Part shown: positions 1 to 64,000 of the stretch, piece by piece | Position numbering within the stretch: the stretch's first letter is position 1 | How the letters are laid out: each line of letters begins with the position of its first letter | NCBI GenBank assembly: GCA_030539155.1 | Contig: JAUNSP010000001.1 | Location: 1,470 to 65,469, forward strand | Length of the DNA: 64,000 bases | Direction: 5' to 3' | From: Clostridia bacterium | Lineage (GTDB): Bacteria > Bacillota > Clostridia > TANB77 > CAG-508 | Translations under genes and position numbers: made by a program | Notes under the pieces: model-generated | What the model saw: only the letters and a program-made list of their open reading frames with translations | What the model was told of the DNA's origin: nothing | The model's database searches: none

Positions 1-1495
1 TCCTTTTTGCAAGTGTTCCGTTCGCTTCTCCAACCAACTCAACTCCTGTTTTATTCCCTAGTCCTAAGTATGTTGCATATTTTTCTAACACATCAATTCC
101 CATTCTATACCCCATCTCGTAAAAGAAATAATTGCATGAATGTTTTATCGCGTTTGAAATATCAAGATATCCATGTCCTTTATGTTTAGATGTCCAAAGC
201 CAACATACTGGATTATATGAATGTGGGTAAACACCTTTGTCATTTACTTTTTCATTTATTCTAACATTTCCTGATTCTAAAGCCGCTATCGCTGTTGCCA
301 TTTTAAATGTAGAACCAGGTGCATACTCCCCTTGAATTGCCCTGTTATATAGAGGTCTTGCGCTGTTTTCATTATATTCATTCCATTTTTGACTGCTTAT
401 ACCATTTATGAAATCGTTCGGATTATAATTTGGAAAACTGGCCATTGCAAGAATTTCTCCTGTGTTTACATTCATTGCAACAACTGCCCCAGAATTCGTA
501 TCACTTCTTTCCCCAAAGGCTCCACTTGCGATTTTTTTAATATTATTTTCTAGAGCGTCTTCCGCAACTTTCTGTAAATTTGCATCAATTGTTAAAATTA
601 CATCAGATCCCTCATCAGCCTGATTAATAATTGACTCATTACTAACAGTTCCATCTACAGACATATCAATATGCTTTATACCGTTTTTTCCTTTTAAGTA
701 CTCTTCAAAAACATATTCAATCCCGCCTTTTCCTATTGTGTCGTTTCTGTCATATACTTCTTCTTTTCCTTCTAATTCTGATGAGCTAATTTGTCCTACA
801 TAACCCAATATATGTGAGGCAAAATTGTTTTGTGTATACTTTCTAACTGGGGATACAACCACCGTTATTCCAGGGAAATCAATATTTTGTTCATTAAATT
901 GTAAAGCACTTGTTCTACTAATATTTTTTGCAATTCTTACCGCTTTCGTAAGACTATAACCATTTTTTTCTATTTCATATCTTAACCCCATTATTTTTCT
1001 TGTTTCAATAATATCTTCATTTTGTATTTTATACCTCTGTTTTAAATATTCAAAAACTTCCTGGGCTGTCTCTCCTTTTATTTTATTGCTCTGTTTCCAT
1101 TTAATTTGTTCCTCCTCCGAAACAGAAAATTCTACTACATTCGCCTTTATGGGTAAAGAATCATTATATGTATCCCCATTTTGTTCTAATATGTTGATAA
1201 CTTTAAGTAACGTTTTATTTAATACTTCTGTCTCTATCTTACTTTTGTATAATTCTAAATTATATGTTTCAGTAATCGTTGCAATTTTATTCCCTATTCT
1301 ATCTAATATACTTCCCCTTGCCGCTTCGACAGTACTTTCTCTTGTTAGTTTTGTGTTTGATTGCTGTCTGTATTCTTTACCATTTACAATTTGAAGATTA
1401 AAAAGTCTCACAATTAAAACAATACCTATTATATACACAATAGTAGAGATTATATTATATCTAATTGCTTGCCCTGAATTCCTTTGACTTTCCAT
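1..1495 (-). CDS. mrdA: penicillin-binding protein 2 / peptidoglycan D,D-transpeptidase, partial (C-terminus beyond window start)
   Basis: Hand translation of the minus strand from ATG at 1495 gives MESQRNSGQAIRYNIISTIVYIIGIVLIVRLFNLQIVNGKEYRQQSNTKLTRESTVEAARG... The frame stays open to position 1 and contains the SxxK transpeptidase motif (STFKMATAIAAL). It lies directly after mreD on the same strand, as in mreBCD-mrdA clusters. It is absent from the ORF track because it is edge-truncated. Confidence 0.75.
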   Translation of the reverse strand, partial: MESQRNSGQAIRYNIISTIVYIIGIVLIVRLFNLQIVNGKEYRQQSNTKLTRESTVEAARGSILDRIGNKIATITETYNLELYKSKIETEVLNKTLLKVINILEQNGDTYNDSLPIKANVVEFSVSEEEQIKWKQSNKIKGETAQEVFEYLKQRYKIQNEDIIETRKIMGLRYEIEKNGYSLTKAVRIAKNISRTSALQFNEQNIDFPGITVVVSPVRKYTQNNFASHILGYVGQISSSELEGKEEVYDRNDTIGKGGIEYVFEEYLKGKNGIKHIDMSVDGTVSNESIINQADEGSDVILTIDANLQKVAEDALENNIKKIASGAFGERSDTNSGAVVAMNVNTGEILAMASFPNYNPNDFINGISSQKWNEYNENSARPLYNRAIQGEYAPGSTFKMATAIAALESGNVRINEKVNDKGVYPHSYNPVCWLWTSKHKGHGYLDISNAIKHSCNYFFYEMGYRMGIDVLEKYATYLGLGNKTGVELVGEANGTLAKR

Positions 1496-1506
1496 ATTTC
1501 ACCTTC

Positions 1507-2040
1507 TTAAAAATATCTTGTTAATACTTGTTTTGTTTTAAAACTATTTTCTAAATAATATCCACCTTTTTTTAACAATGGATAAAAAATAATTGTAATT
1601 ATTGAATTATATAAAACCTCTATACAAAGTATTTTTGCAAAACCACCTATTTCTACCATTATATTATTTGTAAAAATATCAAAAATATATTTTCCAATTT
1701 CATATATACACGTACTTCCTATCACCATCAAAATTATTGTTACTTTTATTTCTTTGTCAAAATTCTTATCAAAATATCCTCCTAAAAATCCTATTGCTAA
1801 AAACATTATCGCGGATATCCCTATTGTTTTATTTATAAAACAATCTAATATCATTCCTAACGTAAAACCAACAAAAGCTCCTACTTTTCTACCAGCGTAC
1901 AGTCCTATGAATAATACTAATATTACTAATAAATTAGGCTTTACTCCCGCTATCGTAAACCATTCAAAAAAATTTGATTGTAACAGAAAAATTAGTAGAA
2001 ATACTAAAATAATCAAAACTATGGATATAAATTTCTTCAT
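1507..2040 (-). CDS. mreD: rod shape-determining protein MreD (polytopic membrane protein)
   Basis: A 177-aa protein with multiple hydrophobic helices, directly downstream of mreC and upstream of PBP2, the canonical position and size for MreD. Confidence 0.7.
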   Translation of the reverse strand: MKKFISIVLIILVFLLIFLLQSNFFEWFTIAGVKPNLLVILVLFIGLYAGRKVGAFVGFTLGMILDCFINKTIGISAIMFLAIGFLGGYFDKNFDKEIKVTIILMVIGSTCIYEIGKYIFDIFTNNIMVEIGGFAKILCIEVLYNSIITIIFYPLLKKGGYYLENSFKTKQVLTRYF

Positions 2041-2066
2041 AACTATTTCCTTTCACTATAACTAAT

Positions 2067-2866
2067 CTATTTCTTTATAACAGCAACTGTTTCTAATTTT
2101 CTGAAATTTACGGCAGTTTCAACTAATGCATACCTATCAATAATATTATTTGTATTAATAACCTGTTTTATCTTCCCGATATATATACCTTTTGGATAAA
2201 CGCCACCTATTCCTGATGTCTCAACTCTATCCCCTTCAACTATGCTTGCATCTGTTGGAATGTATGTTGCTTTTAATTGACTATCCGCTTCTAACGTTCC
2301 CCTCACTATTATACTATCCTTTGTCGTACTTACTGTGCTAGTTACAACACTCGCCGTATCAGTTATAGTTTGAACCTTCGCAGTATTATCCGTAACTGAT
2401 ATAACATGTCCTACTAATCCCTCATCTGCAATTACTGTCATATTAACATCTATACCACTATCCTTACCTACATTTATCACTACTACATTTGTATAATTAC
2501 TAATATCCTTATTTATAATGTATGCAGGCACTATCTCGTACTCTGAATATTTTTCCTTGATATTTAAATATTCTTTTAAAGTTGCATTTTCTGCCTTTAT
2601 TATTTCTATCTCCCTTAAAGATTTCTCAATCTCACTTTTCTGATCCTTCAAAGACTCATTTTCTCTTTTCAATTTATCTATATCCTCAAAAAAACTACTA
2701 TTACCTACAACTTTATTTTTTAAGTATACTAGTCCATTTTGAACTGGCATTATTAATTTATTTGTAAAGTTTTCAAAGTATGATACATTTTCTTTTTCCT
2801 TATTTGAAACAATATTATTATTGTGATTATAATTCCTACTTTTCCAGCTCTATTTTTTCTTTGCAT
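2067..2866 (-). CDS. mreC: rod shape-determining protein MreC, with an apparent -1 frameshift in a T homopolymer near 2790-2800
   Basis: The tracked ORF 2067..2750 (MPVQNGLVYLKNKVVGNSSFFEDIDKLKRENESLKDQ..., coiled-coil N-region typical of MreC) lacks the N-terminal TM anchor. An upstream frame from ATG 2866, preceded by RBS AAGGGGGAAAG, encodes MQRKNRAGKVGIIITIIILF..., a basic tail plus TM helix. One extra T in the 'tgtttc' run would fuse it in frame to ...SNKEKENVSYFENFTNKLIMPVQNG... Confidence 0.7.
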
Positions 2867-2882
2867 CTATACTTTCCCCCTT

Positions 2883-3911
2883 TTACCTTCTCCTTGAATT
2901 TAATAACACATCTTTTAGTTTCTCAAGTTCATATAAAGTTTTTTCCGCCCCTTTTACAACACAATCTAGTGGACTTTCTGTAACATATACAGGCATTCCC
3001 GTCTGTATACTTATTAATTTATCTAAATTTGAAATTAATGCTCCTCCGCCTGCTAAAATTATTCCCTTTTCCACTATATCTGATGCTAGCTCTGGTGGTG
3101 TTTTTTCAAGTGTATTTTTTATTACTTCTATAATTTTAATTATTGATTCTTTCATAGCTGCCTCAATTTGTGTAGATGAAATAATTATATTCCTTGGCAA
3201 TCCAGATGTTAAATCCCTTCCTCTAATCTCCATTGTTGAATCCGTTACAAGCGGTAATGCACATCCTATCTGCATTTTTATTTGTTCTGCAGTTGTCTCC
3301 CCTATAGCTAAATTTAATTCCTTTTTTACATAGTTTATTATATCTTCCTCTAAATCGTCCCCTGCAATTTTTACTGAATTACTCACTACTATTCCGCCTA
3401 ATGAAATAACCGCAACTTCTGTCGTTCCTCCACCTATATCTACTATGATATTTCCACTTGGTTCAGCGACATCAAGGTTAGCTCCAATTGCAGCAGCCAT
3501 CGGTTCTTCAATTAAGAAAACTTCCCTTGCACCTGCTTGAAGTACAGCCTCCTCTACGGCTCTTTCTTCAACTTCTGTTATTCCTGAAGGAACTCCTACT
3601 ACTACCCTAGGTCTTTTTACAGCATATTTGTCGCATACCTTTCTCATCATATTCTTTAACATTAACTGTGTGGCTGTTAAGTCTGCTATTACTCCATCTT
3701 TTAGCGGTCTTACCGCTTTAATCTGTCCAGGTGTCCTGCCTAACATTTCCTTTGCCTCATGACCTGTGGCTAAAATACTTCTAGTCTTTACATCTATTGC
3801 AACGACAGATGGTTCCTTCAAAACAATTCCCTTGCCTTTTATCGCCACTAATGTGTTTGCTGTTCCTAAATCTATTCCTAAATCTTTTGTTACAATTGAA
3901 AATAATCCCAT
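2883..3911 (-). CDS. mreB: rod shape-determining actin-like protein MreB
   Basis: A 342-aa protein starting MGLFSIVTKDLGIDLGTANTLVAIKGKGIVLKEPSVVAID... with the actin-fold phosphate-1 motif DLGTANT and MreB-like length, in gene order with mreC and mreD. Confidence 0.9.
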   Translation of the reverse strand: MGLFSIVTKDLGIDLGTANTLVAIKGKGIVLKEPSVVAIDVKTRSILATGHEAKEMLGRTPGQIKAVRPLKDGVIADLTATQLMLKNMMRKVCDKYAVKRPRVVVGVPSGITEVEERAVEEAVLQAGAREVFLIEEPMAAAIGANLDVAEPSGNIIVDIGGGTTEVAVISLGGIVVSNSVKIAGDDLEEDIINYVKKELNLAIGETTAEQIKMQIGCALPLVTDSTMEIRGRDLTSGLPRNIIISSTQIEAAMKESIIKIIEVIKNTLEKTPPELASDIVEKGIILAGGGALISNLDKLISIQTGMPVYVTESPLDCVVKGAEKTLYELEKLKDVLLNSRRR

Positions 3912-3938
3912 TTTTAAAACCTTCCTTTAATCCTTTTT

Positions 3939-4637
3939 TTAGTCCATCATTAGTTTTTTCATAACACTTTCGAATTTACCATCTCCAATTATCACATGGT
4001 CTAACAATTCTATTCCCATTATCTTCGCTGCATCCAATAATTTTTTTGTGAATTCAAAATCACTATTACTAGGTGTTGGGTCTCCGCTTGGATGATTGTG
4101 TACTAAAATCATCCTTGGTGCACCCCATTTCACGGGTTCCATTAAAACATCCTTTGGATGTATAACTATTTTACTATTCCCTCCCCAAGCTATGTTTATT
4201 ATTTTTATAACTTTATTTTTGGTATTTAATAACACTAACTTTAAAAATTCTCTTCTCTCATATCTAAGTTCTTCCATAAATAATTCTGCAACACTTTTGG
4301 GTCCTGTGATTTTTAGATTCATATCATTTATAGGTTTTGACATTCGCCTTGCAAGTTCACATATAGCTTTTAGCTGTATCGCCTTTACCCTGCCTATTCC
4401 CTTAATTTTCATAAACTCTTGTATTGTTACGTCTTGCAAAAATCTTAAGGAATCTTCTTTTTCTAACGGTTTTATTGATAATATTTTTTGTGCTAGAGAT
4501 ATCGAGTTTTCTTCCTTTGTTCCATTCTTTATCACTATTGCTAGTAATTCTGAATCTGACAAACTTGCCTCTCCATACATTTCCAATTTTTCATATGGTC
4601 TTTCAAATGCTGGAAGCATTTTCATTTTTATTGACAT
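3939..4637 (-). CDS. radC: RadC-family JAMM/MPN+ domain protein
   Basis: A 232-aa protein with N-terminal ...ERPYEKLEMYGEASLSDSELLAIVIKNG, a HhH-like region and the C-terminal JAMM motif HNHPSGDPTPSNSD. It sits upstream of mreB as in many Firmicutes. Confidence 0.85.
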   Translation of the reverse strand: MSIKMKMLPAFERPYEKLEMYGEASLSDSELLAIVIKNGTKEENSISLAQKILSIKPLEKEDSLRFLQDVTIQEFMKIKGIGRVKAIQLKAICELARRMSKPINDMNLKITGPKSVAELFMEELRYERREFLKLVLLNTKNKVIKIINIAWGGNSKIVIHPKDVLMEPVKWGAPRMILVHNHPSGDPTPSNSDFEFTKKLLDAAKIMGIELLDHVIIGDGKFESVMKKLMMD

Positions 4638-4836
4638 TTAATCATCCCTTCTTTTTGTAATTAAATGCCCCTATTTTTTTAGATTATGCTATATATTAAT
4701 TTTAAAAAAGAATAACTCTCTCCTAAACGTTACAAGGTTAACACAGTTTCTCTTTATATCACAAAATATCCATGTGTTTATAATATGTTGCATTTTTTTG
4801 GTAAAACCCTTGTCCCAATAACACCTAAGTAACTTT

Positions 4837-5094
4837 TTATAGTTTCTTGTATAATGCCATTGCTATTATTGCCCCTACAATACTAGCAATATTTATTTTT
4901 ACAATTAAGGAAAATGTTAGTCTTAATATATTTAAATCTATAGAAACTGGATGTGAAAATCCAAATTGTTTTCCGTAACCTAACCACCATAGACTATCTA
5001 TCTCAGATGTAATCTCCCCTAAGATTCCACCTATTACTAACCCACCTAATATAAAAAGAATTAATATCCAATTATTCTTTTTTCTTCTTGCCAT
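4837..5094 (-). CDS. small membrane protein (2 TM), hypothetical
   Basis: An 85-aa ORF starting MARRKKNNWILILFILGGLVIGGILG... with two hydrophobic segments, positioned upstream of radC. Confidence 0.5.
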   Translation of the reverse strand: MARRKKNNWILILFILGGLVIGGILGEITSEIDSLWWLGYGKQFGFSHPVSIDLNILRLTFSLIVKINIASIVGAIIAMALYKKL

Positions 5095-5436
5095 TTGTAT
5101 TCCTCCTTTTATTCTACAAGTGCAGAAAATTATTCTCTTGCGTTCGATTCCTTCATATTATATATGTTTTTTACATTTTTTTCAAGTAATTTAAAGAAAT
5201 TTCCCATTTTTTCTTTTATTTTTTTCAATTTTGTGTTATATTTAATAGTACTTTTTAATAGTTTCTATAATATAATGTATAAACGTATGATATTGAAGTG
5301 TAATTTTAGATATTTTTTATACTATCGGGAATTTCTAATTTCCTATAATGGTAAAATTTATTCATTTAATTTTTATATAAATAATAGTATAATATTAATA
5401 GAGACTATGATATATTTTAGACTGGAGGTCACTTGA

Positions 5437-6105
5437 ATGAAATTTGAAAAACTAAGCGAAAATAAAATTCGTATTATTTTAACACAAAATGATTTAACAC
5501 AAAAAAATGTAAATGCCCACTCATTTATGGCTAATGCTATCGAATCTCAGGATTTGTTTCTATTTGCATTAGAAAGGGCAGAAAAAGAACTCGGATTTAG
5601 TACAAAAAATTGTAAGGTAAAAATAGAGGCCTTGGCCATGAATACTGGCGATTTCGTTCTTACAGTCACTAAAGTTCTTCCATCAACTGAGAAATCAAGT
5701 ATTTTACAACCTCCTAATAACTCTTTACCTACATTGCATCCTTACAGAAAAAACCTTCATATTGCAAGAAAAAAAATTAATATTAATACCTCAAATTGTG
5801 TTTATAAATTTAATTGTTTTAATGATTTTTGTGATTTTGCCAACATTTATTCTGCCCAAGTCCCAAAATCAAATCAATTAATTGCAAAAGAAATTGTTTT
5901 ATACTCATACAACAATTTGTACTACCTTACTTTTATTAATATTAACCAGAATTATAAATACTTAAAAAGATTATTAATTTTGTTAGTGGAGTTTTCAAGT
6001 TCCGTGAATAATCCTAACTCGTTTATCTATAAATTACAAGAATACGGAGATGTCACTTTTAAACATAATGTTTTAAATACAGTTCAGAAACACTTTACAC
6101 AATAA
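5437..6105 (+). CDS. mecA: adaptor protein MecA (ClpC adaptor)
   Basis: A 222-aa protein whose start MKFEKLSENKIRIILTQNDL and C-terminus ...LYSYNNLYYLTFIN...LQEYGDVTFKHNVLNTVQKHFTQ parallel B. subtilis MecA (...LYSFENRYYLYVDF...LEEYGKLIISEHALETIKKHFAS). A GGAGG RBS lies upstream. Confidence 0.75.
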   Translation: MKFEKLSENKIRIILTQNDLTQKNVNAHSFMANAIESQDLFLFALERAEKELGFSTKNCKVKIEALAMNTGDFVLTVTKVLPSTEKSSILQPPNNSLPTLHPYRKNLHIARKKININTSNCVYKFNCFNDFCDFANIYSAQVPKSNQLIAKEIVLYSYNNLYYLTFININQNYKYLKRLLILLVEFSSSVNNPNSFIYKLQEYGDVTFKHNVLNTVQKHFTQ

Positions 6106-6313
6106 TATTTCTATATAACATTAAGGGATAACTTTCCTATTATGGAACAAAAGTGGCATGATTAATACTCTTTAAACTTTTAAAATTCTCTCCATGCCAC
6201 ATCCTTGTTCATGCGCCAAAATTTTTTTAAATTTTTGTGTGCATTAATTTAGGGCGAAGCCCTTTTTATATAATAGGGAAGGATAACTTTCCTATTATAT
6301 AAAAAATACTAGA

Positions 6314-6355
6314 ACGTAAAGATTTTAAATCTCTACCTTCTAGTATTTTTTACAA
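6314..6355. terminator. bidirectional rho-independent terminator between mecA and the M23 peptidase gene
   Basis: The hairpin actagaacgtaaagattttaaatctctaccttctagt has T-runs on both sides (tatttttt on plus, aaaaaatact on minus). Confidence 0.6.
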
Positions 6356-6366
6356 TTTCTTTTTAT

Positions 6367-6987
6367 TTAATATACATAATTTTGTGGGTTTTGTGCAACT
6401 CCATTAACTCTAACCTCAAAATGTAAGTGATTTCCTGTTGACCTACCTGTAGATCCTACAGTTGCTATACAAGTTCCTTGTGATACACTTGAGCCGGCTG
6501 AAAATAATAGTTTAGTGCAATGTGCATACACGGTTTCTACCCCACTACCATGAGATACTACTATTTTATTACCGTAGGCTCCATCATATCCTGCAAATGT
6601 AACCGTTCCCGAAGCTGCTGCCTTTATTGAAGTCCCCCTTGGAGCCCCTATGTCAATCCCCGTATGATAATTTCTTGAACGAATTCCAAACCTTGATGTA
6701 ATTACCCCAGATGTGGGATTTATTAAACCTACACTGATTTCAACTTTTGAAGTAGGTGAATTTTTTCCCCTTAAAACACTATTTTTTCCCGTTGTTCTAG
6801 CTTTATTAGTTGAAGCATTGTTTTTCTGTGTTTTAGTTGTTTTTTGCTGATACAAGCTTGATACACACTTTTCTACACTAGAAAATTCTTTTTGAGATAT
6901 ATCATACTTTTCTATAATTGCAATTTGTTCTTTATTTTGACTATCTTTGTCTTTTAATTGACTAACTACACTTTCAGCTTCTTCCAA
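6367..6987 (-). CDS. M23 family metallopeptidase (LytM domain)
   Basis: A 206-aa protein with M23 motifs HTGIDIGAPRGTSIKAAASGTV (HxxxD) and GNHLHFEV (HxH). The N-terminus is coiled-coil-like with no signal peptide visible. Confidence 0.8.
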   Translation of the reverse strand: MEEAESVVSQLKDKDSQNKEQIAIIEKYDISQKEFSSVEKCVSSLYQQKTTKTQKNNASTNKARTTGKNSVLRGKNSPTSKVEISVGLINPTSGVITSRFGIRSRNYHTGIDIGAPRGTSIKAAASGTVTFAGYDGAYGNKIVVSHGSGVETVYAHCTKLLFSAGSSVSQGTCIATVGSTGRSTGNHLHFEVRVNGVAQNPQNYVY

Positions 6988-7051
6988 CGTTGCTACAAAT
7001 AGATTTTCTTCACCATTATTTGTTATTGCATAATACTTATAATATGTCTGA

Positions 7052-7384
7052 CTATCTCCGAGTTATTTTATTAAATATCTCGTCATCACTTGTAACAATA
7101 TCTTTTTTTAATAGACATAATTTATATTCTGGTAAATTTTCAATTTGGATAAAAGCTACATTTTGTCCCTCTCCATCTATATATTTGTTTATTCTGGACT
7201 GCAAATTTCTCTTACTTTCTATATACCCTAAAAATTCATCATCTACAGAAACTTTATAAATTGGTTTATATGTCATACTCAATATTCCCACTATTAATAA
7301 TAATGCTACTGCAAAAATCACTATAAACTTTATTGACGCCCTAACTGATATCAACACCTTTTTTATAATATTAATTTTAAACAA
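7052..7384 (-). CDS. hypothetical membrane-anchored protein
   Basis: A 110-aa ORF with an N-terminal TM helix (FIVIFAVALLLIVGILSM), upstream of the M23 peptidase gene. Confidence 0.5.
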   Translation of the reverse strand: MFKINIIKKVLISVRASIKFIVIFAVALLLIVGILSMTYKPIYKVSVDDEFLGYIESKRNLQSRINKYIDGEGQNVAFIQIENLPEYKLCLLKKDIVTSDDEIFNKITRR

Positions 7385-7406
7385 CCCCTTTTACTATTTA
7401 AAAATA

Positions 7407-8240
7407 TTATCTCTCACTTGATACTTTTTCTCTATCCGTTTGTTCTACTATATTATCCTCTTGTGTATTTTTATCACTCTGTTTGGTTCTCTTTAATAAA
7501 TTTTCTTGTTTCTCCTTCCTCTGTTGTACCATTAAGTTTTCTCTATATATTGCACTTTTTCCATCTTGATGTTTTCTTTCCTCGGAAATTTGACTCATTA
7601 CCTTTTCATTATATTCTTCTTGTTTTCCAGCAGTAAGAGCCTTATTTGAGTTAAACTTTAATAATAATTTCTCAAATATATTATATTTTGCACCCTTTAC
7701 TACTACTCCTGGTATCTTGGCATCCTTTTTTGCGAATTTATTTATAACTTTAAATGTTTTCTTATCCAAATTATTTTTTTCTAGATTATGTTCTATTCTA
7801 AATGGTAACTCTTTCTTCATTGTTATTCCCAAGAAGTAATCTTTCATCAATTCTTCATCGTTTAAATATTTTAACCCAAAAGCAATTGCTGGATTAATAT
7901 CTCTTTTTATTTTCCTTAAATCCGCCTTATCAAAACCTATCTGTCTGGCCCTTTCTATCAACTCTTTGTTAATAACTTTTGTATTCTTTACAACCAAAGG
8001 TAAATTCCATTTATCTTTCTCATTTTCCCCGAATAAATATGCGTATTCATCCTTCCCTGAAATTAGTATCTTATCCACCTTTTTTTGTACTTTTTCGTCT
8101 TTCATTTCTAAATCATAAGACTGATATTTAGGAACATATTGTTTTTTATCCTCCTCTATATCCTCCTCTTGTTCTATTTCAAAATCAATACCGCTTAATA
8201 TTTTCCTGTTTTTCCGTATCCTCCGTACTACTTTTCTCAC
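7407..8240 (-). CDS. hypothetical K/E-rich protein; true start probably internal, downstream of the 8185 overlap
   Basis: A 277-aa ORF with highly charged low-complexity composition. It overlaps the preceding ORF by 56 nt, so the start was likely over-extended by the ORF caller. Confidence 0.45.
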   Translation of the reverse strand: MRKVVRRIRKNRKILSGIDFEIEQEEDIEEDKKQYVPKYQSYDLEMKDEKVQKKVDKILISGKDEYAYLFGENEKDKWNLPLVVKNTKVINKELIERARQIGFDKADLRKIKRDINPAIAFGLKYLNDEELMKDYFLGITMKKELPFRIEHNLEKNNLDKKTFKVINKFAKKDAKIPGVVVKGAKYNIFEKLLLKFNSNKALTAGKQEEYNEKVMSQISEERKHQDGKSAIYRENLMVQQRKEKQENLLKRTKQSDKNTQEDNIVEQTDREKVSSER

Positions 8241-8790
8241 TTTCCCTAGTATATTGTAATAATCTTGTTGTATCTACAGTCTTCATGTTTAAATCAATTA
8301 TATCTGATATCATTTCATCTATCTTTTCTTCCTGTTTCCTAATTTTATCTTCTTTTTTTTCATATAATTCTTTTAAAGTTACTTTGTTTTGATTAAACTC
8401 CTTCTCCCATTCATTCTTATTGTCAAGAAGAACATAGTACGAATCTACCCTAGCCTCTCCTTTACTAATAGAATCTCGGTACTTTTCTTCATATGTTTTC
8501 AATGTTTTAGATACACTATCTATTTGCCTTGACAACCTTTCCTGTTCCTTCTCAATTTTATTTAACTCTTCATCTTGTTCCATCTCAGCAGAAGAAATAT
8601 TAGTTTTTTTACTCTCTAATTCCGCAATAATAACCTCTTTTTTTTCAGCAACTCCAACTATTCTATTATTTATAAGATTCTCCTCTGATATATTTCCGTC
8701 TACACTATTAGTCATTCTATCGTTAGTTATCTGTCTTATTTGTTTAATTTCAGTTATCAAATACTGAATCTCTTTTCTTATTTTATCCAT
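8185..8790 (-). CDS. hypothetical coiled-coil protein
   Basis: A 201-aa ORF with heptad-like charged sequence (EIKQIRQITNDR...LESKKTNISSAEMEQDEELNKIEKEQERLSRQ). Confidence 0.45.
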   Translation of the reverse strand: MDKIRKEIQYLITEIKQIRQITNDRMTNSVDGNISEENLINNRIVGVAEKKEVIIAELESKKTNISSAEMEQDEELNKIEKEQERLSRQIDSVSKTLKTYEEKYRDSISKGEARVDSYYVLLDNKNEWEKEFNQNKVTLKELYEKKEDKIRKQEEKIDEMISDIIDLNMKTVDTTRLLQYTRESEKSSTEDTEKQENIKRY

Positions 8791-8848
8791 AACATATCTC
8801 CTTTTAATCTTCCGAATATTCTACAAATTCATTGTATCATACCTAATT

Positions 8849-10165
8849 TTAAAATTCAATATTTTTCGAAAAAATTTTCAAACTTCTTTCTGCTAGCTTT
8901 TCATATTTAAGTTTCTTATCTTTTATCTTTTCATTTAATGGAGGAAGTATCCCAAAATTTGCATTCATAGGTTGAAATTTATCGTTTGGAGTTGAAATGT
9001 AACTTGCAAGAGTCCCAATCATTGTATATGGCGAAAATTCAACTCTGTTTTTACACTTTATCATATTTACAGCATTTATTCCCGCAACTAATCCTGAAGA
9101 TATAGATTCTACATAACCCTCAACCCCTGTTATCTGCCCTGCAAAAAATATATTTTTATTGCCTTTTATATTATATGTGTTATCGAGTAGCTTTGTTGAA
9201 TTAATATACGTATTCCTATGCATCACACCATATTTAACAAACTCTGCATTTTCTAACCCAGGAATTAAACTAAAAACTCTTTTTTGTTCGCCAAATTTTA
9301 AATTCGTTTGGAACCCTACAAGATTGAATATCGTTCCCTCTGAATTATCCTGCCTCAACTGAACAATTGCATATGGTCTATCTCCTGTTCTTGGATCTGT
9401 AAAACCAACTGGTTTCAGAGGGCCAAACCTTAACGTATCAATTCCCCTCTTTGCCATTATTTCTATAGGCATACACCCCTCAAAAATCTCCTTTTTTTCA
9501 AAATCATGAAGTGTAACTATATCAGCGTCTATAAGTTCATTCCAAAACTTTTCATATTCAGCCTTATTCATAGGAAGATTAATATAGTTACTATCCCCTT
9601 TACCGTATCGATCCCCCCAAAACGCTATATCCATATTTATACTATCTTTTTCAACTATTGGTGCTGCTGCATCATAAAAATACATTTTCTCTACACCAGT
9701 TATTTTTGCAATTTCTCTAGCTAGCCCCTCTGATGTTAATGGTCCAGTTGCAATTATTACAATTCCATCTTCCACTATGTTTTGTAGATTTTCATTAACC
9801 TCTTCTCTCACTATTTCTATATTTTTCATTTTTTCTATTTTTTCTGTTACTTCCCTAGAAAACTTTTCCCTATCTACGGCTAGAGCTTGCCCCGCAGGAA
9901 CTGCCGTTTCATCGGCTACCTTTATTAACAAAGAATCTAATTTTCTTAATTCCTCTTTTAGTAAACCACAAGCATTAGTACATAAATTCGATTTAAACGA
10001 ATTGCTACATACTATTTCTGCAAAATCCTGATTCTGATGGGCTGGCGAAAAATTATCTGGTTTCATCTCATATAATTTTACCTTTATTCCTCTTTTGGCT
10101 ATTTGGTACGCTGCCTCGCATCCCGCAAGTCCTGCACCTATTACAGTTATATAATCCTTCATCAT
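8849..10165 (-). CDS. trmFO: methylenetetrahydrofolate--tRNA-(uracil-5-)-methyltransferase TrmFO (Gid)
   Basis: A 438-aa protein. The start MMKDYITVIGAGLAGCEAAYQIAKRGIKVKLYEMKP... matches the FAD-binding GAGLAG N-terminus and overall length of TrmFO. Confidence 0.9.
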   Translation of the reverse strand: MMKDYITVIGAGLAGCEAAYQIAKRGIKVKLYEMKPDNFSPAHQNQDFAEIVCSNSFKSNLCTNACGLLKEELRKLDSLLIKVADETAVPAGQALAVDREKFSREVTEKIEKMKNIEIVREEVNENLQNIVEDGIVIIATGPLTSEGLAREIAKITGVEKMYFYDAAAPIVEKDSINMDIAFWGDRYGKGDSNYINLPMNKAEYEKFWNELIDADIVTLHDFEKKEIFEGCMPIEIMAKRGIDTLRFGPLKPVGFTDPRTGDRPYAIVQLRQDNSEGTIFNLVGFQTNLKFGEQKRVFSLIPGLENAEFVKYGVMHRNTYINSTKLLDNTYNIKGNKNIFFAGQITGVEGYVESISSGLVAGINAVNMIKCKNRVEFSPYTMIGTLASYISTPNDKFQPMNANFGILPPLNEKIKDKKLKYEKLAERSLKIFSKNIEF

Positions 10166-10251
10166 TTTCTCCTATTCTATTTTGTTACATATCAAAAGTT
10201 TCTAAATATTTATATAGCTCCTTTTAGACAAATTTTTCTTTAATTTTAACC

Positions 10252-13200
10252 CTAACTAAATAGGTTTATAATATCCTCTTTTGATAATTTATTTATAAAT
10301 GTCTCCCCAGTAGTTAGCATATTATCAATTAATTTTTCTTTTTTCTTTTGCAATTCATATATTTTTTCCTCTATTGTATTTTTTGTAATCAATTTATACA
10401 CTTGAACATTTCTCTTTTGTCCAATCCTATAAGTTCTATCCGTTGCCTGATTTTCAGCAGAAATATTCCACCAAGGATCGTAATGTATAACCATATCCGC
10501 TCCAGTTAAATTTAGGCCTGTTCCTCCTGCCTTCAAAGATATTAAAAATACCTTTACTTCTTCATTTGTATTAAATTCATCTACTAACTCTATCCTATCA
10601 GCAACCTTAGTTTGACCTGTTAATTTCAAAAATTTTATATTTTCCTTCTTTAACTCACATTCTATTATCTCAAACATTGAAGTGTATCCTGAAAAAAGTA
10701 AAATTTTGTGATTCCCCTCGACAGCGTCTTTTATTATCTCAATGCATTGATTTAATTTGCTACTCTCCCCTTCATAATTTTCGATAAATAAACTTGGATG
10801 GCAACATATCTGCCTAAGTCTCATTAATAATGCTAATATTTTTATTTGGCTTTTTTCGATTCCATTAGTATTTATTTCATTTATAGCTTCAACTTTTGCC
10901 CTCTGCATATATGATGCGTATATTCTTGATTGTTCAATTTCCATCTCATTATTTAAAACTGTCATTGTCTTATCTGGTAGTTCAGTCAAAACCTCTTTCT
11001 TTATTCTTCTAAGTATAAATGGCTCAATTAACATCTTTAATTTTTGCATAGCTTTTTGATCTTCATCTCTCACTATCGGTAATTCATACAATGTTTTAAA
11101 CTTTTTATAACTAAATAAATATCCTGGCATAATAAAATCAAAAATTGACCACAATTCTGATAATGAATTTTCTATCGGGGTTCCCGTTAAAGCATACCTT
11201 GTTTCAGAAACCAACTTTTTTACAACTCTTGCATTTTGTGTATTGGCATTTTTTATATATTGTGCCTCATCTGCAATAATGTATTTGAATTGGAAATCAT
11301 TTTCTTCGTATATTTCTACATCCCTCTTTAAAGAGTCGTAAGATGTAATCACTACATCATAGTCTCGTAATTTCTCAATTTTTTCTTTTCTTTCATTCAA
11401 ATTTCCATTAATTACAATACTTTTTATATTACTTGAAAATCTATCTATTTCATTTTTCCAATTTAGTGTTAGTGAACTTGGACACACCACTATAGATGGC
11501 TTTGGATTTTTATTCTGCTCAATATATGATGCAATAACTAGAATTAACTGCAATGTCTTTCCTAATCCCATGTCATCTGCAAGAATTCCTCCCAATTTAT
11601 ATTCATCCAAAACTTTTATCCATTTAAACCCAATTTTCTGATAATTTCTTAGTTCTGCATTTATATTCGAAGGTATTTTTATTTCATCATCAAAATCCCT
11701 TTTACCAACTTTTTCTACGATATTCTTATATTGTTCATCTTTCTTTATGTTACTACTAGAAACACTTTCTAAAAGCCTATCCATATACATAGTTCTATAT
11801 AGTGGTAACTTTAGCTTTCCACTTTCAATTTGTTTAAAATCTAAATCCATCCCTGTTGCAACATTTTCAATAAAGTCCATTGTCTCATTCTCTGTTAATT
11901 CTATAAACTTTCCATTCTTCAACCTATGATACTTCTTTTTTAGATGATATTTTTCCATTATTTGAACTAACTCATCCTTATCAAAATTCAATTCATTAAA
12001 ATCAATGTTAAGTAAATTATTTTCTACTTTGACCCCTATTGAAGATAGTTTGGGTTGTTTTATTTCCTTCTCTTTAAAACTATCCGTTGCCAACACCTCA
12101 AACTTTTTCATATACTCTTCTATTTCTTCAGAAAGAAAATTATATATTTTTTCTTCATCAATTAATATTATTCTCTCATTTTGTAAATCCTTCAAAAAGC
12201 CTGTACTCATAAACATATTTAACACTTTATTTTCTTGTGCTATATTTTTTACTATATCAACCTTTTCCTCTGAAAAAGGATTGTACTCCCTATCTCCATA
12301 ACAAAACCTTACTTTTGAAACTATCCTGTTATTATTATCATAATCTAAATACATTTTTACAGACAAATCTAGTGGAATAAATTTTTCGATTTCTTCCTTT
12401 CTTAAACTTTCCATATTAATATTCTCTTTCACCTTTGGGAATACTACTGATAAAAAATTTGGAAAATCTTCTTTTTTGAACGTTATTTCCTTTGAAAAAT
12501 TTTCCCTAAAAGTTTGTAATAATTTTAATGTTGTTCTCCTAAATTGTTCTGTACATCTATACAAATTTTTTCCCCCATAAAGGAAGTATATATTCGAATC
12601 TCCTTCAATTATCCTATATTCATATATATTTATATTTGGTGATATAGTATACTCATATGAATTTTCCTCTTTAATATTGAATTTAATATCTGGATCACTA
12701 TCTATAAATTTTATTAGAGACGACTTATCACTTCTATTTTCTTGTATGCACTCAATCTCTTTTCCCTTCAATATCTCAAAAGCTTCGTCCATTCTTGTTT
12801 TATCTAATCTTATACTATTATCTTTTATATAATCATTATAGTAATTATTATTATTATTTACGTACTCAAACATTTCAGCGTACTTTAATATAAAATCTAA
12901 TAATGGTTTTGAATTCTCCGAAAAAGCCTCTCTATAATGAATAAATTCTAATTTTGCACCGTATTTATAATACCTATTATCCTTAACCCTTTTATAAAAC
13001 TCTGTCAAATTTCTTAACTTATACAACTGTTTGTTTCCTATTTTAAAATCAATCTCCAAATTTCCTCTATATGGGTCGTATATGAGATGTGGTAATATTT
13101 CCACCTTATTTACTTTTCCATCTCCAACCATTTTTGCCTTTTCGTCTTGGTAAAATCCTTTTATCATTTGATTAAATATTCTATAGCTATCCTTATTTTC

Positions 13201-13596
13201 TCTAAAAGGTTTATTACTTACTGATAAATTGTCCAGTCCCTCATTTTTAACAATTTCTACATTAGGTTTTTCCTTGTCAAATATATTTATATACTCTTGA
13301 TTTTCAGAAAAGCCGATTAATGTTGCCGCTATATGCTTGCAAGTTCCATAATTTGTTTGATAATCCATACATTCACATTCTACATCTTCGATTTCACCAT
13401 TTTCTACCCTTACAAATGTATTATATTTTCCGGTATCTCCATAAACCTTTGCTCTTATTGTAAAATTATTTGTATCTTCATATGTTACTTTATTTACCTT
13501 CACCCTTCCGTCTTCAATAAACCTTTTAGCCTTATTAATCCTTGTTTCTCCTACACTCTCATAAATTTCATCTAAAATATTCTCATCAACTATCAT
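10252..13596 (-). CDS. SNF2-family helicase with N-terminal SWIM zinc finger (YwqA/RapA-like)
   Basis: A 1114-aa protein with the SWIM-type motif CECMDYQTNYGTCKHIAATL, SNF2 motif I LADDMGLGKTLQ, a DEAQYIKN DExx box and the helicase-C motifs. Confidence 0.85.
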   Translation of the reverse strand: MIVDENILDEIYESVGETRINKAKRFIEDGRVKVNKVTYEDTNNFTIRAKVYGDTGKYNTFVRVENGEIEDVECECMDYQTNYGTCKHIAATLIGFSENQEYINIFDKEKPNVEIVKNEGLDNLSVSNKPFRENKDSYRIFNQMIKGFYQDEKAKMVGDGKVNKVEILPHLIYDPYRGNLEIDFKIGNKQLYKLRNLTEFYKRVKDNRYYKYGAKLEFIHYREAFSENSKPLLDFILKYAEMFEYVNNNNNYYNDYIKDNSIRLDKTRMDEAFEILKGKEIECIQENRSDKSSLIKFIDSDPDIKFNIKEENSYEYTISPNINIYEYRIIEGDSNIYFLYGGKNLYRCTEQFRRTTLKLLQTFRENFSKEITFKKEDFPNFLSVVFPKVKENINMESLRKEEIEKFIPLDLSVKMYLDYDNNNRIVSKVRFCYGDREYNPFSEEKVDIVKNIAQENKVLNMFMSTGFLKDLQNERIILIDEEKIYNFLSEEIEEYMKKFEVLATDSFKEKEIKQPKLSSIGVKVENNLLNIDFNELNFDKDELVQIMEKYHLKKKYHRLKNGKFIELTENETMDFIENVATGMDLDFKQIESGKLKLPLYRTMYMDRLLESVSSSNIKKDEQYKNIVEKVGKRDFDDEIKIPSNINAELRNYQKIGFKWIKVLDEYKLGGILADDMGLGKTLQLILVIASYIEQNKNPKPSIVVCPSSLTLNWKNEIDRFSSNIKSIVINGNLNERKEKIEKLRDYDVVITSYDSLKRDVEIYEENDFQFKYIIADEAQYIKNANTQNARVVKKLVSETRYALTGTPIENSLSELWSIFDFIMPGYLFSYKKFKTLYELPIVRDEDQKAMQKLKMLIEPFILRRIKKEVLTELPDKTMTVLNNEMEIEQSRIYASYMQRAKVEAINEINTNGIEKSQIKILALLMRLRQICCHPSLFIENYEGESSKLNQCIEIIKDAVEGNHKILLFSGYTSMFEIIECELKKENIKFLKLTGQTKVADRIELVDEFNTNEEVKVFLISLKAGGTGLNLTGADMVIHYDPWWNISAENQATDRTYRIGQKRNVQVYKLITKNTIEEKIYELQKKKEKLIDNMLTTGETFINKLSKEDIINLFS

Positions 13597-13806
13597 TTTA
13601 TCTAGTTCTCCTTTTTTAGGTATTTTTTAAATATTCCTATTATACCATACATTTATTTTTTTTTCAAGTAAAATTCCAAGTAAACTAATAGGTTGCTAAT
13701 TAAGTAGTCTTACTAAAGAATTCCCCCATATCTTGCTCGCAACATATATTATTTATTGCTTTTATATTTAATTTATGATAAAATTGTTATAGGAGATGAT
13801 GAATTT

Positions 13807-16245
13807 ATGAAGAAAGTAGAACTACTTGCTCCCGCAGGAGATTTTGAATGTGTGAAAGCTGCTGTTCAGAGTGGTGCAGATTGCATTTATTTTGGATGTT
13901 CATCCTTTAATGCACGTGCTTCAGCGAAGAATTTTAATATTGATGAGATGAAAGAAGTTATTGATTACTGCTCCTTGAGAAATGTTAAAACAAACCTAAC
14001 TTTAAACACTCTAATAAAAAATTCCGAATTTAATGATGCTTTACTTGTTGCAAAAAAAGCTTATGAATTTGGAATTGATGCAATTATTGTTCAGGATTTA
14101 GGGCTTGCAAAATTTTTACTAAAAAACTTCAAAGGACTTCCAATTCACGCAAGTACTCAAATGACAGTACATAATCTAGAAGGTGCTCTTTATTTAGAAA
14201 ACCTTGGTTTTAAAAGAATTGTACTTTCCCGCGAACTCTCAATAAATGAGATTGCATATATTTGTAGAAATACAAAAGTCGAAATTGAGGTTTTTATTCA
14301 TGGTGCCCTATGTATTTCCTATTCTGGTCAATGTTTATTTTCCAGCATTGTTGGAGGTAGGTCAGGTAACCGTGGCAGATGTGCGCAACCTTGTAGACTC
14401 CCATATTCATTAGTAGAAGAATCACCAAACTCCTTTAAAAAAATCGACTCTGGTTACCTTCTAAGTACTAAAGATGTTTGTGCTCTAGAATATATTCCAG
14501 ATTTAATAAATGCCGGAGTTTCTTGTTTTAAAATTGAAGGAAGAATGAAATCTCCAGAATATGTTGCAATTGTAACTAGTATCTACAGAAAATATATAGA
14601 TTTACATTATTCAAAAGTTCCCTATTCCATTTGCAAAAATGATATAACCAATTTATTGCAAGTTTTCAACAGAGGTGGATTTTCTAATGGACATTTGAGT
14701 AATGAAGAAAATAGAAATTTAATCTTTAAAGAAAAACAAAACCACATGGGTTTATTCTTAGGAACTATTTATAATTATAATAAAAATAAGGGAATTGTAA
14801 CACTTTGTCTAAATGTACCATTATGTATAGGCGACACAATCTCGTTTGAGAAAGAAAGTTCCTCTTATAAAATTTCTGAACTCATGGATAAGAATAATAA
14901 AAACATCCCAATGGGTGAAAAAGGTACAATCGTATGCTTTGGAAGAATGAAAGGAAATATATCTGTAGGTGATAAAGTGTATAAACTATCAGATAAACTC
15001 TTAAATTCCCAAGTGAAAAAAAATTATATAAACGCAGAAAATGTTAAGCATGAATTATATTGCAATATCACCTTAAGAAAGGATTTTCCTATTGTTTTAA
15101 ATTTACATACAGTTGATGATAAATATAATATATCGGTTAGTTCCGATATTTGCCCTGAAACTGCTATAAAACAACCTATTACCAAAGAAAAAATTATCAA
15201 TCAGCTTTCTAAAACTGGGGATTATCCATTTGAATTTAAGGATATAAAGGTCGAATTAGAAGACAACCTATTTATCCCTAAAATAAGTATTTTAAACGAA
15301 CTTCGTAGAAATGCTTTAAAGGAAATTAGTGATTTAATTATTTCAAAAAAACACCGAACTATTAATTTACAATTTCCTACCCTAGCTGAAACATCAGTTA
15401 ACAGTATTGTCAAGAATAGAAAGATTTCCTTGCTATTCCAAATTTTAGATGTAAATATGGATTATTCATCTATTAGAAAAGTGGACGATATCTATATTCC
15501 TTTTAAGTATTTTTTACAAAAAAAATATAAAGAAATTATTTTACAATTAGGAAAAAAAGGAAAATTATTTATTTATATGCCAACCATTATAAAAAATAAT
15601 TATAAAAATCTATTTTTTAATAATATTTCTGAAATCTTAAAACAATACTTTATTAAAGGTTTTGTTATATCTAACCTAGGTGATTTTATATTATTAAAAG
15701 ACTATTTTTTAATGCAAAATTTAAATGATACAGAATATGAGTTTATTGGAAATTATACCTTAAATATTTTTAATAATTACTCTATCTCGCATCTTAAAAA
15801 TACTGGTGTAACTAGAATAACACCTTCACCAGAATTAAACAATTCCATGCTTGTGGAACTTACTAAAACCTCGGAAATTCCTTGTGAACTCATGGTTTAT
15901 GGAAATGTCCCTATTATGAATTTAGGATATTGTTTACTTGGTAAAAGTAATAAATGTTATCCAACATGTACTTCAAAATGTAAAAATATTAATAATAAAT
16001 ATCACTTAATTGATAGATTAAATTTTAAATTTAGAGTTATTCCTGATAACTTACAAACTATCACATCTATCTATAACAGTAAGATTACCTCATTTGATTT
16101 TACAAAAATTAATACTCCTTATTTGAGAATTAATTTTTTAGAAGAAACGATTGATGATATGAATGCAATTATTGATAAAATTACAAATGGAGAAAAAATT
16201 CAAGGAAGGGAATATACTAACGGAAACTTTAATAAAGATATATAG
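13807..16245 (+). CDS. U32 family peptidase (collagenase-like)
   Basis: MKKVELLAPAGDFECVKAAVQSGADCIYFG... is the characteristic U32 N-terminus. An AGGAG RBS lies 9 nt upstream of ATG 13807. The tracked ORF from 13756 is an over-extension. Confidence 0.85.
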   Translation: MKKVELLAPAGDFECVKAAVQSGADCIYFGCSSFNARASAKNFNIDEMKEVIDYCSLRNVKTNLTLNTLIKNSEFNDALLVAKKAYEFGIDAIIVQDLGLAKFLLKNFKGLPIHASTQMTVHNLEGALYLENLGFKRIVLSRELSINEIAYICRNTKVEIEVFIHGALCISYSGQCLFSSIVGGRSGNRGRCAQPCRLPYSLVEESPNSFKKIDSGYLLSTKDVCALEYIPDLINAGVSCFKIEGRMKSPEYVAIVTSIYRKYIDLHYSKVPYSICKNDITNLLQVFNRGGFSNGHLSNEENRNLIFKEKQNHMGLFLGTIYNYNKNKGIVTLCLNVPLCIGDTISFEKESSSYKISELMDKNNKNIPMGEKGTIVCFGRMKGNISVGDKVYKLSDKLLNSQVKKNYINAENVKHELYCNITLRKDFPIVLNLHTVDDKYNISVSSDICPETAIKQPITKEKIINQLSKTGDYPFEFKDIKVELEDNLFIPKISILNELRRNALKEISDLIISKKHRTINLQFPTLAETSVNSIVKNRKISLLFQILDVNMDYSSIRKVDDIYIPFKYFLQKKYKEIILQLGKKGKLFIYMPTIIKNNYKNLFFNNISEILKQYFIKGFVISNLGDFILLKDYFLMQNLNDTEYEFIGNYTLNIFNNYSISHLKNTGVTRITPSPELNNSMLVELTKTSEIPCELMVYGNVPIMNLGYCLLGKSNKCYPTCTSKCKNINNKYHLIDRLNFKFRVIPDNLQTITSIYNSKITSFDFTKINTPYLRINFLEETIDDMNAIIDKITNGEKIQGREYTNGNFNKDI

Positions 16246-16327
16246 TTTCACATATTATAACAAATCTTATTTTATTGACTACTTGCAATTATTTATTAAA
16301 GAGTTAAACAAAAATCTCAAAAAAATA

Positions 16328-16372
16328 TGCGGACAATACTAATTAATAGATTATTATTGTCCGCTTTTTACT
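16328..16372. terminator. bidirectional rho-independent terminator
   Basis: The hairpin gcggacaatactaattaatagattattattgtccgc is followed by ttttt on plus and preceded by an A-run, which gives T-runs on minus. Confidence 0.65.
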
Positions 16373-17831
16373 ATATACTATAATCACTTTCATTTAACCA
16401 AGTACCTGAAATATCAAATACCCATGATGCATTTTCCATATTTAAAAATATATTGCACACATTTGTAGATGTCGAATCAAAAGCAGAGCCTACATCACTA
16501 GTAATACTTCTTTGGTTTTGGACTCCAAAACTTCCTAAATCAAATACTACTGGTGCCTCTTGAGTTCCTTCGCTACCTACAAATGTAAACATTAAATTCA
16601 TTGTTTGTACATTTGCTGTATTGAATTTTGTACCTAAATAAATTTCCTTCGCCTTCGCTGCATAGAACATTAAATCCATTCTACTAACTTTGCTTGTATC
16701 AAAGTTACATTGTCTAAAATCCAATTTTTTTGCTTTACAACCTCTAAACATCCATGACATATTAGTTACTTTACTAGTATCAAATGCTGTTCCAAAGTTT
16801 AAATTTTGTAGTGAAAAACTATTAAACATATGGTCCATATTCCCCACCTTTGATGTGTCAAATTTTTCCCCCAAATTTAAAATACCTGTTTTATCTTCAG
16901 CTAGTGAACCAAAAGAATCAAACATATAATCCATACCAGTCACATTGCTTGTATCAAAATTTAATCCAAAATTAAGCTCTTGCATTTTTTTACAATTATA
17001 AAACATGCCCCCCATACTACCAGATACATTGCTCGTATCAAAATTACATTTGCTAAAATCTAAACTAGTTAAAGAACTGCATCCAAAAAACATCATATGC
17101 ATATTTATTGTTCTACTTGTATCAAATATTACTATTTGAGCATCATCCATAAAGTTTATAGTTGTTAAATTACTCATTCCCTCAAATAAACTAGCAGACC
17201 TCCATGGTGCAATTACTTTACCATCCTTTCCACCGATAAATATATCATATCCACCTTGTGTATTAGGGCTCCACCAACATTTTACGCTATTTACCTCTTG
17301 ACCTAATGCTGTAATATCTGCTACCCCATATCCTACCGTTGCCTCTAAAATTTCCCCTTCAATGTTCTGTAAAGTGTTATTTGAAAAAATATCACTTATG
17401 AATTGTATCGTTTTTATCTCATTTCTTTTAATGCCTGTATCTAACCAAGAATCATTACCATCTCCATCAGTATCCTTTCTCATAACACTACCATTTTCCT
17501 CGTTAAATATTTTTATTTTATTTCCGTCTAAATATATTACAAAGACCTTTCCATTAATCTTTGCTGCAGTTTCCACTAAATATGTCCTTCCATTTTTTGT
17601 ATCTAAGTCCCTGTCATACCAAGATATTCCATTAATTTTACCTTGCAATTGTTGCTTATACCCCTCTATGGTCAAAGCTGAACCATTATCAACTTCCATT
17701 GCTGTTACTTCCATCTGTAGTTTTTCTAAAACACTTGCAGTTTCATACTGTCCCTTTGCTAATTTTGCTTTTTGGAAAATTCCGTTTTCTCCTAATGTTA
17801 AATTAATTGTAATTCCTGCTAAAATTAGCAT
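16371..17831 (-). CDS. BspA-like / DUF285 leucine-rich-repeat surface protein, apparently lacking its native N-terminus
   Basis: A 486-aa protein with repeated ...F(D/N)TSNV(T/S)xMxxMF... units typical of DUF285/BspA LRRs. The open frame continues only 9 codons upstream (DNTITIVI-M) to a TAA and begins inside a hydrophobic helix, with no basic n-region or leader. Confidence 0.6.
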   Translation of the reverse strand: MLILAGITINLTLGENGIFQKAKLAKGQYETASVLEKLQMEVTAMEVDNGSALTIEGYKQQLQGKINGISWYDRDLDTKNGRTYLVETAAKINGKVFVIYLDGNKIKIFNEENGSVMRKDTDGDGNDSWLDTGIKRNEIKTIQFISDIFSNNTLQNIEGEILEATVGYGVADITALGQEVNSVKCWWSPNTQGGYDIFIGGKDGKVIAPWRSASLFEGMSNLTTINFMDDAQIVIFDTSRTINMHMMFFGCSSLTSLDFSKCNFDTSNVSGSMGGMFYNCKKMQELNFGLNFDTSNVTGMDYMFDSFGSLAEDKTGILNLGEKFDTSKVGNMDHMFNSFSLQNLNFGTAFDTSKVTNMSWMFRGCKAKKLDFRQCNFDTSKVSRMDLMFYAAKAKEIYLGTKFNTANVQTMNLMFTFVGSEGTQEAPVVFDLGSFGVQNQRSITSDVGSAFDSTSTNVCNIFLNMENASWVFDISGTWLNESDYSI

Positions 17832-17878
17832 AATTACAATGGTAATCGTGTTATCTTATGACGAAGTTTTTTAATTTT

Positions 17879-19529
17879 TTAAATAGCCTTTTCAGCTATT
17901 TCATTCTTTTCATTTTGACACATATTTAAGGAATTAAATTTATAATAAACTGTTACTTTTTTATCTTGTGAAACTTGAATCTTATCAACTAATGATACTA
18001 ACATTGTTCTTGTAATATTCTGCATTTTCACAAAATCTTTAACTATTGGTAAAATATCTTCAACTTTATCTTCTTCTTTTTCAAATTGTTTCAATTTTCC
18101 AATATTCAACAACAAGTTATCTCTATTTTCCAATGCTCTATTATAAATTCTATTAAAATCTTCATCCTTAATAATGCCATTATACTTATCATCATAAATT
18201 TTGTCAATCTTTGAATTTAAGTCCTCTAACTTTTTATTCATCAAAGTTATTTGACTCTTTATCATATTTTTTCTATTATTAAATTCTTTTTCGGTTTGTT
18301 TTGCAGAGCCAATATATTTATTAGCTTCAAGATACTCTTTACATCTTTCTCTTATAAGCTTTAATATTTCTTCCGTTAATTTTTCTAAATTATTACTATG
18401 TGGAGTACATAACTTTAAACTTGTTGCTGTTGCATAAGTATTACATCTCACATAAAAAATTATCTTTCCACTTTTCTGTTTTTGAGGACATATACTTAAT
18501 TTTTTACCACATTCTTTGCATTCTAGTATTCCTTTTAATAGCCAATCATAAGTCTTTACTCGTGTTGCAGTCCTGCTTGTTATTTGTTCTTGAACTAAAT
18601 TATATGTTTCTACATCTATTATTGGTGTATGTTTTCCCTCTACTAAAATCCAATCTTCTTCTGGTAATGCAAGTATTTTTTTATTCTTATAGCTTACTTT
18701 TCTCATTGTTCCATTTTTCACATATCCAAGATATACTTTATTTTTTAAAATCTTAACAACAGTATTTCTGTTCCATCTTCGTTTTATTTCATCAACTGTT
18801 CTCGTATGCCTATTTCCAACTACATCACAAGGCAATCTTTGTTCTTCTTTTGTCATTATTTTAGCTATCTCTGTTGGTGTTATTCCTGTTTTAGCCATTT
18901 CAAATATTCTTTTTACTAACGGTGCAATTTCATCATCTACTATATAATGATTTTTATCTAACGGATCTTTCTTATAGCCATAAGCAGGATAAGTAACCAT
19001 TACTTTTCCCTCTTTTGCCCTTGTTTTCTTTCCATTTTTTATTTTCTTCGAGCAATCTCTTAAAAACCATTCATTAAAGAATGTTTTAAATTGAGTTATT
19101 TCTTGTGATGTTTCTATATCTCCTGTATCAATGTCATCACATACTGCAATAAATCTTATATTTTTTTCTATAAAGTATTCTTCTAAATAATAATCTACTT
19201 TTGATGATACTCTGCCAAATCTTGATAAGTCTTTTACAATGACCATATTTATTTTTCCATCTTCAATATCTTTTATCATTCTTTGGAAACCGTGGTCTAT
19301 CAAAGTTAGCTCCAGAATAACCATCATCAGTATAAATATCGTGTATCCTTATTCTATTCTCTCTACAAAAATTTTTTAAAAATATTTTTTGAGTGCTTAT
19401 ACTTCCACTCTCTTTTTCATCTTCTGATGTTTCTTTGACTCCATCTACATTATCTATTTCAATTTTTTCATTAGAAAGTCTTGGATATATCCCTGCCACA
19501 TATCTTTCGGGATTTCTTATTGTTATCAT
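17879..19529 (-). pseudogene. large serine recombinase (TndX/TnpX-like) interrupted by a +1 frameshift near 19300 (could be a sequencing indel)
   Basis: The 88-aa ORF 19263..19529 (MITIRNPERYVAGIYPRLSNEK...SISTQK...DDGYSGANFDRP) is the resolvase catalytic N-terminus, preceded by RBS AGAGGAGG. It continues in another frame as (G)FQRMIKDIEDGKINMVIVKDLSRFGR... through a 482-aa ORF with zinc-ribbon and coiled-coil regions. Deleting one base in ccacggtttcc restores ...FDRPGFQRMIKD... Confidence 0.75.
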
Positions 19530-19605
19530 TTTTTCCTCCTCTCTAATAACAACAAGTTCCTCCTATCCAATTACTAAAATTATATACTGTATGAGGTGTC
19601 AAAGT

Positions 19606-19746
19606 CTAACCTTTTTGAGCATTTTCTTCAAGTTTTTCTAAACAATATTCTTTAAATATATCTTGTAGCAAATCTTCAAGACTTTTTCCATTTTCATTAA
19701 ATATTTCTTCAAATTCATATTCACTTTTTTTATTTTTTTCTTTCAT
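19606..19746 (-). CDS. small acidic hypothetical protein (46 aa)
   Basis: Hand-translated MKEKNKKSEYEFEEIFNENGKSLEDLLQDIFKEYCLEKLEENAQKG with RBS AGAGGTGG 6 nt upstream. It is below the ORF-track size cutoff. Confidence 0.35.
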   Translation of the reverse strand: MKEKNKKSEYEFEEIFNENGKSLEDLLQDIFKEYCLEKLEENAQKG

Positions 19747-19836
19747 TATTACCACCTCTAAAACCACATCGTTTTTACAATGTTATCTATATTTTATTGA
19801 ATAACAGAAACTTATTACTTTTAACTTTCTAATTAT

Positions 19837-20058
19837 CTATTCCTCTTTTAATATTTTATCTGCTCTTTTAATAGCCTCATCTGGAGTATGTAATTCCATT
19901 ATTGCAATCATTTCTTGTGCAAGTTCTTCCTCTTTAAAATCTTTAACTTGTAAATTCTCTGCATTGGCAGTATTTTTAAATGTATGTAATGCTATTACTG
20001 CATAAGCAACTGCTCTTTTCCAATTTTGATAATCTACTTTTACATTTTTATTTTTCAT
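19837..20058 (-). CDS. hypothetical small protein (73 aa) adjacent to the recombinase
   Basis: An ORF starting MKNKNVKVDYQNWKRAVAYAVIALHTFKNTANAENLQVKDF... It occupies the position taken by small accessory/excisionase-like genes next to recombinases. Confidence 0.45.
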   Translation of the reverse strand: MKNKNVKVDYQNWKRAVAYAVIALHTFKNTANAENLQVKDFKEEELAQEMIAIMELHTPDEAIKRADKILKEE

Positions 20059-20437
20059 TTTTACATTTTCCTTTCACTTATAATTTTTTATCAACTACAA
20101 GTGAATTAGTTTCTTCACATAGAGTGTTGCCACTCTCCCTTTTTTAAAGAGCTGTCCCTTTACAACCGTTAGCCAGACAGAAGTATCATAATCACTAATA
20201 TATATCTTCGCCAACATACACTTGCTTTCGTGTACTTTTTCCCTCGTTATATTCGCTATTTAATTTCTAACATTCGCCTTCTTGGAGCTCCATATACTAG
20301 ATAAAGTCTTGTAGTCAATTATGACACTCCAATAAAATTAAGGGTGTATTTGTCAATGTGCAAACATAACAATTCTTTTTGTTATGACTACAATGACAAT
20401 CGACACCCTCAAAATCTTAGTTGAAATTTAAAATTTC

Positions 20438-20638
20438 TTAAATTTTTTTAAACTTTTGTATATTTTGTATTATTTTTGCCTCTATAATAGCTTTACAGTC
20501 TTCATCAAATTTACCGTTTACAATACTATATTTGACAATTAAACCCTCATATTCTTTTAGGATTTTATAAATTGCATTCATATCTTTTTCATATTTTGCT
20601 TTTTTTAGTAAATTTACAAACATATCATTATCCATCAT
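20438..20638 (-). CDS. small protein resembling sigma-70 region 2 (Tn916 Orf8-position)
   Basis: A 66-aa protein. ...FVNLLKKAKYEKDMNAIYKILKEYEGLIVKYS...DCKAIIEAKIIQNIQKF resembles the region-2 helix pattern. Its start overlaps the stop of the upstream sigma-like gene. Confidence 0.45.
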   Translation of the reverse strand: MMDNDMFVNLLKKAKYEKDMNAIYKILKEYEGLIVKYSIVNGKFDEDCKAIIEAKIIQNIQKFKKI

Positions 20639-21048
20639 TTATCTCCTCGTATACTTTCTAAAAATTTCTTAATAGCTTGTGATTTTGAATTAGAGATGCT
20701 ATTTTCACTTACCCCTATAAAAATGGCTACATCTTTAATTGACATATCCTCAATTATATTCAAATACAATATAAGTTTTTGTCTATCAGATAATCTTTTC
20801 ATTGCATTATAATATCTAGGATCTGACATCTCATTTTCCAACTTTTTATAATTGATTTTTTCCTCCAAAGCACGAAAAATGCCCTTATCAAAATATGATA
20901 AAGACATTTTCTCAACCAAACCATCTGTTAAATTTAATTCAACTTTTCTTCTACAAGACATTTTTTTCTTATAATTTAATGACTCATTCGCAATTATTCT
21001 TGTAATAAAACTTGTAAATGTTGCTCTTATTTCTGCATTACTTACCAA
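20635..21048 (-). CDS. sigma-70 family region-4 HTH protein (Tn916 Orf7-like), TTG start
   Basis: A 137-aa protein. ...LSDRQKLILYLNIIEDMSIKDVAIFIGVSENSISNSKSQAIKKFLESI matches the sigma-70 region 4 HTH. The start is TTG at 21048 with RBS GGAGGAGGTGAG upstream. Confidence 0.65.
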   Translation of the reverse strand: MVSNAEIRATFTSFITRIIANESLNYKKKMSCRRKVELNLTDGLVEKMSLSYFDKGIFRALEEKINYKKLENEMSDPRYYNAMKRLSDRQKLILYLNIIEDMSIKDVAIFIGVSENSISNSKSQAIKKFLESIRGDK

Positions 21049-21403
21049 ACGAACTCACCTCCTCCCAATTTCTTAATTGGGGGAAATTAAGTTAAAAGGC
21101 TTGTCCTTTGTGAGTCCTTTTAGTAATATTCTAATGTATAATAAAATAACCAACTCACACAAAATAAAATTGTATGAGTAGGCTACTGTGTAATATATAT
21201 TATATTAAAATTCAATTTTTCCTTTCCTAAAACTATGCTAAATCTTGCACACCGTCTTGAGTTCATTGACTTTTTTTCTACTGCCCTCGTCATAATAGCA
21301 TATTTTATGTGTCGAATACTGTCGAAGTTTGCAAAAAGCACAAAAAAATATACGAAAATTGTAAAATTAACTTTCATATACTTTTTTCTACTATTTCATA
21401 AAA

Positions 21404-21736
21404 TTATAATGACTCCAAAAACTCTTTAATTGCTGCATTTAATAATCTGGTTACGGTAATTCCAGTTTTTTTATTCATCTTTTGCAAATCCCTTAAATTC
21501 TTTTCCCTTATCATAATACTTCTATAAGTTACAGTTTCTCTTTTAGGTTTCTCATAATAAGTAGGATTGTTTTTTACTACATAGTCTTCAATACAAACAT
21601 TGACTATCTCTCCAACAGTTGCACAAAATCTATTTCTAGTAAGTTTTATTACCTTTTCATAAAGTGTATCATCTATATTTATAGACTTTTTTATTGTTGG
21701 GTTATTTATATCATATAACCTGTCAATTGCACTCAT
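21404..21736 (-). CDS. tandem ribbon-helix-helix (two RHH repeats in one chain) DNA-binding protein, paralog A
   Basis: A 110-aa protein with two internal repeats fitting the RHH pattern: INIDDTLYEKVIKLTRNRFCATVGEIVNVCIEDYV and IMIREKNLRDLQKMNKKTGITVTRLLNAAIKEFLE. It aligns residue-by-residue with ORF 22728..23075. Confidence 0.55.
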   Translation of the reverse strand: MSAIDRLYDINNPTIKKSINIDDTLYEKVIKLTRNRFCATVGEIVNVCIEDYVVKNNPTYYEKPKRETVTYRSIMIREKNLRDLQKMNKKTGITVTRLLNAAIKEFLESL

Positions 21737-21918
21737 CTTTCAACCTCCTTATCCTCGTTTACGAATAAATAAATTATAATAATTTTTCATTTTAAATAAT
21801 ACTAGCAACTTTTCTTCTTTAACGAGTATAAATGGGTTAGACTATTGTCGAATTTTATAGTATAATGTATTTACACTTTATGAATACAGAATATAAATAT
21901 TTATGAAAGGAGGCTTTT

Positions 21919-22359
21919 ATGAAATTTCCAGATAATTTACTAGAATATTTATCTGATTCTGTCAATGTCTTACAAGCAGGAATACTTGTTACTGATTTAA
22001 CTAATATTGTTTATTCTAATGTTAGTTATTATAACTTTCCTGATACTTATGCTAATAAAGAAATTAGTACCGATATAAAAAATACTATAAGCAAATGGTC
22101 TAATACTAAAGACTTTGAAGAATCATTTTTTGAAATGCGTACAACAGATACTATAAACATTATTAACAATGATACTTCTAATTATACTGGTCAAATAATA
22201 TTTCCTATTTATCACAAAGGAAAACTTGCAGGAACTTTTATATGTTTTAGACTTCACAAAGATTATGTAGATACAAGTGTAAAACCTGCAATGACAACAA
22301 GACATTTTGTTGAACTAATGAGCAATGATAACTATATTTTGCAAAAGGGAGAATTATAA
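21919..22359 (+). CDS. hypothetical protein (146 aa)
   Basis: An ORF with an AAAGGAGG RBS, first gene of a 2-gene plus-strand operon bracketed by the two tandem-RHH genes. Confidence 0.5.
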   Translation: MKFPDNLLEYLSDSVNVLQAGILVTDLTNIVYSNVSYYNFPDTYANKEISTDIKNTISKWSNTKDFEESFFEMRTTDTINIINNDTSNYTGQIIFPIYHKGKLAGTFICFRLHKDYVDTSVKPAMTTRHFVELMSNDNYILQKGEL

Positions 22360-22360
22360 T

Positions 22361-22633
22361 ATGGAGAAAAAAGGAATTTTTGAGAATGAAGACTTAAATT
22401 TAATGATTGAATTATTTGAAAAATATTCTGATAATCTTAACGAAAATAAAGATTACAAAAAATACTGTAATAGGCTTTCAGAAATAACAGAATTAGTAGA
22501 AAAATTACCAAAAGAACAAATGAGTCTATTTGAAGAAGCAGACCAATTATACTGTCTAACTTCTAATTATGAAAAGTGCTTATTTTATTATCTAGGATTA
22601 CAAAAAGGTATTGGGATAGGCGAAATAAAATAG
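22361..22633 (+). CDS. hypothetical protein (about 91 aa)
   Basis: MEKKGIFENEDLNLMIELFEKYSDNLNENKDYKKYC... with the likely start at ATG 22361 and an AAAAGGGAGAA RBS. It is followed by a terminator. Confidence 0.45.
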   Translation: MEKKGIFENEDLNLMIELFEKYSDNLNENKDYKKYCNRLSEITELVEKLPKEQMSLFEEADQLYCLTSNYEKCLFYYLGLQKGIGIGEIK

Positions 22634-22682
22634 CTCCTTATATAAACACATATATAACAAGCTATAATTGAATTTTATAAAA

Positions 22683-22728
22683 TTAAGATAAGTTGATAAG
22701 TACACCATTAACTTATCTTATTTTTATC
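22683..22728 (+). terminator. rho-independent terminator of the 21919-22633 operon
   Basis: The hairpin aagataagttgataagtacaccattaacttatctt followed by atttttatc. Confidence 0.6.
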
Positions 22729-23075
22729 TATTTAATTTGTTCTAGTGCATTACTTATTGCAATGTTCACAAGTTTGTAGATTGATGTATGATATTTTTCA
22801 CTTAATCTATCTAACTCTTTTACAAGTGATTCTCTTATTAGCAATGAATGCTTAACTGAAATTTCATTTTTCTTTTTTATATAGACTCCTATATCTTCAC
22901 TTTTTGATAATTCCATAATTGATGCATTTATAAGTTTATTTACAGAGGCATCATATTTTTTATCTGATAACTTTTTCAAACTTTCATATAATGAATTATC
23001 AATTTCTATTGTTTTTTTAACTAAATGTTCTTTACTCCAAAATGTATCAAATGCTCCCATACGATTTTCCTCCAT
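22728..23075 (-). CDS. tandem ribbon-helix-helix DNA-binding protein, paralog B
   Basis: A 115-aa protein. IEIDNSLYESLKKLSDKKYDASVNKLINASIMEL and LLIRESLVKELDRLSEKYHTSIYKLVNIAISNALE show the same two-repeat RHH architecture as ORF 21404..21736. Confidence 0.55.
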   Translation of the reverse strand: MEENRMGAFDTFWSKEHLVKKTIEIDNSLYESLKKLSDKKYDASVNKLINASIMELSKSEDIGVYIKKKNEISVKHSLLIRESLVKELDRLSEKYHTSIYKLVNIAISNALEQIK

Positions 23076-23203
23076 TCTTGTATATTTTACTATGCTAGAA
23101 TGCAGATTTTAACCGTGCTGGTATGCAGAATTTTTTGTCAAAAAAAAGAAATATGCAAATATATACATATTTCTTTTCACTTATACAACTTGTAATTTAT
23201 TAT

Positions 23204-23431
23204 TTACCAATTTGATACAATTACATAAAAATACATTAGTGGAATGATTACTATTATAATTCCTATTATAAATATAATCCACAATAAAATTCTTATCCAT
23301 AATTTGCACTTTTTCCCGTTCTTTTTTTTGTATATATTACACACAATAAATCCAATAATTGTTGGAATCAAAATTTCCACACCAATTATTAACATAATAA
23401 TTAAAAGACCAACACCAGCTATTGCACCCAT
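23204..23431 (-). CDS. small hydrophobic membrane protein (75 aa)
   Basis: Two TM helices flank a KKKNGKKCK loop. An AAAGGAGAAG RBS lies upstream, and the gene is preceded by IR-containing leader module A. Confidence 0.5.
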   Translation of the reverse strand: MGAIAGVGLLIIMLIIGVEILIPTIIGFIVCNIYKKKNGKKCKLWIRILLWIIFIIGIIIVIIPLMYFYVIVSNW

Positions 23432-23487
23432 GATTTTTTCTTCTCCTTTATAACATCATGCTATTTTATTGTTATTTATATTATCAT

Positions 23488-23523
23488 AAAAGCAGATAAT
23501 TAGCAATGTCAAGTATCTGCTTT
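23488..23523 (-). promoter_or_regulatory. inverted-repeat operator/promoter module A (AAAGCAGATA-N15-TATCTGCTTT with TTGACA in the spacer)
   Basis: A 10-bp perfect inverted repeat whose spacer carries TTGACA, with TATGAT 18 nt downstream (minus orientation), 5' of gene 23204..23431. It is homologous to module B. Confidence 0.45.
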
Positions 23524-23541
23524 ATAACCTGTAATTTGTAA

Positions 23542-23748
23542 CTACCTATTATTTTCATCAATCGCTTTCTTGCTATTTCTATACATCATATTAAAGATTA
23601 AACCAAATATCATTGGTATAACAGCATAACCTGCGTTTACTTGTCCTTTATTATATAGTACATATCCTGCCCCAGCAAATGTTAAAATTAAAAATATAAT
23701 ATATAATATTAAAAATACTTTTACTTTCATTTTTTCTTTTTTAATCAT
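23542..23748 (-). CDS. small membrane protein (68 aa)
   Basis: MIKKEKMKVKVFLILYIIFLILTFAGAGYVLYNKG...IPMIFGLIFNMMYRNS has two TM helices and is preceded by leader module B. Confidence 0.5.
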   Translation of the reverse strand: MIKKEKMKVKVFLILYIIFLILTFAGAGYVLYNKGQVNAGYAVIPMIFGLIFNMMYRNSKKAIDENNR

Positions 23749-23797
23749 AAATAAAACTCCTTCTCAAATTACTATTTTATTGTTACTATAATACCAT

Positions 23798-23832
23798 AAC
23801 GACAGATAATTAACAAGTAACTATCTGTCGTT
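23798..23832 (-). promoter_or_regulatory. inverted-repeat operator/promoter module B (AACGACAGATA-N13-TATCTGTCGTT)
   Basis: An 11-bp inverted repeat sharing the CAGATA...TATCTG arms and the flanking ctattttattgtta block with module A. TTGTTA -35-like and TATTAT -10-like hexamers lie in the same relative positions. Confidence 0.45.
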
Positions 23833-23835
23833 GTA

Positions 23836-24693
23836 TTATTTTTTTCTTACAGGTATCCATATTTCACAATAATATCTATCATCTTCAGTTCCTTTTTTGT
23901 AGTTTGCTGGATCTGAATACATTTCAACATTATACCCATCAGCTATTTCATATTCTGTAGAATTTGGTAACCATTCTTTAAATATTTTTTCATTCATTTC
24001 AGCCACACTTTTATCTGCTCTACCAATACAAGAAAATATTGCCCAAGTATGTTTTGGTATTTCTTTTACAATGAAATCTTTAGGAATTTCTTTACCCTCT
24101 AAATAATCATCACAAATCATATACTCAAACTCATTGCCACTCATTGTACTATCGATATTAACTCCATATTTAGTACAAATGTTACTTAACTGACTTTTCG
24201 CAAAAAATGACTTCCATAATTTTGGCACTTCTTCATATGCTGAATCATACTTCATTATTTTAGATAATCCTATTACCTTAAATGCTTCTTTTTCTTCAAT
24301 TTTATACTCCATAGTATAACCACCTTTCAAAATTAAATTTACTTTAAGTGGAGAAAACTCTTTTATTGTTTTTCCACCTTTGCGAATAGAAGATGGATTA
24401 GTACCGTGAAATCTTTTGAATGCTTTAGTAAAACTGTCTGCTGATTCATATCCATACTTTAATGCAATATCTATTACATTTTCTTTAGTATTAATTAAAT
24501 CTTGTCCTGCAAGTGATAATTTTCTGTTTCTTATATATTCGCCTAATGAATAATCACATAATATAGAAAAACCTTTTTGCAAATAGAATGGCGATATGCA
24601 AACGTACTTTGCAATATCATCTATAGTTATATCATTTGTAATGTTTTTTTCTATATAGTCTATTGCTTTACTTATTGATTCAATCCAATTCAT
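23836..24693 (-). CDS. AraC-family transcriptional regulator with C-terminal GyrI-like small-molecule-binding domain
   Basis: A 285-aa protein with the N-terminal AraC HTH ...ITIDDIAKYVCISPFYLQKGFSILCDYSLGEYIRNRKLSLAGQDL. The C-terminal half, YTMEYKIEEKEAFKVIGL...YYCEIWIPV, is typical of GyrI-like effector domains. Confidence 0.8.
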   Translation of the reverse strand: MNWIESISKAIDYIEKNITNDITIDDIAKYVCISPFYLQKGFSILCDYSLGEYIRNRKLSLAGQDLINTKENVIDIALKYGYESADSFTKAFKRFHGTNPSSIRKGGKTIKEFSPLKVNLILKGGYTMEYKIEEKEAFKVIGLSKIMKYDSAYEEVPKLWKSFFAKSQLSNICTKYGVNIDSTMSGNEFEYMICDDYLEGKEIPKDFIVKEIPKHTWAIFSCIGRADKSVAEMNEKIFKEWLPNSTEYEIADGYNVEMYSDPANYKKGTEDDRYYCEIWIPVRKK

Positions 24694-24796
24694 AATACTA
24701 TTATCTCCTTTCGCATATATAAGTATATAATTCTGTTTGATTTAATACCCGACTTTTAATGTTTTATTTTGTCCTTATAATTATTTTAGTTGTAAA

Positions 24797-25069
24797 TTAG
24801 TTGTTTTTCCATCTTTTTAAAGTCGGAAACAGTTTATTGCAATATTCACTCATTTGTTCATTAGTCATTCCTGCTTGCGAACCATATTCAGAACACATTT
24901 CTATATATTCTTCCATTGTAACTTTATCAATAAATTCTCCATTTTCATAACAATATTTACAATAATCATTATTGATACTTCCATCCTTATTTTTACCTAA
25001 TTGTTCATTTGAATTTATAGGCATCCCACAGCTTTGACATATTTTATTTTTCATATATAACATCTCCAA
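24797..25069 (-). CDS. zinc-ribbon domain protein
   Basis: A 90-aa protein with Cys pairs CQSCG...CKYC forming a zinc ribbon. Confidence 0.55.
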   Translation of the reverse strand: MEMLYMKNKICQSCGMPINSNEQLGKNKDGSINNDYCKYCYENGEFIDKVTMEEYIEMCSEYGSQAGMTNEQMSEYCNKLFPTLKRWKNN

Positions 25070-25081
25070 CTCTTTTACAAA

Positions 25082-28000
25082 TTACTTGTTGTACTTATAT
25101 TCTTCTTTATCTTCAGCAACCATTTCTGTATAATCACATTCATCTTCGTTAACTTTATATTCAATAAAGTCATTATCTTCATCAACATTATTTAATCCAA
25201 AATACTTTTCAAAGAATTTTAGGATTTTTCCAATAATAGTTTGTTTTCTTTCATTTCTATTTCCACCACCAAATCTTCTCATTGGTGGTAATATCTTCTC
25301 TATATCAGTTCCTGTTGTTTTAACTTGTCCATCTCTAAAAGAATTATCAATAAATTTTCTAGTTTCTGTTTCATTTAAATCTTCATCTGATATAAGATTT
25401 TTTAAATCTGTTTCTTTTTGCTCCTTAACAAATTTATTCCAATCTCCATATACATCTGTTTTTGCATTTATTTTTGAAATAAATCCCTCTATTAATTCTT
25501 TCTTGGAGCGAAGTGCTAAACTTGATTTTATTGCCTTATCAATAGACACTAATATTTCCTTGTCAGTACAATTTGATTGATGATATTTAGCAACTAGCAT
25601 TAAGATATAATCTATATTTACTTCTACTTGTTTTACAAGTTCCATTTCAAATACTAGATCATCTTTTATACTTTCACTATCATCATTTCCTGGTCTTGGT
25701 TTAAATTCTTCGTATAAATCTGTATATGTTCCTATATAATCTTGGAAATCTCTTGGAGATAGTAACTCATTTCCCTCAAATTTATCAAATGATGATAATA
25801 TATTTCTTAATCTTAATATATTTCCCATTGATACTATAAAATCTTTTTTAGCTTTTTCTCCTATTATTTTTTCTCCTAATGGATATTTTTGAAGTAACAA
25901 TGCAATTCTTTCTTCATATCCTAGTTGTTTGTTGCCTTTTTCATCTTCATATCCATAATAGTAATCTTCATAAGATTTTAGAAGAACTATTCCACTTGCA
26001 TTTTTATCTCCAAATAGAGCTATTGCATCATTAGTTTGGTCTTGCAAGTTTCTGAAACATACTATATTTCCATAAGATTTTACTGAATTTAATATACGGT
26101 TTGTTCTTGAAAATGCTTGTATTAGTCCGTGCATTTTTAAGTTTTTATCTACCCATAATGTATTTAAAGTAGTTGCATCAAATCCTGTTAAGAACATATT
26201 TACAACTATAAGCAAATCAACTTCTCTGTGTTTTACTCTATCTGATAAGTCTTTGTAGTAATCTTGGAATCCGTTTCCCTCTGATGAAAAGTTTGTTTTA
26301 AATTTCTTGTTATACTCTTTTATTGCAAAGTCTAAAAATTCTCTTGAACTTTGATCCAATAAATCTGTCTCAAAACCTTCATCATCCAAAATACCATCTG
26401 AAGTATCTTCTTCATTTTGTGCAAATGAATATATTGTAGCAATACTCAAATCTATATTTTTTTCTTCTAATTGCTTTTTAAATTCCAAATAATATTTCTT
26501 TGCCATTGGAATTGATGCTACTGCAAACATTGAGTTAAATCCATTCATTCTCTTTCCTTTTAAATCGTAGAATGAACTTCTTTTTGTTTTTTGGTCAAAG
26601 TGTTCTATTATATAGCTTACAACTTTGCTAACTCTTTCGTGAGATGCAAGTGCCTCCTCTGTGTTTATAGCCTTTACTTCTTTGTCTGTCATATTTTCTT
26701 TTTGTTTTAAAGTATTTATATAATCAATTCTAAAAGGTAATACATTTCCATCATTTATTGCATCTACTATTGTATATGTATGTAATTTATCTCCAAATGC
26801 TTGTGCAGTTGTGCAGAAATCTGGATTAACCTTATTTACTGCATTTTTAGCAAATATAGGTGTTCCTGTAAATCCAAACAAGTGATAATTTTTGAAATTA
26901 CTAACTATCATCTTGTGCATATCTCCAAAATGTGAGCGATGACATTCATCAAATATTAAGACTAAATGTTTCTGATATACAGGATGATTTTTGTTTCTTT
27001 TTACAAATTCACTTAATTTTTGAATTGTTGTTACAATTATTCTTGAAGTATTATCTTCTAATTGTTTCTGCAATACTCTTGTACTTCTGTTTCCATTTGC
27101 AGCACCTTTTTCAAATCTGTCATATTCTTTCATTGTTTGATAGTCTAAATCTTTTCTATCTACTACAAACAATACTTTATCTATATAATCTAAGCCACTT
27201 GCAAGTTGTGCAGTCTTAAATGATGTTAATGTTTTTCCAGAGCCTGTTGTATGCCATATATAACCACCAGCCTCTATTGTTCCCATTTTTTTATAATTAG
27301 TTGCTACTTGTATTCTGTTTAGTATCTTTTCTGTTGCTACTATTTGATATGGTCGCATAACAAGTAGTAAATCTTCAGATGTAAATACACAATATTTTGT
27401 TAGTATATTCAATATTGTATGTTTTGAGAAGAAAGTTCTAGTAAAATCAACTAAATCTGGAATAACTTTATTACTTCCATCAGCCCAAAAAGATGTAAAT
27501 TCAAAGCTGTTACTTGTTTTTTTACTTTTATTTCTTGTATTTGTTTGTTCTTTTATATGACTTTCTCTTGTAGTATTTGAATAGTATTTTGTATTTGTTC
27601 CATTTGATATAACAAATATTTGCACATATTCATATAAACCACTACCTGCCCAAAAACTATCTCTTTGGTATCTGTTTATTTGGTTAAAAGCCTCTTTTAA
27701 AGGAACTCCTCTCCTTTTAAGTTCAATATGAACAAGAGGTAATCCGTTTACAAGAACAGTTACATCATATCTATTATCATAATTCCCATTATTCTCTACA
27801 TATTGATTTATTACTTGTAATCTATTGTTATGAATATTCTTTTTATCTATTAAATAAATATTTTTAGATGTTCCATCATCTCTTTTTAAAACTTGAATAT
27901 AGTCTTCTTGTATTTTTCTCGTTTTTTCTACAATACCATCATTATTATTTGAAATATTGTTATTGAAAAATCTTTCCCATTCGCTATCTGTAAATTTATA

Positions 28001-28216
28001 ATCATTTAATAATTCAAGTTCTTTACAAAGATTATCTTTTAGTGAATTACTATCGTGAATTTTTAAATAATCATATCCTTGTTCTCCAAGCATTCTTATA
28101 AACTCATTTTCTAATGCAGATTCACTTTGATAGGCATCTGATTTCTTTTTTAATGGCTCATATTCTGTTACAACTGTGGAATCATTCATTTCCATTACTA
28201 CATTATATTTACTCAT
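25082..28216 (-). CDS. hsdR: Type I restriction enzyme R subunit
   Basis: A 1044-aa protein with SF2 helicase motifs (HTTGSGKT Walker A, FDECHRS DEAH-like box). It lies downstream of hsdS and hsdM in the operon arrangement. Confidence 0.9.
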   Translation of the reverse strand: MSKYNVVMEMNDSTVVTEYEPLKKKSDAYQSESALENEFIRMLGEQGYDYLKIHDSNSLKDNLCKELELLNDYKFTDSEWERFFNNNISNNNDGIVEKTRKIQEDYIQVLKRDDGTSKNIYLIDKKNIHNNRLQVINQYVENNGNYDNRYDVTVLVNGLPLVHIELKRRGVPLKEAFNQINRYQRDSFWAGSGLYEYVQIFVISNGTNTKYYSNTTRESHIKEQTNTRNKSKKTSNSFEFTSFWADGSNKVIPDLVDFTRTFFSKHTILNILTKYCVFTSEDLLLVMRPYQIVATEKILNRIQVATNYKKMGTIEAGGYIWHTTGSGKTLTSFKTAQLASGLDYIDKVLFVVDRKDLDYQTMKEYDRFEKGAANGNRSTRVLQKQLEDNTSRIIVTTIQKLSEFVKRNKNHPVYQKHLVLIFDECHRSHFGDMHKMIVSNFKNYHLFGFTGTPIFAKNAVNKVNPDFCTTAQAFGDKLHTYTIVDAINDGNVLPFRIDYINTLKQKENMTDKEVKAINTEEALASHERVSKVVSYIIEHFDQKTKRSSFYDLKGKRMNGFNSMFAVASIPMAKKYYLEFKKQLEEKNIDLSIATIYSFAQNEEDTSDGILDDEGFETDLLDQSSREFLDFAIKEYNKKFKTNFSSEGNGFQDYYKDLSDRVKHREVDLLIVVNMFLTGFDATTLNTLWVDKNLKMHGLIQAFSRTNRILNSVKSYGNIVCFRNLQDQTNDAIALFGDKNASGIVLLKSYEDYYYGYEDEKGNKQLGYEERIALLLQKYPLGEKIIGEKAKKDFIVSMGNILRLRNILSSFDKFEGNELLSPRDFQDYIGTYTDLYEEFKPRPGNDDSESIKDDLVFEMELVKQVEVNIDYILMLVAKYHQSNCTDKEILVSIDKAIKSSLALRSKKELIEGFISKINAKTDVYGDWNKFVKEQKETDLKNLISDEDLNETETRKFIDNSFRDGQVKTTGTDIEKILPPMRRFGGGNRNERKQTIIGKILKFFEKYFGLNNVDEDNDFIEYKVNEDECDYTEMVAEDKEEYKYNK

Positions 28217-28226
28217 AACTTGCTCC

Positions 28227-29408
28227 TTAATTTTCTTCTTTTAATTCTTTAAATGTTAATAATTTATCTCTGTAATATTCATATTGCTTTTGTCTTGCTT
28301 CTATTTCAGCAGGTAAACCTTCTGAAATGTTATTTGTTAACTCATAAAATTTTTCCAATATGTTTGCAATCTTCTCTTGTTTATCTAATGTAGGAATTGG
28401 AATCACTATTTCTTTTAGTGCTGGGACACTAGAATGAACTACTTTGCTTTTTACTTTCCCCTTACTTTTTTGCATTTGAGCATTAGTTGTTGATAGTACA
28501 TAGGCTAAATATTTCGGATTCTGTTTATGTTTCATCACAACAATATCGCCACCTGCTAAGCACTTATTTTGTCCTAGATATACTATGGACTTTCCTATTT
28601 CTTCAACACTTTCACCTGTTATTGCAAACAATACATCTCCATATTCAAAATATTTTTTTGATTTTATTTTATTTATATCAGTATGTGATATGCAATTATC
28701 AAAAGTTATATTATATGATGTATATATTTCTCCATATCTAACACAATCAATTCCATCCTCTGTTACTTCATCTCTTTTGATTCCTGCTCCTCTATACATA
28801 TCTGTTGCAATTTCATCTAAACTTTTATATTCAACATCTTCATTTTCAAATTTTAAAATTTCATTTCTATAATATTCATATTGTTTTTGTCTAGCTTTCA
28901 GCTCTGCTGAAAGCTCTGTAAAATCGTCTAAAATACGGACAATTTCGCATTGTACTTCCAATGGAGGTACAGGCACAGTTAATTGAGAATATATACTTAT
29001 CCAATGTCTTGTGTGTGTTCCTGGCTCAAATTTAATGCAAGACATTGCATAATAAATATATCTAAAATTAACATTTTCATTTATAGGTCTAAGTATTTTC
29101 ATTGCTGAAGATTTAACTTTAAAACCAAAATCCACCCAATGGAAGCCTGTAGTAAAATCATCAAATATAATAGTCGGTTCTTTTTTACTAGCAATATAAA
29201 TTCCGTTTGTTTCGTTTGTGTAACCTAATATGAATGTTTGTCCAGCCGTTAATACTGGTATATCGTATGAATCATCATATTTAGTGGATTTAACAATATA
29301 CTTAGTTGGCTGTTCATATTTTAAGCAACTTTCCAATTTCTTATATTCGACTCCATTCGGACATAATCGCTCAATTAATTCTTCTAATTTGCTCATATTA
29401 CACCTCAA
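28227..29408 (-). CDS. hsdS: Type I restriction-modification specificity subunit (two TRDs); likely start at MSKLEEL (29396)
   Basis: A 393-aa protein with two target-recognition halves separated and followed by the conserved repeat EIARQKQYEYYRNEIL / EIEARQKQYEYYRDKLL. It overlaps the hsdM stop. Confidence 0.85.
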   Translation of the reverse strand: MRCNMSKLEELIERLCPNGVEYKKLESCLKYEQPTKYIVKSTKYDDSYDIPVLTAGQTFILGYTNETNGIYIASKKEPTIIFDDFTTGFHWVDFGFKVKSSAMKILRPINENVNFRYIYYAMSCIKFEPGTHTRHWISIYSQLTVPVPPLEVQCEIVRILDDFTELSAELKARQKQYEYYRNEILKFENEDVEYKSLDEIATDMYRGAGIKRDEVTEDGIDCVRYGEIYTSYNITFDNCISHTDINKIKSKKYFEYGDVLFAITGESVEEIGKSIVYLGQNKCLAGGDIVVMKHKQNPKYLAYVLSTTNAQMQKSKGKVKSKVVHSSVPALKEIVIPIPTLDKQEKIANILEKFYELTNNISEGLPAEIEARQKQYEYYRDKLLTFKELKEEN

Positions 29409-30951
29409 TTTCTGAAATTATTTTACTAATTTCGTCACGAAGTACTTGCTCTCTTGCAACTATTGTTTCAATTTCTTTGTTTAATTCTACAATGTCAATT
29501 TTTTCTCTTGTATCTTCTTGTTCAACATAAGTTGATACAGATAAATTATAGTCATTTTCTTCTATCTCTTTATTTGAAACAAGTTTAGATACATATTCTT
29601 TATCTTGTCTATCTGCAAATATTTTAACAATATTTTCTATATTTTCATCTGTTAATTTATTGTTGTTTGTAACTTTTACACATTCATTTGTTGCATCTAT
29701 AAATAATGTACTATTATCTTTTTTACTCTTTTTTAATACCATTATACAAGTTGCAATAGATGTACCAAAGAATAAGTTTCCTGGCAATTGAATTATGCTA
29801 TCTACGAAGTTATTATCTATCAAATATTTTCTGATTTTTTGTTCTGCTCCACCTCTATATAAAATTCCTGGGAAACAAACAATTGATGCAGTTCCATTTG
29901 TTGCTAACCAAGATAAAGAGTGCATTATAAATGCAAAATCTGCTTTTGATTTTGGTGCTAATACTCCTGCTGGAGAATATCTTGGGTCATTAATTAAAAG
30001 TGCATTATCATCTCCTGCCCATTTTATTGAATATGGAGGATTAGACACTATAACCTCAAAAGGCTCATCATCCCAATGTTGTGGTGTAAGTAATGTATCT
30101 TCACAAGCTATATCAAATTTATCATATCCTATATCGTGTAAAAACATATTTATCCTGCATAAGTTATAAGTAGTAATATTTATTTCTTGTCCATAGAAAC
30201 CATTTCTAACATTTTCTTTTCCAAGTATTTTAGATGCTTTTAATAAAAGTGAGCCAGATCCACAAGCTGGGTCATACACTTTGTTTACTGATGTTTTTCC
30301 TACTATTGCAAGTTTAGTTAAAAGTTCACTAACTTCTTGTGGTGTATAAAATTCTCCACCAGACTTACCTGCATTAGAAGCATACATACTCATTAAAAAT
30401 TCATAAGCATCTCCAAAAGCATCAATTTTGTTATCTTGATAATTTCCAAGAGGAATATTGGCAATTCCATCTAATATTTTAACTAATTTTTCATTTCTCT
30501 TTGCAACTGTTGCTCCTAATTTATTACTATTAACATCTATATCAGCAAATAAACCATAAAAGTCATCCTCGCTTTCTGCTCCTTTTGCTGAGTTTTCAAT
30601 GCTATTAAATACTTTTTCTAATGTTTCATTCAAGTTTTCATCATTTTTTGCTCTTTGACAAATATTACAAAACAATTCAGATGGCAATATAAAAAATCCT
30701 TTTTCTTTTACTAAACTTGTTCTTTCTGATTCTGCCATTTCATCTGATATTTTTGAATAATCAAATTCTTTATCTCCAGCTTTTCTTTCTCCATCATTTA
30801 TATATTTAGTAATGTTTTCTGATATGTATCTATAAAACATTATTCCTAATATGTATTGTTTGAAATCCCACCCATCTACTGAGCCTCTTAAATCATCTGC
30901 TATTGACCATATTGCTTTATGTATTTCTTCTCTTTCTCTTGAATTATTCAT
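29398..30951 (-). CDS. hsdM: Type I restriction-modification N6-adenine DNA methyltransferase subunit
   Basis: A 517-aa protein with HsdM N-domain, AdoMet motif I (DPACGSGSLL) and motif IV NPPYS. Confidence 0.9.
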   Translation of the reverse strand: MNNSREREEIHKAIWSIADDLRGSVDGWDFKQYILGIMFYRYISENITKYINDGERKAGDKEFDYSKISDEMAESERTSLVKEKGFFILPSELFCNICQRAKNDENLNETLEKVFNSIENSAKGAESEDDFYGLFADIDVNSNKLGATVAKRNEKLVKILDGIANIPLGNYQDNKIDAFGDAYEFLMSMYASNAGKSGGEFYTPQEVSELLTKLAIVGKTSVNKVYDPACGSGSLLLKASKILGKENVRNGFYGQEINITTYNLCRINMFLHDIGYDKFDIACEDTLLTPQHWDDEPFEVIVSNPPYSIKWAGDDNALLINDPRYSPAGVLAPKSKADFAFIMHSLSWLATNGTASIVCFPGILYRGGAEQKIRKYLIDNNFVDSIIQLPGNLFFGTSIATCIMVLKKSKKDNSTLFIDATNECVKVTNNNKLTDENIENIVKIFADRQDKEYVSKLVSNKEIEENDYNLSVSTYVEQEDTREKIDIVELNKEIETIVAREQVLRDEISKIISEIEV

Positions 30952-30963
30952 TTTTATTTCCTT

Positions 30964-31149
30964 TCATTTCTTTAATTTCTTATAATCTATATGATTTTTT
31001 GCACTTTGCCCATTACCTAATGAATTATGATGTTTTAAAACATTTTGAGATATTTCATCAATATTTTTAATGTTATATTTTATTATAATGTTTCTAAATT
31101 CATCTAACGACTTTGCTTTTAAAAGTTCATTTTCAATATTCTTATTCAT
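30964..31149 (-). CDS. hypothetical small protein (61 aa)
   Basis: An ORF upstream of hsdM on the same strand. Confidence 0.35.
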   Translation of the reverse strand: MNKNIENELLKAKSLDEFRNIIIKYNIKNIDEISQNVLKHHNSLGNGQSAKNHIDYKKLKK

Positions 31150-31160
31150 ACAATAATCCT

Positions 31161-31373
31161 CTATAAACTATTTTTCAAACATAATCCTAATAGTTCCATT
31201 TCAACTTCAACTTTATTATATTCATTGGCTGTTAATCCAATATTTTTTAAGTCAGTTTTTGATTTTCTTGCTAATTGTTTTATTATTGTAATTTTATTTT
31301 CTTTTAGCTTTTCTATTGTCTTGCAACTTATATCCAATCTGTCTATACTTTGCTCTTTTATTTTATCTTCCAC
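31161..31373 (-). CDS. small helix-hairpin-helix protein resembling the RNA polymerase alpha C-terminal domain
   Basis: A 70-aa protein. IDRLDISCKTIEKLKENKITIIKQLARKSKTDLKNIGLTANEYNKVEVEMELLGL follows the alpha-CTD HhH pattern (LxLSxRxxNxLK...xxGxLxxxxxxxLxxIxNxGxKS). Confidence 0.4.
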   Translation of the reverse strand: MEDKIKEQSIDRLDISCKTIEKLKENKITIIKQLARKSKTDLKNIGLTANEYNKVEVEMELLGLCLKNSL

Positions 31374-31387
31374 TTTTATTACATCCC

Positions 31388-31636
31388 TTATTCTAATTTT
31401 GATTTCAATTCATTTATTTTCTCTTTTGTAATATGTGAATAACAAGCTACTGCTCTCATATAAAAACTAAAATTATCAATATTTAATTTTTTCATATTTT
31501 CATCTATAAGCTCTAATTCTTCATCTGTAAAACATAGTTGTTTTCTATTTTTTCTCTTTCTACTATTTTCCCTCACTATATTTTCATCATAACTGTATGG
31601 TCTATTGCTTTTTATATTATCTTCCAATATATACAC
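31388..31636 (-). CDS. small putative ribbon-helix-helix DNA-binding protein
   Basis: An 82-aa protein. ...RKRKNRKQLCFTDEELELIDENMKKLNIDNFSFYMRAVACY fits a basic N-terminal beta-strand followed by two helices. Confidence 0.4.
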   Translation of the reverse strand: MYILEDNIKSNRPYSYDENIVRENSRKRKNRKQLCFTDEELELIDENMKKLNIDNFSFYMRAVACYSHITKEKINELKSKLE

Positions 31637-31669
31637 CTCATCACTTTTTGTCTAATCTTATCATAAAAT

Positions 31670-31717
31670 GCAAAAAAAATAAAGGTACATAGAAACTAAA
31701 TTTCCATATACCTTTTT
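31670..31717 (-). terminator. rho-independent terminator downstream of the sortase B operon (copy 1 of a duplicated 48-bp module)
   Basis: In minus orientation the hairpin aaaaaggtatatggaaatttagtttctatgtaccttt is followed by tttattttttttgc. It is near-identical to 38474..38522. Confidence 0.6.
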
Positions 31718-31738
31718 GACTTAAAATGAATTTTTTTA

Positions 31739-32518
31739 TTATTTTACTAACTTTGAATGTAACACTACCCTATATTTATTATCATTAGCACAAGTAGAAA
31801 GTGTTAAAATGCTATCGGCACTATTTACATCAACATTAAAATCGTAAACACTTCTATTTTTTGCATTTTCAATATAATTCATAAATTCTTCATCTAAATT
31901 GAAATTTATTGTGGTATCATAATTATCTTTTTCAATTTGATATACTGCAAAAACTTGATATTCAAATTGACCTTGCTCGGTTATAAAAATCACTTTTCTA
32001 TTTTCTTGATTTTCATACCAAGATTTATTTAAAATATTTTTAAGTGTTGCAAACATACTACCATCTCTGCGATTATGTCCATATACTATTATATTTCTAT
32101 CCGTTCCATCTATTTTATTTCTATAATCTGCAAATACCCAACCTGCCCCATTTAATGACTTATCAAAACTATGCGTCAAATAAAAATCATTATCATTTTT
32201 CTTTACAACTGGATATTCTATGTCAGTCCCATTTACTTTAATCCAAGCTACTGTATCTGAATTAGTTGCTTTTAATTGTTCAAAGTCTATCTTATAACTT
32301 TTATCTTTACTTTCAGTATTTGAATCTTCGTTGTTATCTTCAACTGTTACAGCATTTGAAATTTCATCGATTAGTGTTTCAGTATCTTTGTTGTTTTTTA
32401 TCCAAGTTATTATGTTATATACACAAATAATAATGCTTATAAAAAAAACAATAAGTATTATGTTTAAGATTATTTTCTTCTTTTTTGTATTTTCTTTCTT
32501 GTGTTTTGATTTTCTCAT
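31739..32518 (-). CDS. srtB: class B sortase
   Basis: A 259-aa protein with an N-terminal TM anchor, catalytic His (VYGHN), TLSTC active-site Cys and a C-terminal Arg region. The adjacent substrate carries NPKTG. Confidence 0.8.
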   Translation of the reverse strand: MRKSKHKKENTKKKKIILNIILIVFFISIIICVYNIITWIKNNKDTETLIDEISNAVTVEDNNEDSNTESKDKSYKIDFEQLKATNSDTVAWIKVNGTDIEYPVVKKNDNDFYLTHSFDKSLNGAGWVFADYRNKIDGTDRNIIVYGHNRRDGSMFATLKNILNKSWYENQENRKVIFITEQGQFEYQVFAVYQIEKDNYDTTINFNLDEEFMNYIENAKNRSVYDFNVDVNSADSILTLSTCANDNKYRVVLHSKLVK

Positions 32519-32579
32519 ATATACATCTTTCCTTTTTGATAAAAATAGGCTAGAACAAAATTCTAACCTATTTTATATT

Positions 32580-33152
32580 TTAATGCTTATTTACTTTGTC
32601 CAATTTTTTCTTTTTTATTATTATACCAAATGCTCCCAATAATGCAATTGCTAATATTACAAAATAAAGAACTATGTTATCTCCTGTTTTGGGATTTGAA
32701 GTATTATCATTAGAAGTTTGTGTATTATCTTCAATAATGTTTTCACTAGTATTGTTAGTTACTTGATTTTCAGTTGTTTCGTTTTTATTTGTTTCATTCT
32801 CTATCGTTGTTTCTTTTGCTTTAACTGTAACAGTTGTGTTCATATAATTACCACCATTATAGTCTGCTACTCTAATGCTATATGTTCCATCTGCAAAACT
32901 ATAATTTAATTCACAAGAATAATTTTGATTATTATCTACATTGCAAGTTTCCATATATATTAAGTTTTCATCAGAATAAACTAATATTGCAACAGCTAAA
33001 ACATCTACATTGGCTTTTCCTGATACTGTTACTTTATTTTTTGAAGGTGTTGCATTAACTGTTGAAATATTTCCTGCAAAAACTGAAGATGATAACATTA
33101 AAAGCACAAACATTGTTAAAAGTGAAACTGCTATTATTTTTATATTTTTCAT
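32580..33152 (-). CDS. cell-wall-anchored surface protein with NPKTG sorting signal (sortase B substrate)
   Basis: A 190-aa protein with a signal peptide, N/T-rich region, and NPKTGD followed by a hydrophobic helix and the basic tail KKKKLDKVNKH. Confidence 0.75.
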   Translation of the reverse strand: MKNIKIIAVSLLTMFVLLMLSSSVFAGNISTVNATPSKNKVTVSGKANVDVLAVAILVYSDENLIYMETCNVDNNQNYSCELNYSFADGTYSIRVADYNGGNYMNTTVTVKAKETTIENETNKNETTENQVTNNTSENIIEDNTQTSNDNTSNPKTGDNIVLYFVILAIALLGAFGIIIKKKKLDKVNKH

Positions 33153-33162
33153 ATTCTTCCTC

Positions 33163-34692
33163 CTATTTATTATTTATCCATTCAACACCAGCACCTGCAC
33201 CAAATGTTGCTCCACTAAATGTTATTTTATTAGTTGTCGCACCTTTTTTTACTGCTGTTACAGATACTGATTTAGGAGCTTCTTCTCCTACGTCCTTCCA
33301 TAAAATATAATCAGATCCACTTATATTTCCACTACTATTATGAACATCCCCAACAGCTTGAGCTATTGTAGTTTTTATACTTCCATCTTTATAAGTAGCA
33401 TTTACAATTAAATCATAATCATTACAAGTAGTTGTATCCTCGTGATAGAAAACTGCTGCTATTCTATATTTATCAGTATCAACATTAAGATTTCCATCTA
33501 CATTAGCAAATGCTCCGTGATAAAATGTATTATTACCTGCATTTACATCTCCAATAAATATACCTATTCTATTAATTGTAATATATCCAATTGTGCCATC
33601 TTCTAATTTAATTTGTACAGGAATTTCATTATAATAATTTGATAAAATAGTTATTTTACCTGTTTCACTATTTATACTTACTGCTGAACTTGGAACTTTG
33701 TCATCTGCTAGTTTAATCTCTGATATTTTACTAGATGTTATAGAAGATAAACTAATTGTGTTTTCTCCATAATAAGCTGTTACTTTCCCTGGATTACTTT
33801 TTGTTGTAGCACTTAAATCAGCACCATTCCAAATTGTAAAATCATAATTATCTGGCATAACATTTGTAGAAACTTCTACACCTTTGAATCCAGATTTTAC
33901 AAAAGTAATTCCTGTGATGTAAAATCCAAAGTAATCTTCTTTTGTTTTATCTTGTGCAATATCTTTATCTAATAAGTCATTACTATGTGCCTCAATTCTA
34001 ATATTTGCATAATTATCACTTTTTTTATCAAAGTGAGTTTCAAAAATATGTCTGTTTTCACTATCTAATAAAGCATATGAATATTCATTTGCAGCATATG
34101 TATATGTTTTATCATCTCCTATGGCAATTTTAGTAACATAGAATTCTGTTATATTATCCATATTAAAACTGTCTGGTACTGCAAGTTGTTCTCCTATAGA
34201 TACATTAGTAAATGATTTTCCATTAAACGTAAAGTCAAATTTCATTGCTTCAATAGGTGGTTCTTCTGGTCCAGGACCTCCTGGATTAGGATTGGTTAAA
34301 TTTTCAATTTTAAATTCAAGTGATGAAGTACTATTGAAAGCATCTGTTTGGGTTATAACACTACCACTATTTTTTACATTCATCAAATCATAATGAAAAT
34401 CTAATTTAAAACTTGTCCCTACTGGTATTTTTACTGTTGCTCCATTATTTAATACATTTATTTCTGCATCAATTGTAGTAGTATTTGAGATATCAACAAA
34501 AGTAATAACATCATTTCCTCCATTTGGCGTTCTTACTCTTAACATATTGTTATCTGCTTCAAGTGTAAACCCATTTTCAGCAGATATAGTAATAGTATAT
34601 GTATTTTCTGCAAAAACATTTGTAGGAATAAAAGCTATGCACATACATAAAATAAGCATTATTGCTAAAATTCTTTTCTTTATCATTAACAT
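33163..34692 (-). CDS. secreted surface/adhesin-like protein (509 aa), no sorting signal
   Basis: Signal peptide MLMIKKRILAIMLILCMCIAFIPTNVFA and beta-rich T/S/N-rich sequence. It is the first gene of the operon with the NPKTG protein and srtB. Confidence 0.6.
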   Translation of the reverse strand: MLMIKKRILAIMLILCMCIAFIPTNVFAENTYTITISAENGFTLEADNNMLRVRTPNGGNDVITFVDISNTTTIDAEINVLNNGATVKIPVGTSFKLDFHYDLMNVKNSGSVITQTDAFNSTSSLEFKIENLTNPNPGGPGPEEPPIEAMKFDFTFNGKSFTNVSIGEQLAVPDSFNMDNITEFYVTKIAIGDDKTYTYAANEYSYALLDSENRHIFETHFDKKSDNYANIRIEAHSNDLLDKDIAQDKTKEDYFGFYITGITFVKSGFKGVEVSTNVMPDNYDFTIWNGADLSATTKSNPGKVTAYYGENTISLSSITSSKISEIKLADDKVPSSAVSINSETGKITILSNYYNEIPVQIKLEDGTIGYITINRIGIFIGDVNAGNNTFYHGAFANVDGNLNVDTDKYRIAAVFYHEDTTTCNDYDLIVNATYKDGSIKTTIAQAVGDVHNSSGNISGSDYILWKDVGEEAPKSVSVTAVKKGATTNKITFSGATFGAGAGVEWINNK

Positions 34693-34821
34693 TTCCTCCT
34701 AAATTTTTTCTTTATTTTAAAATATAAAAAACATCTATACTGTTTTAATTATTTATCCCCTCCTCTTATGTAAAAAATTAATATTTTTGACTATTATATA
34801 TGTTTATTATAATTAAATAAA

Positions 34822-34846
34822 CATATATTTCGCATTTGTCATTGAC
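34822..34846 (-). promoter_or_regulatory. conserved upstream cis-element, copy 1 (GTCAATGACAAATGCGAAATATATG on minus; contains the palindrome TGTCAtTGAC)
   Basis: A 25-mer that is 22/25 identical to the site at 38429..38453. It lies about 45-70 nt upstream of TATAAT hexamers for the minus-strand operon starting at 34692, in the divergent region shared with the regulator gene at 34912. Confidence 0.5.
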
Positions 34847-34911
34847 TTTTTGGGAATTGATTTTATTTTTAATATATGCTATTTTATAATATAGTAATAT
34901 AGAACAATGAA

Positions 34912-36657
34912 ATGAGAGGTTTTACTATGAATTTTAATGAAGAATTAAACAATTATTTAAAAATTTTAAATTGCAGTTCAAAAGATTTATCCATTGCATC
35001 TGGTTTATCTCCTGCAACAATTAGCAGATATAGAAATACTGACAGAGTCCCAATTTACAATAGTTCTCATATAGAGAAACTTGCTATTGGCATTGAAAAA
35101 ATCGCAAAGGTAAAGAATATTAATACCATAACAAAAGATATTGTTTTAGAGAATCTAAAATCTACGTTATTAATGGGCAACTTAAACTTTGAACAATTAA
35201 GGAATAATTTTAATTTTTTAATTGATACTCTTGAAATAAATGTTTCAGAAATGGCAAAAGCATTAAGTTTTGATCCTTCTTATTTTTCAAGAATTCGAAC
35301 AGGAAAAAGAACTCCTGCAAACCCAGAAGCATTTATAAATTCAGTTTGCAATTTTATTGCACATAAATATAATTCTACTGATGCTAAAAATTCAGTAGCA
35401 CTATTCTTAAATTGTTCATTAGAAGATATTTTAGATGAGTCATCCTATTATGAAAAATTACAAATAGCTTTGAGTCAAAATTCCTTAACAAATACTAACG
35501 AAATAGATATTTTTTTACAAAAGTTAGATGATTTTAATTTAAATGAATACATAAAAGCAATCCATTTTGATGAGTTAAAAGTTCCAAATGTTCCTTTTTA
35601 CAAGCATAGTTCTAAAACATATTATGGAACCGAAAAAATGAAACAAGCAGAATTAGATTTTTTTAAATCCACCGTACTCTCTAAATCTAATGAAGATGTT
35701 TTTATGTGTAGTGATATGCCTATGGAAGATATGGCTAAAGATGTCAAATTCAGCAAAAAATGGATGTTTGCAATTGCCATGACATTAAAAAAAGGATTAC
35801 ATATTAATATGATTCATAATCTTGATAGACCTTTTAACGAACTAATGTTAGGGCTTGAGAGTTGGATTCCAATATATATGACAGGACAAGTTTCTCCTTA
35901 TTATTTGACTAATTCTCAAAGTAATGTATGTTGTCAATTAAATTATGTTTCTGGAAAATATGCACTTTGTGGAGAATGTATAAGAGGTTTTCATAATGAT
36001 GGAAAATATTATCTAACAGGAAATATGGATGAAGTATCTTATTATAAAAACAAAGCTAAACTTATATTAGGCAAAGCTAATTTCTTAATGAATATTTATA
36101 CAAATGCCAATGAAAATCTTTTTAAAACTTTTATATTTAATTATTCAAAATTAGAAGGTCACAGAAAAAGGTTTCTTGCTTCGCTTCCTATTGCAACAAT
36201 TTCTGAAGAATTACTTTTAAAGATTTTAAAAAGAAATCAATTATCTGAAAAAGAAATTTCTAATATTTTAAAGAATGTACAACAACAAAAAGAAATTATA
36301 AATACAATACTAAAAAACAATACCATATTTGATAAAATACCTAAATTGTCAATAGAAGATTTTGATAATTCTAAAATAAATCTTTTTTTAGCAACTACTT
36401 TTTGTGATAAACAAATCTCATACACTTATGAAGAATATTTAGAGCATTTAGATTTGACTGAAAAATTTTCAAAAAAAACTAAAAATTATAGTTATGAAAT
36501 TAATCCAAACAATACTTTTAGAAACATTCAAGTTACTATTTTAAAAGATAATTGTGTAATTATTTCTAAAAATCTTGAGCCATCAATTCATTTCGTAATC
36601 AAACACCCTAAACTACGAAATGCAATAGAAAATTTTATTGCTCCTGTTGTACAATAA
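34912..36657 (+). CDS. large transcriptional regulator with two tandem XRE-type HTH domains and a roughly 450-aa C-terminal domain of unknown function
   Basis: A 581-aa protein with HTH 1 LSIASGLSPATISRYRNTDRVP and HTH 2 VSEMAKALSFDPSYFSRIRTGKRTP. The probable start is MNFNEEL at 34927. Confidence 0.65.
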   Translation: MRGFTMNFNEELNNYLKILNCSSKDLSIASGLSPATISRYRNTDRVPIYNSSHIEKLAIGIEKIAKVKNINTITKDIVLENLKSTLLMGNLNFEQLRNNFNFLIDTLEINVSEMAKALSFDPSYFSRIRTGKRTPANPEAFINSVCNFIAHKYNSTDAKNSVALFLNCSLEDILDESSYYEKLQIALSQNSLTNTNEIDIFLQKLDDFNLNEYIKAIHFDELKVPNVPFYKHSSKTYYGTEKMKQAELDFFKSTVLSKSNEDVFMCSDMPMEDMAKDVKFSKKWMFAIAMTLKKGLHINMIHNLDRPFNELMLGLESWIPIYMTGQVSPYYLTNSQSNVCCQLNYVSGKYALCGECIRGFHNDGKYYLTGNMDEVSYYKNKAKLILGKANFLMNIYTNANENLFKTFIFNYSKLEGHRKRFLASLPIATISEELLLKILKRNQLSEKEISNILKNVQQQKEIINTILKNNTIFDKIPKLSIEDFDNSKINLFLATTFCDKQISYTYEEYLEHLDLTEKFSKKTKNYSYEINPNNTFRNIQVTILKDNCVIISKNLEPSIHFVIKHPKLRNAIENFIAPVVQ

Positions 36658-36704
36658 AAACTTAAAGTCTGTAAGCTTTTTTCTATTCATATTATTTTAT
36701 CGCT

Positions 36705-36745
36705 ATAAATAGAAAAATCTACCAATTAAATCAGTAGATTTTTCT
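36705..36745. terminator. bidirectional terminator (14-bp perfect stem)
   Basis: atagaaaaatctac-caattaaatca-gtagatttttctat lies between convergent genes ending at 36657 (+) and 36744 (-). Confidence 0.65.
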
Positions 36746-37178
36746 ATTTATTCCAATTATCTGTTTTTGGTATTTCTATCTTCTTCAATTCATTATAATT
36801 TTCTGTTTCATAAGTTATATGATTATTATAATAAAAATTGCTATGAAATGAATATATTTTTTGTATTCCATTATTTATATCAAAAATGTATTCTCTAGAA
36901 CAATCTAGCACATTTATATCTGCTTCTCTGCCTATTCTTATATTATTTAAAGCATTATATATATTATGTATAATATGTATATTATCTGTTTTATAATATA
37001 AAAATCCTCCTTCTGTTTCTTCTATCATTCTCACAGAAATAATATTATTTACTTCTATTGTTAAAAGTTTGTTGTCATTTAATTCAAAAATATTTGTTTC
37101 CTTTTTATATTTTAAAATAATTCCAACTATACATATGATTAAAATTAATGTACTAGAACATAAGATTATCTTTTTCAC
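36744..37178 (-). CDS. hypothetical membrane-anchored protein (144 aa)
   Basis: An N-terminal signal/anchor (MKKIILCSSTLILIICIVGIIL) followed by a soluble domain, cotranscribed with 37197..38366. Confidence 0.5.
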   Translation of the reverse strand: MKKIILCSSTLILIICIVGIILKYKKETNIFELNDNKLLTIEVNNIISVRMIEETEGGFLYYKTDNIHIIHNIYNALNNIRIGREADINVLDCSREYIFDINNGIQKIYSFHSNFYYNNHITYETENYNELKKIEIPKTDNWNK

Positions 37179-37196
37179 AATAATCTCCCCCTAATT

Positions 37197-38366
37197 TCAT
37201 TTAGCTTTTTCTATATATCCATAAACTGATTCTGCATACATATCATCTGTTATTGTTTGATATCTACTACCATCATAATCATCAGTAAATCCATTATAGG
37301 CTTTATATATTTCTCCTGTGTTAGTGTCATAAACTCTTTCATACCCCAGTGTTGCATCACTATATTTTTGACTTGTGACATCATATGTTTTTTGTCTAGC
37401 ACTCCAAGCAGAATTATATGAATCATATGCTTTTTGAATTGCTGCATTCATTGATAATGCTTTTTGTGTTTGTTCTTTACCATTCTCAATAGTCGTATTA
37501 ACAAATAAGTCATTATAAGTAAGAGAATTTAATGATTTAGTTAAAAGTTCTTCATAATTAATTAAATCATACTCTCCTGTTGTAATTCCCATAACATTAT
37601 ATGCTGTATAATATAAAACATCATATCCTAGTGTATCAGTATGGCTTCCCATATCCATAATTGTAGCCATAAATAGTCCTTCTCCATTTTTGCCTGTTTT
37701 GGTATCTTGAAATGTTCCTCTTAATATTTTATCATCATTAGCAATATCTTTTAGTAGAGAATTATTCTCGAAACTTTCTATTACTGCAAAGTTATTGAGA
37801 TCTGGAGCATTAAATGTTGAACCCATTTCTTTAGCAAATTTCACATAGTCGTTAAAACTATTATAAAAATTTTCTACTTTACCATCATTAACAACAATTG
37901 CCTCAGCAAGTAATTTATTTCCACCATATAATTTATAATAGTTTTCATACCAAGTTTTAGCTTTTTCATTTTTCAATAGTGGTTCAGCTTTCAAAATAGA
38001 ATATATTTGATATCTATCATCATTTGGATTATATACTCTGATAGAAAAATACATATTATCTCCAGCAGTTTCTACTTTCCACCCAGATGGAATTTGCATT
38101 TTAAAATTACTGTGTTCATACTCCACAAGTTCAGTATTTTTAACTTGACTTTCTGTTACATTATAATCCTTTTCAGATAGGTTTTCACTTTCTGCAATAG
38201 CATTATTAAATTTCTCTTTTTTATTTAAAAACAATATTATTACTATTACTATAATAATTCCTATTATTCCTATTATTATTTTAGAAATCGTAAAATAGGT
38301 TTCATTTCTACTTTTATCATTTAATTCTTTATTTTCGTTTTGTTTTTCAATACTTTTTTCTTTCAT
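37197..38366 (-). CDS. hypothetical membrane-anchored extracellular protein (389 aa)
   Basis: An N-terminal charged region, then a TM helix IIIGIIGIIIVIVIILFL and a large Y/N/D-rich ectodomain. A GGAG RBS lies upstream. Confidence 0.55.
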   Translation of the reverse strand: MKEKSIEKQNENKELNDKSRNETYFTISKIIIGIIGIIIVIVIILFLNKKEKFNNAIAESENLSEKDYNVTESQVKNTELVEYEHSNFKMQIPSGWKVETAGDNMYFSIRVYNPNDDRYQIYSILKAEPLLKNEKAKTWYENYYKLYGGNKLLAEAIVVNDGKVENFYNSFNDYVKFAKEMGSTFNAPDLNNFAVIESFENNSLLKDIANDDKILRGTFQDTKTGKNGEGLFMATIMDMGSHTDTLGYDVLYYTAYNVMGITTGEYDLINYEELLTKSLNSLTYNDLFVNTTIENGKEQTQKALSMNAAIQKAYDSYNSAWSARQKTYDVTSQKYSDATLGYERVYDTNTGEIYKAYNGFTDDYDGSRYQTITDDMYAESVYGYIEKAK

Positions 38367-38428
38367 CTTTTAAACTCCACACTTTATTAATTTATAAAAA
38401 GATTATAACATATATATATTATTATTAT

Positions 38429-38453
38429 GTTATATTTCCAATTTGTCATTGAC
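38429..38453 (-). promoter_or_regulatory. conserved upstream cis-element, copy 2 (GTCAATGACAAATTGGAAATATAAC on minus), with extended -10 TGtTATAAT 21 nt downstream
   Basis: The same motif as 34822..34846, with a TGnTATAAT extended -10 at about 38402-38410 and about 36 nt to the ATG at 38366. Confidence 0.5.
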
Positions 38454-38473
38454 ATTTTAGTATTATTTATAAA

Positions 38474-38522
38474 GCAAAAAAAATAAAGGTACACAGGAAT
38501 TTATTTCCCATATACCTTTTGG
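38474..38522 (-). terminator. rho-independent terminator downstream of the adhesin gene (copy 2 of the duplicated module)
   Basis: gcaaaaaaaataaaggtacacaggaatttatttcccatatacctttt is about 90% identical to 31670..31717. In minus orientation it forms a stem followed by a T-run. Confidence 0.6.
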
Positions 38523-38605
38523 TTTAGTAACTAAAAAAATAATTCTATATGAATTCATTTTCTTAATTTTATAATATACTCTCTAATATGCCATTTGTCA
38601 AACTT

Positions 38606-41600
38606 TTAGCAACCTGTTCTTGGTAATTTTTCTAATTGTATCTCTTTATAATAAGTAATTGTAGTCCATTTGTCTGTATCTTCTACATATTTATCTAAAT
38701 AATTTCCACTTACTTTCGTATTATTAGTAAATACAAAGCCATTTCCAAGTCCATCAAGCATATCACAATATAATCTAGGTTTCTCTATTTCTGAAAAGCC
38801 TATTTTTACTGTTTCAAATCTAAATTCATAATCTGTTATGTATTCATCATCATCTAGTCCAATATTTTTAAAACTAATTTCATTATTTACTTTTGTGTCT
38901 AAATTATCTACTAGCATTTTATAATCATTTTTATTTGTTTTATACCATATTGAATAATTTAAATTCTCATTGTATGTTCCTGTAAATATTTTATCTGCTC
39001 GTACTGCCTCTATTGGCAATGTATCTTCCCAAGTAAAATTATCTAATGGTACATTTGAATTATTATGAATATTTGAAAAATCATAATAAATATTATCTTT
39101 ACTTTGTGTTTCAATAAAACCTGTTTTGTTTATTTCTACCTTAATATCTACATTATCATCTTTTACTGTTACATTCACTATTTCTTGATGTTTTACAACT
39201 TCTGCATCAAATATAACATCAGTAATTATATAATAATCTGGAGATTCTATTTCTTTAACAGTGTATTTTCCTTTTAACAATTCTTTTGTTATCGCCTCTC
39301 CGTTCTCATCTGTTACAAGTGTATCAACTACATTGTTATTTGCATCATATACTTCAAACTTTGCATTTGATAATTTTGTTCCAGCTTTGTCCCCATTGTA
39401 TTCATTATCTTCTTTACTTTCCTTAATGACTTTTATATAACCTTTTATCTTTTCATTTTCAAAAGTCATATCTGTTATTTGGTTTTGTGTTAATGTTATC
39501 GTTTTCATTTCAGTATTAAGTACATAATTTTCTAATGTTTTTGTTTCCTGCAATGTATATTGTTGGTCTATTGGTAATCTTTTAGAAACTGCCTCTCCAT
39601 TCTTGTCTGTTACAAATTTATCAACTACATTTCTACTTTCATCTAAAACATTAAATTCTACATTTTCAAGTTTTACTTCGTTATTTTCATTATCTACTTT
39701 AATAATTCTTATCTGCCCTTTCTTTTTCTCGTTAGTAAATGTCATATTTGTTATCTGGTCTTGTGTTAGAGTTACTGTTTGTGTTTCATTATTAAGTACA
39801 TAATTTTCTAATGTTTTAGTTTCTTGAATTGTATAATTTTGGTCTATTGGTAATCTTTTAGAAACTGCCTCTCCATTATCATCTGTTACAAGTTTATCAA
39901 CTACATTTCCACTTTCATCTAAAACATTAAATTCAACATTTGGAATTTTAACCTCTTTATTGTCTTTATCAACTTTTATAACTTTTACTTGACCTTTCTT
40001 TTTCTCATTAGTAAATGTTATATTTGTTATTTGGTCTTGTGTTAATGTTACTGTTTGAATTTCATCATTCAAAACATATCTATTGTCTGTTTCAATTTCT
40101 TGTAAAGATAATTTTTCGTAATCCCTAATAGCATATCTTGATGTCAAAGCCTCTCCATTTTCATCTGTTGTTATGGTTTCTAAAACTTTATTATTACTAT
40201 CAATAACATTGAATTTAACTCCTGCTATTTTAACTTCGTTATTGTCTTGGTCTATTTTGATTACTTTTACTTGTCCTTTTTTTAGTTCATTTGTTATAGT
40301 ATTTTCGTTTGTTGTATTCCATTCTACTTTTATGTCTGTATTTTCTGCTAGGTTATACCATTTATTAGTTTGTGTTTCTATTAGCTTATAATTTCCTATT
40401 CTTAAATTATTGATTGTTAATTCTCCATTTACATCAGTTGTGTAGCTCCCAATAACCTTATTAAATTCTTCTGAAAACAGATTAAATTTAACATTTCCTA
40501 ACACAATCCTATTGTTATCCTTGTCGATTTTATAAACCTTTATATTGCCTTTTTTATGAGTATTTGTTATATCTTTTGTTGTAGTTTTATTATATTCAAC
40601 TCTAACATCAAATGAATTTGTATTTAAAATATACTTATCATTTGTAGATATTTCCTTAACTGTATAATCTCCTTGATATAATGAGCTAAATGTTGCTACT
40701 CCATTTTCATTAGTTGTTGCATTAGCTATGTTTGTACCATCTTTTTTGTATAATGAAAATGTTACCCCTGCTATTGGCTCTTTTGTTTCATCATCTGTTT
40801 TATTTATTTTTATTATTCCTGTATTAGTTTTTATATTTAAGTTAGTATCTCCTGTTTCATCTCCCAAAGGATCAAAGGTTAGTGCATAAGGTTGGTAGCC
40901 ACTTGAAGGAGCATTCCCATAAAATATTGGATATGTTTCACATTTTGCTTGTACTGCAATTAAACTATCTATATCAGCATTCATTTTGTCTTTTGGAATA
41001 TAAACTTTAAAATGTTCATTTCCAGAAAATTGATTTTGTTCATTTCCGTTTACATTTGCTATATAACTATTGCTAGGGAGTCCTGCTGTTGCTGTTATAT
41101 AATATCTATCTAATCTAACAATGGAAGAAACTGAATACTCTTGTGTATAATAATTTTCTTCTTCTTTTAATGCTCCAGATTTACTAATAGTTACATTTGC
41201 ACTTTGTGGTGTTCTTGTTCCATTTCGACCTTCATTTACCATATTAGCCATAGCATTTACAATAGCATTACCTCTTTCATCTCCACCACGATAGAAAGAA
41301 TAAACATCTCTACCATATAAAATCGAGTAAACTGCCTGTTTTGTTGCAACATAAGCATCTAAATCATTTGCAACTCCTAATTGACTAGCACTTTTATAAG
41401 GAAATCCTGCTATTATAGTTCTCCATACTTGAACATTATCTAATATATCTGACACACTTACTGTGTAACCACCATATTCTGCAACTCCTCCAACATCTTT
41501 ATTCAAACAATAAGCTGGGTACATTGTTCCATTATAATTATATCCTACATAATTCGTTACAACATAATACCACATTCCCTTGTCTGCATTCCAATATTGC

Positions 41601-41743
41601 AAATGTAATTCACTAGGTTGTACCTCATAAACATCAGCAGAAGACATTTCACTTCTTGCATAAACTAAACTTTGTAATGTAGAAATCAATGTTATTATTA
41701 ACATTAAAATTGCTACTATCTTTTTATTTTTTTCTTTCATCAT
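38606..41743 (-). CDS. large cell-surface adhesin with repeated Cna B-type/isopeptide-like domains and a C-terminal LPRTG that lacks the membrane-spanning tail
   Basis: A 1045-aa protein with a signal peptide and repeated roughly 92-aa units (...KKGQVKVIKVDKDNKEVKIPNVEFNVLDESGNVVDKLVTDDNGEAVSKRLPIDQNYTIQETKTLENYVLNNETQTVTLTQDQITNMTFTNE...). It ends ...EKLPRTGC followed immediately by a stop. Confidence 0.75.
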   Translation of the reverse strand: MMKEKNKKIVAILMLIITLISTLQSLVYARSEMSSADVYEVQPSELHLQYWNADKGMWYYVVTNYVGYNYNGTMYPAYCLNKDVGGVAEYGGYTVSVSDILDNVQVWRTIIAGFPYKSASQLGVANDLDAYVATKQAVYSILYGRDVYSFYRGGDERGNAIVNAMANMVNEGRNGTRTPQSANVTISKSGALKEEENYYTQEYSVSSIVRLDRYYITATAGLPSNSYIANVNGNEQNQFSGNEHFKVYIPKDKMNADIDSLIAVQAKCETYPIFYGNAPSSGYQPYALTFDPLGDETGDTNLNIKTNTGIIKINKTDDETKEPIAGVTFSLYKKDGTNIANATTNENGVATFSSLYQGDYTVKEISTNDKYILNTNSFDVRVEYNKTTTKDITNTHKKGNIKVYKIDKDNNRIVLGNVKFNLFSEEFNKVIGSYTTDVNGELTINNLRIGNYKLIETQTNKWYNLAENTDIKVEWNTTNENTITNELKKGQVKVIKIDQDNNEVKIAGVKFNVIDSNNKVLETITTDENGEALTSRYAIRDYEKLSLQEIETDNRYVLNDEIQTVTLTQDQITNITFTNEKKKGQVKVIKVDKDNKEVKIPNVEFNVLDESGNVVDKLVTDDNGEAVSKRLPIDQNYTIQETKTLENYVLNNETQTVTLTQDQITNMTFTNEKKKGQIRIIKVDNENNEVKLENVEFNVLDESRNVVDKFVTDKNGEAVSKRLPIDQQYTLQETKTLENYVLNTEMKTITLTQNQITDMTFENEKIKGYIKVIKESKEDNEYNGDKAGTKLSNAKFEVYDANNNVVDTLVTDENGEAITKELLKGKYTVKEIESPDYYIITDVIFDAEVVKHQEIVNVTVKDDNVDIKVEINKTGFIETQSKDNIYYDFSNIHNNSNVPLDNFTWEDTLPIEAVRADKIFTGTYNENLNYSIWYKTNKNDYKMLVDNLDTKVNNEISFKNIGLDDDEYITDYEFRFETVKIGFSEIEKPRLYCDMLDGLGNGFVFTNNTKVSGNYLDKYVEDTDKWTTITYYKEIQLEKLPRTGC
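39300..40400 (-). repeat. intragenic tandem repeats (about 276-bp period) encoding Cna B-like domains
   Basis: The string ggtaatcttttagaaactgcctctccatt recurs at 39573 and 39849, a 276-bp period, with flanking diverged copies. These are coding repeats, not CRISPR. Confidence 0.7.
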
Positions 41744-41809
41744 AAATTCCTCCTAAATTTTTGCATAAAAAAATACCAAGTATTTCTACAAGGTATCTTT
41801 TATGTATTT

Positions 41810-42541
41810 TTAAATTATATAACATTCAGTCCAAACATATTGACTATTAACATAGTAATCTCTAGCATAAACTTTTATAGTTCCAAACTTTCTACTTATT
41901 GCATTTTTTACTCTTTGTTCTGTATAAGTAAATTGACTCGTTTGTGTAATTATTGAACTATCTATACTAACTGAATAACCATATTTCTGCATATTATCAT
42001 TTACATTTTCATTTATAACTGCAATCATTTCATTTTCTTTTTGCTTATTTTCTTTAAATTCTTCTTTTTTTGTTACAGTTGTTGTTTCTTCCTTTTTTTG
42101 TTCCTGTATTATTGGCTTTTCCTCTGTTTTAGTTTCAGTTACTGTTGTCTGCTTTGGTGTTTCTATACTTTTATTATCATTATTGGTATTTGCTATTGGG
42201 CTAGTTTGTGTTGTTTTTTGTTCAGTAGTTTCCTTTTTTGTATTTGTTTCAACTTTATTATTAGAACTTACTTGTGTTTCTTTTTGTTCTGCTACCTCTG
42301 TATTTTTTTCAGATACTTCAGCATTATCTTCTTGAATGCTATTGGTTTCTTCTGCTATTTCATTTACACTTGAATCTTCTTTAATATCTGCAATTTCTAT
42401 ATTTTCTATATTACTTTCTTGACTTGCTTTTTTAGATGTACCTGCATAATTTGCAACTATTGCAATACCACTTATAATACATAAAATAGTAAATACCTTT
42501 AAACATTTCCAAATAATTCTTTTAACTTTCATATCAATCAC
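41810..42541 (-). CDS. membrane-anchored protein with low-complexity T/E/K/Q-rich linker and C-terminal globular domain
   Basis: A 243-aa protein with N-terminal TM helix VFTILCIISGIAIVANYAG, then a repetitive polar linker and the C-terminal ...YGYSVSIDSSIITQTSQFTYTEQRVKNAISRKFGTIKVYARDYYVNSQYVWTECYII. Confidence 0.5.
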   Translation of the reverse strand: MIDMKVKRIIWKCLKVFTILCIISGIAIVANYAGTSKKASQESNIENIEIADIKEDSSVNEIAEETNSIQEDNAEVSEKNTEVAEQKETQVSSNNKVETNTKKETTEQKTTQTSPIANTNNDNKSIETPKQTTVTETKTEEKPIIQEQKKEETTTVTKKEEFKENKQKENEMIAVINENVNDNMQKYGYSVSIDSSIITQTSQFTYTEQRVKNAISRKFGTIKVYARDYYVNSQYVWTECYII

Positions 42542-42606
42542 ATCTCCTTATATATTAAGTATAACAGGTGCTATATATGAAAGTCTAACCCATTTGCAAA
42601 AGTTTT

Positions 42607-43176
42607 TTAATTTTCTATTGCTTGAACACATAATCTTTTTTCTTTTTGCCCTGCGACACAAGTAATAAGTGTAATTCTATTATCTTCTGTTTCTTGTAAA
42701 TAACTAAAATCTGTTTCATCAATTTCAGTTTTTGTATTCACAATGTATCTTTTTGTTCCATACTTTGTTTGATAATAAATTTCGCTACCAATATCTATAT
42801 TTTTTAAATTTTTAAAGTAATCTCCATTCCCACCAGAATTGTGAGATGCTAAACCAACATTTCCTTGATATAAACTTGTACTTGTAAAATGTCCTATTGC
42901 CTCTGACAATGTAGAAAGTTCTGTACTTTCTTTTATTGGTGCATCTTCTAATAATATATCTGGTATAGTTAAATAACCTAAAAAGTCATCATAATTTATT
43001 TGCGTTTGTATTGTATTGGTATCTGTTACCTGTTCTATTGTATCTACTATTTCTATATTATCTGCTTTTTTATTTGCTAAATATATTCTAATTTTAAAAT
43101 ATGCAAATATTGAAATTGCTAATGCTATAATCACAATTATTGCAATTAGTGTAAACATTTTTATTCCTTTTTTCAA
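42607..43176 (-). CDS. sortase (class A/D-like) transpeptidase
   Basis: A 189-aa protein with an N-terminal TM anchor, catalytic His (GLASHNSG), the TLxTC motif ITLITCV and a downstream Arg (RLCVQ). Confidence 0.75.
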   Translation of the reverse strand: MKKGIKMFTLIAIIVIIALAISIFAYFKIRIYLANKKADNIEIVDTIEQVTDTNTIQTQINYDDFLGYLTIPDILLEDAPIKESTELSTLSEAIGHFTSTSLYQGNVGLASHNSGGNGDYFKNLKNIDIGSEIYYQTKYGTKRYIVNTKTEIDETDFSYLQETEDNRITLITCVAGQKEKRLCVQAIEN

Positions 43177-43189
43177 AACAATTCCTCCC

Positions 43190-44269
43190 TTATAAATTTA
43201 TTGAAAATGTAACTATTTTGTCTTTTTCATTTATGATATGTTTTATCTTAATATCTTTTTTTGATATTTCTATAAATTTACCACTTATTTTATTTACCAA
43301 GTCTTTTGATAATTCTATTTTATATTTACTTGTAATTTCTAAATGTTTGAATTTATCTAATTTTAATTTTGGCTTTTTATAATTTATAAATGTGTTTCCT
43401 ACTAATACCCATTTTCCATCTTGTAAATTATATATTTTAATGTTTTTTCTAAATAACAATATTACTAATGCAATTATTGTAGTTCCACCACTTACTCCTG
43501 CTACTATTGGAACTATGTTGTTTTTTTCTTGTGGTATCTCTGCTTGTTTTTCTTTATACACAATAGTATATCTAACAGGGTTTATCTCCACTTTTTCTGC
43601 ATTCCCAAAATATTCTCCTGTAACTGTATAAGTTAGTGGATAATCTACTTTTATTTTACCTGCATAATAACAAATTGCTTTATATGTATCTGGTATTTCA
43701 GTATCTCCAACTTTTTTAGTTGTTTCTGTTTCCCAAGTTGTATTTAATAAATTAAGTGTAATTCCATCTTTTTGAATTTCTTTATTTATAAAATCCAAAT
43801 CATTTCTTAATAAATTGTTATACTCTTTTGTTTCTTCTATTAGCTTTTCATAATAGCCATTATAGTTAGACTTTATTTTTAATGTATTTATATTCAAATC
43901 ATAAGTTCCTATAAAACCATCTTCATTATATTCTAATGTTTGTCCCAACTGATTTATAATTGATAATTCATTATTTGTTTTTGATGTTATTGTTTTAGTT
44001 GTAGTAATATCTTTTGTTGTTGTGATATTGCCTCCACCTCTCGACTTTGAAACAATGTTATATTCATTGTTATCTAGCAATATACTATTTTCAATGTTAC
44101 TTAAAAACTCTATTTCTTCATCTTCTGACATACTATATTTTTGATAAATATAATTTTCATTATCTATTTTTTCTACTTTTTGACTTTCTATTGTTGCAGC
44201 AAAGCAGTTTGTTACAGTTAGCATTGAACAATAAGCTAATACTATTATTATTTTCTTATAAATTTTCAT
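43190..44269 (-). CDS. secreted/membrane protein (359 aa) with signal peptide and a TM helix at about residues 250-275
   Basis: MKIYKKIIIVLAYCSMLTVTNCFAA signal, and later IVPIVAGVSGGTTIIALVILLFRKN. Confidence 0.5.
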   Translation of the reverse strand: MKIYKKIIIVLAYCSMLTVTNCFAATIESQKVEKIDNENYIYQKYSMSEDEEIEFLSNIENSILLDNNEYNIVSKSRGGGNITTTKDITTTKTITSKTNNELSIINQLGQTLEYNEDGFIGTYDLNINTLKIKSNYNGYYEKLIEETKEYNNLLRNDLDFINKEIQKDGITLNLLNTTWETETTKKVGDTEIPDTYKAICYYAGKIKVDYPLTYTVTGEYFGNAEKVEINPVRYTIVYKEKQAEIPQEKNNIVPIVAGVSGGTTIIALVILLFRKNIKIYNLQDGKWVLVGNTFINYKKPKLKLDKFKHLEITSKYKIELSKDLVNKISGKFIEISKKDIKIKHIINEKDKIVTFSINL

Positions 44270-44272
44270 TTT

Positions 44273-44515
44273 CTACCCTCCAATTTTAATTTTTAGAATA
44301 TTGTTTATTAAATAAGTTGCTCCAAGCGAACAAAGAGCAACTAATCCAATATATATTGAAACTTTAAATATTTTTGAAACTATTGCATATAAAAAAGATA
44401 GTAATTTTATAAAGTTACTTTGCTTTTCAATTACTATCTCATTCTTTTCTGAATTATATTTACTTAACACTTTCTTTTCTTTTAAATACTTTTTATATGA
44501 CATTTCTTTTTCCAA
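44273..44515 (-). CDS. small membrane protein (80 aa)
   Basis: Two hydrophobic segments (LSFLYAIVSKIF...IYIGLVALCSLGATYLI). Confidence 0.4.
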   Translation of the reverse strand: MEKEMSYKKYLKEKKVLSKYNSEKNEIVIEKQSNFIKLLSFLYAIVSKIFKVSIYIGLVALCSLGATYLINNILKIKIGG

Positions 44516-44517
44516 TT

Positions 44518-45627
44518 TTAACTCCTTTTAAATAAGCCGAAAATTCTATTTTTAGGCATATCTACTATTTCAATTTTACTAGACTTTTCTGCTATATACT
44601 CTTTGAATATTCTGTGATATATCTGTTCATTTACATTTATTGCGAATGGATTAGGTGTATATTCAGTAAAGTATGTTCCTTTTGAGAACTTACTCATATT
44701 TTTTAACCATTCTTTTTGTTTTTCTTGTTCTGTGAAATTAAATAAAAACTTTAAGTCCTTTAATTTCTCTAAATGAGAAAATACATTTTTAAGTCCTGCA
44801 AACTCCCATATTTTTGTTCCAGATACTACAATTTTTACACCTTTTGAAATAAAATTGTCTATTTTGCTTTCATCAAATACTCCATAATCATATATGTAAA
44901 AGTCATAAGCTAAATTCATTGCATCAACTGTATTCTCTTTTCGCCACATATCAATATTTTTATAAGATAACATATCAGTATTTTTATTTTTTATTGCTCC
45001 AAGTTCTTCAAAGTAGCTTATATCTGTATTAGGGTTTGCATTTATATAACAAGCATTTAATTTCAAACTATTTAAAAATGAACATATTAAAAGTGCCTGT
45101 GTAGTTGTTCCAATATGACTCTCTGTTCCTACAATTCCTATTGTTTCAAATTGCTTAATTTTCTTATATTCTTTTTTTATAATTACTCTATCTTTTCTTT
45201 TTGTATTTATAACTTCTGCTCTAAACCTAACTGCATCTTTATATTGATTACCATCTCCAACTAAACAATTCATAAGTTCTTCTTTTTGGGTTTCATTGTC
45301 TTTTCCTACTACAAAATTATATATACCCTCATTAAAAAGTTTTGCAAGTAGTGAGTTTCCCTCTTTGTATCCTAATGCCATAATTATTATTCTTATGTTA
45401 TACATTGATTTAATTGCAACAACTGCTTTTATAATTTCATCTTCAGACTCTTTTGTTGAATTTATATCTATTATTATATAATTGAAATTGTTTAGATTTT
45501 TTAATTCTCTTACTGCAAAGTCTTTCAATTTATTTACTCCTGTAAGCATTTGAATTTCATCATACCCACTATCTTTACATATTTCAGTAATTAGTTTTTC
45601 ATTTTCCTTTGTCAATGCTAAAATCAT
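44518..45627 (-). CDS. hypothetical protein with receiver-like N-domain and degenerate nucleotide-binding-like C-domain (CpaE/TadZ-like architecture?)
   Basis: A 369-aa protein. The N-terminal region alternates hydrophobic strands and helices like a CheY fold but has no obvious phospho-acceptor. Its centre has GIVGTESHIGTTTQALLI resembling a deviant P-loop. The assignment is tentative. Confidence 0.4.
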   Translation of the reverse strand: MILALTKENEKLITEICKDSGYDEIQMLTGVNKLKDFAVRELKNLNNFNYIIIDINSTKESEDEIIKAVVAIKSMYNIRIIIMALGYKEGNSLLAKLFNEGIYNFVVGKDNETQKEELMNCLVGDGNQYKDAVRFRAEVINTKRKDRVIIKKEYKKIKQFETIGIVGTESHIGTTTQALLICSFLNSLKLNACYINANPNTDISYFEELGAIKNKNTDMLSYKNIDMWRKENTVDAMNLAYDFYIYDYGVFDESKIDNFISKGVKIVVSGTKIWEFAGLKNVFSHLEKLKDLKFLFNFTEQEKQKEWLKNMSKFSKGTYFTEYTPNPFAINVNEQIYHRIFKEYIAEKSSKIEIVDMPKNRIFGLFKRS

Positions 45628-45648
45628 TTTACTTTACCTCTCTTTCTT

Positions 45649-46017
45649 TCACATTTCCATATCATCAGTTTCTTCATTTTCTTGTTCCCAAACATATTGT
45701 TTTATAGACTTTACATTTTCAGTAATTTCCTTTGATGTGTTTGATGAATTGGTATCAATATTTATACTATTACCATTTTCAAACTCTACATTTGTTGTAT
45801 ATTTGCCATCACTAACACTTTCAGTTGAAATATTGTAATAATCTATTCCTAGTTTATCTAGTATTTCTTCATATAATTGTGATAGAGTCGGCATATTATA
45901 GCTATCTCTATCTTCGCCATAATCATCTAAATTAGTAATACCATATTCTTCAAAATAGTCATTAACTATATCTTCAATATTTTGTATTTCTTGTCTTGAT
46001 TTAAAATACTTTTCCAT
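45649..46017 (-). CDS. acidic hypothetical protein (122 aa)
   Basis: A highly acidic ORF (D/E-rich N- and C-termini). Confidence 0.4.
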   Translation of the reverse strand: MEKYFKSRQEIQNIEDIVNDYFEEYGITNLDDYGEDRDSYNMPTLSQLYEEILDKLGIDYYNISTESVSDGKYTTNVEFENGNSINIDTNSSNTSKEITENVKSIKQYVWEQENEETDDMEM

Positions 46018-46089
46018 TCCTATCCCTCTTTTCCTTCAAATAAATATTGTCTTGGATTTTGATAATCTCCATTCATACTCTTTCTTACT

Positions 46090-46770
46090 TCAAAATGTAA
46101 ATGTGTTCCTGTTGAATATCCGTGGATTTGGATCTCTCTTTGGGTCGCCACCTTGTATGGCAATTACATTTCCTTGTTTTATCTCTTGACCTTTTGATAC
46201 ATCTATTCTTGCTAAATGACCATAAAGAGTATAGAATATTTCTCCATCTTTATTGTGTTCAATTTCTATGCAATTTCCATAACCACTCTGAACTCCTGCA
46301 AATACAACTGTACCATCTAAAACTGCCATTATATCGCTATGCCAAACTCCTGCTAAGTCAATTCCTGTGTGAAATGATTTTTTTCCTGTAACGGGATGTA
46401 TTCTACTTCCAAACTCACTTGTAACTGTTGCTCCATTAACAGGCATTGGCAATGTTCCATTAAATACTAATTCATTACTTGTTAAGTCTTTGTTATACTC
46501 TGTTCTTATTTCCAATATTGTTCCATAATTTTTATCAGTTTCATCTTTAAATCCCAATGCAGATTTTATATTATCTATTGTTGATGTAAGTAAAAATAGT
46601 GGTAACATTATAATAAGTAATGTAACCACTATAAAAATAATAACTGCTATAATTAGTCTTTGTCTTTTTTCTTCATCTGTTATTTGAGATATTACAACTT
46701 TTGCAATAGCTTTGGCTGTTGCTGGGTCTATTGCCATATTATCTACCACCACCTTTGCCAAAGAACTCAA
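46090..46770 (-). CDS. M23 family peptidase (probable conjugation-associated cell-wall hydrolase) with N-terminal TM anchor
   Basis: A 226-aa protein with a TM helix IIAVIIFIVVTLLIIMLPLFLL and M23 motifs HTGIDLAGVWHSDIMAVLDGTV and GHLARID / HNKDGE. It sits immediately downstream of the VirB4-like gene. Confidence 0.75.
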   Translation of the reverse strand: MSSLAKVVVDNMAIDPATAKAIAKVVISQITDEEKRQRLIIAVIIFIVVTLLIIMLPLFLLTSTIDNIKSALGFKDETDKNYGTILEIRTEYNKDLTSNELVFNGTLPMPVNGATVTSEFGSRIHPVTGKKSFHTGIDLAGVWHSDIMAVLDGTVVFAGVQSGYGNCIEIEHNKDGEIFYTLYGHLARIDVSKGQEIKQGNVIAIQGGDPKRDPNPRIFNRNTFTF

Positions 46771-48571
46771 ATTCGTGTTGAAAAATGTCGAATTTTACAA
46801 GTATTCTATATGCTCCTATAATCAAAATTGCAAATGCCCTTTTCTTTTTATATAAAAACTCATATTGACTTTCACTTAATTTAAAAAGTTCTGTGGATTC
46901 TTCTAAATTCTTTCCATCTGTTCCCATTAGTATTTTATATGTAGCCATATCAAGTATAGCTTGTCCATACATTTTTACACTTGGGTCTAAAAAATCTACA
47001 ATTGAGTGAGATATAATAACTAAACTTCCCTCATATTTTCTGCATCTTTTGGCAACATTTCTTAAAAAAATTAAACTTTGTGGAACTTCAGTATCTATAA
47101 GCAAATATGCCTCATCACAGACTAACATTGTTTTCTCTGTTTTGTCCTTGCTCATTAGTTCCCAACAATATGTAAGAATGTTAAAATACTGTGCTTTTTT
47201 TACTTTATCACTAGCATTTTGTAAGTTATGTGTATCTAAACATACCATTTTACTTTTTGTTTTTATTGATGTATGACCATTAAATAATCCAGAGTCTGCT
47301 CCTATTGCTACTGTTCTAATTAGCGATTTTAGTATTTCATATTCTTTTGTTTTTTCTGTATCTTTTTCAATTTTTATCTTTTTTTCAATTAGGCTATATA
47401 AATCTGACATTATTGGAAAGTCTGTATTTTTCTTATCTTTAATATTTGTGTTCCAATATATTCCAAAGTTATTATATAATTCTTCAAGCGTTTCTTCTAA
47501 AATAGCAGTTTGAACACTTGTTAATTCTGGAAATAATAATTTAAAAAATGTTCTTAATGTTTGAAAATGTAAAGCCATTGCTCCTAAACCTTTACCCTCA
47601 TCTTTATAACATTTTATATCTTCGTCATCATCATCAAGTGGAACATCTTTTATTTGTAAAGGATTTATTATTCCACCTTGACCATTTCCAACATTTAGCC
47701 AATCTCCATCAAGATTTTCTGTTATTTCCTTGTACTCTCCCTCTGGATCTATACATATAACTCTTGTTCCTGTCATATATTCATTTAATATCAAATGTTT
47801 TGCTACTGTACTTTTTCCAACTCCTGCTGTTCCCATTATTACAAAATTGCTATTTGTTCTATCTCCTCCTCTTTTCCAAGTATCTAAAACTACAATTCCA
47901 CCATCTGTGTCTTTTGCAAAGTAATAGCCTTTTTGGTCATTAAAGCCACTACTTGCAAAAGGTAATCCTCCAATAAAACTTGAAAATGGTGCATTTCTAT
48001 TTGCTATTTTTTTAATGTCTTTATCTACCCTAAAAAAAGGTGCTATTGATTTAAAAGCATTTTTTACTAGGTTTGCTAAACTTCTAATTTTCATTTGCAT
48101 TCCCATTAGTTTGCTTTCAACTCTTTTACACCTTTTAAGTAAATCTTCCTCATCTTCTGATATTACCATTACAATAACTGTCATATATCCTACAACTTCG
48201 CCGTTTTGGTCTATTCTTGTAATTAGCTCTCTTGCATCTTCTAATTCTCTTTCAGTTCTTTGCCTTAATATTTCATCTCTAATGGAGTCCATTTCTTTCT
48301 CATTTTGACTTATTCCTTTACTAATGTTTTGAATTAAAATTCCATTATCTGTTGGCTCAAAATTTAATGAACATATTGTATTTGGTATATTTGTTATTTT
48401 AGAAAGCCACCCAATATCAACTTTATTAGGATATTGAATGGCTGTATAAATTTTAGCAAAATAATCTCCAATTCTTACTCTGTTTACTTTATATTCAATA
48501 CCACCAATAGGAGTAAGAATATTTAATAAACTTTTATTTTCTTCTATTCTTCGCATTTCAATTTTTTTCAT
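46739..48571 (-). CDS. VirB4/TrsE-family type IV secretion ATPase
   Basis: A 610-aa protein with Walker A MGTAGVGKST, Walker B MLVCDEAYLL and the conserved VirB4 C-terminal region (LVIISHSIVDF). Confidence 0.8.
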   Translation of the reverse strand: MKKIEMRRIEENKSLLNILTPIGGIEYKVNRVRIGDYFAKIYTAIQYPNKVDIGWLSKITNIPNTICSLNFEPTDNGILIQNISKGISQNEKEMDSIRDEILRQRTERELEDARELITRIDQNGEVVGYMTVIVMVISEDEEDLLKRCKRVESKLMGMQMKIRSLANLVKNAFKSIAPFFRVDKDIKKIANRNAPFSSFIGGLPFASSGFNDQKGYYFAKDTDGGIVVLDTWKRGGDRTNSNFVIMGTAGVGKSTVAKHLILNEYMTGTRVICIDPEGEYKEITENLDGDWLNVGNGQGGIINPLQIKDVPLDDDDEDIKCYKDEGKGLGAMALHFQTLRTFFKLLFPELTSVQTAILEETLEELYNNFGIYWNTNIKDKKNTDFPIMSDLYSLIEKKIKIEKDTEKTKEYEILKSLIRTVAIGADSGLFNGHTSIKTKSKMVCLDTHNLQNASDKVKKAQYFNILTYCWELMSKDKTEKTMLVCDEAYLLIDTEVPQSLIFLRNVAKRCRKYEGSLVIISHSIVDFLDPSVKMYGQAILDMATYKILMGTDGKNLEESTELFKLSESQYEFLYKKKRAFAILIIGAYRILVKFDIFQHEFEFFGKGGGR

Positions 48572-48574
48572 AAT

Positions 48575-49195
48575 CTATGCTCCTTTCATTATATATGGTA
48601 TTTTTTCTTCGTAGTCAGTATCTTCCTTAAATGCAAAATTTATATTCAAAAAACTATTACATAGTTGTATAAGGTTTGCTTCATCTAATATTTCTGTTTT
48701 AACATCACAATTATCAAATTTTGTAGATAAGTCCATCATTCTTTTTTGTAAGTCTTTTTCTGCATTATCTGAATATTCTTCAAACACTATCATAAAATTT
48801 TGTCTTTCTACTATTTCTCCTGTAAGTGTTAATCTAATTGTTTCTGCAATATTTCTTTTTAAAAGTATTTTAATTTTTGTATTATTTTCGTTATTTAGTT
48901 TATCTCGTAATTCATCTACTAATCCTGTTACATCAACAGGTCTTGAAATACTAAACAACTTAAATTCTTTATCTATTCCAGAGAGTTCTGTTGTTAAGTC
49001 TAATACTTTCTGTTCTAATTCTCTATTTGAAAAAAGTTGCATATTTATTGAATTTATTTTTAGTACTCCAATAACTAAATTATCTCTTGTATATACAAAG
49101 TTATTTCTAATATCTAAAATATTTATTTCGTCATTACAATTTTTTTCTTCTTTCTTTTTAAATAAATTTAATAGAATGCCCATTATTCCCTCCAT
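48575..49195 (-). CDS. hypothetical conjugation-cluster protein (206 aa)
   Basis: An ORF between the small membrane genes and VirB4, in the same operon orientation. Confidence 0.45.
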   Translation of the reverse strand: MEGIMGILLNLFKKKEEKNCNDEINILDIRNNFVYTRDNLVIGVLKINSINMQLFSNRELEQKVLDLTTELSGIDKEFKLFSISRPVDVTGLVDELRDKLNNENNTKIKILLKRNIAETIRLTLTGEIVERQNFMIVFEEYSDNAEKDLQKRMMDLSTKFDNCDVKTEILDEANLIQLCNSFLNINFAFKEDTDYEEKIPYIMKGA

Positions 49196-49530
49196 TTATC
49201 ATAATATTTATATTTAAACTTTTTTTGTGTCCCTGCAAATTCAATCATATATTTTAATTGATTTATTATACAAAGATTGTTTTTATCTTTTGTTACTGCA
49301 ATTACCATTCCTGCAACTCCAATAAACTCAATTAAAACAGGGACAAGGAATTGATTACCATTTAAGTTATAGACTATTATGCTAATCGGCAATAAAGCAA
49401 CTACTGTTATAATAGTCAATATCAATTCGTGTATTCCATATCCCTTAAAAAATTCCAATCTTGTTTTTACATTGCTTGGAATGTATAACTTAAATCTTTT
49501 ATCTTTATCATTCAAAGTTATATCCTCCAA
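49183..49530 (-). CDS. small 2-TM membrane protein (TcpE-like position)
   Basis: A 115-aa protein with two hydrophobic helices (ILTIITVVALLPISIIVY...LIEFIGVAGMVIAV). Confidence 0.45.
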   Translation of the reverse strand: MEDITLNDKDKRFKLYIPSNVKTRLEFFKGYGIHELILTIITVVALLPISIIVYNLNGNQFLVPVLIEFIGVAGMVIAVTKDKNNLCIINQLKYMIEFAGTQKKFKYKYYDKWRE

Positions 49531-49533
49531 TTC

Positions 49534-49743
49534 TTAATAGTAACTTACTATTAAATCTTTAATGACAAAACATAGTTCTGACATTATTCCAAAAATTATC
49601 GTGTTTTTTATTTTCTTTTTGTAAGATGCTGAAGCCTCCTCATCATAAACCATTTTTATAAAGCAATATACTACTCTAAATAAAACGCCTGCAGGAATTA
49701 CAGCAACTTTCAAAGCTAAAATTATTTGATTTAATGTGTCCAT
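49534..49743 (-). CDS. small membrane protein (69 aa)
   Basis: Hydrophobic helices LALKVAVIPAGVLFRVVYCFI and IIFGIMSELCFVI. Confidence 0.4.
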   Translation of the reverse strand: MDTLNQIILALKVAVIPAGVLFRVVYCFIKMVYDEEASASYKKKIKNTIIFGIMSELCFVIKDLIVSYY

Positions 49744-49746
49744 AAC

Positions 49747-50607
49747 TTACCCTGCTTTCTTAAATTCTTGTATTTTTCTCTTTAACTGTCCTGATAATTC
49801 CATTGTTTTACTTGCAGTAATTATTACATTGCTTATTCCACCTGTGCCTCCTCCTAGAGTAAACTCTTGTAGAAACTTTGGTGTCTTTATTGCCATAATA
49901 ATGGCAGCAATTGCATATAAAAACTGAACACTTAATACTAAAGCAATTGCAATTTTGCAAATAACTATTTGAATTAAAACAGTTAATACACTTTTAAATA
50001 ATTTTTCACTATAAGATTTAAAAACGCCTCCATTTGCTTCAACTAGTCCAACACAAGCAAGAGGAAATCCCATTTTTAAAATAAACATTTCAAATCCTCT
50101 AATAATAAATTGCACATATAATACAAATAATAAAATAAGTGCAATAATAGCAAGTAATGCACTAAATATTCCATACCCTGCAAAACTTGCTATTGTTTGT
50201 GTTATTGGCAATTGATTCGTTAAGTTCATTGCTGTCAGCATATTATTTCCAAAGTCTTTTGCTATTTCAATTAGCCAATCATACAATGTTGTAAAACAAA
50301 CTAATGTTACAATTGCTCTAATAAAATATGTTACGAATGTAAGTGGTGGAGTATCTGATTCTCCCTCTGTCCATAAAATATAAATGTCAAATCCTTTTTT
50401 CAAGAATTTCAGTATTATCAATGATAATGCCATTGAAAAAATTACTGTTTTTAGATTATCAAAGTTTAACATTTGTATCCCAAAATTATGGGTTAATGTA
50501 TACTCTGCATTAAAGCAAAGATCCATTAGTCCATTAAATGCACTATCTATTGTAGAATCTACTCCACCAATTATACTTGTTATTAAATCGGTTAGTAGTT
50601 TTTCCAC
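49747..50607 (-). CDS. polytopic membrane protein, candidate VirB6/TcpH-like channel component
   Basis: A 286-aa protein with at least 5 predicted TM helices, ending in a GGGTGG-rich segment. Confidence 0.5.
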   Translation of the reverse strand: MEKLLTDLITSIIGGVDSTIDSAFNGLMDLCFNAEYTLTHNFGIQMLNFDNLKTVIFSMALSLIILKFLKKGFDIYILWTEGESDTPPLTFVTYFIRAIVTLVCFTTLYDWLIEIAKDFGNNMLTAMNLTNQLPITQTIASFAGYGIFSALLAIIALILLFVLYVQFIIRGFEMFILKMGFPLACVGLVEANGGVFKSYSEKLFKSVLTVLIQIVICKIAIALVLSVQFLYAIAAIIMAIKTPKFLQEFTLGGGTGGISNVIITASKTMELSGQLKRKIQEFKKAG

Positions 50608-50617
50608 TTATCATCAC

Positions 50618-50938
50618 CTACCTATAATATCCTGTTATTGTTGTTATAAGTCCACTTGCTACCATTACTCCAATGCAACATATAATTGCCGTTTTAATTC
50701 TTGTATTCCATCTTTTTGCATCCATTTCATCATCAGCAGATTTTCTTAACCAGAAAATTCCTATTAGAACTGCTGTAACTATTGGTGCAACATATAACAA
50801 AACATTACTTACATCGTTTAGTAGGTTTACTGTTCCTGTTACTATTACCGTATCTCCTACTGCTGCGAAACAGTAATTTGAAAATAGCATTATACTTGCG
50901 AATATCATAATTCCCATTTTTCTTATCTTTTTTATCAT
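50618..50938 (-). CDS. small membrane protein (106 aa), candidate pilin-like/VirB2-like subunit
   Basis: A signal-like N-terminus MIKKIRKMGIMIFASIMLFSNYCFA plus two further TM helices. Confidence 0.4.
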   Translation of the reverse strand: MIKKIRKMGIMIFASIMLFSNYCFAAVGDTVIVTGTVNLLNDVSNVLLYVAPIVTAVLIGIFWLRKSADDEMDAKRWNTRIKTAIICCIGVMVASGLITTITGYYR

Positions 50939-50962
50939 ACATAAATTCCTCCCATATTGATT

Positions 50963-52885
50963 TTATCTGTAATATTTCCAGACTTCCCATATTTTCATTT
51001 CTTTAATTTCTCTTGATGTTCTTGCTCTTTCTCTAAATTGTCGTAATTCAACATTGTGTTTTTCATTTCCCATTCCAAACTTTTTATTCATTTCCCAGTG
51101 GGAAATGTCTGGTAGTTTTGTAATAATAGGATACATTCCTGTTGGAATTACTAATATATAAGGTCTTTCAACTCTCATAACTTCATCTTCTGTAAGTAAT
51201 GCTCTACCAATTAAATTCATAGACTCTGAATTATTGCTATTACTATATTTGCTATAACTATTGCTTTTACTATAACTTGTTGTTGTATATTGTCCTAACT
51301 TTTTTGAAATTACACTTGCAGTTTCAAAACTAGCAGTTTTAAGATATAACCATATTTGACAGTTATCTCTTATATTCTCTGCAATTTCTCTACCGTACTT
51401 ATTTTCAAGTTGTGCAAATGATTGCAAGAATATATTAAATCTAATTTTTCTACCACCTGCAACTGTTAGCATATTTGAAAATGCAGGTATTGTTGTAAAA
51501 TTTCCAAACTCATCTAAAACATAATTAACTCTATTTTTTAATTCTCCACCTCGCTGGTCTGCCTCCTCAACTAATGCTGTATAATTTTGATATACAAATA
51601 AACTTGCAAGTGGATAATATGTTGTTTTTTCATCTGGTAAAATAATATAAGTTGCTATCTTTTCATTTCCTGCATCTTGCAATCTGAACTCACTTTCACA
51701 AGACATTCCATATATTGATTTGCTTGTAAATAATTTTAAAGTTGCTAATGCAGATGTAAAAAAACTGCCCCTTGTTTTCTCTGGTGCAATTCGTGCAATA
51801 GAGAAAATTATAGATGCAGGATGACTTGGTGGTAAATCTTCAATATATTTATTTATTGGCATTTGATTATTTCCTATTGGTCTGCACATTTCACTAATGA
51901 ATAAGAATACATTTGTAAGATTTTGATACTCTGGATTTTCTTTGTTATCAAATACTACACTCATTATTGCTCCTGCAATAACTGCCATTTCTCCATCTCT
52001 CCATATTTTTTCCATTTTTGAACTATCATCTCCAACAAGACTCTCTGTAATATCCCACGAATACTCCTCTGCTTTTCTATAATCCTCCCTATTTACTGCA
52101 TCAATTACAGGTTGTAGGAAATTATATCTTGTAGATTTTGTAGGATTTTTAAAATCTATTGTAATTATTTTATAACCTAGACTTTCCAAGTACCTTGATG
52201 TATATTGACAAAGTTCAGCTTTTGGATCTGAAATTATCATACTTTCTCCTGCAAGTCCTAAATTTCCAATAGATTCTAAAACAACACTACGAGTTTTACC
52301 ACTACGAGTTGCTCCAACGGTTAAGGTATGAATATTATTATCTATATAATAAACATTTTCCTTTCCTATTTTTTTTTCAAAACCTACTACAATTCCACCA
52401 CTTTTGCATTTGTTATCTTTTTTCTTATCCAGTACATTACACTTAAATTCATTTGCAAATTCTTTTTTAGTAAGCCACCTGCTAGTTCCGTGTTGTCCTT
52501 CTCCTGCAATTATTGGTGTTTTAATTTTATTAGTTATTCGTACTGTGTCTGTTTTATAAGCAGTTCTACTATTAGAATATAGTAAAACAATTATTATAAC
52601 TTCTGTTAATAATAGGCAAAGCATTAGGAGTCTTTGATATTGATTATCTTTTATAATTGTTCTTATTATTTCAATGTTTAGATTTAAACTTTGATTAGTC
52701 ATTTTTAAATGAACTATTGCAGATATATAAATACTCAATGGAATATTTATAATTGTAAATATTAAACATTGAATCCACTTTTTACTCAAACTCAATTTCC
52801 TCCTCTCTTTGTAAAGAAAATTGTTCTTTGTATTTTTGTATCTGTTGTTTTGATAAATCTGTAAAATCTTTTGTCTTTTTATCAT
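50963..52885 (-). CDS. VirD4/TraG-family type IV coupling protein
   Basis: A 640-aa protein with N-terminal TM helices, Walker A GATRSGKTRS and the TraG/TraD family core (IISDPKAELC..., ILPDEKTTYYPLASLFVYQ...). Confidence 0.8.
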   Translation of the reverse strand: MIKRQKILQIYQNNRYKNTKNNFLYKERRKLSLSKKWIQCLIFTIINIPLSIYISAIVHLKMTNQSLNLNIEIIRTIIKDNQYQRLLMLCLLLTEVIIIVLLYSNSRTAYKTDTVRITNKIKTPIIAGEGQHGTSRWLTKKEFANEFKCNVLDKKKDNKCKSGGIVVGFEKKIGKENVYYIDNNIHTLTVGATRSGKTRSVVLESIGNLGLAGESMIISDPKAELCQYTSRYLESLGYKIITIDFKNPTKSTRYNFLQPVIDAVNREDYRKAEEYSWDITESLVGDDSSKMEKIWRDGEMAVIAGAIMSVVFDNKENPEYQNLTNVFLFISEMCRPIGNNQMPINKYIEDLPPSHPASIIFSIARIAPEKTRGSFFTSALATLKLFTSKSIYGMSCESEFRLQDAGNEKIATYIILPDEKTTYYPLASLFVYQNYTALVEEADQRGGELKNRVNYVLDEFGNFTTIPAFSNMLTVAGGRKIRFNIFLQSFAQLENKYGREIAENIRDNCQIWLYLKTASFETASVISKKLGQYTTTSYSKSNSYSKYSNSNNSESMNLIGRALLTEDEVMRVERPYILVIPTGMYPIITKLPDISHWEMNKKFGMGNEKHNVELRQFRERARTSREIKEMKIWEVWKYYR

Positions 52886-53129
52886 TTCCTGTAATTACAA
52901 AAGTACCTCTTATAGCTTTATCATCAACATATCTATTTATTGGCAATAACTTTTTTAAAGCATCTTCATCATAAACAAGTAATGCTTTTTCGTATTCAAT
53001 AACATCTATATTTTGAACTCCTACTAAATTTCTTAATTCTTCAAGATTGTTCCATATTCTATTTACACACGGTTCTTTATTTTCGTTTACTACCAATACA
53101 TTTATTCTTAATCTTTCTATAACCACCAC
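52782..53129 (-). CDS. hypothetical protein (115 aa) between the relaxase and coupling-protein genes
   Basis: An ORF whose 3' end overlaps the tracked start of the coupling-protein gene, which probably begins at an internal start. Confidence 0.45.
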   Translation of the reverse strand: MVVIERLRINVLVVNENKEPCVNRIWNNLEELRNLVGVQNIDVIEYEKALLVYDEDALKKLLPINRYVDDKAIRGTFVITGNDKKTKDFTDLSKQQIQKYKEQFSLQREEEIEFE

Positions 53130-54071
53130 CTACATTTCTATTTCTTCGCTACTATAATGTTGTTTTCTTAAATACTCTTTTTGAGCATTTGTTCCAAAGT
53201 CAGAATAAGTTTTGTAACTTTCTTGATGATATGATTTATTAGCTTTTATAAGTTGAGCAAAATTAAAAGACATACTGCTTTTTAGCTTGTATGTCTTTGA
53301 TTTTATTTTTGTATTAACCTTTGCTTTGTTCAAAATATATTTAGTTCTAAAATATTTTTCCATATTGTCTTTCATATATTTTTCACTATGCAATTTCCTA
53401 TCTCTGCATTTTTTACCATCTGGTGTTGTAAAAGTAATATTTTGTCTTTCTTTTGTCCAAGTTACTTTATACCCTAGTTTGCTCATTTTATTAAAAAATT
53501 CTATTTTTGAATTTGAATTTTCCATACATTTATCAATAGCTTTTATTAAGTCAATTTTCCAACTTTCATTTTTCAACATTGCTTGATATTCATTTATTTT
53601 TATATCATCAACTTTTGATTTTTCATCTGTAATAGTTAGTCCATACTCTAAACATAACTTATTAGACAATTCCTTTATTTGTTGTAATTCCTGTTTACTT
53701 TGATGAAACTTTATTCCGTTTTCAAAATTGACAGTATTTATAACAATATGATTATGTATGTGTTTTCTGTCTTGATGTGTAGCAACAACAACTTGAAAGC
53801 CTTTAAAATGCTCTGCCATTTTCATTCCTATCTCGTGTGCCATTTCATAAGTTAGTTCATCATCTGGAGAAAAGGATTGAATGAAATGTATTTTATCTCT
53901 ACCTTTCAATTTGTTATACTGCATTTTTACTGCCATCATTTCATCATAACTATTCTCTGCAATACAGTCTTTTCCACTTATTAGCTTATTATTAGTCTTT
54001 TCTTTTTGCATAATATAATCAAGTGTCTTTTTCAAACTTACATTGTTGTTTATGAACTTAATAATTGCCAT
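53130..54071 (-). CDS. relaxase / mobilization nuclease (MobA/VirD2 superfamily)
   Basis: A 313-aa protein with an N-terminal catalytic region and the histidine triad motif HQDRKHIHNHIVINTV (HxDxxxHxH). It lies downstream of mobC. Confidence 0.8.
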   Translation of the reverse strand: MAIIKFINNNVSLKKTLDYIMQKEKTNNKLISGKDCIAENSYDEMMAVKMQYNKLKGRDKIHFIQSFSPDDELTYEMAHEIGMKMAEHFKGFQVVVATHQDRKHIHNHIVINTVNFENGIKFHQSKQELQQIKELSNKLCLEYGLTITDEKSKVDDIKINEYQAMLKNESWKIDLIKAIDKCMENSNSKIEFFNKMSKLGYKVTWTKERQNITFTTPDGKKCRDRKLHSEKYMKDNMEKYFRTKYILNKAKVNTKIKSKTYKLKSSMSFNFAQLIKANKSYHQESYKTYSDFGTNAQKEYLRKQHYSSEEIEM

Positions 54072-54340
54072 ATTTTCCTCAATTCTGCATTTACATTTCT
54101 AAAATCAATTTCTTTTACTATCCCTTGATTTACCTTTTTTGCAATTTGATTTATATTATTGCCTATTCTTCTTAATTCTGTAATATATTCAGAATTATCT
54201 TTTGGAACTATTATAGTAGTGTTTAGAGAACTATTTATCATATATTCCGACATATTCATTTTAGCTTTTTGAGCTTTTAATTTTATCGTGTCTTTGTCTG
54301 TTTTTTTTATTCTTAAATATATTACTGCATTTTTATTCAA
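54050..54340 (-). CDS. mobC: plasmid mobilization relaxosome protein MobC
   Basis: A 96-aa protein with the MobC signature ...LRRIGNNINQIAKKVN... Confidence 0.75.
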   Translation of the reverse strand: MNKNAVIYLRIKKTDKDTIKLKAQKAKMNMSEYMINSSLNTTIIVPKDNSEYITELRRIGNNINQIAKKVNQGIVKEIDFRNVNAELRKIWQLLSS

Positions 54341-54354
54341 TGCTTTCTCCTCTC

Positions 54355-54430
54355 ATTAAAGGGTTTGGGAGTTACTCCCATCAGATAAAATTGCAAGGCT
54401 CTTTGTATATACAAAGGGGAATCTTGCTTA
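54355..54430 (-). promoter_or_regulatory. candidate origin of transfer (oriT) upstream of mobC-relaxase
   Basis: Two perfect palindromes, TGGGAGTtACTCCCA (54366..54380) and CTTTGTATATACAAAG (54401..54416), next to a GC-richer ATCTTGC heptamer that resembles MOBP-type nic cores. It is located immediately 5' of mobC. Confidence 0.45.
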
Positions 54431-55366
54431 TCATTCAGTTATATAATCGCCCTCTTTAAAATGTTGCTCCAATAGTTCTAGTATTAGGTCTGTAAATTCT
54501 GTATCATTACTGAATTTATCTTTGTAAATGTTAAATGCTCTTTTTTCTATTTTTCCTGTAAATTTTTCCACTTTTACTTTGTTTCCTTTTAAAATATCTA
54601 ATACAACTTGATATGATATTTCTCCATTTATTGCTCTTAATTTTTCTGCTTGTGCTAGTGTTACTTTTATATTTTCATCTTTTATAACAGAATAGATTAT
54701 TTCTTGTTCTTCACTTTCTATATAAGATAATTCTACTCCTGCTCTAATAGATAAATTGCCTTTGTCTATTTCTTCCTGCAATTCTTTAATTAAATATGTT
54801 AGTCTAATGTATCTGTGAATTTGTGTTTGGCTATCTTCACTTTCTCCAACTACATTATCCCAAGTATTTCCCACTGGGAAATCCATATTTTCCTCTTTTT
54901 GTTTTTCTTTTAATTTTGTTATAGTTTCTAGTTGTAACTTATAGGCATTACTTTTTTCCATAATAGGTATATTTTCTCTTGCACATAAGTTAGTTTCTAG
55001 CATTATTAAAGTTGCATTTTCATCATCACATTCTACAATATGAGCAGGTATTGTTTTCATTTCTAATTCTCTGCAACATCTTGCTCTATTGTGTCCTGCA
55101 ATAATTTCGTATTTGTCATCATCTATTTTTCTAATTATGATAGGTTGTAATATTCCTCTTTTTTGAATGCTCTTTTTCATTTCTTCCTTTTTTTCATCGG
55201 TATATTCTGAAAAAGGTTGTCCTCTCCTATAATCAACTAATTTATCAAGTTCTATATTTATAATTTCATTTGTATTCATCAAATTTTCTTTAACTTTGCT
55301 TTCCTCATTATTTCCACTATTAAAAAAATCATTTTGATTTATTTCCATAAATTTTCCTCCCAACAA
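54431..55366 (-). CDS. ParB/Sulfiredoxin-domain protein (ParB-like nuclease/partition family)
   Basis: A 311-aa protein with the ParB N-terminal motif ...YEIIAGHNRARCCRE... The probable true start is MEINQNDFF. Confidence 0.7.
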   Translation of the reverse strand: MLGGKFMEINQNDFFNSGNNEESKVKENLMNTNEIINIELDKLVDYRRGQPFSEYTDEKKEEMKKSIQKRGILQPIIIRKIDDDKYEIIAGHNRARCCRELEMKTIPAHIVECDDENATLIMLETNLCARENIPIMEKSNAYKLQLETITKLKEKQKEENMDFPVGNTWDNVVGESEDSQTQIHRYIRLTYLIKELQEEIDKGNLSIRAGVELSYIESEEQEIIYSVIKDENIKVTLAQAEKLRAINGEISYQVVLDILKGNKVKVEKFTGKIEKRAFNIYKDKFSNDTEFTDLILELLEQHFKEGDYITE

Positions 55367-55391
55367 AAAAACAACTTAATTTTTAAGTTGT

Positions 55392-55670
55392 TTACTCTAA
55401 TTCCATATTTGACTCTATTTCATTACTTCTTACTAACAAATCAGTAACTGCATCAACATTTAATTTTGAAAATTCTTCATCTGTTAAAATGTCATTCTCT
55501 TTTAGCAAGTCTGTATCACTTACTAAACTACCTATATTATTTACTTTTGCAAGCTTTTCAATGGTATATCCATCTCCCATATCTGCATTTCGTATATCAT
55601 AATAATATAGTCCTTCAATTCGTTCTTTTGGTATTTCACTAATAAATTGCACTTTTATTTTTTTATCCAA
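55392..55670 (-). CDS. hypothetical acidic protein (92 aa)
   Basis: An ORF in the operon upstream of the ParB-like gene. Confidence 0.4.
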   Translation of the reverse strand: MDKKIKVQFISEIPKERIEGLYYYDIRNADMGDGYTIEKLAKVNNIGSLVSDTDLLKENDILTDEEFSKLNVDAVTDLLVRSNEIESNMELE

Positions 55671-56169
55671 ATTCCATATCCTCCTCTTGTTGTATTTCTT
55701 GATTAAAACTTTCTAGTCTTTTTACTATTTCAAAGTCATCAAATTTGACAGGCATATTCAATATTGGAAGATTAACTTTTCCAGATAAATTATTATATAT
55801 TTGTATTTCTCTTGTTTCTGTATCTAATATTACTGCATAATATGAAATATTTTTTCTTTTAATTTCATCCATACTTTCAATAATTATTCTTTCGTCATCT
55901 TGATTCATTCTATCTTTTACAACAAATATATATTCTCCAAAGTCTTTTATATTATCTGGTCTATTTAATATATTTCTTTGCCAAAGTTCAGAAGAATTAT
56001 TTACTACATAACTATACAAGTAATTATCATCTGCAAATGCTTTCAATATGTCATATCCTTTTTGTGTTATTATCAATCTTAAATTTTTCATTTTGCACCA
56101 CCTTTTGTGATTTATTTTTATTTTATTATTCCCATTTTTACCACCTCCTTTAAAAAATGACACAAACAA
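55663..56169 (-). CDS. hypothetical protein (probable start MKNLRL at about 56090)
   Basis: A 168-aa tracked ORF. The N-terminal 26 residues (MFVSFFKGGGKNGNN...) look like run-on, and the internal Met is followed by globular sequence. Confidence 0.45.
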   Translation of the reverse strand: MFVSFFKGGGKNGNNKIKINHKRWCKMKNLRLIITQKGYDILKAFADDNYLYSYVVNNSSELWQRNILNRPDNIKDFGEYIFVVKDRMNQDDERIIIESMDEIKRKNISYYAVILDTETREIQIYNNLSGKVNLPILNMPVKFDDFEIVKRLESFNQEIQQEEDMEFG

Positions 56170-56212
56170 GAGGTCTTATTTTTAGATAAACGGTTAAAAT
56201 TTTATATTTTGA

Positions 56213-56256
56213 ACTAAAAAAATTGAACTTATAGTTCAATTTTCTTTTTTTAATAT
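56213..56256 (-). terminator. rho-independent terminator after the LytTR-module operon
   Basis: In minus orientation the hairpin aaattgaactataagttcaattt is followed by ttttag. Confidence 0.5.
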
Positions 56257-56492
56257 AATTCATTTGCTTCTTCGGTTGTAATTATATTGCTACTTACAGC
56301 ATGTTCAATCTGTTTTTGTCTTTCTTCTACATCATTTATGCTTTTCAAGTGTTCTATTACCTCTGTATGAGCATTTGATATTGTGCCATCTTCATTAAAT
56401 AGATATGAACTATAAATTTTTATTATTCCTACTATAACTGCTACAACAATTATTGCTATTATAACAATTATTGCTACTTTTTTATTCTTCAT
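56250..56492 (-). CDS. small single-TM membrane protein (80 aa)
   Basis: MKNKKVAIIVIIAIIVVAVIVGIIKIYSS... then a polar extracytoplasmic tail. Confidence 0.5.
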   Translation of the reverse strand: MKNKKVAIIVIIAIIVVAVIVGIIKIYSSYLFNEDGTISNAHTEVIEHLKSINDVEERQKQIEHAVSSNIITTEEANELY

Positions 56493-56494
56493 AA

Positions 56495-56770
56495 CTATTT
56501 CCTCCTTTCTTTCATCTTTTGCAATTTTTCATTTAATTTTTTTGCAATATATATATTGTGAATTAGCGTAATACTAACTATTACCAAATATAATAAAATA
56601 TATATGTACATATTTTCAGCAAAGCTTTCCATAAATAGCTCTAATAAATTTGCATTTCCACCTAAAATTTCTAATATTATTGTTTGTGTAATGGCATATA
56701 TAAAATTAAATACACAGTTTCCTATAATAAAACCTATAAAATATTTAAAAAAGGATATTACTTTCTTCAT
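56495..56770 (-). CDS. small 2-TM membrane protein (91 aa), candidate membrane inhibitor partner of the LytTR regulator
   Basis: Two hydrophobic helices, and a start that overlaps/abuts the LytTR gene stop (the genes are 3 nt apart). Confidence 0.5.
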   Translation of the reverse strand: MKKVISFFKYFIGFIIGNCVFNFIYAITQTIILEILGGNANLLELFMESFAENMYIYILLYLVIVSITLIHNIYIAKKLNEKLQKMKERRK

Positions 56771-56773
56771 ACT

Positions 56774-64000: not shown

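Follow-up and report, generated by a model that had tools for sequence, protein, structure and literature searches.

TndX, the recombinase of Tn5397, targets DNA encoding the conserved Fic domain, and such a ubiquitous target is thought to suit a promiscuous element (PMC4430133). Durrant et al. (2022, PMC10083194) describe a multi-targeting DUF4368 clade, in which close relatives among the recombinases occupy a wide range of target genes. TndX-like enzymes belong to it, 63% of its members carry DUF4368, and some have target motifs of at least 20 bp; some members are proposed to have evolved to recognise sequences that occur several times in the host genome (PMC10083194). Other elements interrupt a gene, namely skin (recombinase SpoIVCA) in sigK, SPbeta (SprA) in spsM, A118 in comK and gin in gerE (PMC5025042, PMC5595907, PMC3556126).

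Here we describe a locus in a 64,000-nucleotide stretch of a Clostridia metagenome-assembled genome (MAG), hereafter the window, in which an integrative conjugative element (ICE) has very probably integrated, site-specifically, within the 5' part of the coding sequence of a BspA/DUF285 surface-protein gene. An event of this kind is known; the target is unusual here, and the recombinase gene is oddly frameshifted. Like Tn5397 of Clostridioides difficile, the window element is conjugative, encodes at one end a large serine recombinase that would serve in integration and excision, inserts inside ORFs, and prefers as its target the DNA for a conserved protein domain. However, the recombinases of the two elements share only ∼32% identity, their central dinucleotides differ, with GA for Tn5397 against a predicted AC for the window element, and the target is Fic in the former and a prepilin-like N-terminal helix in the latter, whose recombinase gene is, moreover, frameshifted. 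The conjugation module of Tn5397 is of the Tn916 type, whereas the window element carries MobA/VirD2, VirD4, VirB4, TrbL_4, a 2174-aa SNF2 protein, sortases and a SpaA adhesin. Tn4451 of Clostridium perfringens encodes another member of this subfamily of large serine recombinases, TnpX, but is small, mobilisable and non-conjugative, with a GA crossover and an uninterrupted recombinase gene.

As in the multi-targeting DUF4368 clade, more than one gene is occupied: at least seven by a related 9.2-kb element (P0163, described below) and three by the window element. The N-terminal methylation-motif helix of surface proteins, by contrast, was not found as a target in the description of that clade or elsewhere in the literature searched. 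The locus also resembles skin, SPbeta, A118 and gin in that the element lies inside a coding sequence and that precise excision by a serine recombinase restores the gene, as we propose for the window gene. Those elements each have one dedicated target gene and are often excised at a developmentally timed moment, whereas the target motif of the window element is common to a large paralogous family and programmed excision is without evidence here.

A BspA/DUF285 gene lacks its 5' end beside the recombinase gene

The features at the junction, all on the minus strand, are as follows.

16371..17831, minus strand: BspA/DUF285 surface-protein ORF, 5'-truncated; 486 aa as called (MDO5556632.1), body intact, with 0 internal stops
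17832..17841, minus strand: target-derived bases left ahead of the start codon, reading C ATT GTA ATT (the close of the Thr codon, then I-V-I)
17842..17843, minus strand: predicted AC dinucleotide of the crossover, positions 1 and 2 of the Thr codon in I-T-I-V
17844..17878, minus strand: element-side junction arm (attR P arm), with a TCATAA box at 17861-17856
17879..19529, minus strand: TndX/TnpX-like gene for a large serine recombinase, 1651 nt including start and stop codons

The protein encoded by the window ORF contains DUF285 (PF03382, E 1.4e-22, 80 bits in a profile search) and is named by NCBI a BspA family LRR surface protein. The first-pass annotation had described a gene that starts inside a hydrophobic helix, behind an in-frame TAA and 47 bp from the recombinase stop codon, and its coordinates, stop and gap were all found to be correct. 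The recombinase stop lies at 17881-17879 and is separated from the window ATG by 47 nt (17878-17832). The 486-aa protein begins MLILAGITINLTLGENG; outwards from its ATG, the in-frame residues are I-V-I-T-I-T-N-D and next comes the TAA at 17858-17856, and across the break the gene reads TAA-DNT-ITIVIMLILAG. The ORF starts in the middle of the helix, after the stop, and has no N-terminal export or anchoring signal.

Eight homologues (P0002, 3, 5, 6, 11, 13, 32 and 51) were near-identical to the window protein from ITIVIMLILAG on, and all of them extended further 5' with ...(K/S)GITLI(A/T)LI, in the form ...GITLIALI-ITIVIMLILAGITINLTLGENG. In these paralogues the leader and the helix are complete and each gene has its own full 5' end; their accessions form one block with those of the window proteins, which places them apparently in the same MAG. 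What the window gene lacks, namely the leader and the initial half of the helix, is present in them. As judged from this comparison, made across the break at the level of protein, the window gene is missing its first ∼20 to 25 codons. No empty-site orthologue of the window gene was present in the databases, the next best match being 43% identical, and exact-protein look-ups of the window gene and its paralogues (P0001, P0005, P0006) gave no record.

The NCBI pipeline gives a 486-aa protein from the ATG at 17831, with no 'partial' or pseudogene flag, as would be the case if the gene were not truncated at all, its native start being this ATG or a nearby non-canonical one and its proximity to the recombinase a coincidence. 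Intact relatives starting at the same Met, which the first-pass annotation had set against its own proposal, were not encountered; on the contrary, 8/8 close homologues have the leader and GITLIALI ahead of that position. The same holds for the non-ATG start with a good RBS that it had also considered, since neither a GTG or TTG start nor a GGAGG-like RBS occurs in the 47 nt 5' of the window ATG. Furthermore, the sequence just upstream is element DNA that is joined elsewhere to other genes. A native start has practically no probability, and is already refuted as far as sequence data allow. A search of the minus strand from 17832 to 17900 revealed no promoter-like site, nor was a terminator detected. 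The truncated gene is thus treated by NCBI as an intact BspA protein, though it has neither start nor export signal, and the same annotation problem is to be expected at every insertion of this element family.

The element end joins different genes at the same codon

The first-pass annotation had located the att junction within 17832..17858, and identity to independent copies of the element was found to stop inside that interval, at 17842. L083 (100% identity) and L082 (99.8%) follow the window up to and including this base, the last one shared, past which their flanks are AATAATA... and GATAATTGTACTTTTGATTTTGGCAGG (ITIIVLLILAG). The stretch 17832..17841 is the first to differ among independent insertions of the window element. 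L081 has the same flank as the window. Three different genes are thus seen to adjoin the window element end, each of them broken at one and the same codon of the same motif, and the 99.8 to 100% identical copies of this end come from other sequencing runs.

Since the link from the junction to the body of the window gene crosses a ∼130-nt segment repeated among the paralogues, a real insertion in the BspA family could have been joined during assembly to the wrong paralogue body. This 5' segment is near-identical, at the protein level, in at least nine paralogues, many of whose contigs end there ('partial' entries), and the independent L081 contig breaks off 25 nt beyond the junction, in keeping with a repeat. 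Against such a chimera, the window contig is continuous from 16 kb of chromosomal genes across the junction through 46 kb of element; L081 repeats the first 25 flank bases of the window, which differ from those of L082 and L083; and paired reads normally span a repeat of 130 nt. We consider a wrong join unlikely, and even if true it would alter only the identity of the paralogue, leaving the mechanism unaffected.

Site-specific insertion was also apparent in four related lineages, whose recombinases are 80% (L084/85), 66-67% (L086/87), 62% (L090-L104) and 61% (L105) identical to that of the window. In all four, the element closes with TCATAA-N12-AC and leads, at T-I-I/V-V-L/M-L..., into a downstream gene that has the same orientation, and the TCATAA box is found 12 nt from the AC in 5/5 lineages. 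The TAA of this box (17858-17856) is the very in-frame stop named in the first-pass annotation.

The 9.2-kb P0163 element, with a ∼61-62% identical recombinase, made both junctions visible, at four loci. Its attL at these loci comprises an RBS, an ATG and M..GITLIALVIT, and deletion of the element in silico restored ORFs of 409 to 639 codons (read from the preceding stop) at all four. The attP showed dyad symmetry at 15/19 positions, and the sole sequence common to attL and attR was AC. Only one junction of the window element is available, and for this reason its crossover, a dinucleotide that the first-pass annotation had left to be mapped, was placed by homology to the P0163 element, at the AC at 17843-17842.

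A recombination site inside the conserved 5' coding region of a multi-copy family, with a near-identical 5' end, a conserved upstream region and a truncated gene that is otherwise intact, would also be consistent with a programmed rearrangement, in which one expressed 5' cassette is swapped among silent BspA genes in the manner of a shufflon or of Mycoplasma vsa, varying a surface antigen. However, a full conjugative element carries the recombinase at its tip; what is found between the junctions in the relatives is not a gene copy but the 9.2-kb mobile element, flanked by the gene halves in direct orientation; the paralogues own complete 5' ends; and the site is single-copy within the 64 kb, in either orientation, as DNA and as peptide. 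The shufflon idea was rejected, a second copy of the site being absent from the 64-kb window, and a programmed rearrangement is highly unlikely.

Insertion of a serine-recombinase element, to which the first-pass annotation had attributed the 5' truncation, is thus supported by the paralogues, by the same-codon junctions and by the related lineages. In the mechanism that we propose, the TndX/TnpX-like recombinase at the tip of the element would catalyse integration, with crossover at the AC of the Thr codon within the helix-encoding DNA. Insertion would part the promoter, start codon, leader and first ∼8 helix residues from the remainder of the gene; the former should be found past the other end of the element, and the latter would stay behind the in-frame TAA without a start signal. 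Precise excision would restore the window gene. The missing 5' fragment was not located, as the element continues past the window end.

The target is a prepilin-like motif shared by a paralogous family

The targeted DNA encodes a hydrophobic helix, which belongs to an N-terminal motif of prepilin-like type, GITLIAL-[VI]-I-T-I-[IV]-V...LILAG. Intact N-termini scored 17.8 to 21.8 bits against N_methyl (PF07963), with one of four passing the gathering score of 21.2, and gave weak matches to NCBIfam pilin and pseudopilin models (E ∼0.01). The residue at +5 after the cleavage-site Gly (in G|I-T-L-I-A-L) is Ala, not Glu; the motif is pilin-like but non-canonical.

The motif is present in at least nine near-identical gene copies, apparently all in this MAG. 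When the N-terminal peptide was compared with GTDB species genomes, a scan whose matches did not include the window's own genome, 80 loci of up to 67% identity were obtained (one 22-residue match reached 77%), which shows the motif to be widespread and multi-copy. As many genes carry it, the redundant family offers many interchangeable landing sites, and as it repeats across paralogues, one element appears multi-targeting yet sequence-specific. The locus offers a clear natural example in which a serine recombinase has as its target a short protein-coding motif that recurs throughout a paralogous family. It extends the precedent of Tn5397 and Fic, and the attP/attB pair of ∼40 bp, with its AC core, could be tested as a tool. 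No report linking a serine recombinase to a pilin-like target was found in the literature searched. An exact search for the element end, CTTCGTCATAAGATAACACGATTAC, gave 0 matches in JGI metagenomes and IMG/VR, and a metagenome scan with the window recombinase protein confirmed no relative.

The recombinase gene contains a conserved frameshift

The recombinase gene is not one uninterrupted frame, but is divided by one extra base (C at 19292) into the following pieces.

19529-19263, minus strand: ORF A, 88 aa, with Ser19
19327-17879, minus strand: ORF B
19289..19298, minus strand: conserved frameshift site AGA CCA C GGT, with the extra base C at 19292 and the zero-frame codon CGG at 19292-19290

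ORF A contains the motif YPRLS19NE, with the serine nucleophile, and the PF00239 resolvase catalytic domain was recognised in both pieces (E 1.4e-11 and 3e-4). C-terminal to it lie the recombinase domain (PF07508, E 4.7e-19) and a zinc ribbon (PF13408, E 8.9e-8). DUF4368 (PF14287) reached 22.8 bits in the window recombinase against a cut-off of 25 bits, and a precomputed PF14287 match exists in several homologues of 62-63% identity. The best annotated match was an annotated TndX (32.6% identity over 95% of the length), and the catalytic domain of TnpX (2MHC) aligned to residues 39-136 (E 3.5e-24), straight through ...NRPGFQ....

The same extra base was present in L084/85 and L105, and AGA CCA C GG is common to three lineages including that of the window. 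Between the window and L084 recombinases, dS was 0.93, and dN/dS was 0.08 and 0.15 for the two parts. The zero-frame codon CGG accounts for 1/386 Arg codons in the ORFs of the element and 3/170 in those of the host. A shift from CCA in the P site to CAC in the +1 frame would not allow re-pairing. The GGAG upstream of the site in the window, ∼19 nt away, is GGTG in the other lineages, and no conserved Shine-Dalgarno-like stimulator was evident among the three.

Programmed +1 frameshifts occur at slow codons in prfB (CUU-UGA), Ty1 (CUU-AGG) and Ty3 (GCG-AGU). The recombinase gene resembles these in its conserved shift site, its rare zero-frame codon and the purifying selection on both frames. 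Unlike them, it has a CCA that cannot re-pair as CAC and no evident conserved stimulator, and its recoding is putative. The frameshift is common to three lineages, is under strong purifying selection and lies in an element that has moved recently, features that make it a candidate for programmed +1 recoding, the rare codon being CGG. Since its gene is frameshifted, activity of the window recombinase is something that we infer. Reports of recoding in serine recombinase genes were not found in the literature searched. A conserved frameshift in an apparently active recombinase raises the testable question of whether integrase is limited by recoding at a rare codon; if this were true, it would be a previously undescribed throttle on integrase production in a mobile element.

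In more speculative terms, a TndX-like clade may have specialised on the prepilin-like helix codons of dozens of surface-protein genes in uncultured gut Clostridia, its recombinase being made only by +1 recoding at CGG (CCA-CGG-U) in the window lineage and one other; we offer this tentatively, as somewhat less probable than its converse. If such specialisation were true, conjugative and small mobilisable elements alike would gain many low-cost, reversible landing sites.

Content and extent of the conjugative element

The integrated segment is an ICE of at least 46 kb, which runs from 17843 to beyond 64000 and has its right end at 17842/17843. Beyond the recombinase gene it contains the following features.

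19606..24693, minus strand: regulatory and accessory genes, small ORFs and ribbon-helix-helix proteins
20635-21048, minus strand: sigma-70 region-4 protein, then a 66-aa ORF (20438-20638)
23836-24693, minus strand: AraC/GyrI-like regulator
25082..30951, minus strand: cargo, type I restriction-modification (hsdR 25082-28216, hsdS 28227-29408, hsdM 29398-30951)
31739..44269, minus strand: surface/adhesion module, with sortases (31739-32518 and 42607-43176) and other ORFs
34912-36657, plus strand: HTH gene inside the surface/adhesion module
38606-41743, minus strand: SpaA/thioester-domain adhesin
44518..58589, minus strand: conjugation/mobilisation module, including DUF3846
46090-46770, minus strand: M23 peptidase
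46739-48571, minus strand: VirB4-like ATPase
49747-50607, minus strand: TrbL_4
50963-52885, minus strand: VirD4-type coupling protein
53130-54071, minus strand: MobA/VirD2 relaxase
54050-54340, minus strand: NikA/MobC
54431-55366, minus strand: ParB
56774-57247, minus strand: LytTR
58583..64000, minus strand: SNF2-related giant protein (P0241), the 3' 1805 codons of 2174 aa

The ICE machinery on the segment comprises a PF03432 relaxase, a PF02534 VirD4, a VirB4-like AAA_10/TraG P-loop protein and TrbL_4. Its mobility is reflected in the at least 99.8% identical copies in three different genes, from different sequencing runs. The element extends past the end of the window, because the giant SNF2 protein is 2174 aa long in the NCBI contig and its gene runs at least 1107 nt further. 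Within the 64-kb window, no pilin-like fragment, P'-like arm or attL was found, and a regular expression for AC-N11-13-TTATGA after a pilin-like fragment gave 0 matches. A contig with the far end of the element was not obtained by look-up of the 268-aa protein encoded at 57339-58145 (Logan-listed) or by scans of collections.

The best long-contig homologue, L106, has a giant protein 63% identical to that of the window element, and its conjugation genes are syntenic. Its far end lies beside a germination-protease gene and has no pilin-like fragment. The L106 element probably uses another integration module, and the conjugation and integration modules are, on the evidence of this far end, not always coupled.

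The BspA/DUF285 gene lacks its 5' end

The open reading frame adjoining the conjugative element encodes a protein matching DUF285 (PF03382; E 1.4e-22).

16371..17831, minus strand: BspA/DUF285 surface-protein open reading frame, 486 aa, N-terminus MLILAGITINLTLGENG

In frame 5' of its ATG, a TAA (17858-17856) is followed by eight sense codons, D-N-T-I-T-I-V-I, and a 47-nt spacer separates the gene from the stop codon (17881-17879) of a large serine recombinase gene with Resolvase, Recombinase and zinc-ribbon domains. Coordinates and domain matches agreed with the first-pass annotation, which had described this arrangement and attributed it to 5' truncation by a serine-recombinase element. The non-ATG start with a good ribosome-binding site that would have spoken against truncation was absent from the spacer, which contained neither a GTG or TTG start nor anything resembling a Shine-Dalgarno sequence; a consensus scan of minus strand 17832-17900 yielded no promoter-like sites and no terminators.

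A search of 5.8 billion proteins recovered the window protein itself (P0001; NCBI MAG 'Clostridia bacterium', 67,815-nt contig) and other homologues with just 38-43% overall identity. Eight of these (P0002, P0003, P0005, P0006, P0011, P0013, P0032 and P0051) were nearly identical to it in the first ~45 residues, and the comparison with intact relatives proposed in the annotation bore out the truncation, since all eight carried an upstream leader and a GITLI-type helix start, ...(K/S)GITLI(A/T)LI-ITIVIMLILAGIT(I/L)NLTLGENGIF..., where the window gene reads TAA-DNT-ITIVIMLILAG. Thus, the window gene is truncated at its 5' end, missing the leader and the first ~8 residues of the helix. The remnant has no internal stops, which fits a recent or reversible insertion. 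Judging by accession numbers (MDO5557100-MDO5557940, in one block with window proteins MDO5556632-685), the eight homologues are probably paralogues within the window's own MAG. Four of them (P0002, P0003, P0005 and P0051) show a conserved stretch 5' of the leader (translation NFKGxEKELLKNGRGAEIFSGSNFGAQ...), at which several contigs stop; this suggests a repeated 5'UTR/promoter cassette ahead of each family member.

The same element end precedes different genes

Three Logan contigs assembled from other sequencing runs (L081-L083) carry the 474-aa recombinase open reading frame in identical form.

Near-identical copies of the right end of the element (contig; identity to window; end of match; flank)
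L081; 100% over 6531 nt; 17817, the contig end; same as window
L083; 100%; exactly 17842; AATAATA
L082; 99.8%; exactly 17842; GATAATTGTACTTTTGATTTTGGCAGGAGTGAGTT, that is, (I)T-I-I-V-L-L-I-L-A-G-V-S

One element end therefore adjoins three different genes, each time at the same motif and at the same codon within it, as is characteristic of site-specific insertion. The element/target boundary is 17842|17841, within the interval 17832..17858 where the att junction had been expected, as identity to the independent copies stops at 17842. Because the link from junction to gene body runs through a family repeat of ~130 nt, the assembler could have joined the junction to the wrong paralogue body, but we regard such an error as very improbable.

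Four other recombinase lineages showed identical behavior, with the same element end before the same motif.

Related recombinases (identity to that of the window, by alignment)
L084/85; 80%
L086/L087; 66-67%; LRR_5/BspA-like genes downstream
L105; 61%
P0163; 62%; encoded by a 9.2-kb element that also carries a rolling-circle Rep gene

In all five lineages the element closes with TCATAA-N12-AC (window box at 17856-17861, minus strand; the others in L084, L086 and L100-L105). The TAA in this box is the in-frame stop before the window gene; since the box lies exactly 12 nt from the AC each time, this stop shares the reading frame of the interrupted gene in every case and prevents translation from running on from the element into the remnant.

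The 9.2-kb P0163 element lies 5' of seven or more distinct genes that all read ITII(V/I)LLILA..., and where 10-kb flanks were available both junctions were seen, at four loci. On its left side, an RBS and ATG lead into M..(N/K)GITL(I/V)ALVIT, which is joined to element DNA, and in-silico removal of the element restored open reading frames that contain ...GITLIALVITIIVLLILAG... and span 409-639 codons, counted from the preceding stop. Reconstruction of attP gave AGTCATAAAATAATAAAATT-AC-CATTTTGTTACGTTATGACG, with dyad symmetry at 15 of 19 positions, and AC is the sole sequence shared by attL and attR. The crossover dinucleotide that the annotation had proposed mapping was thereby located in this relative; in the window, the crossover is placed by homology only, at AC 17843-17842, which would be positions 1 and 2 of the Thr codon. 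At the left junction of the 9.2-kb element in L100-L104 (~2400-2530), the orphaned 5' fragment forms a mini-ORF that could be expressed (RBS, ATG, M..GITLIALVIT + ILLRYDDIRKYSNNSKFLLPINC*), annotated as a 41-75-aa gene in assemblies.

Target and proposed mechanism

Intact N-termini of the target type scored 17.8-21.8 bits against PF07963, the N-terminal methylation motif (gathering score, 21.2), and have Ala, not Glu, at +5; the motif is pilin-like but non-canonical. A GTDB scan found it at several loci per genome across many uncultured gut Clostridia; the surface-protein family that shares it is large and presumably dispensable. In L086, an intact member (9573-10766; MKRQNGITLVALIITIIVMLILVAV...) lies immediately 3' of the interrupted one, so target genes can form tandem arrays.

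In the best-supported account, the serine recombinase would integrate the element into DNA coding for a pilin-like signal's hydrophobic helix, a motif repeated over this family of presumably dispensable genes; integration would inactivate one member, and precise excision would bring it back. For the window, its own attL, the adjoining recombinase as the responsible enzyme and reversibility are inferred. A gene hit by a mobile element is an ordinary event; the target logic and the conserved frameshift described below stand out.

The nearest annotated protein to the window recombinase is TndX of Tn5397 (32.6% identity); among solved structures, the TnpX catalytic domain (2MHC) comes closest. TndX steers Tn5397 into DNA coding for a conserved Fic domain (PMC4430133), which makes Tn5397 the closest functional precedent. 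The conjugation genes of the window element are not related to Tn916. The case also fits the pattern of the DUF4368-rich clade of 'multi-targeting' large serine recombinases, TndX among them, some members of which are proposed to have evolved toward sequences found at several genomic sites (Durrant et al., PMC10083194). The specific target appears to be undescribed so far, no description having been found in the searchable literature.

Content of the conjugative element

All sequence from 17879 to the window end belongs to one conjugative element.

Minus strand: sigma-70 region-4 protein, then a small 66-aa ORF; ribbon-helix-helix proteins (regulatory genes)
23836-24693, minus strand: AraC/GyrI-like regulator, carried as cargo with the integration module on one side and the conjugation module on the other
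25082-30951, minus strand: complete type I restriction-modification system (hsdR, hsdS, hsdM), cargo in the same interval
31739-44269: adhesion module with a 1045-aa SpaA-repeat protein with thioester domain (38606-41743), two sortases and a Rib-like 509-aa protein
Conjugation genes: M23 peptidase, VirB4-like ATPase, TrbL_4, VirD4 coupling protein, MobA/VirD2 relaxase
Further genes: NikA/MobC, ParB, giant SNF2-related protein with its frame still open at 64000

The SNF2-related protein has 2174 aa in the source contig, so the element reaches at least 1.1 kb beyond the window; the 64-kb window contained no conserved 5' DNA, GITLI-type peptide or plausible left junction.

The recombinase gene carries a conserved frameshift

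The recombinase gene (17879-19529, minus strand) measures 1651 nt from ATG to stop, one base too many.

19289-19298, minus strand: shift site, extra C at 19292 in ...GAT AGA CCA C GGT TTC...

Full-length relatives read CGA CCT GGA TTT here, and the TnpX alignment passes straight through NRPGFQ. Every Logan copy has the extra base, and so do L084/85 (80% amino-acid identity) and L105 (61%); L105 belongs to a different clade and has a 90%-identical relative, P0176, without the shift. Between the window and L084, dS is 0.93, near saturation, dN/dS is 0.08 5' and 0.15 3' of the shift, resembling values between intact genes, and there are no further stops. Near-identical shifted copies lie in three different target genes; the shifted element has occupied three sites recently. 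CGG, the zero-frame codon at the shift site, is almost unused in this 27% GC sequence: of 386 Arg codons in the element ORFs, it accounts for 1. Conservation, purifying dN/dS, recent movement and the rare CGG together argue for expression by recoding.

The simplest candidate form would be +1 ribosomal frameshifting at a 'hungry' CGG; what counts against it is that CCA is unable to re-pair in the +1 frame, and no stimulator was evident. Alternatively, the gene may work as two polypeptides that assemble, the element may be mobilized in trans, or a gene-conversion patch may spread a defective allele. Recoding in a serine recombinase gene was not found reported in the searchable literature. From these sequence comparisons, the frameshifted gene nevertheless looks functional.

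Just before it, nothing but short ORFs of unassigned role (19606-20058) lie in the window element, and the 66-67% relatives carry an additional, small resolvase-domain gene just 5' of the large recombinase (L086, 5304-6014; L087, 9213-9689; 236 or 158 aa).

What the first reader, a model, noticed from the sequence alone, without database searches (positions are those of the whole stretch)
21404..23075. Two paralogous single-chain tandem-RHH proteins bracketing a 2-gene operon
ORFs 21404..21736 and 22728..23075 align along their whole length (KK[ST]I.ID[DN][ST]LYE…KL….A[ST]V…[IV]N..I…IRE..[LV].[DE]L….[TS][IV]..L[LV]N.AI…LE). Each contains two ribbon-helix-helix-like repeats fused in one polypeptide, so each is a covalent pseudo-dimer. 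They sit in opposite transcriptional contexts, one divergent and one convergent, around a plus-strand pair of unknown genes (146 aa and about 91 aa) that has its own terminator. Duplicated fused-RHH regulators flanking an unknown two-gene cassette resemble an addiction/defence or transfer-control module.
Basis: seen in the sequence. Interest (0 to 1): 0.5.

Follow-up and report, generated by a model that had tools for sequence, protein, structure and literature searches.

The report
Twin-repressor sensor cassette on mobile elements
Two related DNA-binding proteins, each a fused double ribbon-helix-helix, flank a small sensor-plus-partner operon; the same uncharacterised four-gene unit recurs on many mobile elements of gut Clostridia and probably keeps a sensor/effector pair tightly switched off.

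Summary
The two minus-strand ORFs are paralogues (30% identity, E=3e-17). RHH-A is predicted with high confidence as beta-alpha-alpha twice in one chain, and its best structural matches are F-plasmid TraY, a natural single-chain ribbon-helix-helix (RHH) protein. The two "unknown" genes are now identified. The 146-aa protein is a stand-alone GAF domain closest to the C-terminal domain of SpoVT. The 90-aa protein is a divergent DUF6809. The cassette is not a local accident. In 49 loci (16 GAF lineages), a divergent RHH gene sits beside the GAF gene in 43 of 43 testable cases. A second, convergent RHH follows in 35 of 35 loci whose second gene is DUF6809 (or, in one locus, an HTH). GAF and DUF6809 are fused in many relatives. 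DUF6809 evolves fastest and is swapped as an allele. In a three-gene variant a ToxN RNase, without ToxI RNA repeats, replaces DUF6809 and the second RHH. All loci lie on integrative, conjugative or phage-like elements of uncultured Clostridia. The function is unproven. The best reading is a self-contained module in which two repressors gate a GAF sensor/neutraliser and an interchangeable effector. A life-cycle switch for the element is a serious rival. A TraY-like relaxosome role and a classical RHH-antitoxin system are unlikely.

The parts
21404..21736 (-). RHH-A: a single-chain tandem ribbon-helix-helix protein (110 aa, clade A), transcribed divergently from the GAF gene.
   Evidence: ORF. 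AF2 model with beta-alpha-alpha twice, pLDDT 88.6. Foldseek top hits are F TraY chains. Internal repeat by hhalign, P=1.3e-4. 228 homologues at 60-73% identity.
21153..21179 (-). Terminator-like hairpin plus T-run downstream of RHH-A. This suggests RHH-A is monocistronic and insulated from the sigma-like gene at 20635-21048.
   Evidence: Terminator scan. Fold -20.2 kcal/mol, z=-7.1.
21737..21918 (.). Divergent control region between RHH-A and the GAF gene. It contains a leader site TACGAATA (21760-21767), a palindromic -10-like ATTATAAT (about 21773-21780), an invariant AATAATACT block at the -35 position of the RHH-A promoter (21795-21803), and ACGAGTATAAATGGGTT (21822-21838), which overlaps the -35 of the GAF promoter.
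   Evidence: Alignments of the region from 7 and 12 loci. Motif positions. Binding by the RHH proteins is inferred, not shown.
21838..21866 (+). Sigma-70-type promoter of the GAF-DUF6809 operon (TAGACT, 17 nt, TATAAT).
   Evidence: 10 of 12 consensus match. TTTTATAGTATAAT and GGTTAGAC are conserved in L010, L014 and L012.
21882..21890 (+). GAATACAGA in the leader of the GAF operon. The same 9-mer class occurs as the repeat core in the RHH-B promoter, so this is a candidate RHH-B site.
   Evidence: GWATRCAGA occurs 8 times in 64 kb against 2.4 expected. Three of the eight lie in the cassette's control regions, all on the same strand. The pattern was chosen after seeing the data and is only loosely conserved in L010 and L015.
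21919..22359 (+). Stand-alone GAF-domain protein of the SpoVT C-terminal type (146 aa). It has no DNA-binding domain.
   Evidence: AF2 pLDDT 90.8. Foldseek: SpoVT C-terminal domain 2w1r, E=4e-7, TM 0.80, followed by CodY GAF domains. Pfam SpoVT_C is below threshold at 23.2 bits. The family has about 100 representatives among 1.84 billion proteins, with true SpoVT in the weak tail.
22361..22633 (+). Divergent DUF6809 protein (90 aa) with the C-terminal motif Y..CL.YYLG. It is probably translationally coupled to the GAF gene, with 1 nt between the GAF stop and its start.
   Evidence: Pfam DUF6809: 23.5 bits for this protein (cut-off 27). 9 of 14 family members match, best E=2.8e-8. It is fused to the GAF domain in P0124, P0144, P0146, P0150, P0158, P0160, P0164, P0212, P0215, P0219, P0238 and P0249.
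22684..22720 (.). Hairpin between the convergent DUF6809 and RHH-B genes; a likely bidirectional terminator.
   Evidence: Inverted repeat I1. RNA folds of -22.2 and -29.7 kcal/mol, z=-5.3 and -5.9.
22728..23075 (-). RHH-B: paralogous single-chain tandem RHH protein (clade B), convergent with the operon. The probable start is 23060, giving 110 aa.
   Evidence: BLASTP against RHH-A, E=3e-17. Arc-like PHROG hits in both halves. Orthologues at 62-66% identity in the same position in L010 and L015, and a clade-B RHH at that position in L031. Start codon argument.
23084..23130 (-). RHH-B promoter with two tandem 23-nt direct repeats (TCTGCAT.C.AGCA..GT.AAA). The -35 (TTAAAA, 23107-23112) and the -10 (TAAAAT, 23084-23089) each fall inside a repeat.
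   Evidence: Repeat family D4. Promoter scan. Minus-strand sequence. The block is conserved upstream of the RHH-B orthologues in L010 and L015. Autorepression is inferred.

Best explanation
The region is a self-contained four-gene cassette carried by mobile elements of gut Clostridia.

**The RHH genes (shown and inferred).** Two separately transcribed single-chain RHH proteins act as sequence-specific repressors; their genes appear to be monocistronic. Their predicted DNA-reading residues differ (N20, Y71, R72 in A against E, K, H in B). This suggests different DNA specificities.

**Inferred mechanism.**
- RHH-A binds asymmetric sites in the 182-bp divergent control region. One site overlaps the -35 of a strong sigma-70-type promoter, another lies in its own leader. 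It would thereby repress both the GAF operon and itself.
- RHH-B represses itself through two 23-bp direct repeats that cover its -35 and -10. It may also block the GAF operon at a related site in the leader.
- The repressed operon encodes a two-part protein. The GAF domain, homologous to the sensor/oligomerisation domain of SpoVT, is the constant sensor or neutraliser. The second gene is an exchangeable output: DUF6809 here, often fused to the GAF domain, and a ToxN RNase or an HTH protein in variants.
- Most likely the GAF protein holds its partner inactive until a ligand or an invading-element cue is sensed. On this reading the cassette works as a repressor-gated addiction, exclusion or abortive-infection unit that benefits the element.

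**What is shown:** the folds, the paralogy, the gene order, the conservation of the cassette, the fusions, the rate gradient and the conserved non-coding blocks.

**What is inferred:** DNA binding at those blocks, repression, GAF-partner contact, and any toxic or defensive output.
For: **Fold.** RHH-A is a tandem RHH. The 146-aa protein is a GAF domain.

**Census of 49 loci in 16 GAF lineages.**
- A divergent RHH gene is present in 43 of 43 loci with enough flank.
- A convergent RHH gene is present in 35 of 35 loci whose second gene is DUF6809 or an HTH.
- It is present in 0 of 9 ToxN or GAF-only loci.
- All five RHH-family members looked up by context fall in the cassette or a variant.

**GAF and DUF6809 act together.** They are fused repeatedly, including in forms below 30% identity to each other.

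**Exchangeable second gene.** In variants it is a full-length ToxN (E=2e-49) or an HTH_26 protein. The ToxN variant has no ToxI-type repeats and no Rfam match. An inhibitor encoded by the preceding GAF gene would therefore be the simplest arrangement.

**Rate gradient.** Median identity within type II cassettes is RHH 80.5%, GAF 65% and DUF6809 45%. Two otherwise 98-100% identical elements differ only across the DUF6809 ORF.

**Conserved control DNA.** Conserved blocks sit on promoter elements. The RHH-A operator-like 17-mer occurs only once in the 64-kb window, which fits local control.

**Variable position on the host element.** The cassette lies at the far end of a small integrase element (L017), and next to methylases, ECF sigma genes or cargo in others (L024, L026, L034, L044). 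This fits an autonomous module.
Against: - No toxin, defence or antitoxin family matches the window proteins in Pfam, NCBIfam, PADLOC or PHROGs.
- DUF6809 is a small helical protein with no known activity. An HTH protein can occupy the same slot, which suggests a regulatory rather than a toxic output.
- In several lineages the divergent RHH points towards excision or early genes. This fits a life-cycle switch at least as well.
- In the L034/L046 lineage (12 contigs) the GAF-DUF6809 reading frame is broken while both RHH genes stay intact. This suggests the RHH proteins have a value of their own.
- The link between the second RHH and DUF6809 may reflect shared descent, with only 2-3 independent losses.
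- The operator assignments are not independent tests. The 9-mer link to RHH-B was found after the fact. A general search for shared 12-mers was not significant for type I cassettes.
- Some loci were retrieved with an RHH query, so only the 34 loci found with a GAF query test co-occurrence without bias.
Confidence: 0.4

Rival explanations
1. The cassette is the life-cycle (immunity or induction) switch of the mobile element, analogous to the immI region of phage P22 (mnt, then divergent promoters, then arc-ant). The RHH proteins would be maintenance repressors. GAF-DUF6809 would be a signal-sensing antirepressor or co-regulator that decides excision, transfer or early gene expression.
For: - The divergent RHH gene points towards the recombination or early modules in four different element types. 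These are sigma-like plus HTH_16 plus serine recombinase (window, L006, L010), Xis plus tyrosine integrase (L021), and a phage-like ERF/Gp3-like early operon (L001, L019).
- From my own knowledge of Tn916, the cassette occupies the slot next to the orf7/orf8-like genes.
- A GAF domain is a typical ligand sensor of transcription factors such as SpoVT and CodY.
- An HTH protein can replace DUF6809.
- The RHH genes stay intact where the GAF-DUF6809 frame is broken.
- RHH master repressors of conjugative plasmids are known, for example ArtA of pSK41.
Against: - In other lineages the RHH genes lead into nothing relevant. In L017 the neighbour is a convergent membrane protein at the distal end of the element. 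In L044 it is a convergent methylase. In L026 and L034 it is cargo or ECF sigma genes.
- RHH-A is followed by a terminator and a 355-nt gap before the sigma-like gene.
- No second copy of the RHH-A operator-like 17-mer exists elsewhere in the 64-kb element.
- ToxN in the output slot and the allele-swapping of DUF6809 are not expected of a simple switch.
Confidence: 0.3
2. The GAF protein is a mimic or sensor of the host sporulation regulator SpoVT. The element would use it, together with neighbouring Spo0A-like and sigma-like regulators, to read or interfere with sporulation of its Clostridial host.
For: - SpoVT's C-terminal domain is the closest structure.
- True SpoVT proteins appear in the tail of the profile search and share the Y..Q.I.P motif.
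- Orphan Spo0A-like response regulators lie next to the cassette in L010, L025/L026/L033, L031 and L048.
- Serine-recombinase elements are common hosts of the cassette.
Against: - Identity to SpoVT is only about 17%, so hetero-oligomerisation is pure speculation.
- The window element has no Spo0A-like gene.
- P_GAF looks like a housekeeping-sigma promoter, not a sporulation-sigma one.
- This reading explains neither DUF6809, nor ToxN, nor the two RHH genes.
Confidence: 0.08
3. RHH-A and RHH-B are TraY-like DNA-bending accessory factors for conjugative DNA processing (relaxosome at oriT) or for site-specific recombination.
For: The best structural match is F-plasmid TraY, a single-chain RHH that binds oriT as a train of monomers. 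The window is an integrative conjugative element with a relaxase, a coupling protein and a VirB4-like ATPase.
Against: - Sequence identity to TraY is 10-14%, and there is no Pfam TraY hit.
- The relaxase (53130-54071) is 31 kb away and has its own small upstream gene. L044 has a separate NikA-like accessory gene beside its relaxase.
- The RHH genes are strictly linked to the GAF gene instead.
- The cassette also occurs on small integrase-only and phage-like elements with no relaxase in the stretch examined.
Confidence: 0.05
4. It is a classical type II toxin-antitoxin arrangement in which the RHH proteins are the antitoxins of the 146-aa and 90-aa proteins.
For: Weak Pfam hit of RHH-A to VapB_antitoxin (21.1 bits, below the cut-off of 23.4). 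JGI names one homologue 'predicted CopG family antitoxin'.
Against: - The RHH genes lie on the opposite strand and appear to be transcribed separately from the operon.
- The two RHH units fill the whole 110 aa, leaving no toxin-binding tail.
- The partner proteins match no toxin family.
- The RHH proteins are much more conserved than the supposed toxins.
Confidence: 0.04

Closest known systems
F-plasmid TraY; also VirC2 of pTiC58 and AvtR of an archaeal lipothrixvirus
   Same: Two RHH units in one polypeptide form a monomeric pseudo-dimer. TraY is the best structural match (TM about 0.7). TraY monomers bind direct and inverted repeats side by side. This fits the tandem 23-bp repeats at the RHH-B promoter.
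   Different: There is no detectable sequence relationship (10-14% identity). The genes are not next to a relaxase or oriT. They are strictly linked to a GAF gene. There are two paralogues per cassette, and they probably act as promoter repressors rather than relaxosome parts.
Phage P22 immI region (Mnt, Arc, Ant). Comparison from my own knowledge; not tested here.
   Same: Two paralogous RHH repressors. One is transcribed divergently from an operon whose product must be kept off. The divergent promoters are tightly packed.
   Different: Arc and Mnt are ordinary dimers or tetramers, not single-chain. Arc lies inside the operon. The controlled product is the Ant antirepressor, not a GAF-DUF6809 pair. 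Here the second RHH is convergent.
Omega-epsilon-zeta three-component toxin-antitoxin system of pSM19035. Comparison from my own knowledge; not tested here.
   Same: A separate RHH protein (omega) regulates transcription. The neutraliser itself has no DNA-binding domain. The system is carried on a mobile element.
   Different: Omega lies in the same operon and is a dimer. Epsilon and zeta are unrelated to GAF, DUF6809 or ToxN. No toxicity has been shown here.
ToxIN / AbiQ type III toxin-antitoxin systems
   Same: The three-gene variant (L006, L012, L014, L016) carries a full-length ToxN-family protein in the slot held by DUF6809 in the window.
   Different: There is no ToxI RNA repeat array. 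Instead a GAF-protein gene lies 15-27 nt upstream, with a divergent RHH gene beyond it. The window itself has no ToxN.
SpoVT, the forespore regulator of Bacillus and Clostridia
   Same: The 146-aa protein has the GAF fold of SpoVT's C-terminal domain (TM 0.80) and shares its Y..Q.I.P.....G motif.
   Different: It lacks the AbrB-type DNA-binding domain. It is encoded on mobile elements, paired or fused with DUF6809, and any DNA binding would have to come from separate RHH proteins.
ArtA of pSK41, the RHH master repressor of a Gram-positive conjugative plasmid
   Same: An RHH repressor encoded opposite to the genes it controls on a conjugative element.
   Different: ArtA is a dimer with six sites spread over the plasmid. 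Here the proteins are single-chain, come in pairs, and the recognisable sites are only local.

Membership tests
Ribbon-helix-helix superfamily, single-chain (tandem) architecture | Two beta-alpha-alpha units in one polypeptide | tested here: met
   The AF2 model of RHH-A shows beta 14-22, alpha 23-35, alpha 41-55, then beta 69-77, alpha 78-91, alpha 95-109, with pLDDT 88.6. RHH-B is assigned by homology only.
Ribbon-helix-helix superfamily, single-chain (tandem) architecture | Structural similarity to solved single-chain RHH proteins | tested here: met
   Foldseek hits TraY chains at E=1e-4 and TM 0.66-0.70, and also VirC2, single-chain Arc and AvtR.
Ribbon-helix-helix superfamily, single-chain (tandem) architecture | The two halves are homologous (internal duplication) | tested here: met
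   hhalign of the half-profiles gives an in-register alignment at P=1.3e-4 and 20% identity. The support is weak but specific.
Ribbon-helix-helix superfamily, single-chain (tandem) architecture | A Pfam RHH model is matched above its curated cut-off | tested here: inconclusive
   The window proteins score below threshold: RHH_3 18.4 bits against 21.6, and VapB_antitoxin 21.1 against 23.4. Many homologues carry a precomputed PF12651 hit.
TraY relaxosome accessory proteins | Sequence membership in the TraY family | tested here: not met
   No Pfam TraY hit. Identity in the structural alignments is 10-14%.
TraY relaxosome accessory proteins | Gene lies beside the relaxase or oriT | tested here: not met
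   The relaxase is at 53130-54071, 31 kb from the cassette. The cassette also occurs on elements with no relaxase in the stretch examined.
TraY relaxosome accessory proteins | Binds oriT and stimulates nicking | not testable with these tools
   Needs biochemistry.
Type II toxin-antitoxin system with an RHH antitoxin | Antitoxin and toxin are co-transcribed | tested here: not met
   Both RHH genes lie on the opposite strand with their own promoter-like and terminator-like sites.
Type II toxin-antitoxin system with an RHH antitoxin | Antitoxin has a toxin-binding extension beyond the DNA-binding domain | tested here: not met
   The two RHH units span residues 14-109 of 110.
Type II toxin-antitoxin system with an RHH antitoxin | Partner belongs to a recognised toxin family | tested here: not met
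   The window's 146-aa and 90-aa proteins hit no toxin model in Pfam, NCBIfam or PADLOC.
Type III toxin-antitoxin system (ToxIN) | ToxN-family toxin present | tested here: not met
   None in the window. ToxN is present only in the variant loci L006-L009, L012, L014 and L016 (PF13958, E=2e-49).
Type III toxin-antitoxin system (ToxIN) | Array of tandem antitoxin RNA repeats upstream of the toxin | tested here: not met
   No such array in the window cassette or in the ToxN variants. No Rfam match at gathering score.
SpoVT | C-terminal GAF domain of the SpoVT type | tested here: met
   Foldseek hits 2w1r at E=4e-7 and TM 0.80. The Pfam SpoVT_C match is below cut-off at 23.2 bits against 27.5. True SpoVT proteins are hit by the family profile at about 3e-9.
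SpoVT | N-terminal AbrB-type DNA-binding domain | tested here: not met
   The protein starts directly with the first GAF helix at residue 5. Family members are 130-150 aa and lack the GRIVIPKEIR segment seen in P0214, P0222 and P0242.
DUF6809 (PF20648) | Match to the Pfam profile | tested here: inconclusive
   The window protein scores 22.9-23.5 bits against a cut-off of 27. 9 of 14 aligned relatives match, best E=2.8e-8. It is best treated as a divergent member.
Known anti-phage defence systems (PADLOC-DB v2) | Any cassette protein matches a defence-system model | tested here: not met
   The only hit is a chance-level one (E=0.064) for RHH-B.
P22 immI-like control region (functional analogy only) | Two paralogous RHH regulators plus a divergent promoter pair controlling an operon | tested here: met
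   The promoters are consensus matches conserved across loci, not mapped transcription starts.
P22 immI-like control region (functional analogy only) | The controlled product is an antirepressor | not testable with these tools
   Nothing bears on the activity of GAF-DUF6809.

The most novel reading that the evidence does not exclude
The cassette defines a new family of systems in which a protein controls an effector. A SpoVT-type GAF protein would be a ligand-sensing or invader-sensing neutraliser for interchangeable effectors: DUF6809 here, and a ToxN RNase without any ToxI RNA in the variant. The whole unit would be gated by two single-chain RHH repressors. This would make ToxN a toxin with a protein partner. 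It would also give DUF6809 a first function, as a fast-evolving effector or specificity subunit used by mobile elements for addiction, exclusion or phage defence.
Probability: 0.22. Interest if true: 0.72.

Novelty: new variant of a known kind. Interest (0 to 1): 0.55.

Why it matters
Natural single-chain RHH proteins are rare; TraY, VirC2 and AvtR are the known examples. Here a whole family of them, more than 200 sequence clusters, is tied to one conserved gene cassette.

The cassette gives a genomic context, and a testable partner, to two orphan domains: a stand-alone SpoVT-type GAF domain and DUF6809, which no paper in the searched library mentions.

The ToxN variant lacks an RNA antitoxin array. 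If the GAF protein controls that ToxN, the variant would link type III toxins to a protein partner.

The cassette sits on integrative conjugative elements and phage-like elements of uncultured gut Clostridia. Those elements carry restriction systems, adhesins and other cargo. Whatever the cassette controls, whether stability, exclusion, defence or induction, bears on how these elements persist and spread.

The parts are small and the predicted operators are defined. The hypotheses can therefore be tested directly with reporter fusions, gel shifts and toxicity assays.

Tried and rejected
**Database searches that found nothing useful**
- PADLOC, NCBIfam and PHROGs gave no family assignment beyond weak Arc-like hits.
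- PDB sequence-profile searches with the RHH and DUF6809 alignments gave only chance-level hits.
- Viral contig scans with the GAF and RHH profiles found nothing.
- tblastn of RHH-A against deposited phages and plasmids, and of GAF against phages, found nothing. A DUF6809 query gave only chance hits in Vibrio phages. The family is so far seen only in metagenomes and metagenome-assembled genomes.
- Literature searches found no description of the cassette and no paper mentioning DUF6809. The NetFlax GAF-containing toxin is an unrelated GAF plus FtsL-like membrane protein.

**Analyses that led nowhere**
- A search for ToxI-like repeats or other tandem arrays in the window and in the ToxN variant found none.
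- A general test for shared 12-mers between the two control regions of each locus was not significant for type I cassettes. It was positive only where the two RHH proteins are close relatives. The RHH-B site in the GAF leader therefore rests on a 9-mer alone.
- The 64-aa ORF in the gap after RHH-A (21183-21377) has no relatives in any locus and was dropped.
- Rfam over 17-25 kb gave only sub-threshold matches.

**Limits**
- The first word-index search with the 146-aa protein found only 3 relatives. A profile was needed to reach the family.


Full report
**1. Setting**

The window has about 27% G+C with a strong strand bias. RHH-A and the 146-aa protein are identical to two 'hypothetical proteins' of a metagenome-assembled Clostridia bacterium.

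From about 17.9 kb to beyond 63.8 kb the minus strand carries an integrative conjugative element. Its genes include:
- a MobA/VirD2-type relaxase (53130-54071), a coupling protein (50963-52885), TrbL, a VirB4-like ATPase and an M23 peptidase;
- sortases and SpaA/thioester adhesins;
- a type I restriction-modification system (25082-30951) and an AraC/GyrI regulator;
- the cassette under study;
- a sigma-70 region-4 protein and an HTH_16 protein (20438-21048);
- a large serine recombinase (17879-19529).

**2. The observation**

The two minus-strand proteins align over their full length at 30% identity, E=3e-17.

An AlphaFold2 model of RHH-A, built on 59 homologues, has pLDDT 88.6 and pTM 0.81. 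It consists of beta-alpha-alpha twice, joined by a short linker. Its best PDB matches are chains E, F and G of the F-plasmid relaxosome (E=1e-4, TM 0.66-0.70). VirC2, DndE, permuted single-chain Arc and AvtR follow. The relaxosome paper states that three TraY molecules are bound, and that F TraY is a monomer holding the whole RHH dimer fold in one polypeptide. The two halves of RHH-A align in register by profile comparison (P=1.3e-4).

RHH-B was not modelled. Its tandem fold rests on homology to RHH-A and on Arc-like hits in both halves. Its start is probably the ATG at 23060 rather than 23075, because a GGAGG lies 8 nt upstream and its orthologues begin MGAFD.

The second plus-strand gene most likely starts at 22361 and encodes 90 aa. 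A hairpin at 22684-22720 folds far better than shuffled sequence on both strands. A separate terminator follows RHH-A.

**3. What the two 'unknown' genes are**

The 146-aa protein models with pLDDT 90.8 as a GAF domain. Its closest solved structure is the C-terminal domain of B. subtilis SpoVT (E=4e-7, TM 0.80), followed by CodY GAF domains.

A profile search of 1.84 billion representative proteins finds only about 100 relatives. Most are stand-alone proteins of 130-150 aa. About nine are 211-245 aa. True SpoVT proteins (AbrB domain plus GAF) appear in the weak tail.

The 90-aa protein is a divergent DUF6809. 9 of 14 aligned relatives match PF20648, best E=2.8e-8. The family shares a C-terminal Y..CL.YYLG motif.

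The longer GAF proteins are GAF-DUF6809 fusions, including forms with less than 30% identity to each other. No other fusion partner recurs. The two proteins therefore very probably act as one unit.

**4. Is the cassette real?**

I collected 48 further loci through exact-protein look-ups, a genome scan and a metagenome scan. I then annotated them with HMMs built from my own alignments. They fall into 16 lineages at 80% GAF identity.

| Feature | Count |
|---|---|
| Divergent RHH gene next to the GAF gene | 43 of 43 loci with enough flank; all 16 lineages |
| Convergent RHH gene where the second gene is DUF6809 (11 lineages) or HTH_26 (L011) | 35 of 35 |
| Convergent RHH gene in the ToxN (2 lineages) or GAF-only (L017 group) variants | 0 of 9 |

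The 34 loci found with a GAF query are an unbiased test. The loci found with an RHH query are not, but all five RHH relatives sampled lie in the cassette or a variant.

**5. Variation**

The RHH proteins form three clades. The window, L010 and L031 have clade A at the divergent position and clade B at the convergent one. L015 has clade A' at the divergent position and clade B at the convergent one. Most other cassettes have clade A' and clade A. L011 has two clade B proteins. So a clade A gene can occupy either position, and each cassette normally pairs two different clades.

The residues I infer to lie on the beta-ribbon differ between A and B (N20, Y71, R72 against E, K, H). They are nearly the same in A and A' (read; inference).

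Median identity within the commonest cassette type is RHH 80.5%, GAF 65% and DUF6809 45%. Two elements that are 98-100% identical elsewhere drop to 50-70% DNA identity exactly across the DUF6809 ORF.

In the three-gene variant the second gene is a full-length ToxN (PF13958, E=2e-49), starting 15-27 nt after the GAF gene. No ToxI-type repeat array and no Rfam match are present.

**6. Control DNA**

The 182-bp region between RHH-A and the GAF gene is conserved in L010, L012 and L014. Its RHH-proximal 105 bp are conserved upstream of every clade A gene, whichever position that gene occupies. The region holds:
- a good sigma-70-type promoter for the GAF operon (TAGACT, 17 nt, TATAAT, at 21838-21866);
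- a block ACGAGTATAAATGGGTT that overlaps its -35 and is unique in the window;
- an invariant AATAATACT at the -35 position of the RHH-A promoter;
- a T[AT][CT]GA[AG][CT]A motif in the RHH-A leader at a fixed position.

Upstream of RHH-B, two tandem 23-nt direct repeats each contain one promoter hexamer. The block is conserved in L010 and L015. The repeat core GWATRCAGA occurs 8 times in the window against 2.4 expected. One of the three cassette copies lies in the GAF leader.

Direct repeats suit monomeric, asymmetric RHH proteins, as seen for TraY. All protein-DNA assignments are inferences. A general shared-12-mer test was not significant for cassettes of the window's type.

**7. Where the cassette sits**

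It is always on mobile DNA of uncultured Clostridia, but on different kinds of element:
- conjugative or mobilisable elements with serine recombinases (window, L006, L010, L034, L046-L048);
- an Xis/tyrosine-integrase element (L021);
- phage-like elements with Gp3-like and ERF genes (L001, L019);
- a 6-kb integrase element where RHH plus GAF lie at the distal end (L017);
- relaxase plus methylase elements (L044).

In several cases the divergent RHH gene points towards recombination or early genes. In others it does not.

**8. Interpretation**

Four things are firm. The region is a conserved, autonomous, mobile-element-borne cassette. Its constant core is a single-chain RHH gene and a divergent GAF gene. 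GAF works together with an exchangeable second protein. The RHH genes are separately transcribed and sit on conserved promoter-overlapping DNA blocks.

My preferred mechanism (confidence 0.4) is a repressor-gated sensor/effector unit. The RHH proteins keep a strong promoter shut. The GAF protein senses a cue and holds or releases its partner (DUF6809, ToxN or HTH). The support is the ToxN variant without an RNA antitoxin, the fusions, the fast evolution and allele swapping of DUF6809, and the variable position of the cassette on its host elements.

The main rival (0.3) is a life-cycle switch of the P22 immI type, with GAF-DUF6809 as antirepressor. Its support is the frequent position beside recombination modules and the intact RHH genes in the L034/L046 lineage, where the GAF-DUF6809 frame is broken.

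The other rivals are weaker:
- A sporulation-related role of the SpoVT-like domain is possible but thin.
- A TraY-like relaxosome role is unlikely, because the relaxase is 31 kb away and the linkage is to GAF.
- A classical RHH-antitoxin system is unlikely, because the RHH genes are on the opposite strand, have no toxin-binding tail and are more conserved than their supposed toxins.

**9. Novelty**

No library model, solved structure by sequence, deposited phage or plasmid, or paper in the searched collection describes the cassette or DUF6809. The parts are of known kinds: RHH repressors and a GAF sensor. The combination is not described: paired single-chain RHH proteins, a stand-alone SpoVT-type GAF domain, DUF6809, and a ToxN variant without RNA repeats. 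I rate it a new variant of a known kind, of moderate interest, and readily testable.

Noticed in passing
window 17879-19529 (-): The large serine recombinase at the end of the element is split into two reading frames near 19290. Residues 1-86 and 85-551 of its L010 homologue match in different frames. This is a frameshift, a pseudogene or an assembly error, and the element may not be able to excise.
   Followed up: partly
window 20117-20192 (-): A sub-threshold match to the pemK RNA motif (RF02913, 28.1 bits against 34.8, E=0.06), overlapping a weaker dinG RNA match. It lies in the gap between the HTH_16 gene and a 73-aa ORF.
   Followed up: no
L006-L009, L012, L014, L016 (for example L014 6001-7005): A full-length ToxN-family gene sits 15-27 nt downstream of a GAF gene. 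There is no ToxI-like repeat array and no Rfam hit. One metagenome-assembled genome (CANPTO01) carries two such elements.
   Followed up: partly
L001 6420-6745 compared with L002: Two otherwise 98-100% identical elements differ only across the DUF6809 coding segment (50-70% DNA identity). In L001 that segment is fused in frame to the GAF gene, giving a 243-aa protein.
   Followed up: yes
L010 3669-4491; L026 735-1463; L031 2-715; L048 3918-4640: Orphan Spo0A-like response regulators (receiver domain plus Spo0A_C-like domain) lie next to the cassette in four or five lineages. In L048 the gene is divergent from the clade A RHH gene, taking the place of the GAF operon. L017 has a Spo0A_C-only gene nearby.
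   Followed up: partly
L034-L043, L046, L047 (for example L034 5001-5700): A widespread human-gut lineage (12 contigs) has the GAF gene cut short at 123 aa and a DUF6809 segment without a clear start. Both flanking RHH genes are intact. It is either a decayed fusion or a split form.
   Followed up: partly
L011 1749-3959: Next to the variant cassette with the HTH_26 second gene lie a 123-aa protein that looks like a four-helix-bundle protein and a 373-aa reverse transcriptase. This could be a retron-like or diversity-generating unit.
   Followed up: no
window 23136-23141 (-): A perfect TTGACA lies just upstream of the RHH-B repeats but has no -10 hexamer at 16-18 nt. A palindrome at 23144-23177 follows it.
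   Followed up: no
window 23204-23748 (-): Two small, very hydrophobic ORFs (75 and 68 aa) lie between RHH-B and the AraC/GyrI regulator. They match no family.
   Followed up: no
L046 6814-7008; L048 8003-8528: A MazE/AbrB-type antitoxin gene and a PemK toxin gene lie a short distance downstream of the divergent RHH gene in two lineages. They are probably separate toxin-antitoxin cargo.
   Followed up: no
window 21049-21403: A 355-nt gap separates RHH-A from the sigma-like gene, with no conserved ORF. Gaps of 430-825 nt follow the divergent RHH gene in L001, L006 and L021. Their content is unexplained.
   Followed up: partly

Follow-up and report, generated by a model that had tools for sequence, protein, structure and literature searches.

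The window analysed here, a stretch of 64,000 nucleotides from a Clostridia bacterium, carries, up to ~17 kb, housekeeping genes of the chromosome such as mreBCD, radC, and mecA, and is occupied from 17879 to 64000 by an integrated conjugative element, with a large serine recombinase at 17879–19327. The element also encodes an AraC/GyrI regulator, a type I restriction-modification system (25082–30951), a NikA-like protein, a TED/SpaA adhesin with its own sortase, a VirB4-like ATPase, an M23 peptidase, TrbL, VirD4, a relaxase, ParB, and a 1754-aa SNF2 protein. Within it lies a module composed of a regulator gene and two operons encoding surface proteins, with the following features, given in window coordinates.

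31664–31716, − strand: 53-nt terminator repeat, copy 2 (hairpin 31715–31681), the terminator after srtB
31739–32518, − strand: class B sortase gene srtB (TIGR03064, 190 bits against a cut-off of 154)
32580–33152, − strand: 190-aa cell-wall-anchored protein with an NPKTG sorting signal
33163–34692, − strand: 509-aa secreted protein without assigned function, first gene of target operon 1
34793–34798, − strand: predicted −10 TATAAT of the 509-aa/190-aa/srtB operon, 44–49 nt from the O1 centre
34827–34857: predicted operator O1, ATTTCGCATTTGTCA-T-TGACTTTTTGGGAAT, centre 34842, 23-bp core 34831–34853
34857–34890, + strand: predicted promoter of the regulator gene, TTGATT (34857–34862) and a 17-nt spacer ending in TGC
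34927–36657, + strand: regulator gene, 576 aa (open reading frame listed from 34912; start chosen from homologues and the ribosome-binding site)
36744–37178, − strand: 144-aa membrane-anchored protein, second gene of target operon 2
37197–38366, − strand: 389-aa membrane-anchored protein, first gene of target operon 2
38402–38410, − strand: predicted promoter of the 389-aa/144-aa operon, TGTTATAAT, hexamer 42–47 nt from the O2 centre, no −35 match
38434–38464: predicted operator O2, ATTTCCAATTTGTCA-T-TGACATTTTAGTATT, centre 38449, 23-bp core 38438–38460
38468–38520, − strand: 53-nt terminator repeat, copy 1 (hairpin 38519–38485), separating O2 and its promoter from the adhesin gene

As the first-pass annotation had it, the first site lies between the divergent 509-aa gene and the gene of the double-HTH regulator. 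The 509-aa open reading frame probably starts at 34686 rather than at 34692 (MIKKRIL, as in the related locus L002, and in agreement with the spacing to the ribosome-binding site). Its predicted leader (34692–34786, − strand) is ~94 nt long, against ~15–30 nt in most family members, and contains a strong ribosome-binding-like GAGGAGGGG (~34762–34775) with no usable start codon after it, possibly the remnant of an older start of the gene. The second site precedes the 389-aa gene by 63 nt and follows, at 25 nt, the terminator of the gene encoding the 1045-aa thioester/SpaA adhesin. No known family was matched by the 389-aa and 144-aa proteins. The two copies of the 53-nt direct repeat are 85% identical and together enclose the regulator/sortase B/389-aa module, which therefore looks like a cargo cassette inserted in the conjugative element beside the adhesin gene terminator. 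Between the convergent regulator and 144-aa genes, a 23-nt inverted repeat (36705–36751; 91% complementary, 1-nt loop) looks like a bidirectional terminator.

The regulator combines two Cro/C1-type HTH motifs (residues ~18–37 and ~106–125) with a ~390-aa tandem PLD-like domain. Pfam HTH_26 is matched at residues 12–58 (E 8.8e-7, 29.5 bits against a cut-off of 22), which places the protein among Cro/C1-type regulators, the second HTH gives a weak match to HTH_31 (16.7 bits), and the five-helix lambda-repressor-like fold is present; the HTH domains resemble those of P22 c2, 434, DdrO, Stl, and ImmR. An AlphaFold model based on a 100-sequence alignment (mean pLDDT 86.7) predicts for the C-terminal domain (residues ~186–576; window 35482–36657) a tandem PLD-like fold that is closest to TrmBL2 and TrmB; a model from 32 close homologues, with a pLDDT of 53 in the C-terminal part, was discarded together with its Foldseek search. 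The likeness is structural only: the regulator lacks the winged-HTH TrmB and TrmB C-terminal domains that define TrmB membership by sequence, Pfam searches with four C-terminal domains of the family (385 aa in the regulator) returned no model at E up to 10, and none from TrmB, NCBIfam gave no match to that domain, and searches of PDB sequences with the single sequence and with a profile gave no relative of the regulator. Nor does the protein show the association of an HTH with a TPR-like peptide-binding domain that characterizes RRNPP-type regulators (PlcR, PrgX, Rgg, ComR).

Examination of the alignments by eye shows in the first PLD repeat a conserved IHN(L/I)DRPF (IHNLDRPF in the window) with no Lys at +2, and in the second HPK(L/M)RxAxEN (HPKLRNAIEN in the window), that is, HxK with a Glu at +8 and not an Asp at +7; read in this way, the family alignment shows no evident canonical HxKx4D motif. 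The C-terminal domain may thus be a pseudo-enzyme with a sensor role. Since TrmB-family regulators are under the control of ligands and consist of a DNA-binding and an effector domain (PMC4158304), the C-terminal domain of the regulator is, by analogy of fold, probably a ligand sensor. The family is large: searches gave at least 6,500 sequence clusters (6,521 at E ≤0.001) from the window protein and at least 8,000 from a divergent member, mostly from human-gut assemblies, the named matches being MAGs of Clostridia, Lachnospiraceae, Oscillospiraceae, and Acutalibacteraceae. A search of the literature outside subscription journals found no paper on this regulator family or on the motif described below.

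The first-pass annotation drew attention to a 25-nt sequence repeated in front of the two operons. Both copies are present on the + strand, at 34822–34846 (CATATATTTCGCATTTGTCATTGAC) and 38429–38453 (GTTATATTTCCAATTTGTCATTGAC), with an identity of 21/25 on recount and not 22/25; all 21 bases specified in the proposed consensus are identical between them, and the inner palindrome GTCA-T-TGAC is found in each. The match extends rightwards to give TATATTTCnnATTTGTCATTGACnTTTT (34824–34851 versus 38431–38458, 25/28 identical), which has no occurrence elsewhere in the 64-kb window. A 23-nt pattern with the 21 specified bases has two matches in the window at ≤3 mismatches where 0.01 is expected, and no dinucleotide shuffle out of 100 yielded two. 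The recurrence of the 13-mer core alone is not significant when two mismatches are allowed. A loose 16-base pattern gave 108 single, unrelated matches in viral contigs, so the short core is not specific, and 11 of the 15 matches to a 20-base pattern in one genome per species fell in unrelated phyla, as by chance. In a global MAFFT alignment of the two intergenic regions, the motifs are not even placed together and the flanks cannot be aligned; as nothing else aligns between the regions, the similarity of O1 and O2 is limited to the motif. Some clostridial sortase substrates are served by c-di-GMP or other riboswitch leaders. A scan of the whole window with Rfam gave no family at its gathering score, and a riboswitch or leader RNA is therefore unlikely.

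The repeated sequence is two-thirds of a larger dyad, T-T-n-CCAA-N5-TCA-n-TGA-N5-TTGG-n-A-A, centred at 34842 (O1) and 38449 (O2). The 25 nt first delimited comprise the left outer arm and both inner half-sites, hence the right outer arm (34847–34857 at O1) was missed, and the element measures ~27–31 bp rather than 25. In each operator one outer arm is good and the other degenerate, the degenerate arm being the left one in O1 (CGCA instead of CCAA) and the right one in O2 (TTAG instead of TTGG). Paired positions are self-complementary at 12/22 in O1 and 16/22 in O2. To these two sites we applied a weight matrix built from 26 operators of distant loci, with the window and the related loci L001, L002, and L004 left out. 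O2 scores 24.6 and O1 17.9, and the next best position in the window reaches 12.4; in 200 simulated 64-kb windows the maxima had a mean of 11.3 (sd 2.5), the largest being 19.6. The third-best match, CCAAATTTTAGATGTAAATATGG (15438–15460), lies within a U32 peptidase gene and has a chance-level score of 11–12.

Comparison of related loci indicates that this dyad is a conserved companion of the regulator gene. In six contigs whose regulators are 88%, 86%, or 60% identical to that of the window, TTTGTCATTGAC-n-TTTTTGG-n-AATTG is invariant while the remaining intergenic sequence has diverged. The analysis was extended to 80 further metagenome loci (regulator 47–61% identical), among whose upstream regions 52 are distinct. 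In 47 of the 52 distinct regions upstream of the regulator (47–88% identical), a 23-bp quasi-palindrome of consensus CCAAATTGTCAcTGACAATTTGG scores above threshold, its centre mostly 78–82 nt ahead of the start codon, and it is also found in three more distant loci of higher GC content (L222–L224), one of which is GC-rich. A few family members (L007, L208, L215, L185, L188) have a divergent site or no dyad detectable at the expected place; in L007 (7277–7450), GGCAATGCC replaces GTCAATGAC. A reindeer Ruminococcus MAG (L135) carries at 2696–2718 a near-perfect dyad, CCAATTTGTCATTGACATTTTGG, identical to O2 over 24/24 nt; it lies 200 nt upstream of the gene (1938–2507) of a stand-alone, 189-aa protein made of the double HTH only, 35% identical to the N terminus of the regulator, and TGATATAAT is located 37 nt from its inner half-site.

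The symmetry of the element was examined over 31 nt in 38 distinct operators and holds across orthologous sites, as in the operators of dimeric regulators. The pairs at ±11 (C:G, 97%), ±8 (A:T, 95%), and ±2 (C:G, 89%) are nearly always complementary. At ±12, complementarity is kept in 66% of the 38 operators by four types of pairs (A:T in 10, G:C in 8, T:A in 4, and C:G in 3), thus by compensatory changes of the arms between lineages, which is as expected for a symmetric dimer of lineage-specific specificity. The suggestion that the motif is the binding site of a dimeric regulator, with the double-HTH protein as a candidate, gains support from this family-wide dyad beside the homologues of that protein. 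The LytTR protein had been named as a second candidate; nothing in the data points to it. Furthermore, the base at operator position 8 varies together with residue 119 of the regulator, which belongs to the second recognition helix (D-x-S-[Y/F/L]): Tyr119 goes with G (xGTCA/xGGCC) in the group of the window and in L205, L212, L214, L135, L222, L223, and L224, Phe or Leu goes with T (TTTCC/TTTCA), and Asn goes with AGGCA in L007. The first helix (ISRYR) is nearly invariant, and so are the outer CCAA arms. This co-variation, which is uncorrected for shared ancestry, agrees with the adjacent protein as the binder. A mapping of four HTH motifs onto four subsites of the dyad would be speculative.

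The position of the dyad relative to promoters is also constrained, and the earlier placement of the motif upstream of −10 elements can be made more precise, since conserved −10 hexamers stand at a constant distance from it in both directions. On the target side, the hexamer of an extended −10 (TGnTAnAAT) begins at 42–44 nt from the centre of the dyad in 33 operators out of 47, 29 of which have it at exactly 43; this side shows no −35 match in the family, and an A-rich stretch lies beyond the arm. Towards the regulator gene, the family has a TATAAT at 43–48 from the centre, preceded by an overlapping TGnTATnnT at 38–43 for which a TTG at 15–17 fits as −35. With −10 hexamers ~43–48 nt away in both directions, the dyad thus stands near −55 of two divergent promoters. 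The predicted regulator promoter in the window conforms to this scheme, with a TATTTT (34880–34885) overlapping the TATAAT (34885–34890) that occupies 43–48 from the O1 centre; transcription of the regulator gene is predicted to start at 34892–34897 (+). On the other side of O1, the −10 predicted at 34793–34798 is 1 nt off the family norm, lacks the TG, and is kept as TATAAT, TATAAT, and TACAAT in the window, L001, and L002, respectively; a second TATAAT (34806–34811, 31–36 nt from the centre), with which the geometry would differ, is less conserved. Transcription of the 509-aa/190-aa/srtB operon is predicted to start at ~34786 (−). At O2, the extended −10 reported earlier is indeed present (TGTTATAAT, 38410–38402, − strand), and the predicted start of the 389-aa/144-aa operon is ~38395 (−). 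The other side of O2 directly abuts the adhesin terminator, hence O2 represents the operator with the target-side half of the divergent promoter of the family. Neither site fits a sigma-54 promoter (GG and GC dinucleotides spaced as in TGGCAC-N5-TTGC): O1 has GT where GG is needed, and O2 is devoid of the GC element. A sigma-54 origin of the GGCA-type variants was ruled out by their spacing.

The gene content of related loci links both operons of the window to the same regulator. In the six contigs mentioned above, the regulator gene is divergent from genes for a 503-aa protein, an anchored protein, and a sortase. One of them (L002, regulator 86% identical) has in order the genes for the 503-aa protein, a 178-aa anchored protein, the sortase, a 396-aa protein, and a 147-aa protein, and the 396-aa start overlaps the stop codon of the sortase, which makes it one operon. 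The 396-aa protein is 66% identical to the 389-aa protein of the window. A tblastn comparison of the 147-aa gene with the 144-aa protein gave no match, and the two agree in position and membrane-anchored type only. Across the family, the operons divergent from the regulator contain varied mixes of genes for anchored proteins, class B sortase, and 389-like and 144-like proteins, with a 144-like gene beside the 389-like gene in several loci. Moreover, the gene directly divergent from the regulator gene is 389-like in L010–L012 and in a dozen metagenome loci, and a dozen or more loci of this kind lack a sortase gene; the 389-like gene therefore belongs to the usual target set of the regulator. 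In the window, the 389-aa/144-aa pair is detached, converges on the regulator gene, and has an operator and a promoter to itself. That a normally linked pair, once detached, has an operator of its own is the strongest argument for a functional O2 and for two operons in one regulon. The single regulon proposed at first pass is thus supported by comparison, homologues of the 389-aa protein being in a regulator-linked operon elsewhere.

A different rearrangement is seen in L217, where an insertion sequence with a UPF0236 transposase (6713–8230) separates the target operon from the operator/regulator pair; the operator is still 80 nt from the regulator gene, and this locus therefore represents a natural uncoupling of a target operon from its control site. 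In ~1.0 Mb of sequence from ~90 related loci, the dyad is found a single time per locus and a second site with a score ≥12 is absent, so that the two sites of the window are unusual and do not result from a loose motif. Among the loci examined, none has a second operator, and the two-site locus of the window stands without an independent replicate; in L154, L165, L166, L169, L171, L174, and L175, the contigs stop short of the promoter of a second, convergent srtB/389 operon.

Taken with a probability of about 0.78, our reading is that the motif forms the core of a ~30-bp dyad operator of the adjacent 576-aa regulator and serves both operons; we infer the identity of the binder from sequence comparison. 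A dimer of the regulator would most likely bind each of O1 and O2. O1 would be centred ~55 nt upstream of two divergent starts, those of the regulator gene and of the 509-aa/NPKTG-protein/sortase B operon; the centre of O2 would precede the 389-aa/144-aa start by ~54 nt. What is one five-gene operon in a relative would here have had its last two genes relocated across the regulator gene, and the relocated pair, with a second operator and an extended −10 promoter, would leave both units under the same protein. The regulator would activate the target promoters, presumably upon binding of a ligand by its C-terminal PLD-like (TrmB-like) domain. We infer activation rather than repression because the operator lies off the core promoters, the targets have a conserved extended −10 and an A-rich stretch and no −35, and the position of the site is conserved within 1 bp, on the same helical face.

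The opposite sign is the alternative that survives best, and we consider it unlikely while taking it seriously: the adjacent regulator would repress its own gene and both operons until released by a ligand. The HTH domains are those of classical repressors (P22 c2, 434, DdrO, Stl, and ImmR), and most Cro/C1-type proteins, as most relatives of both domains, repress. Promoters with an extended −10 are able to start transcription with neither a −35 nor an activator, and can be constitutive. The TTG of the −35-like hexamer on the regulator side adjoins the right arm of the dyad. At O2 only, a possible promoter with a 10/12 match to sigma-A (ATGACA-17 nt-AATAAT) overlaps the dyad, which would imply repression; the family shows no conservation of this overlapping alternative, however. 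The C-terminal domain has its closest fold in TrmB, a repressor that is released by sugar (PMC4158304). Against repression, a 31-bp footprint (from ~−70 to −40) would miss both the −10 and the −35 position of the target promoters.

It is improbable that O1 alone is functional and that O2 is a decaying relic of the 389-aa/144-aa rearrangement which binds nothing. The degenerate right arm of O2 (TTAG), the lack of a second operator in the other loci examined, and the enclosing 53-nt repeats, which suggest a recent rearrangement, would fit such a relic. However, selection on the site would be expected to restrict the similarity between O1 and O2 to the operator, as is observed, and O2 outscores O1 with the independent matrix, retains the family spacing to a perfect TGTTATAAT, and recurs unchanged, over 24 nt, in an operator of the reindeer Ruminococcus MAG.

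About equally improbable is a reading without a dedicated regulator, in which the shared sequence is an ordinary sigma-A −35 (TTGACn/ATGACA on both strands) flanked by T/A-rich sequence. The inner palindrome would result from two such hexamers placed back to back, and two unrelated Clostridia MAGs carry the same 21 specified bases (L129, 5005–5028; L130, 6621–6644) with ATGACA exactly 17 nt before a TGnTATACT or TGnTATAAT, in L130 upstream of a lepA-like gene; in these two contigs the sequence reads as an ordinary −35 region. In the regulator family, on the other hand, the −35-like hexamer stands 36–38 nt from the conserved −10 and not 17 (on both sides of O1, at O2, and in L135), and no TTGACA-like hexamer is found 16–18 nt upstream of that −10. 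Moreover, the best-conserved parts are the outer CCAA/TTGG arms, which are not −35-like, the inner half-sites of many lineages (TTTCC or TTTCA) are poor −35 matches, and the compensatory arm changes would be left without explanation. The spacing and the conservation of the arms therefore led us to reject a plain −35 as main explanation. Finally, although the conjugative element has a relaxase, a NikA-like protein, and a serine recombinase, and inverted repeats are typical of recombination or transfer sites, another binder (a factor encoded by the element or the LytTR protein) or such a site is very improbable, since the same dyad stands beside regulator homologues in chromosomal contexts without transfer genes and stays with the regulator gene in L217 despite the insertion sequence that splits off the target operon, and since LytTR sites are direct repeats and not dyads.

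An operator of the adjacent regulator, as favoured here, has parallels in several known systems. As for Cro/C1 (XRE) repressors and the C proteins of restriction-modification systems, a dyad operator in the regulator's own promoter region would imply autoregulation by a dimer. The present protein is distinct by its 576 aa, with two HTH motifs per chain and a ~390-aa PLD-like domain, and its site covers ~30 bp near −55 of two divergent promoters instead of 14–20 bp over a core promoter. RlrA, RofA/Nra, and EbpR are positive regulators encoded divergently from Gram-positive sortase-dependent surface or pilus loci. They share with our locus a regulator divergent from a sortase/substrate operon and a site common to both promoters, but the protein family and the DNA motif here are unrelated, the sortase is of class B with an NPKTG signal, and the targets include proteins without assigned function. 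Class I activation by CRP-type dimers occurs at divergent promoters with the site centred at −61.5. The arrangement is alike in that a single dyad upstream of the −35 position would serve two divergent promoters equivalently, and differs by its centre at ~−55 and by the fold of the protein, and activation is here a prediction. With the TrmB family, the proposal has palindromic operators and autoregulation in common; TrmB proteins carry a winged HTH where the regulator has two Cro/C1 HTH motifs and two PLD-like repeats (PMC4158304).

A palindromic operator beside the gene of its regulator is in itself a familiar kind of feature. The comparative data, however, give a large regulator family a DNA site, a promoter geometry, and a candidate specificity residue, and tie this family to cell-surface operons of abundant gut Clostridia, including those for class B sortase and NPXTG-anchored substrates. 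More generally, and as a tentative view to which we give slightly less than even odds, the one-component regulators of this very large family in gut and rumen Clostridia, with two Cro/C1 HTH motifs and a tandem pseudo-PLD, TrmB-like sensor domain, would respond to a small molecule, which may be a carbohydrate, by activating surface operons, sortase-B-dependent ones among them, through a dyad at −55; a few residues that co-vary with the operator, such as Tyr/Phe/Leu at 119, would set the specificity, and regulons would grow by operator duplication. With the site, the geometry, and the operon link in hand, the control of surface structures in gut Clostridia becomes directly testable. The window itself is probably a natural case of regulon growth, in which an operon on a conjugative element was split and its detached half is controlled via a second operator; if this is true, the element-borne copy shows a regulon growing by operator duplication.
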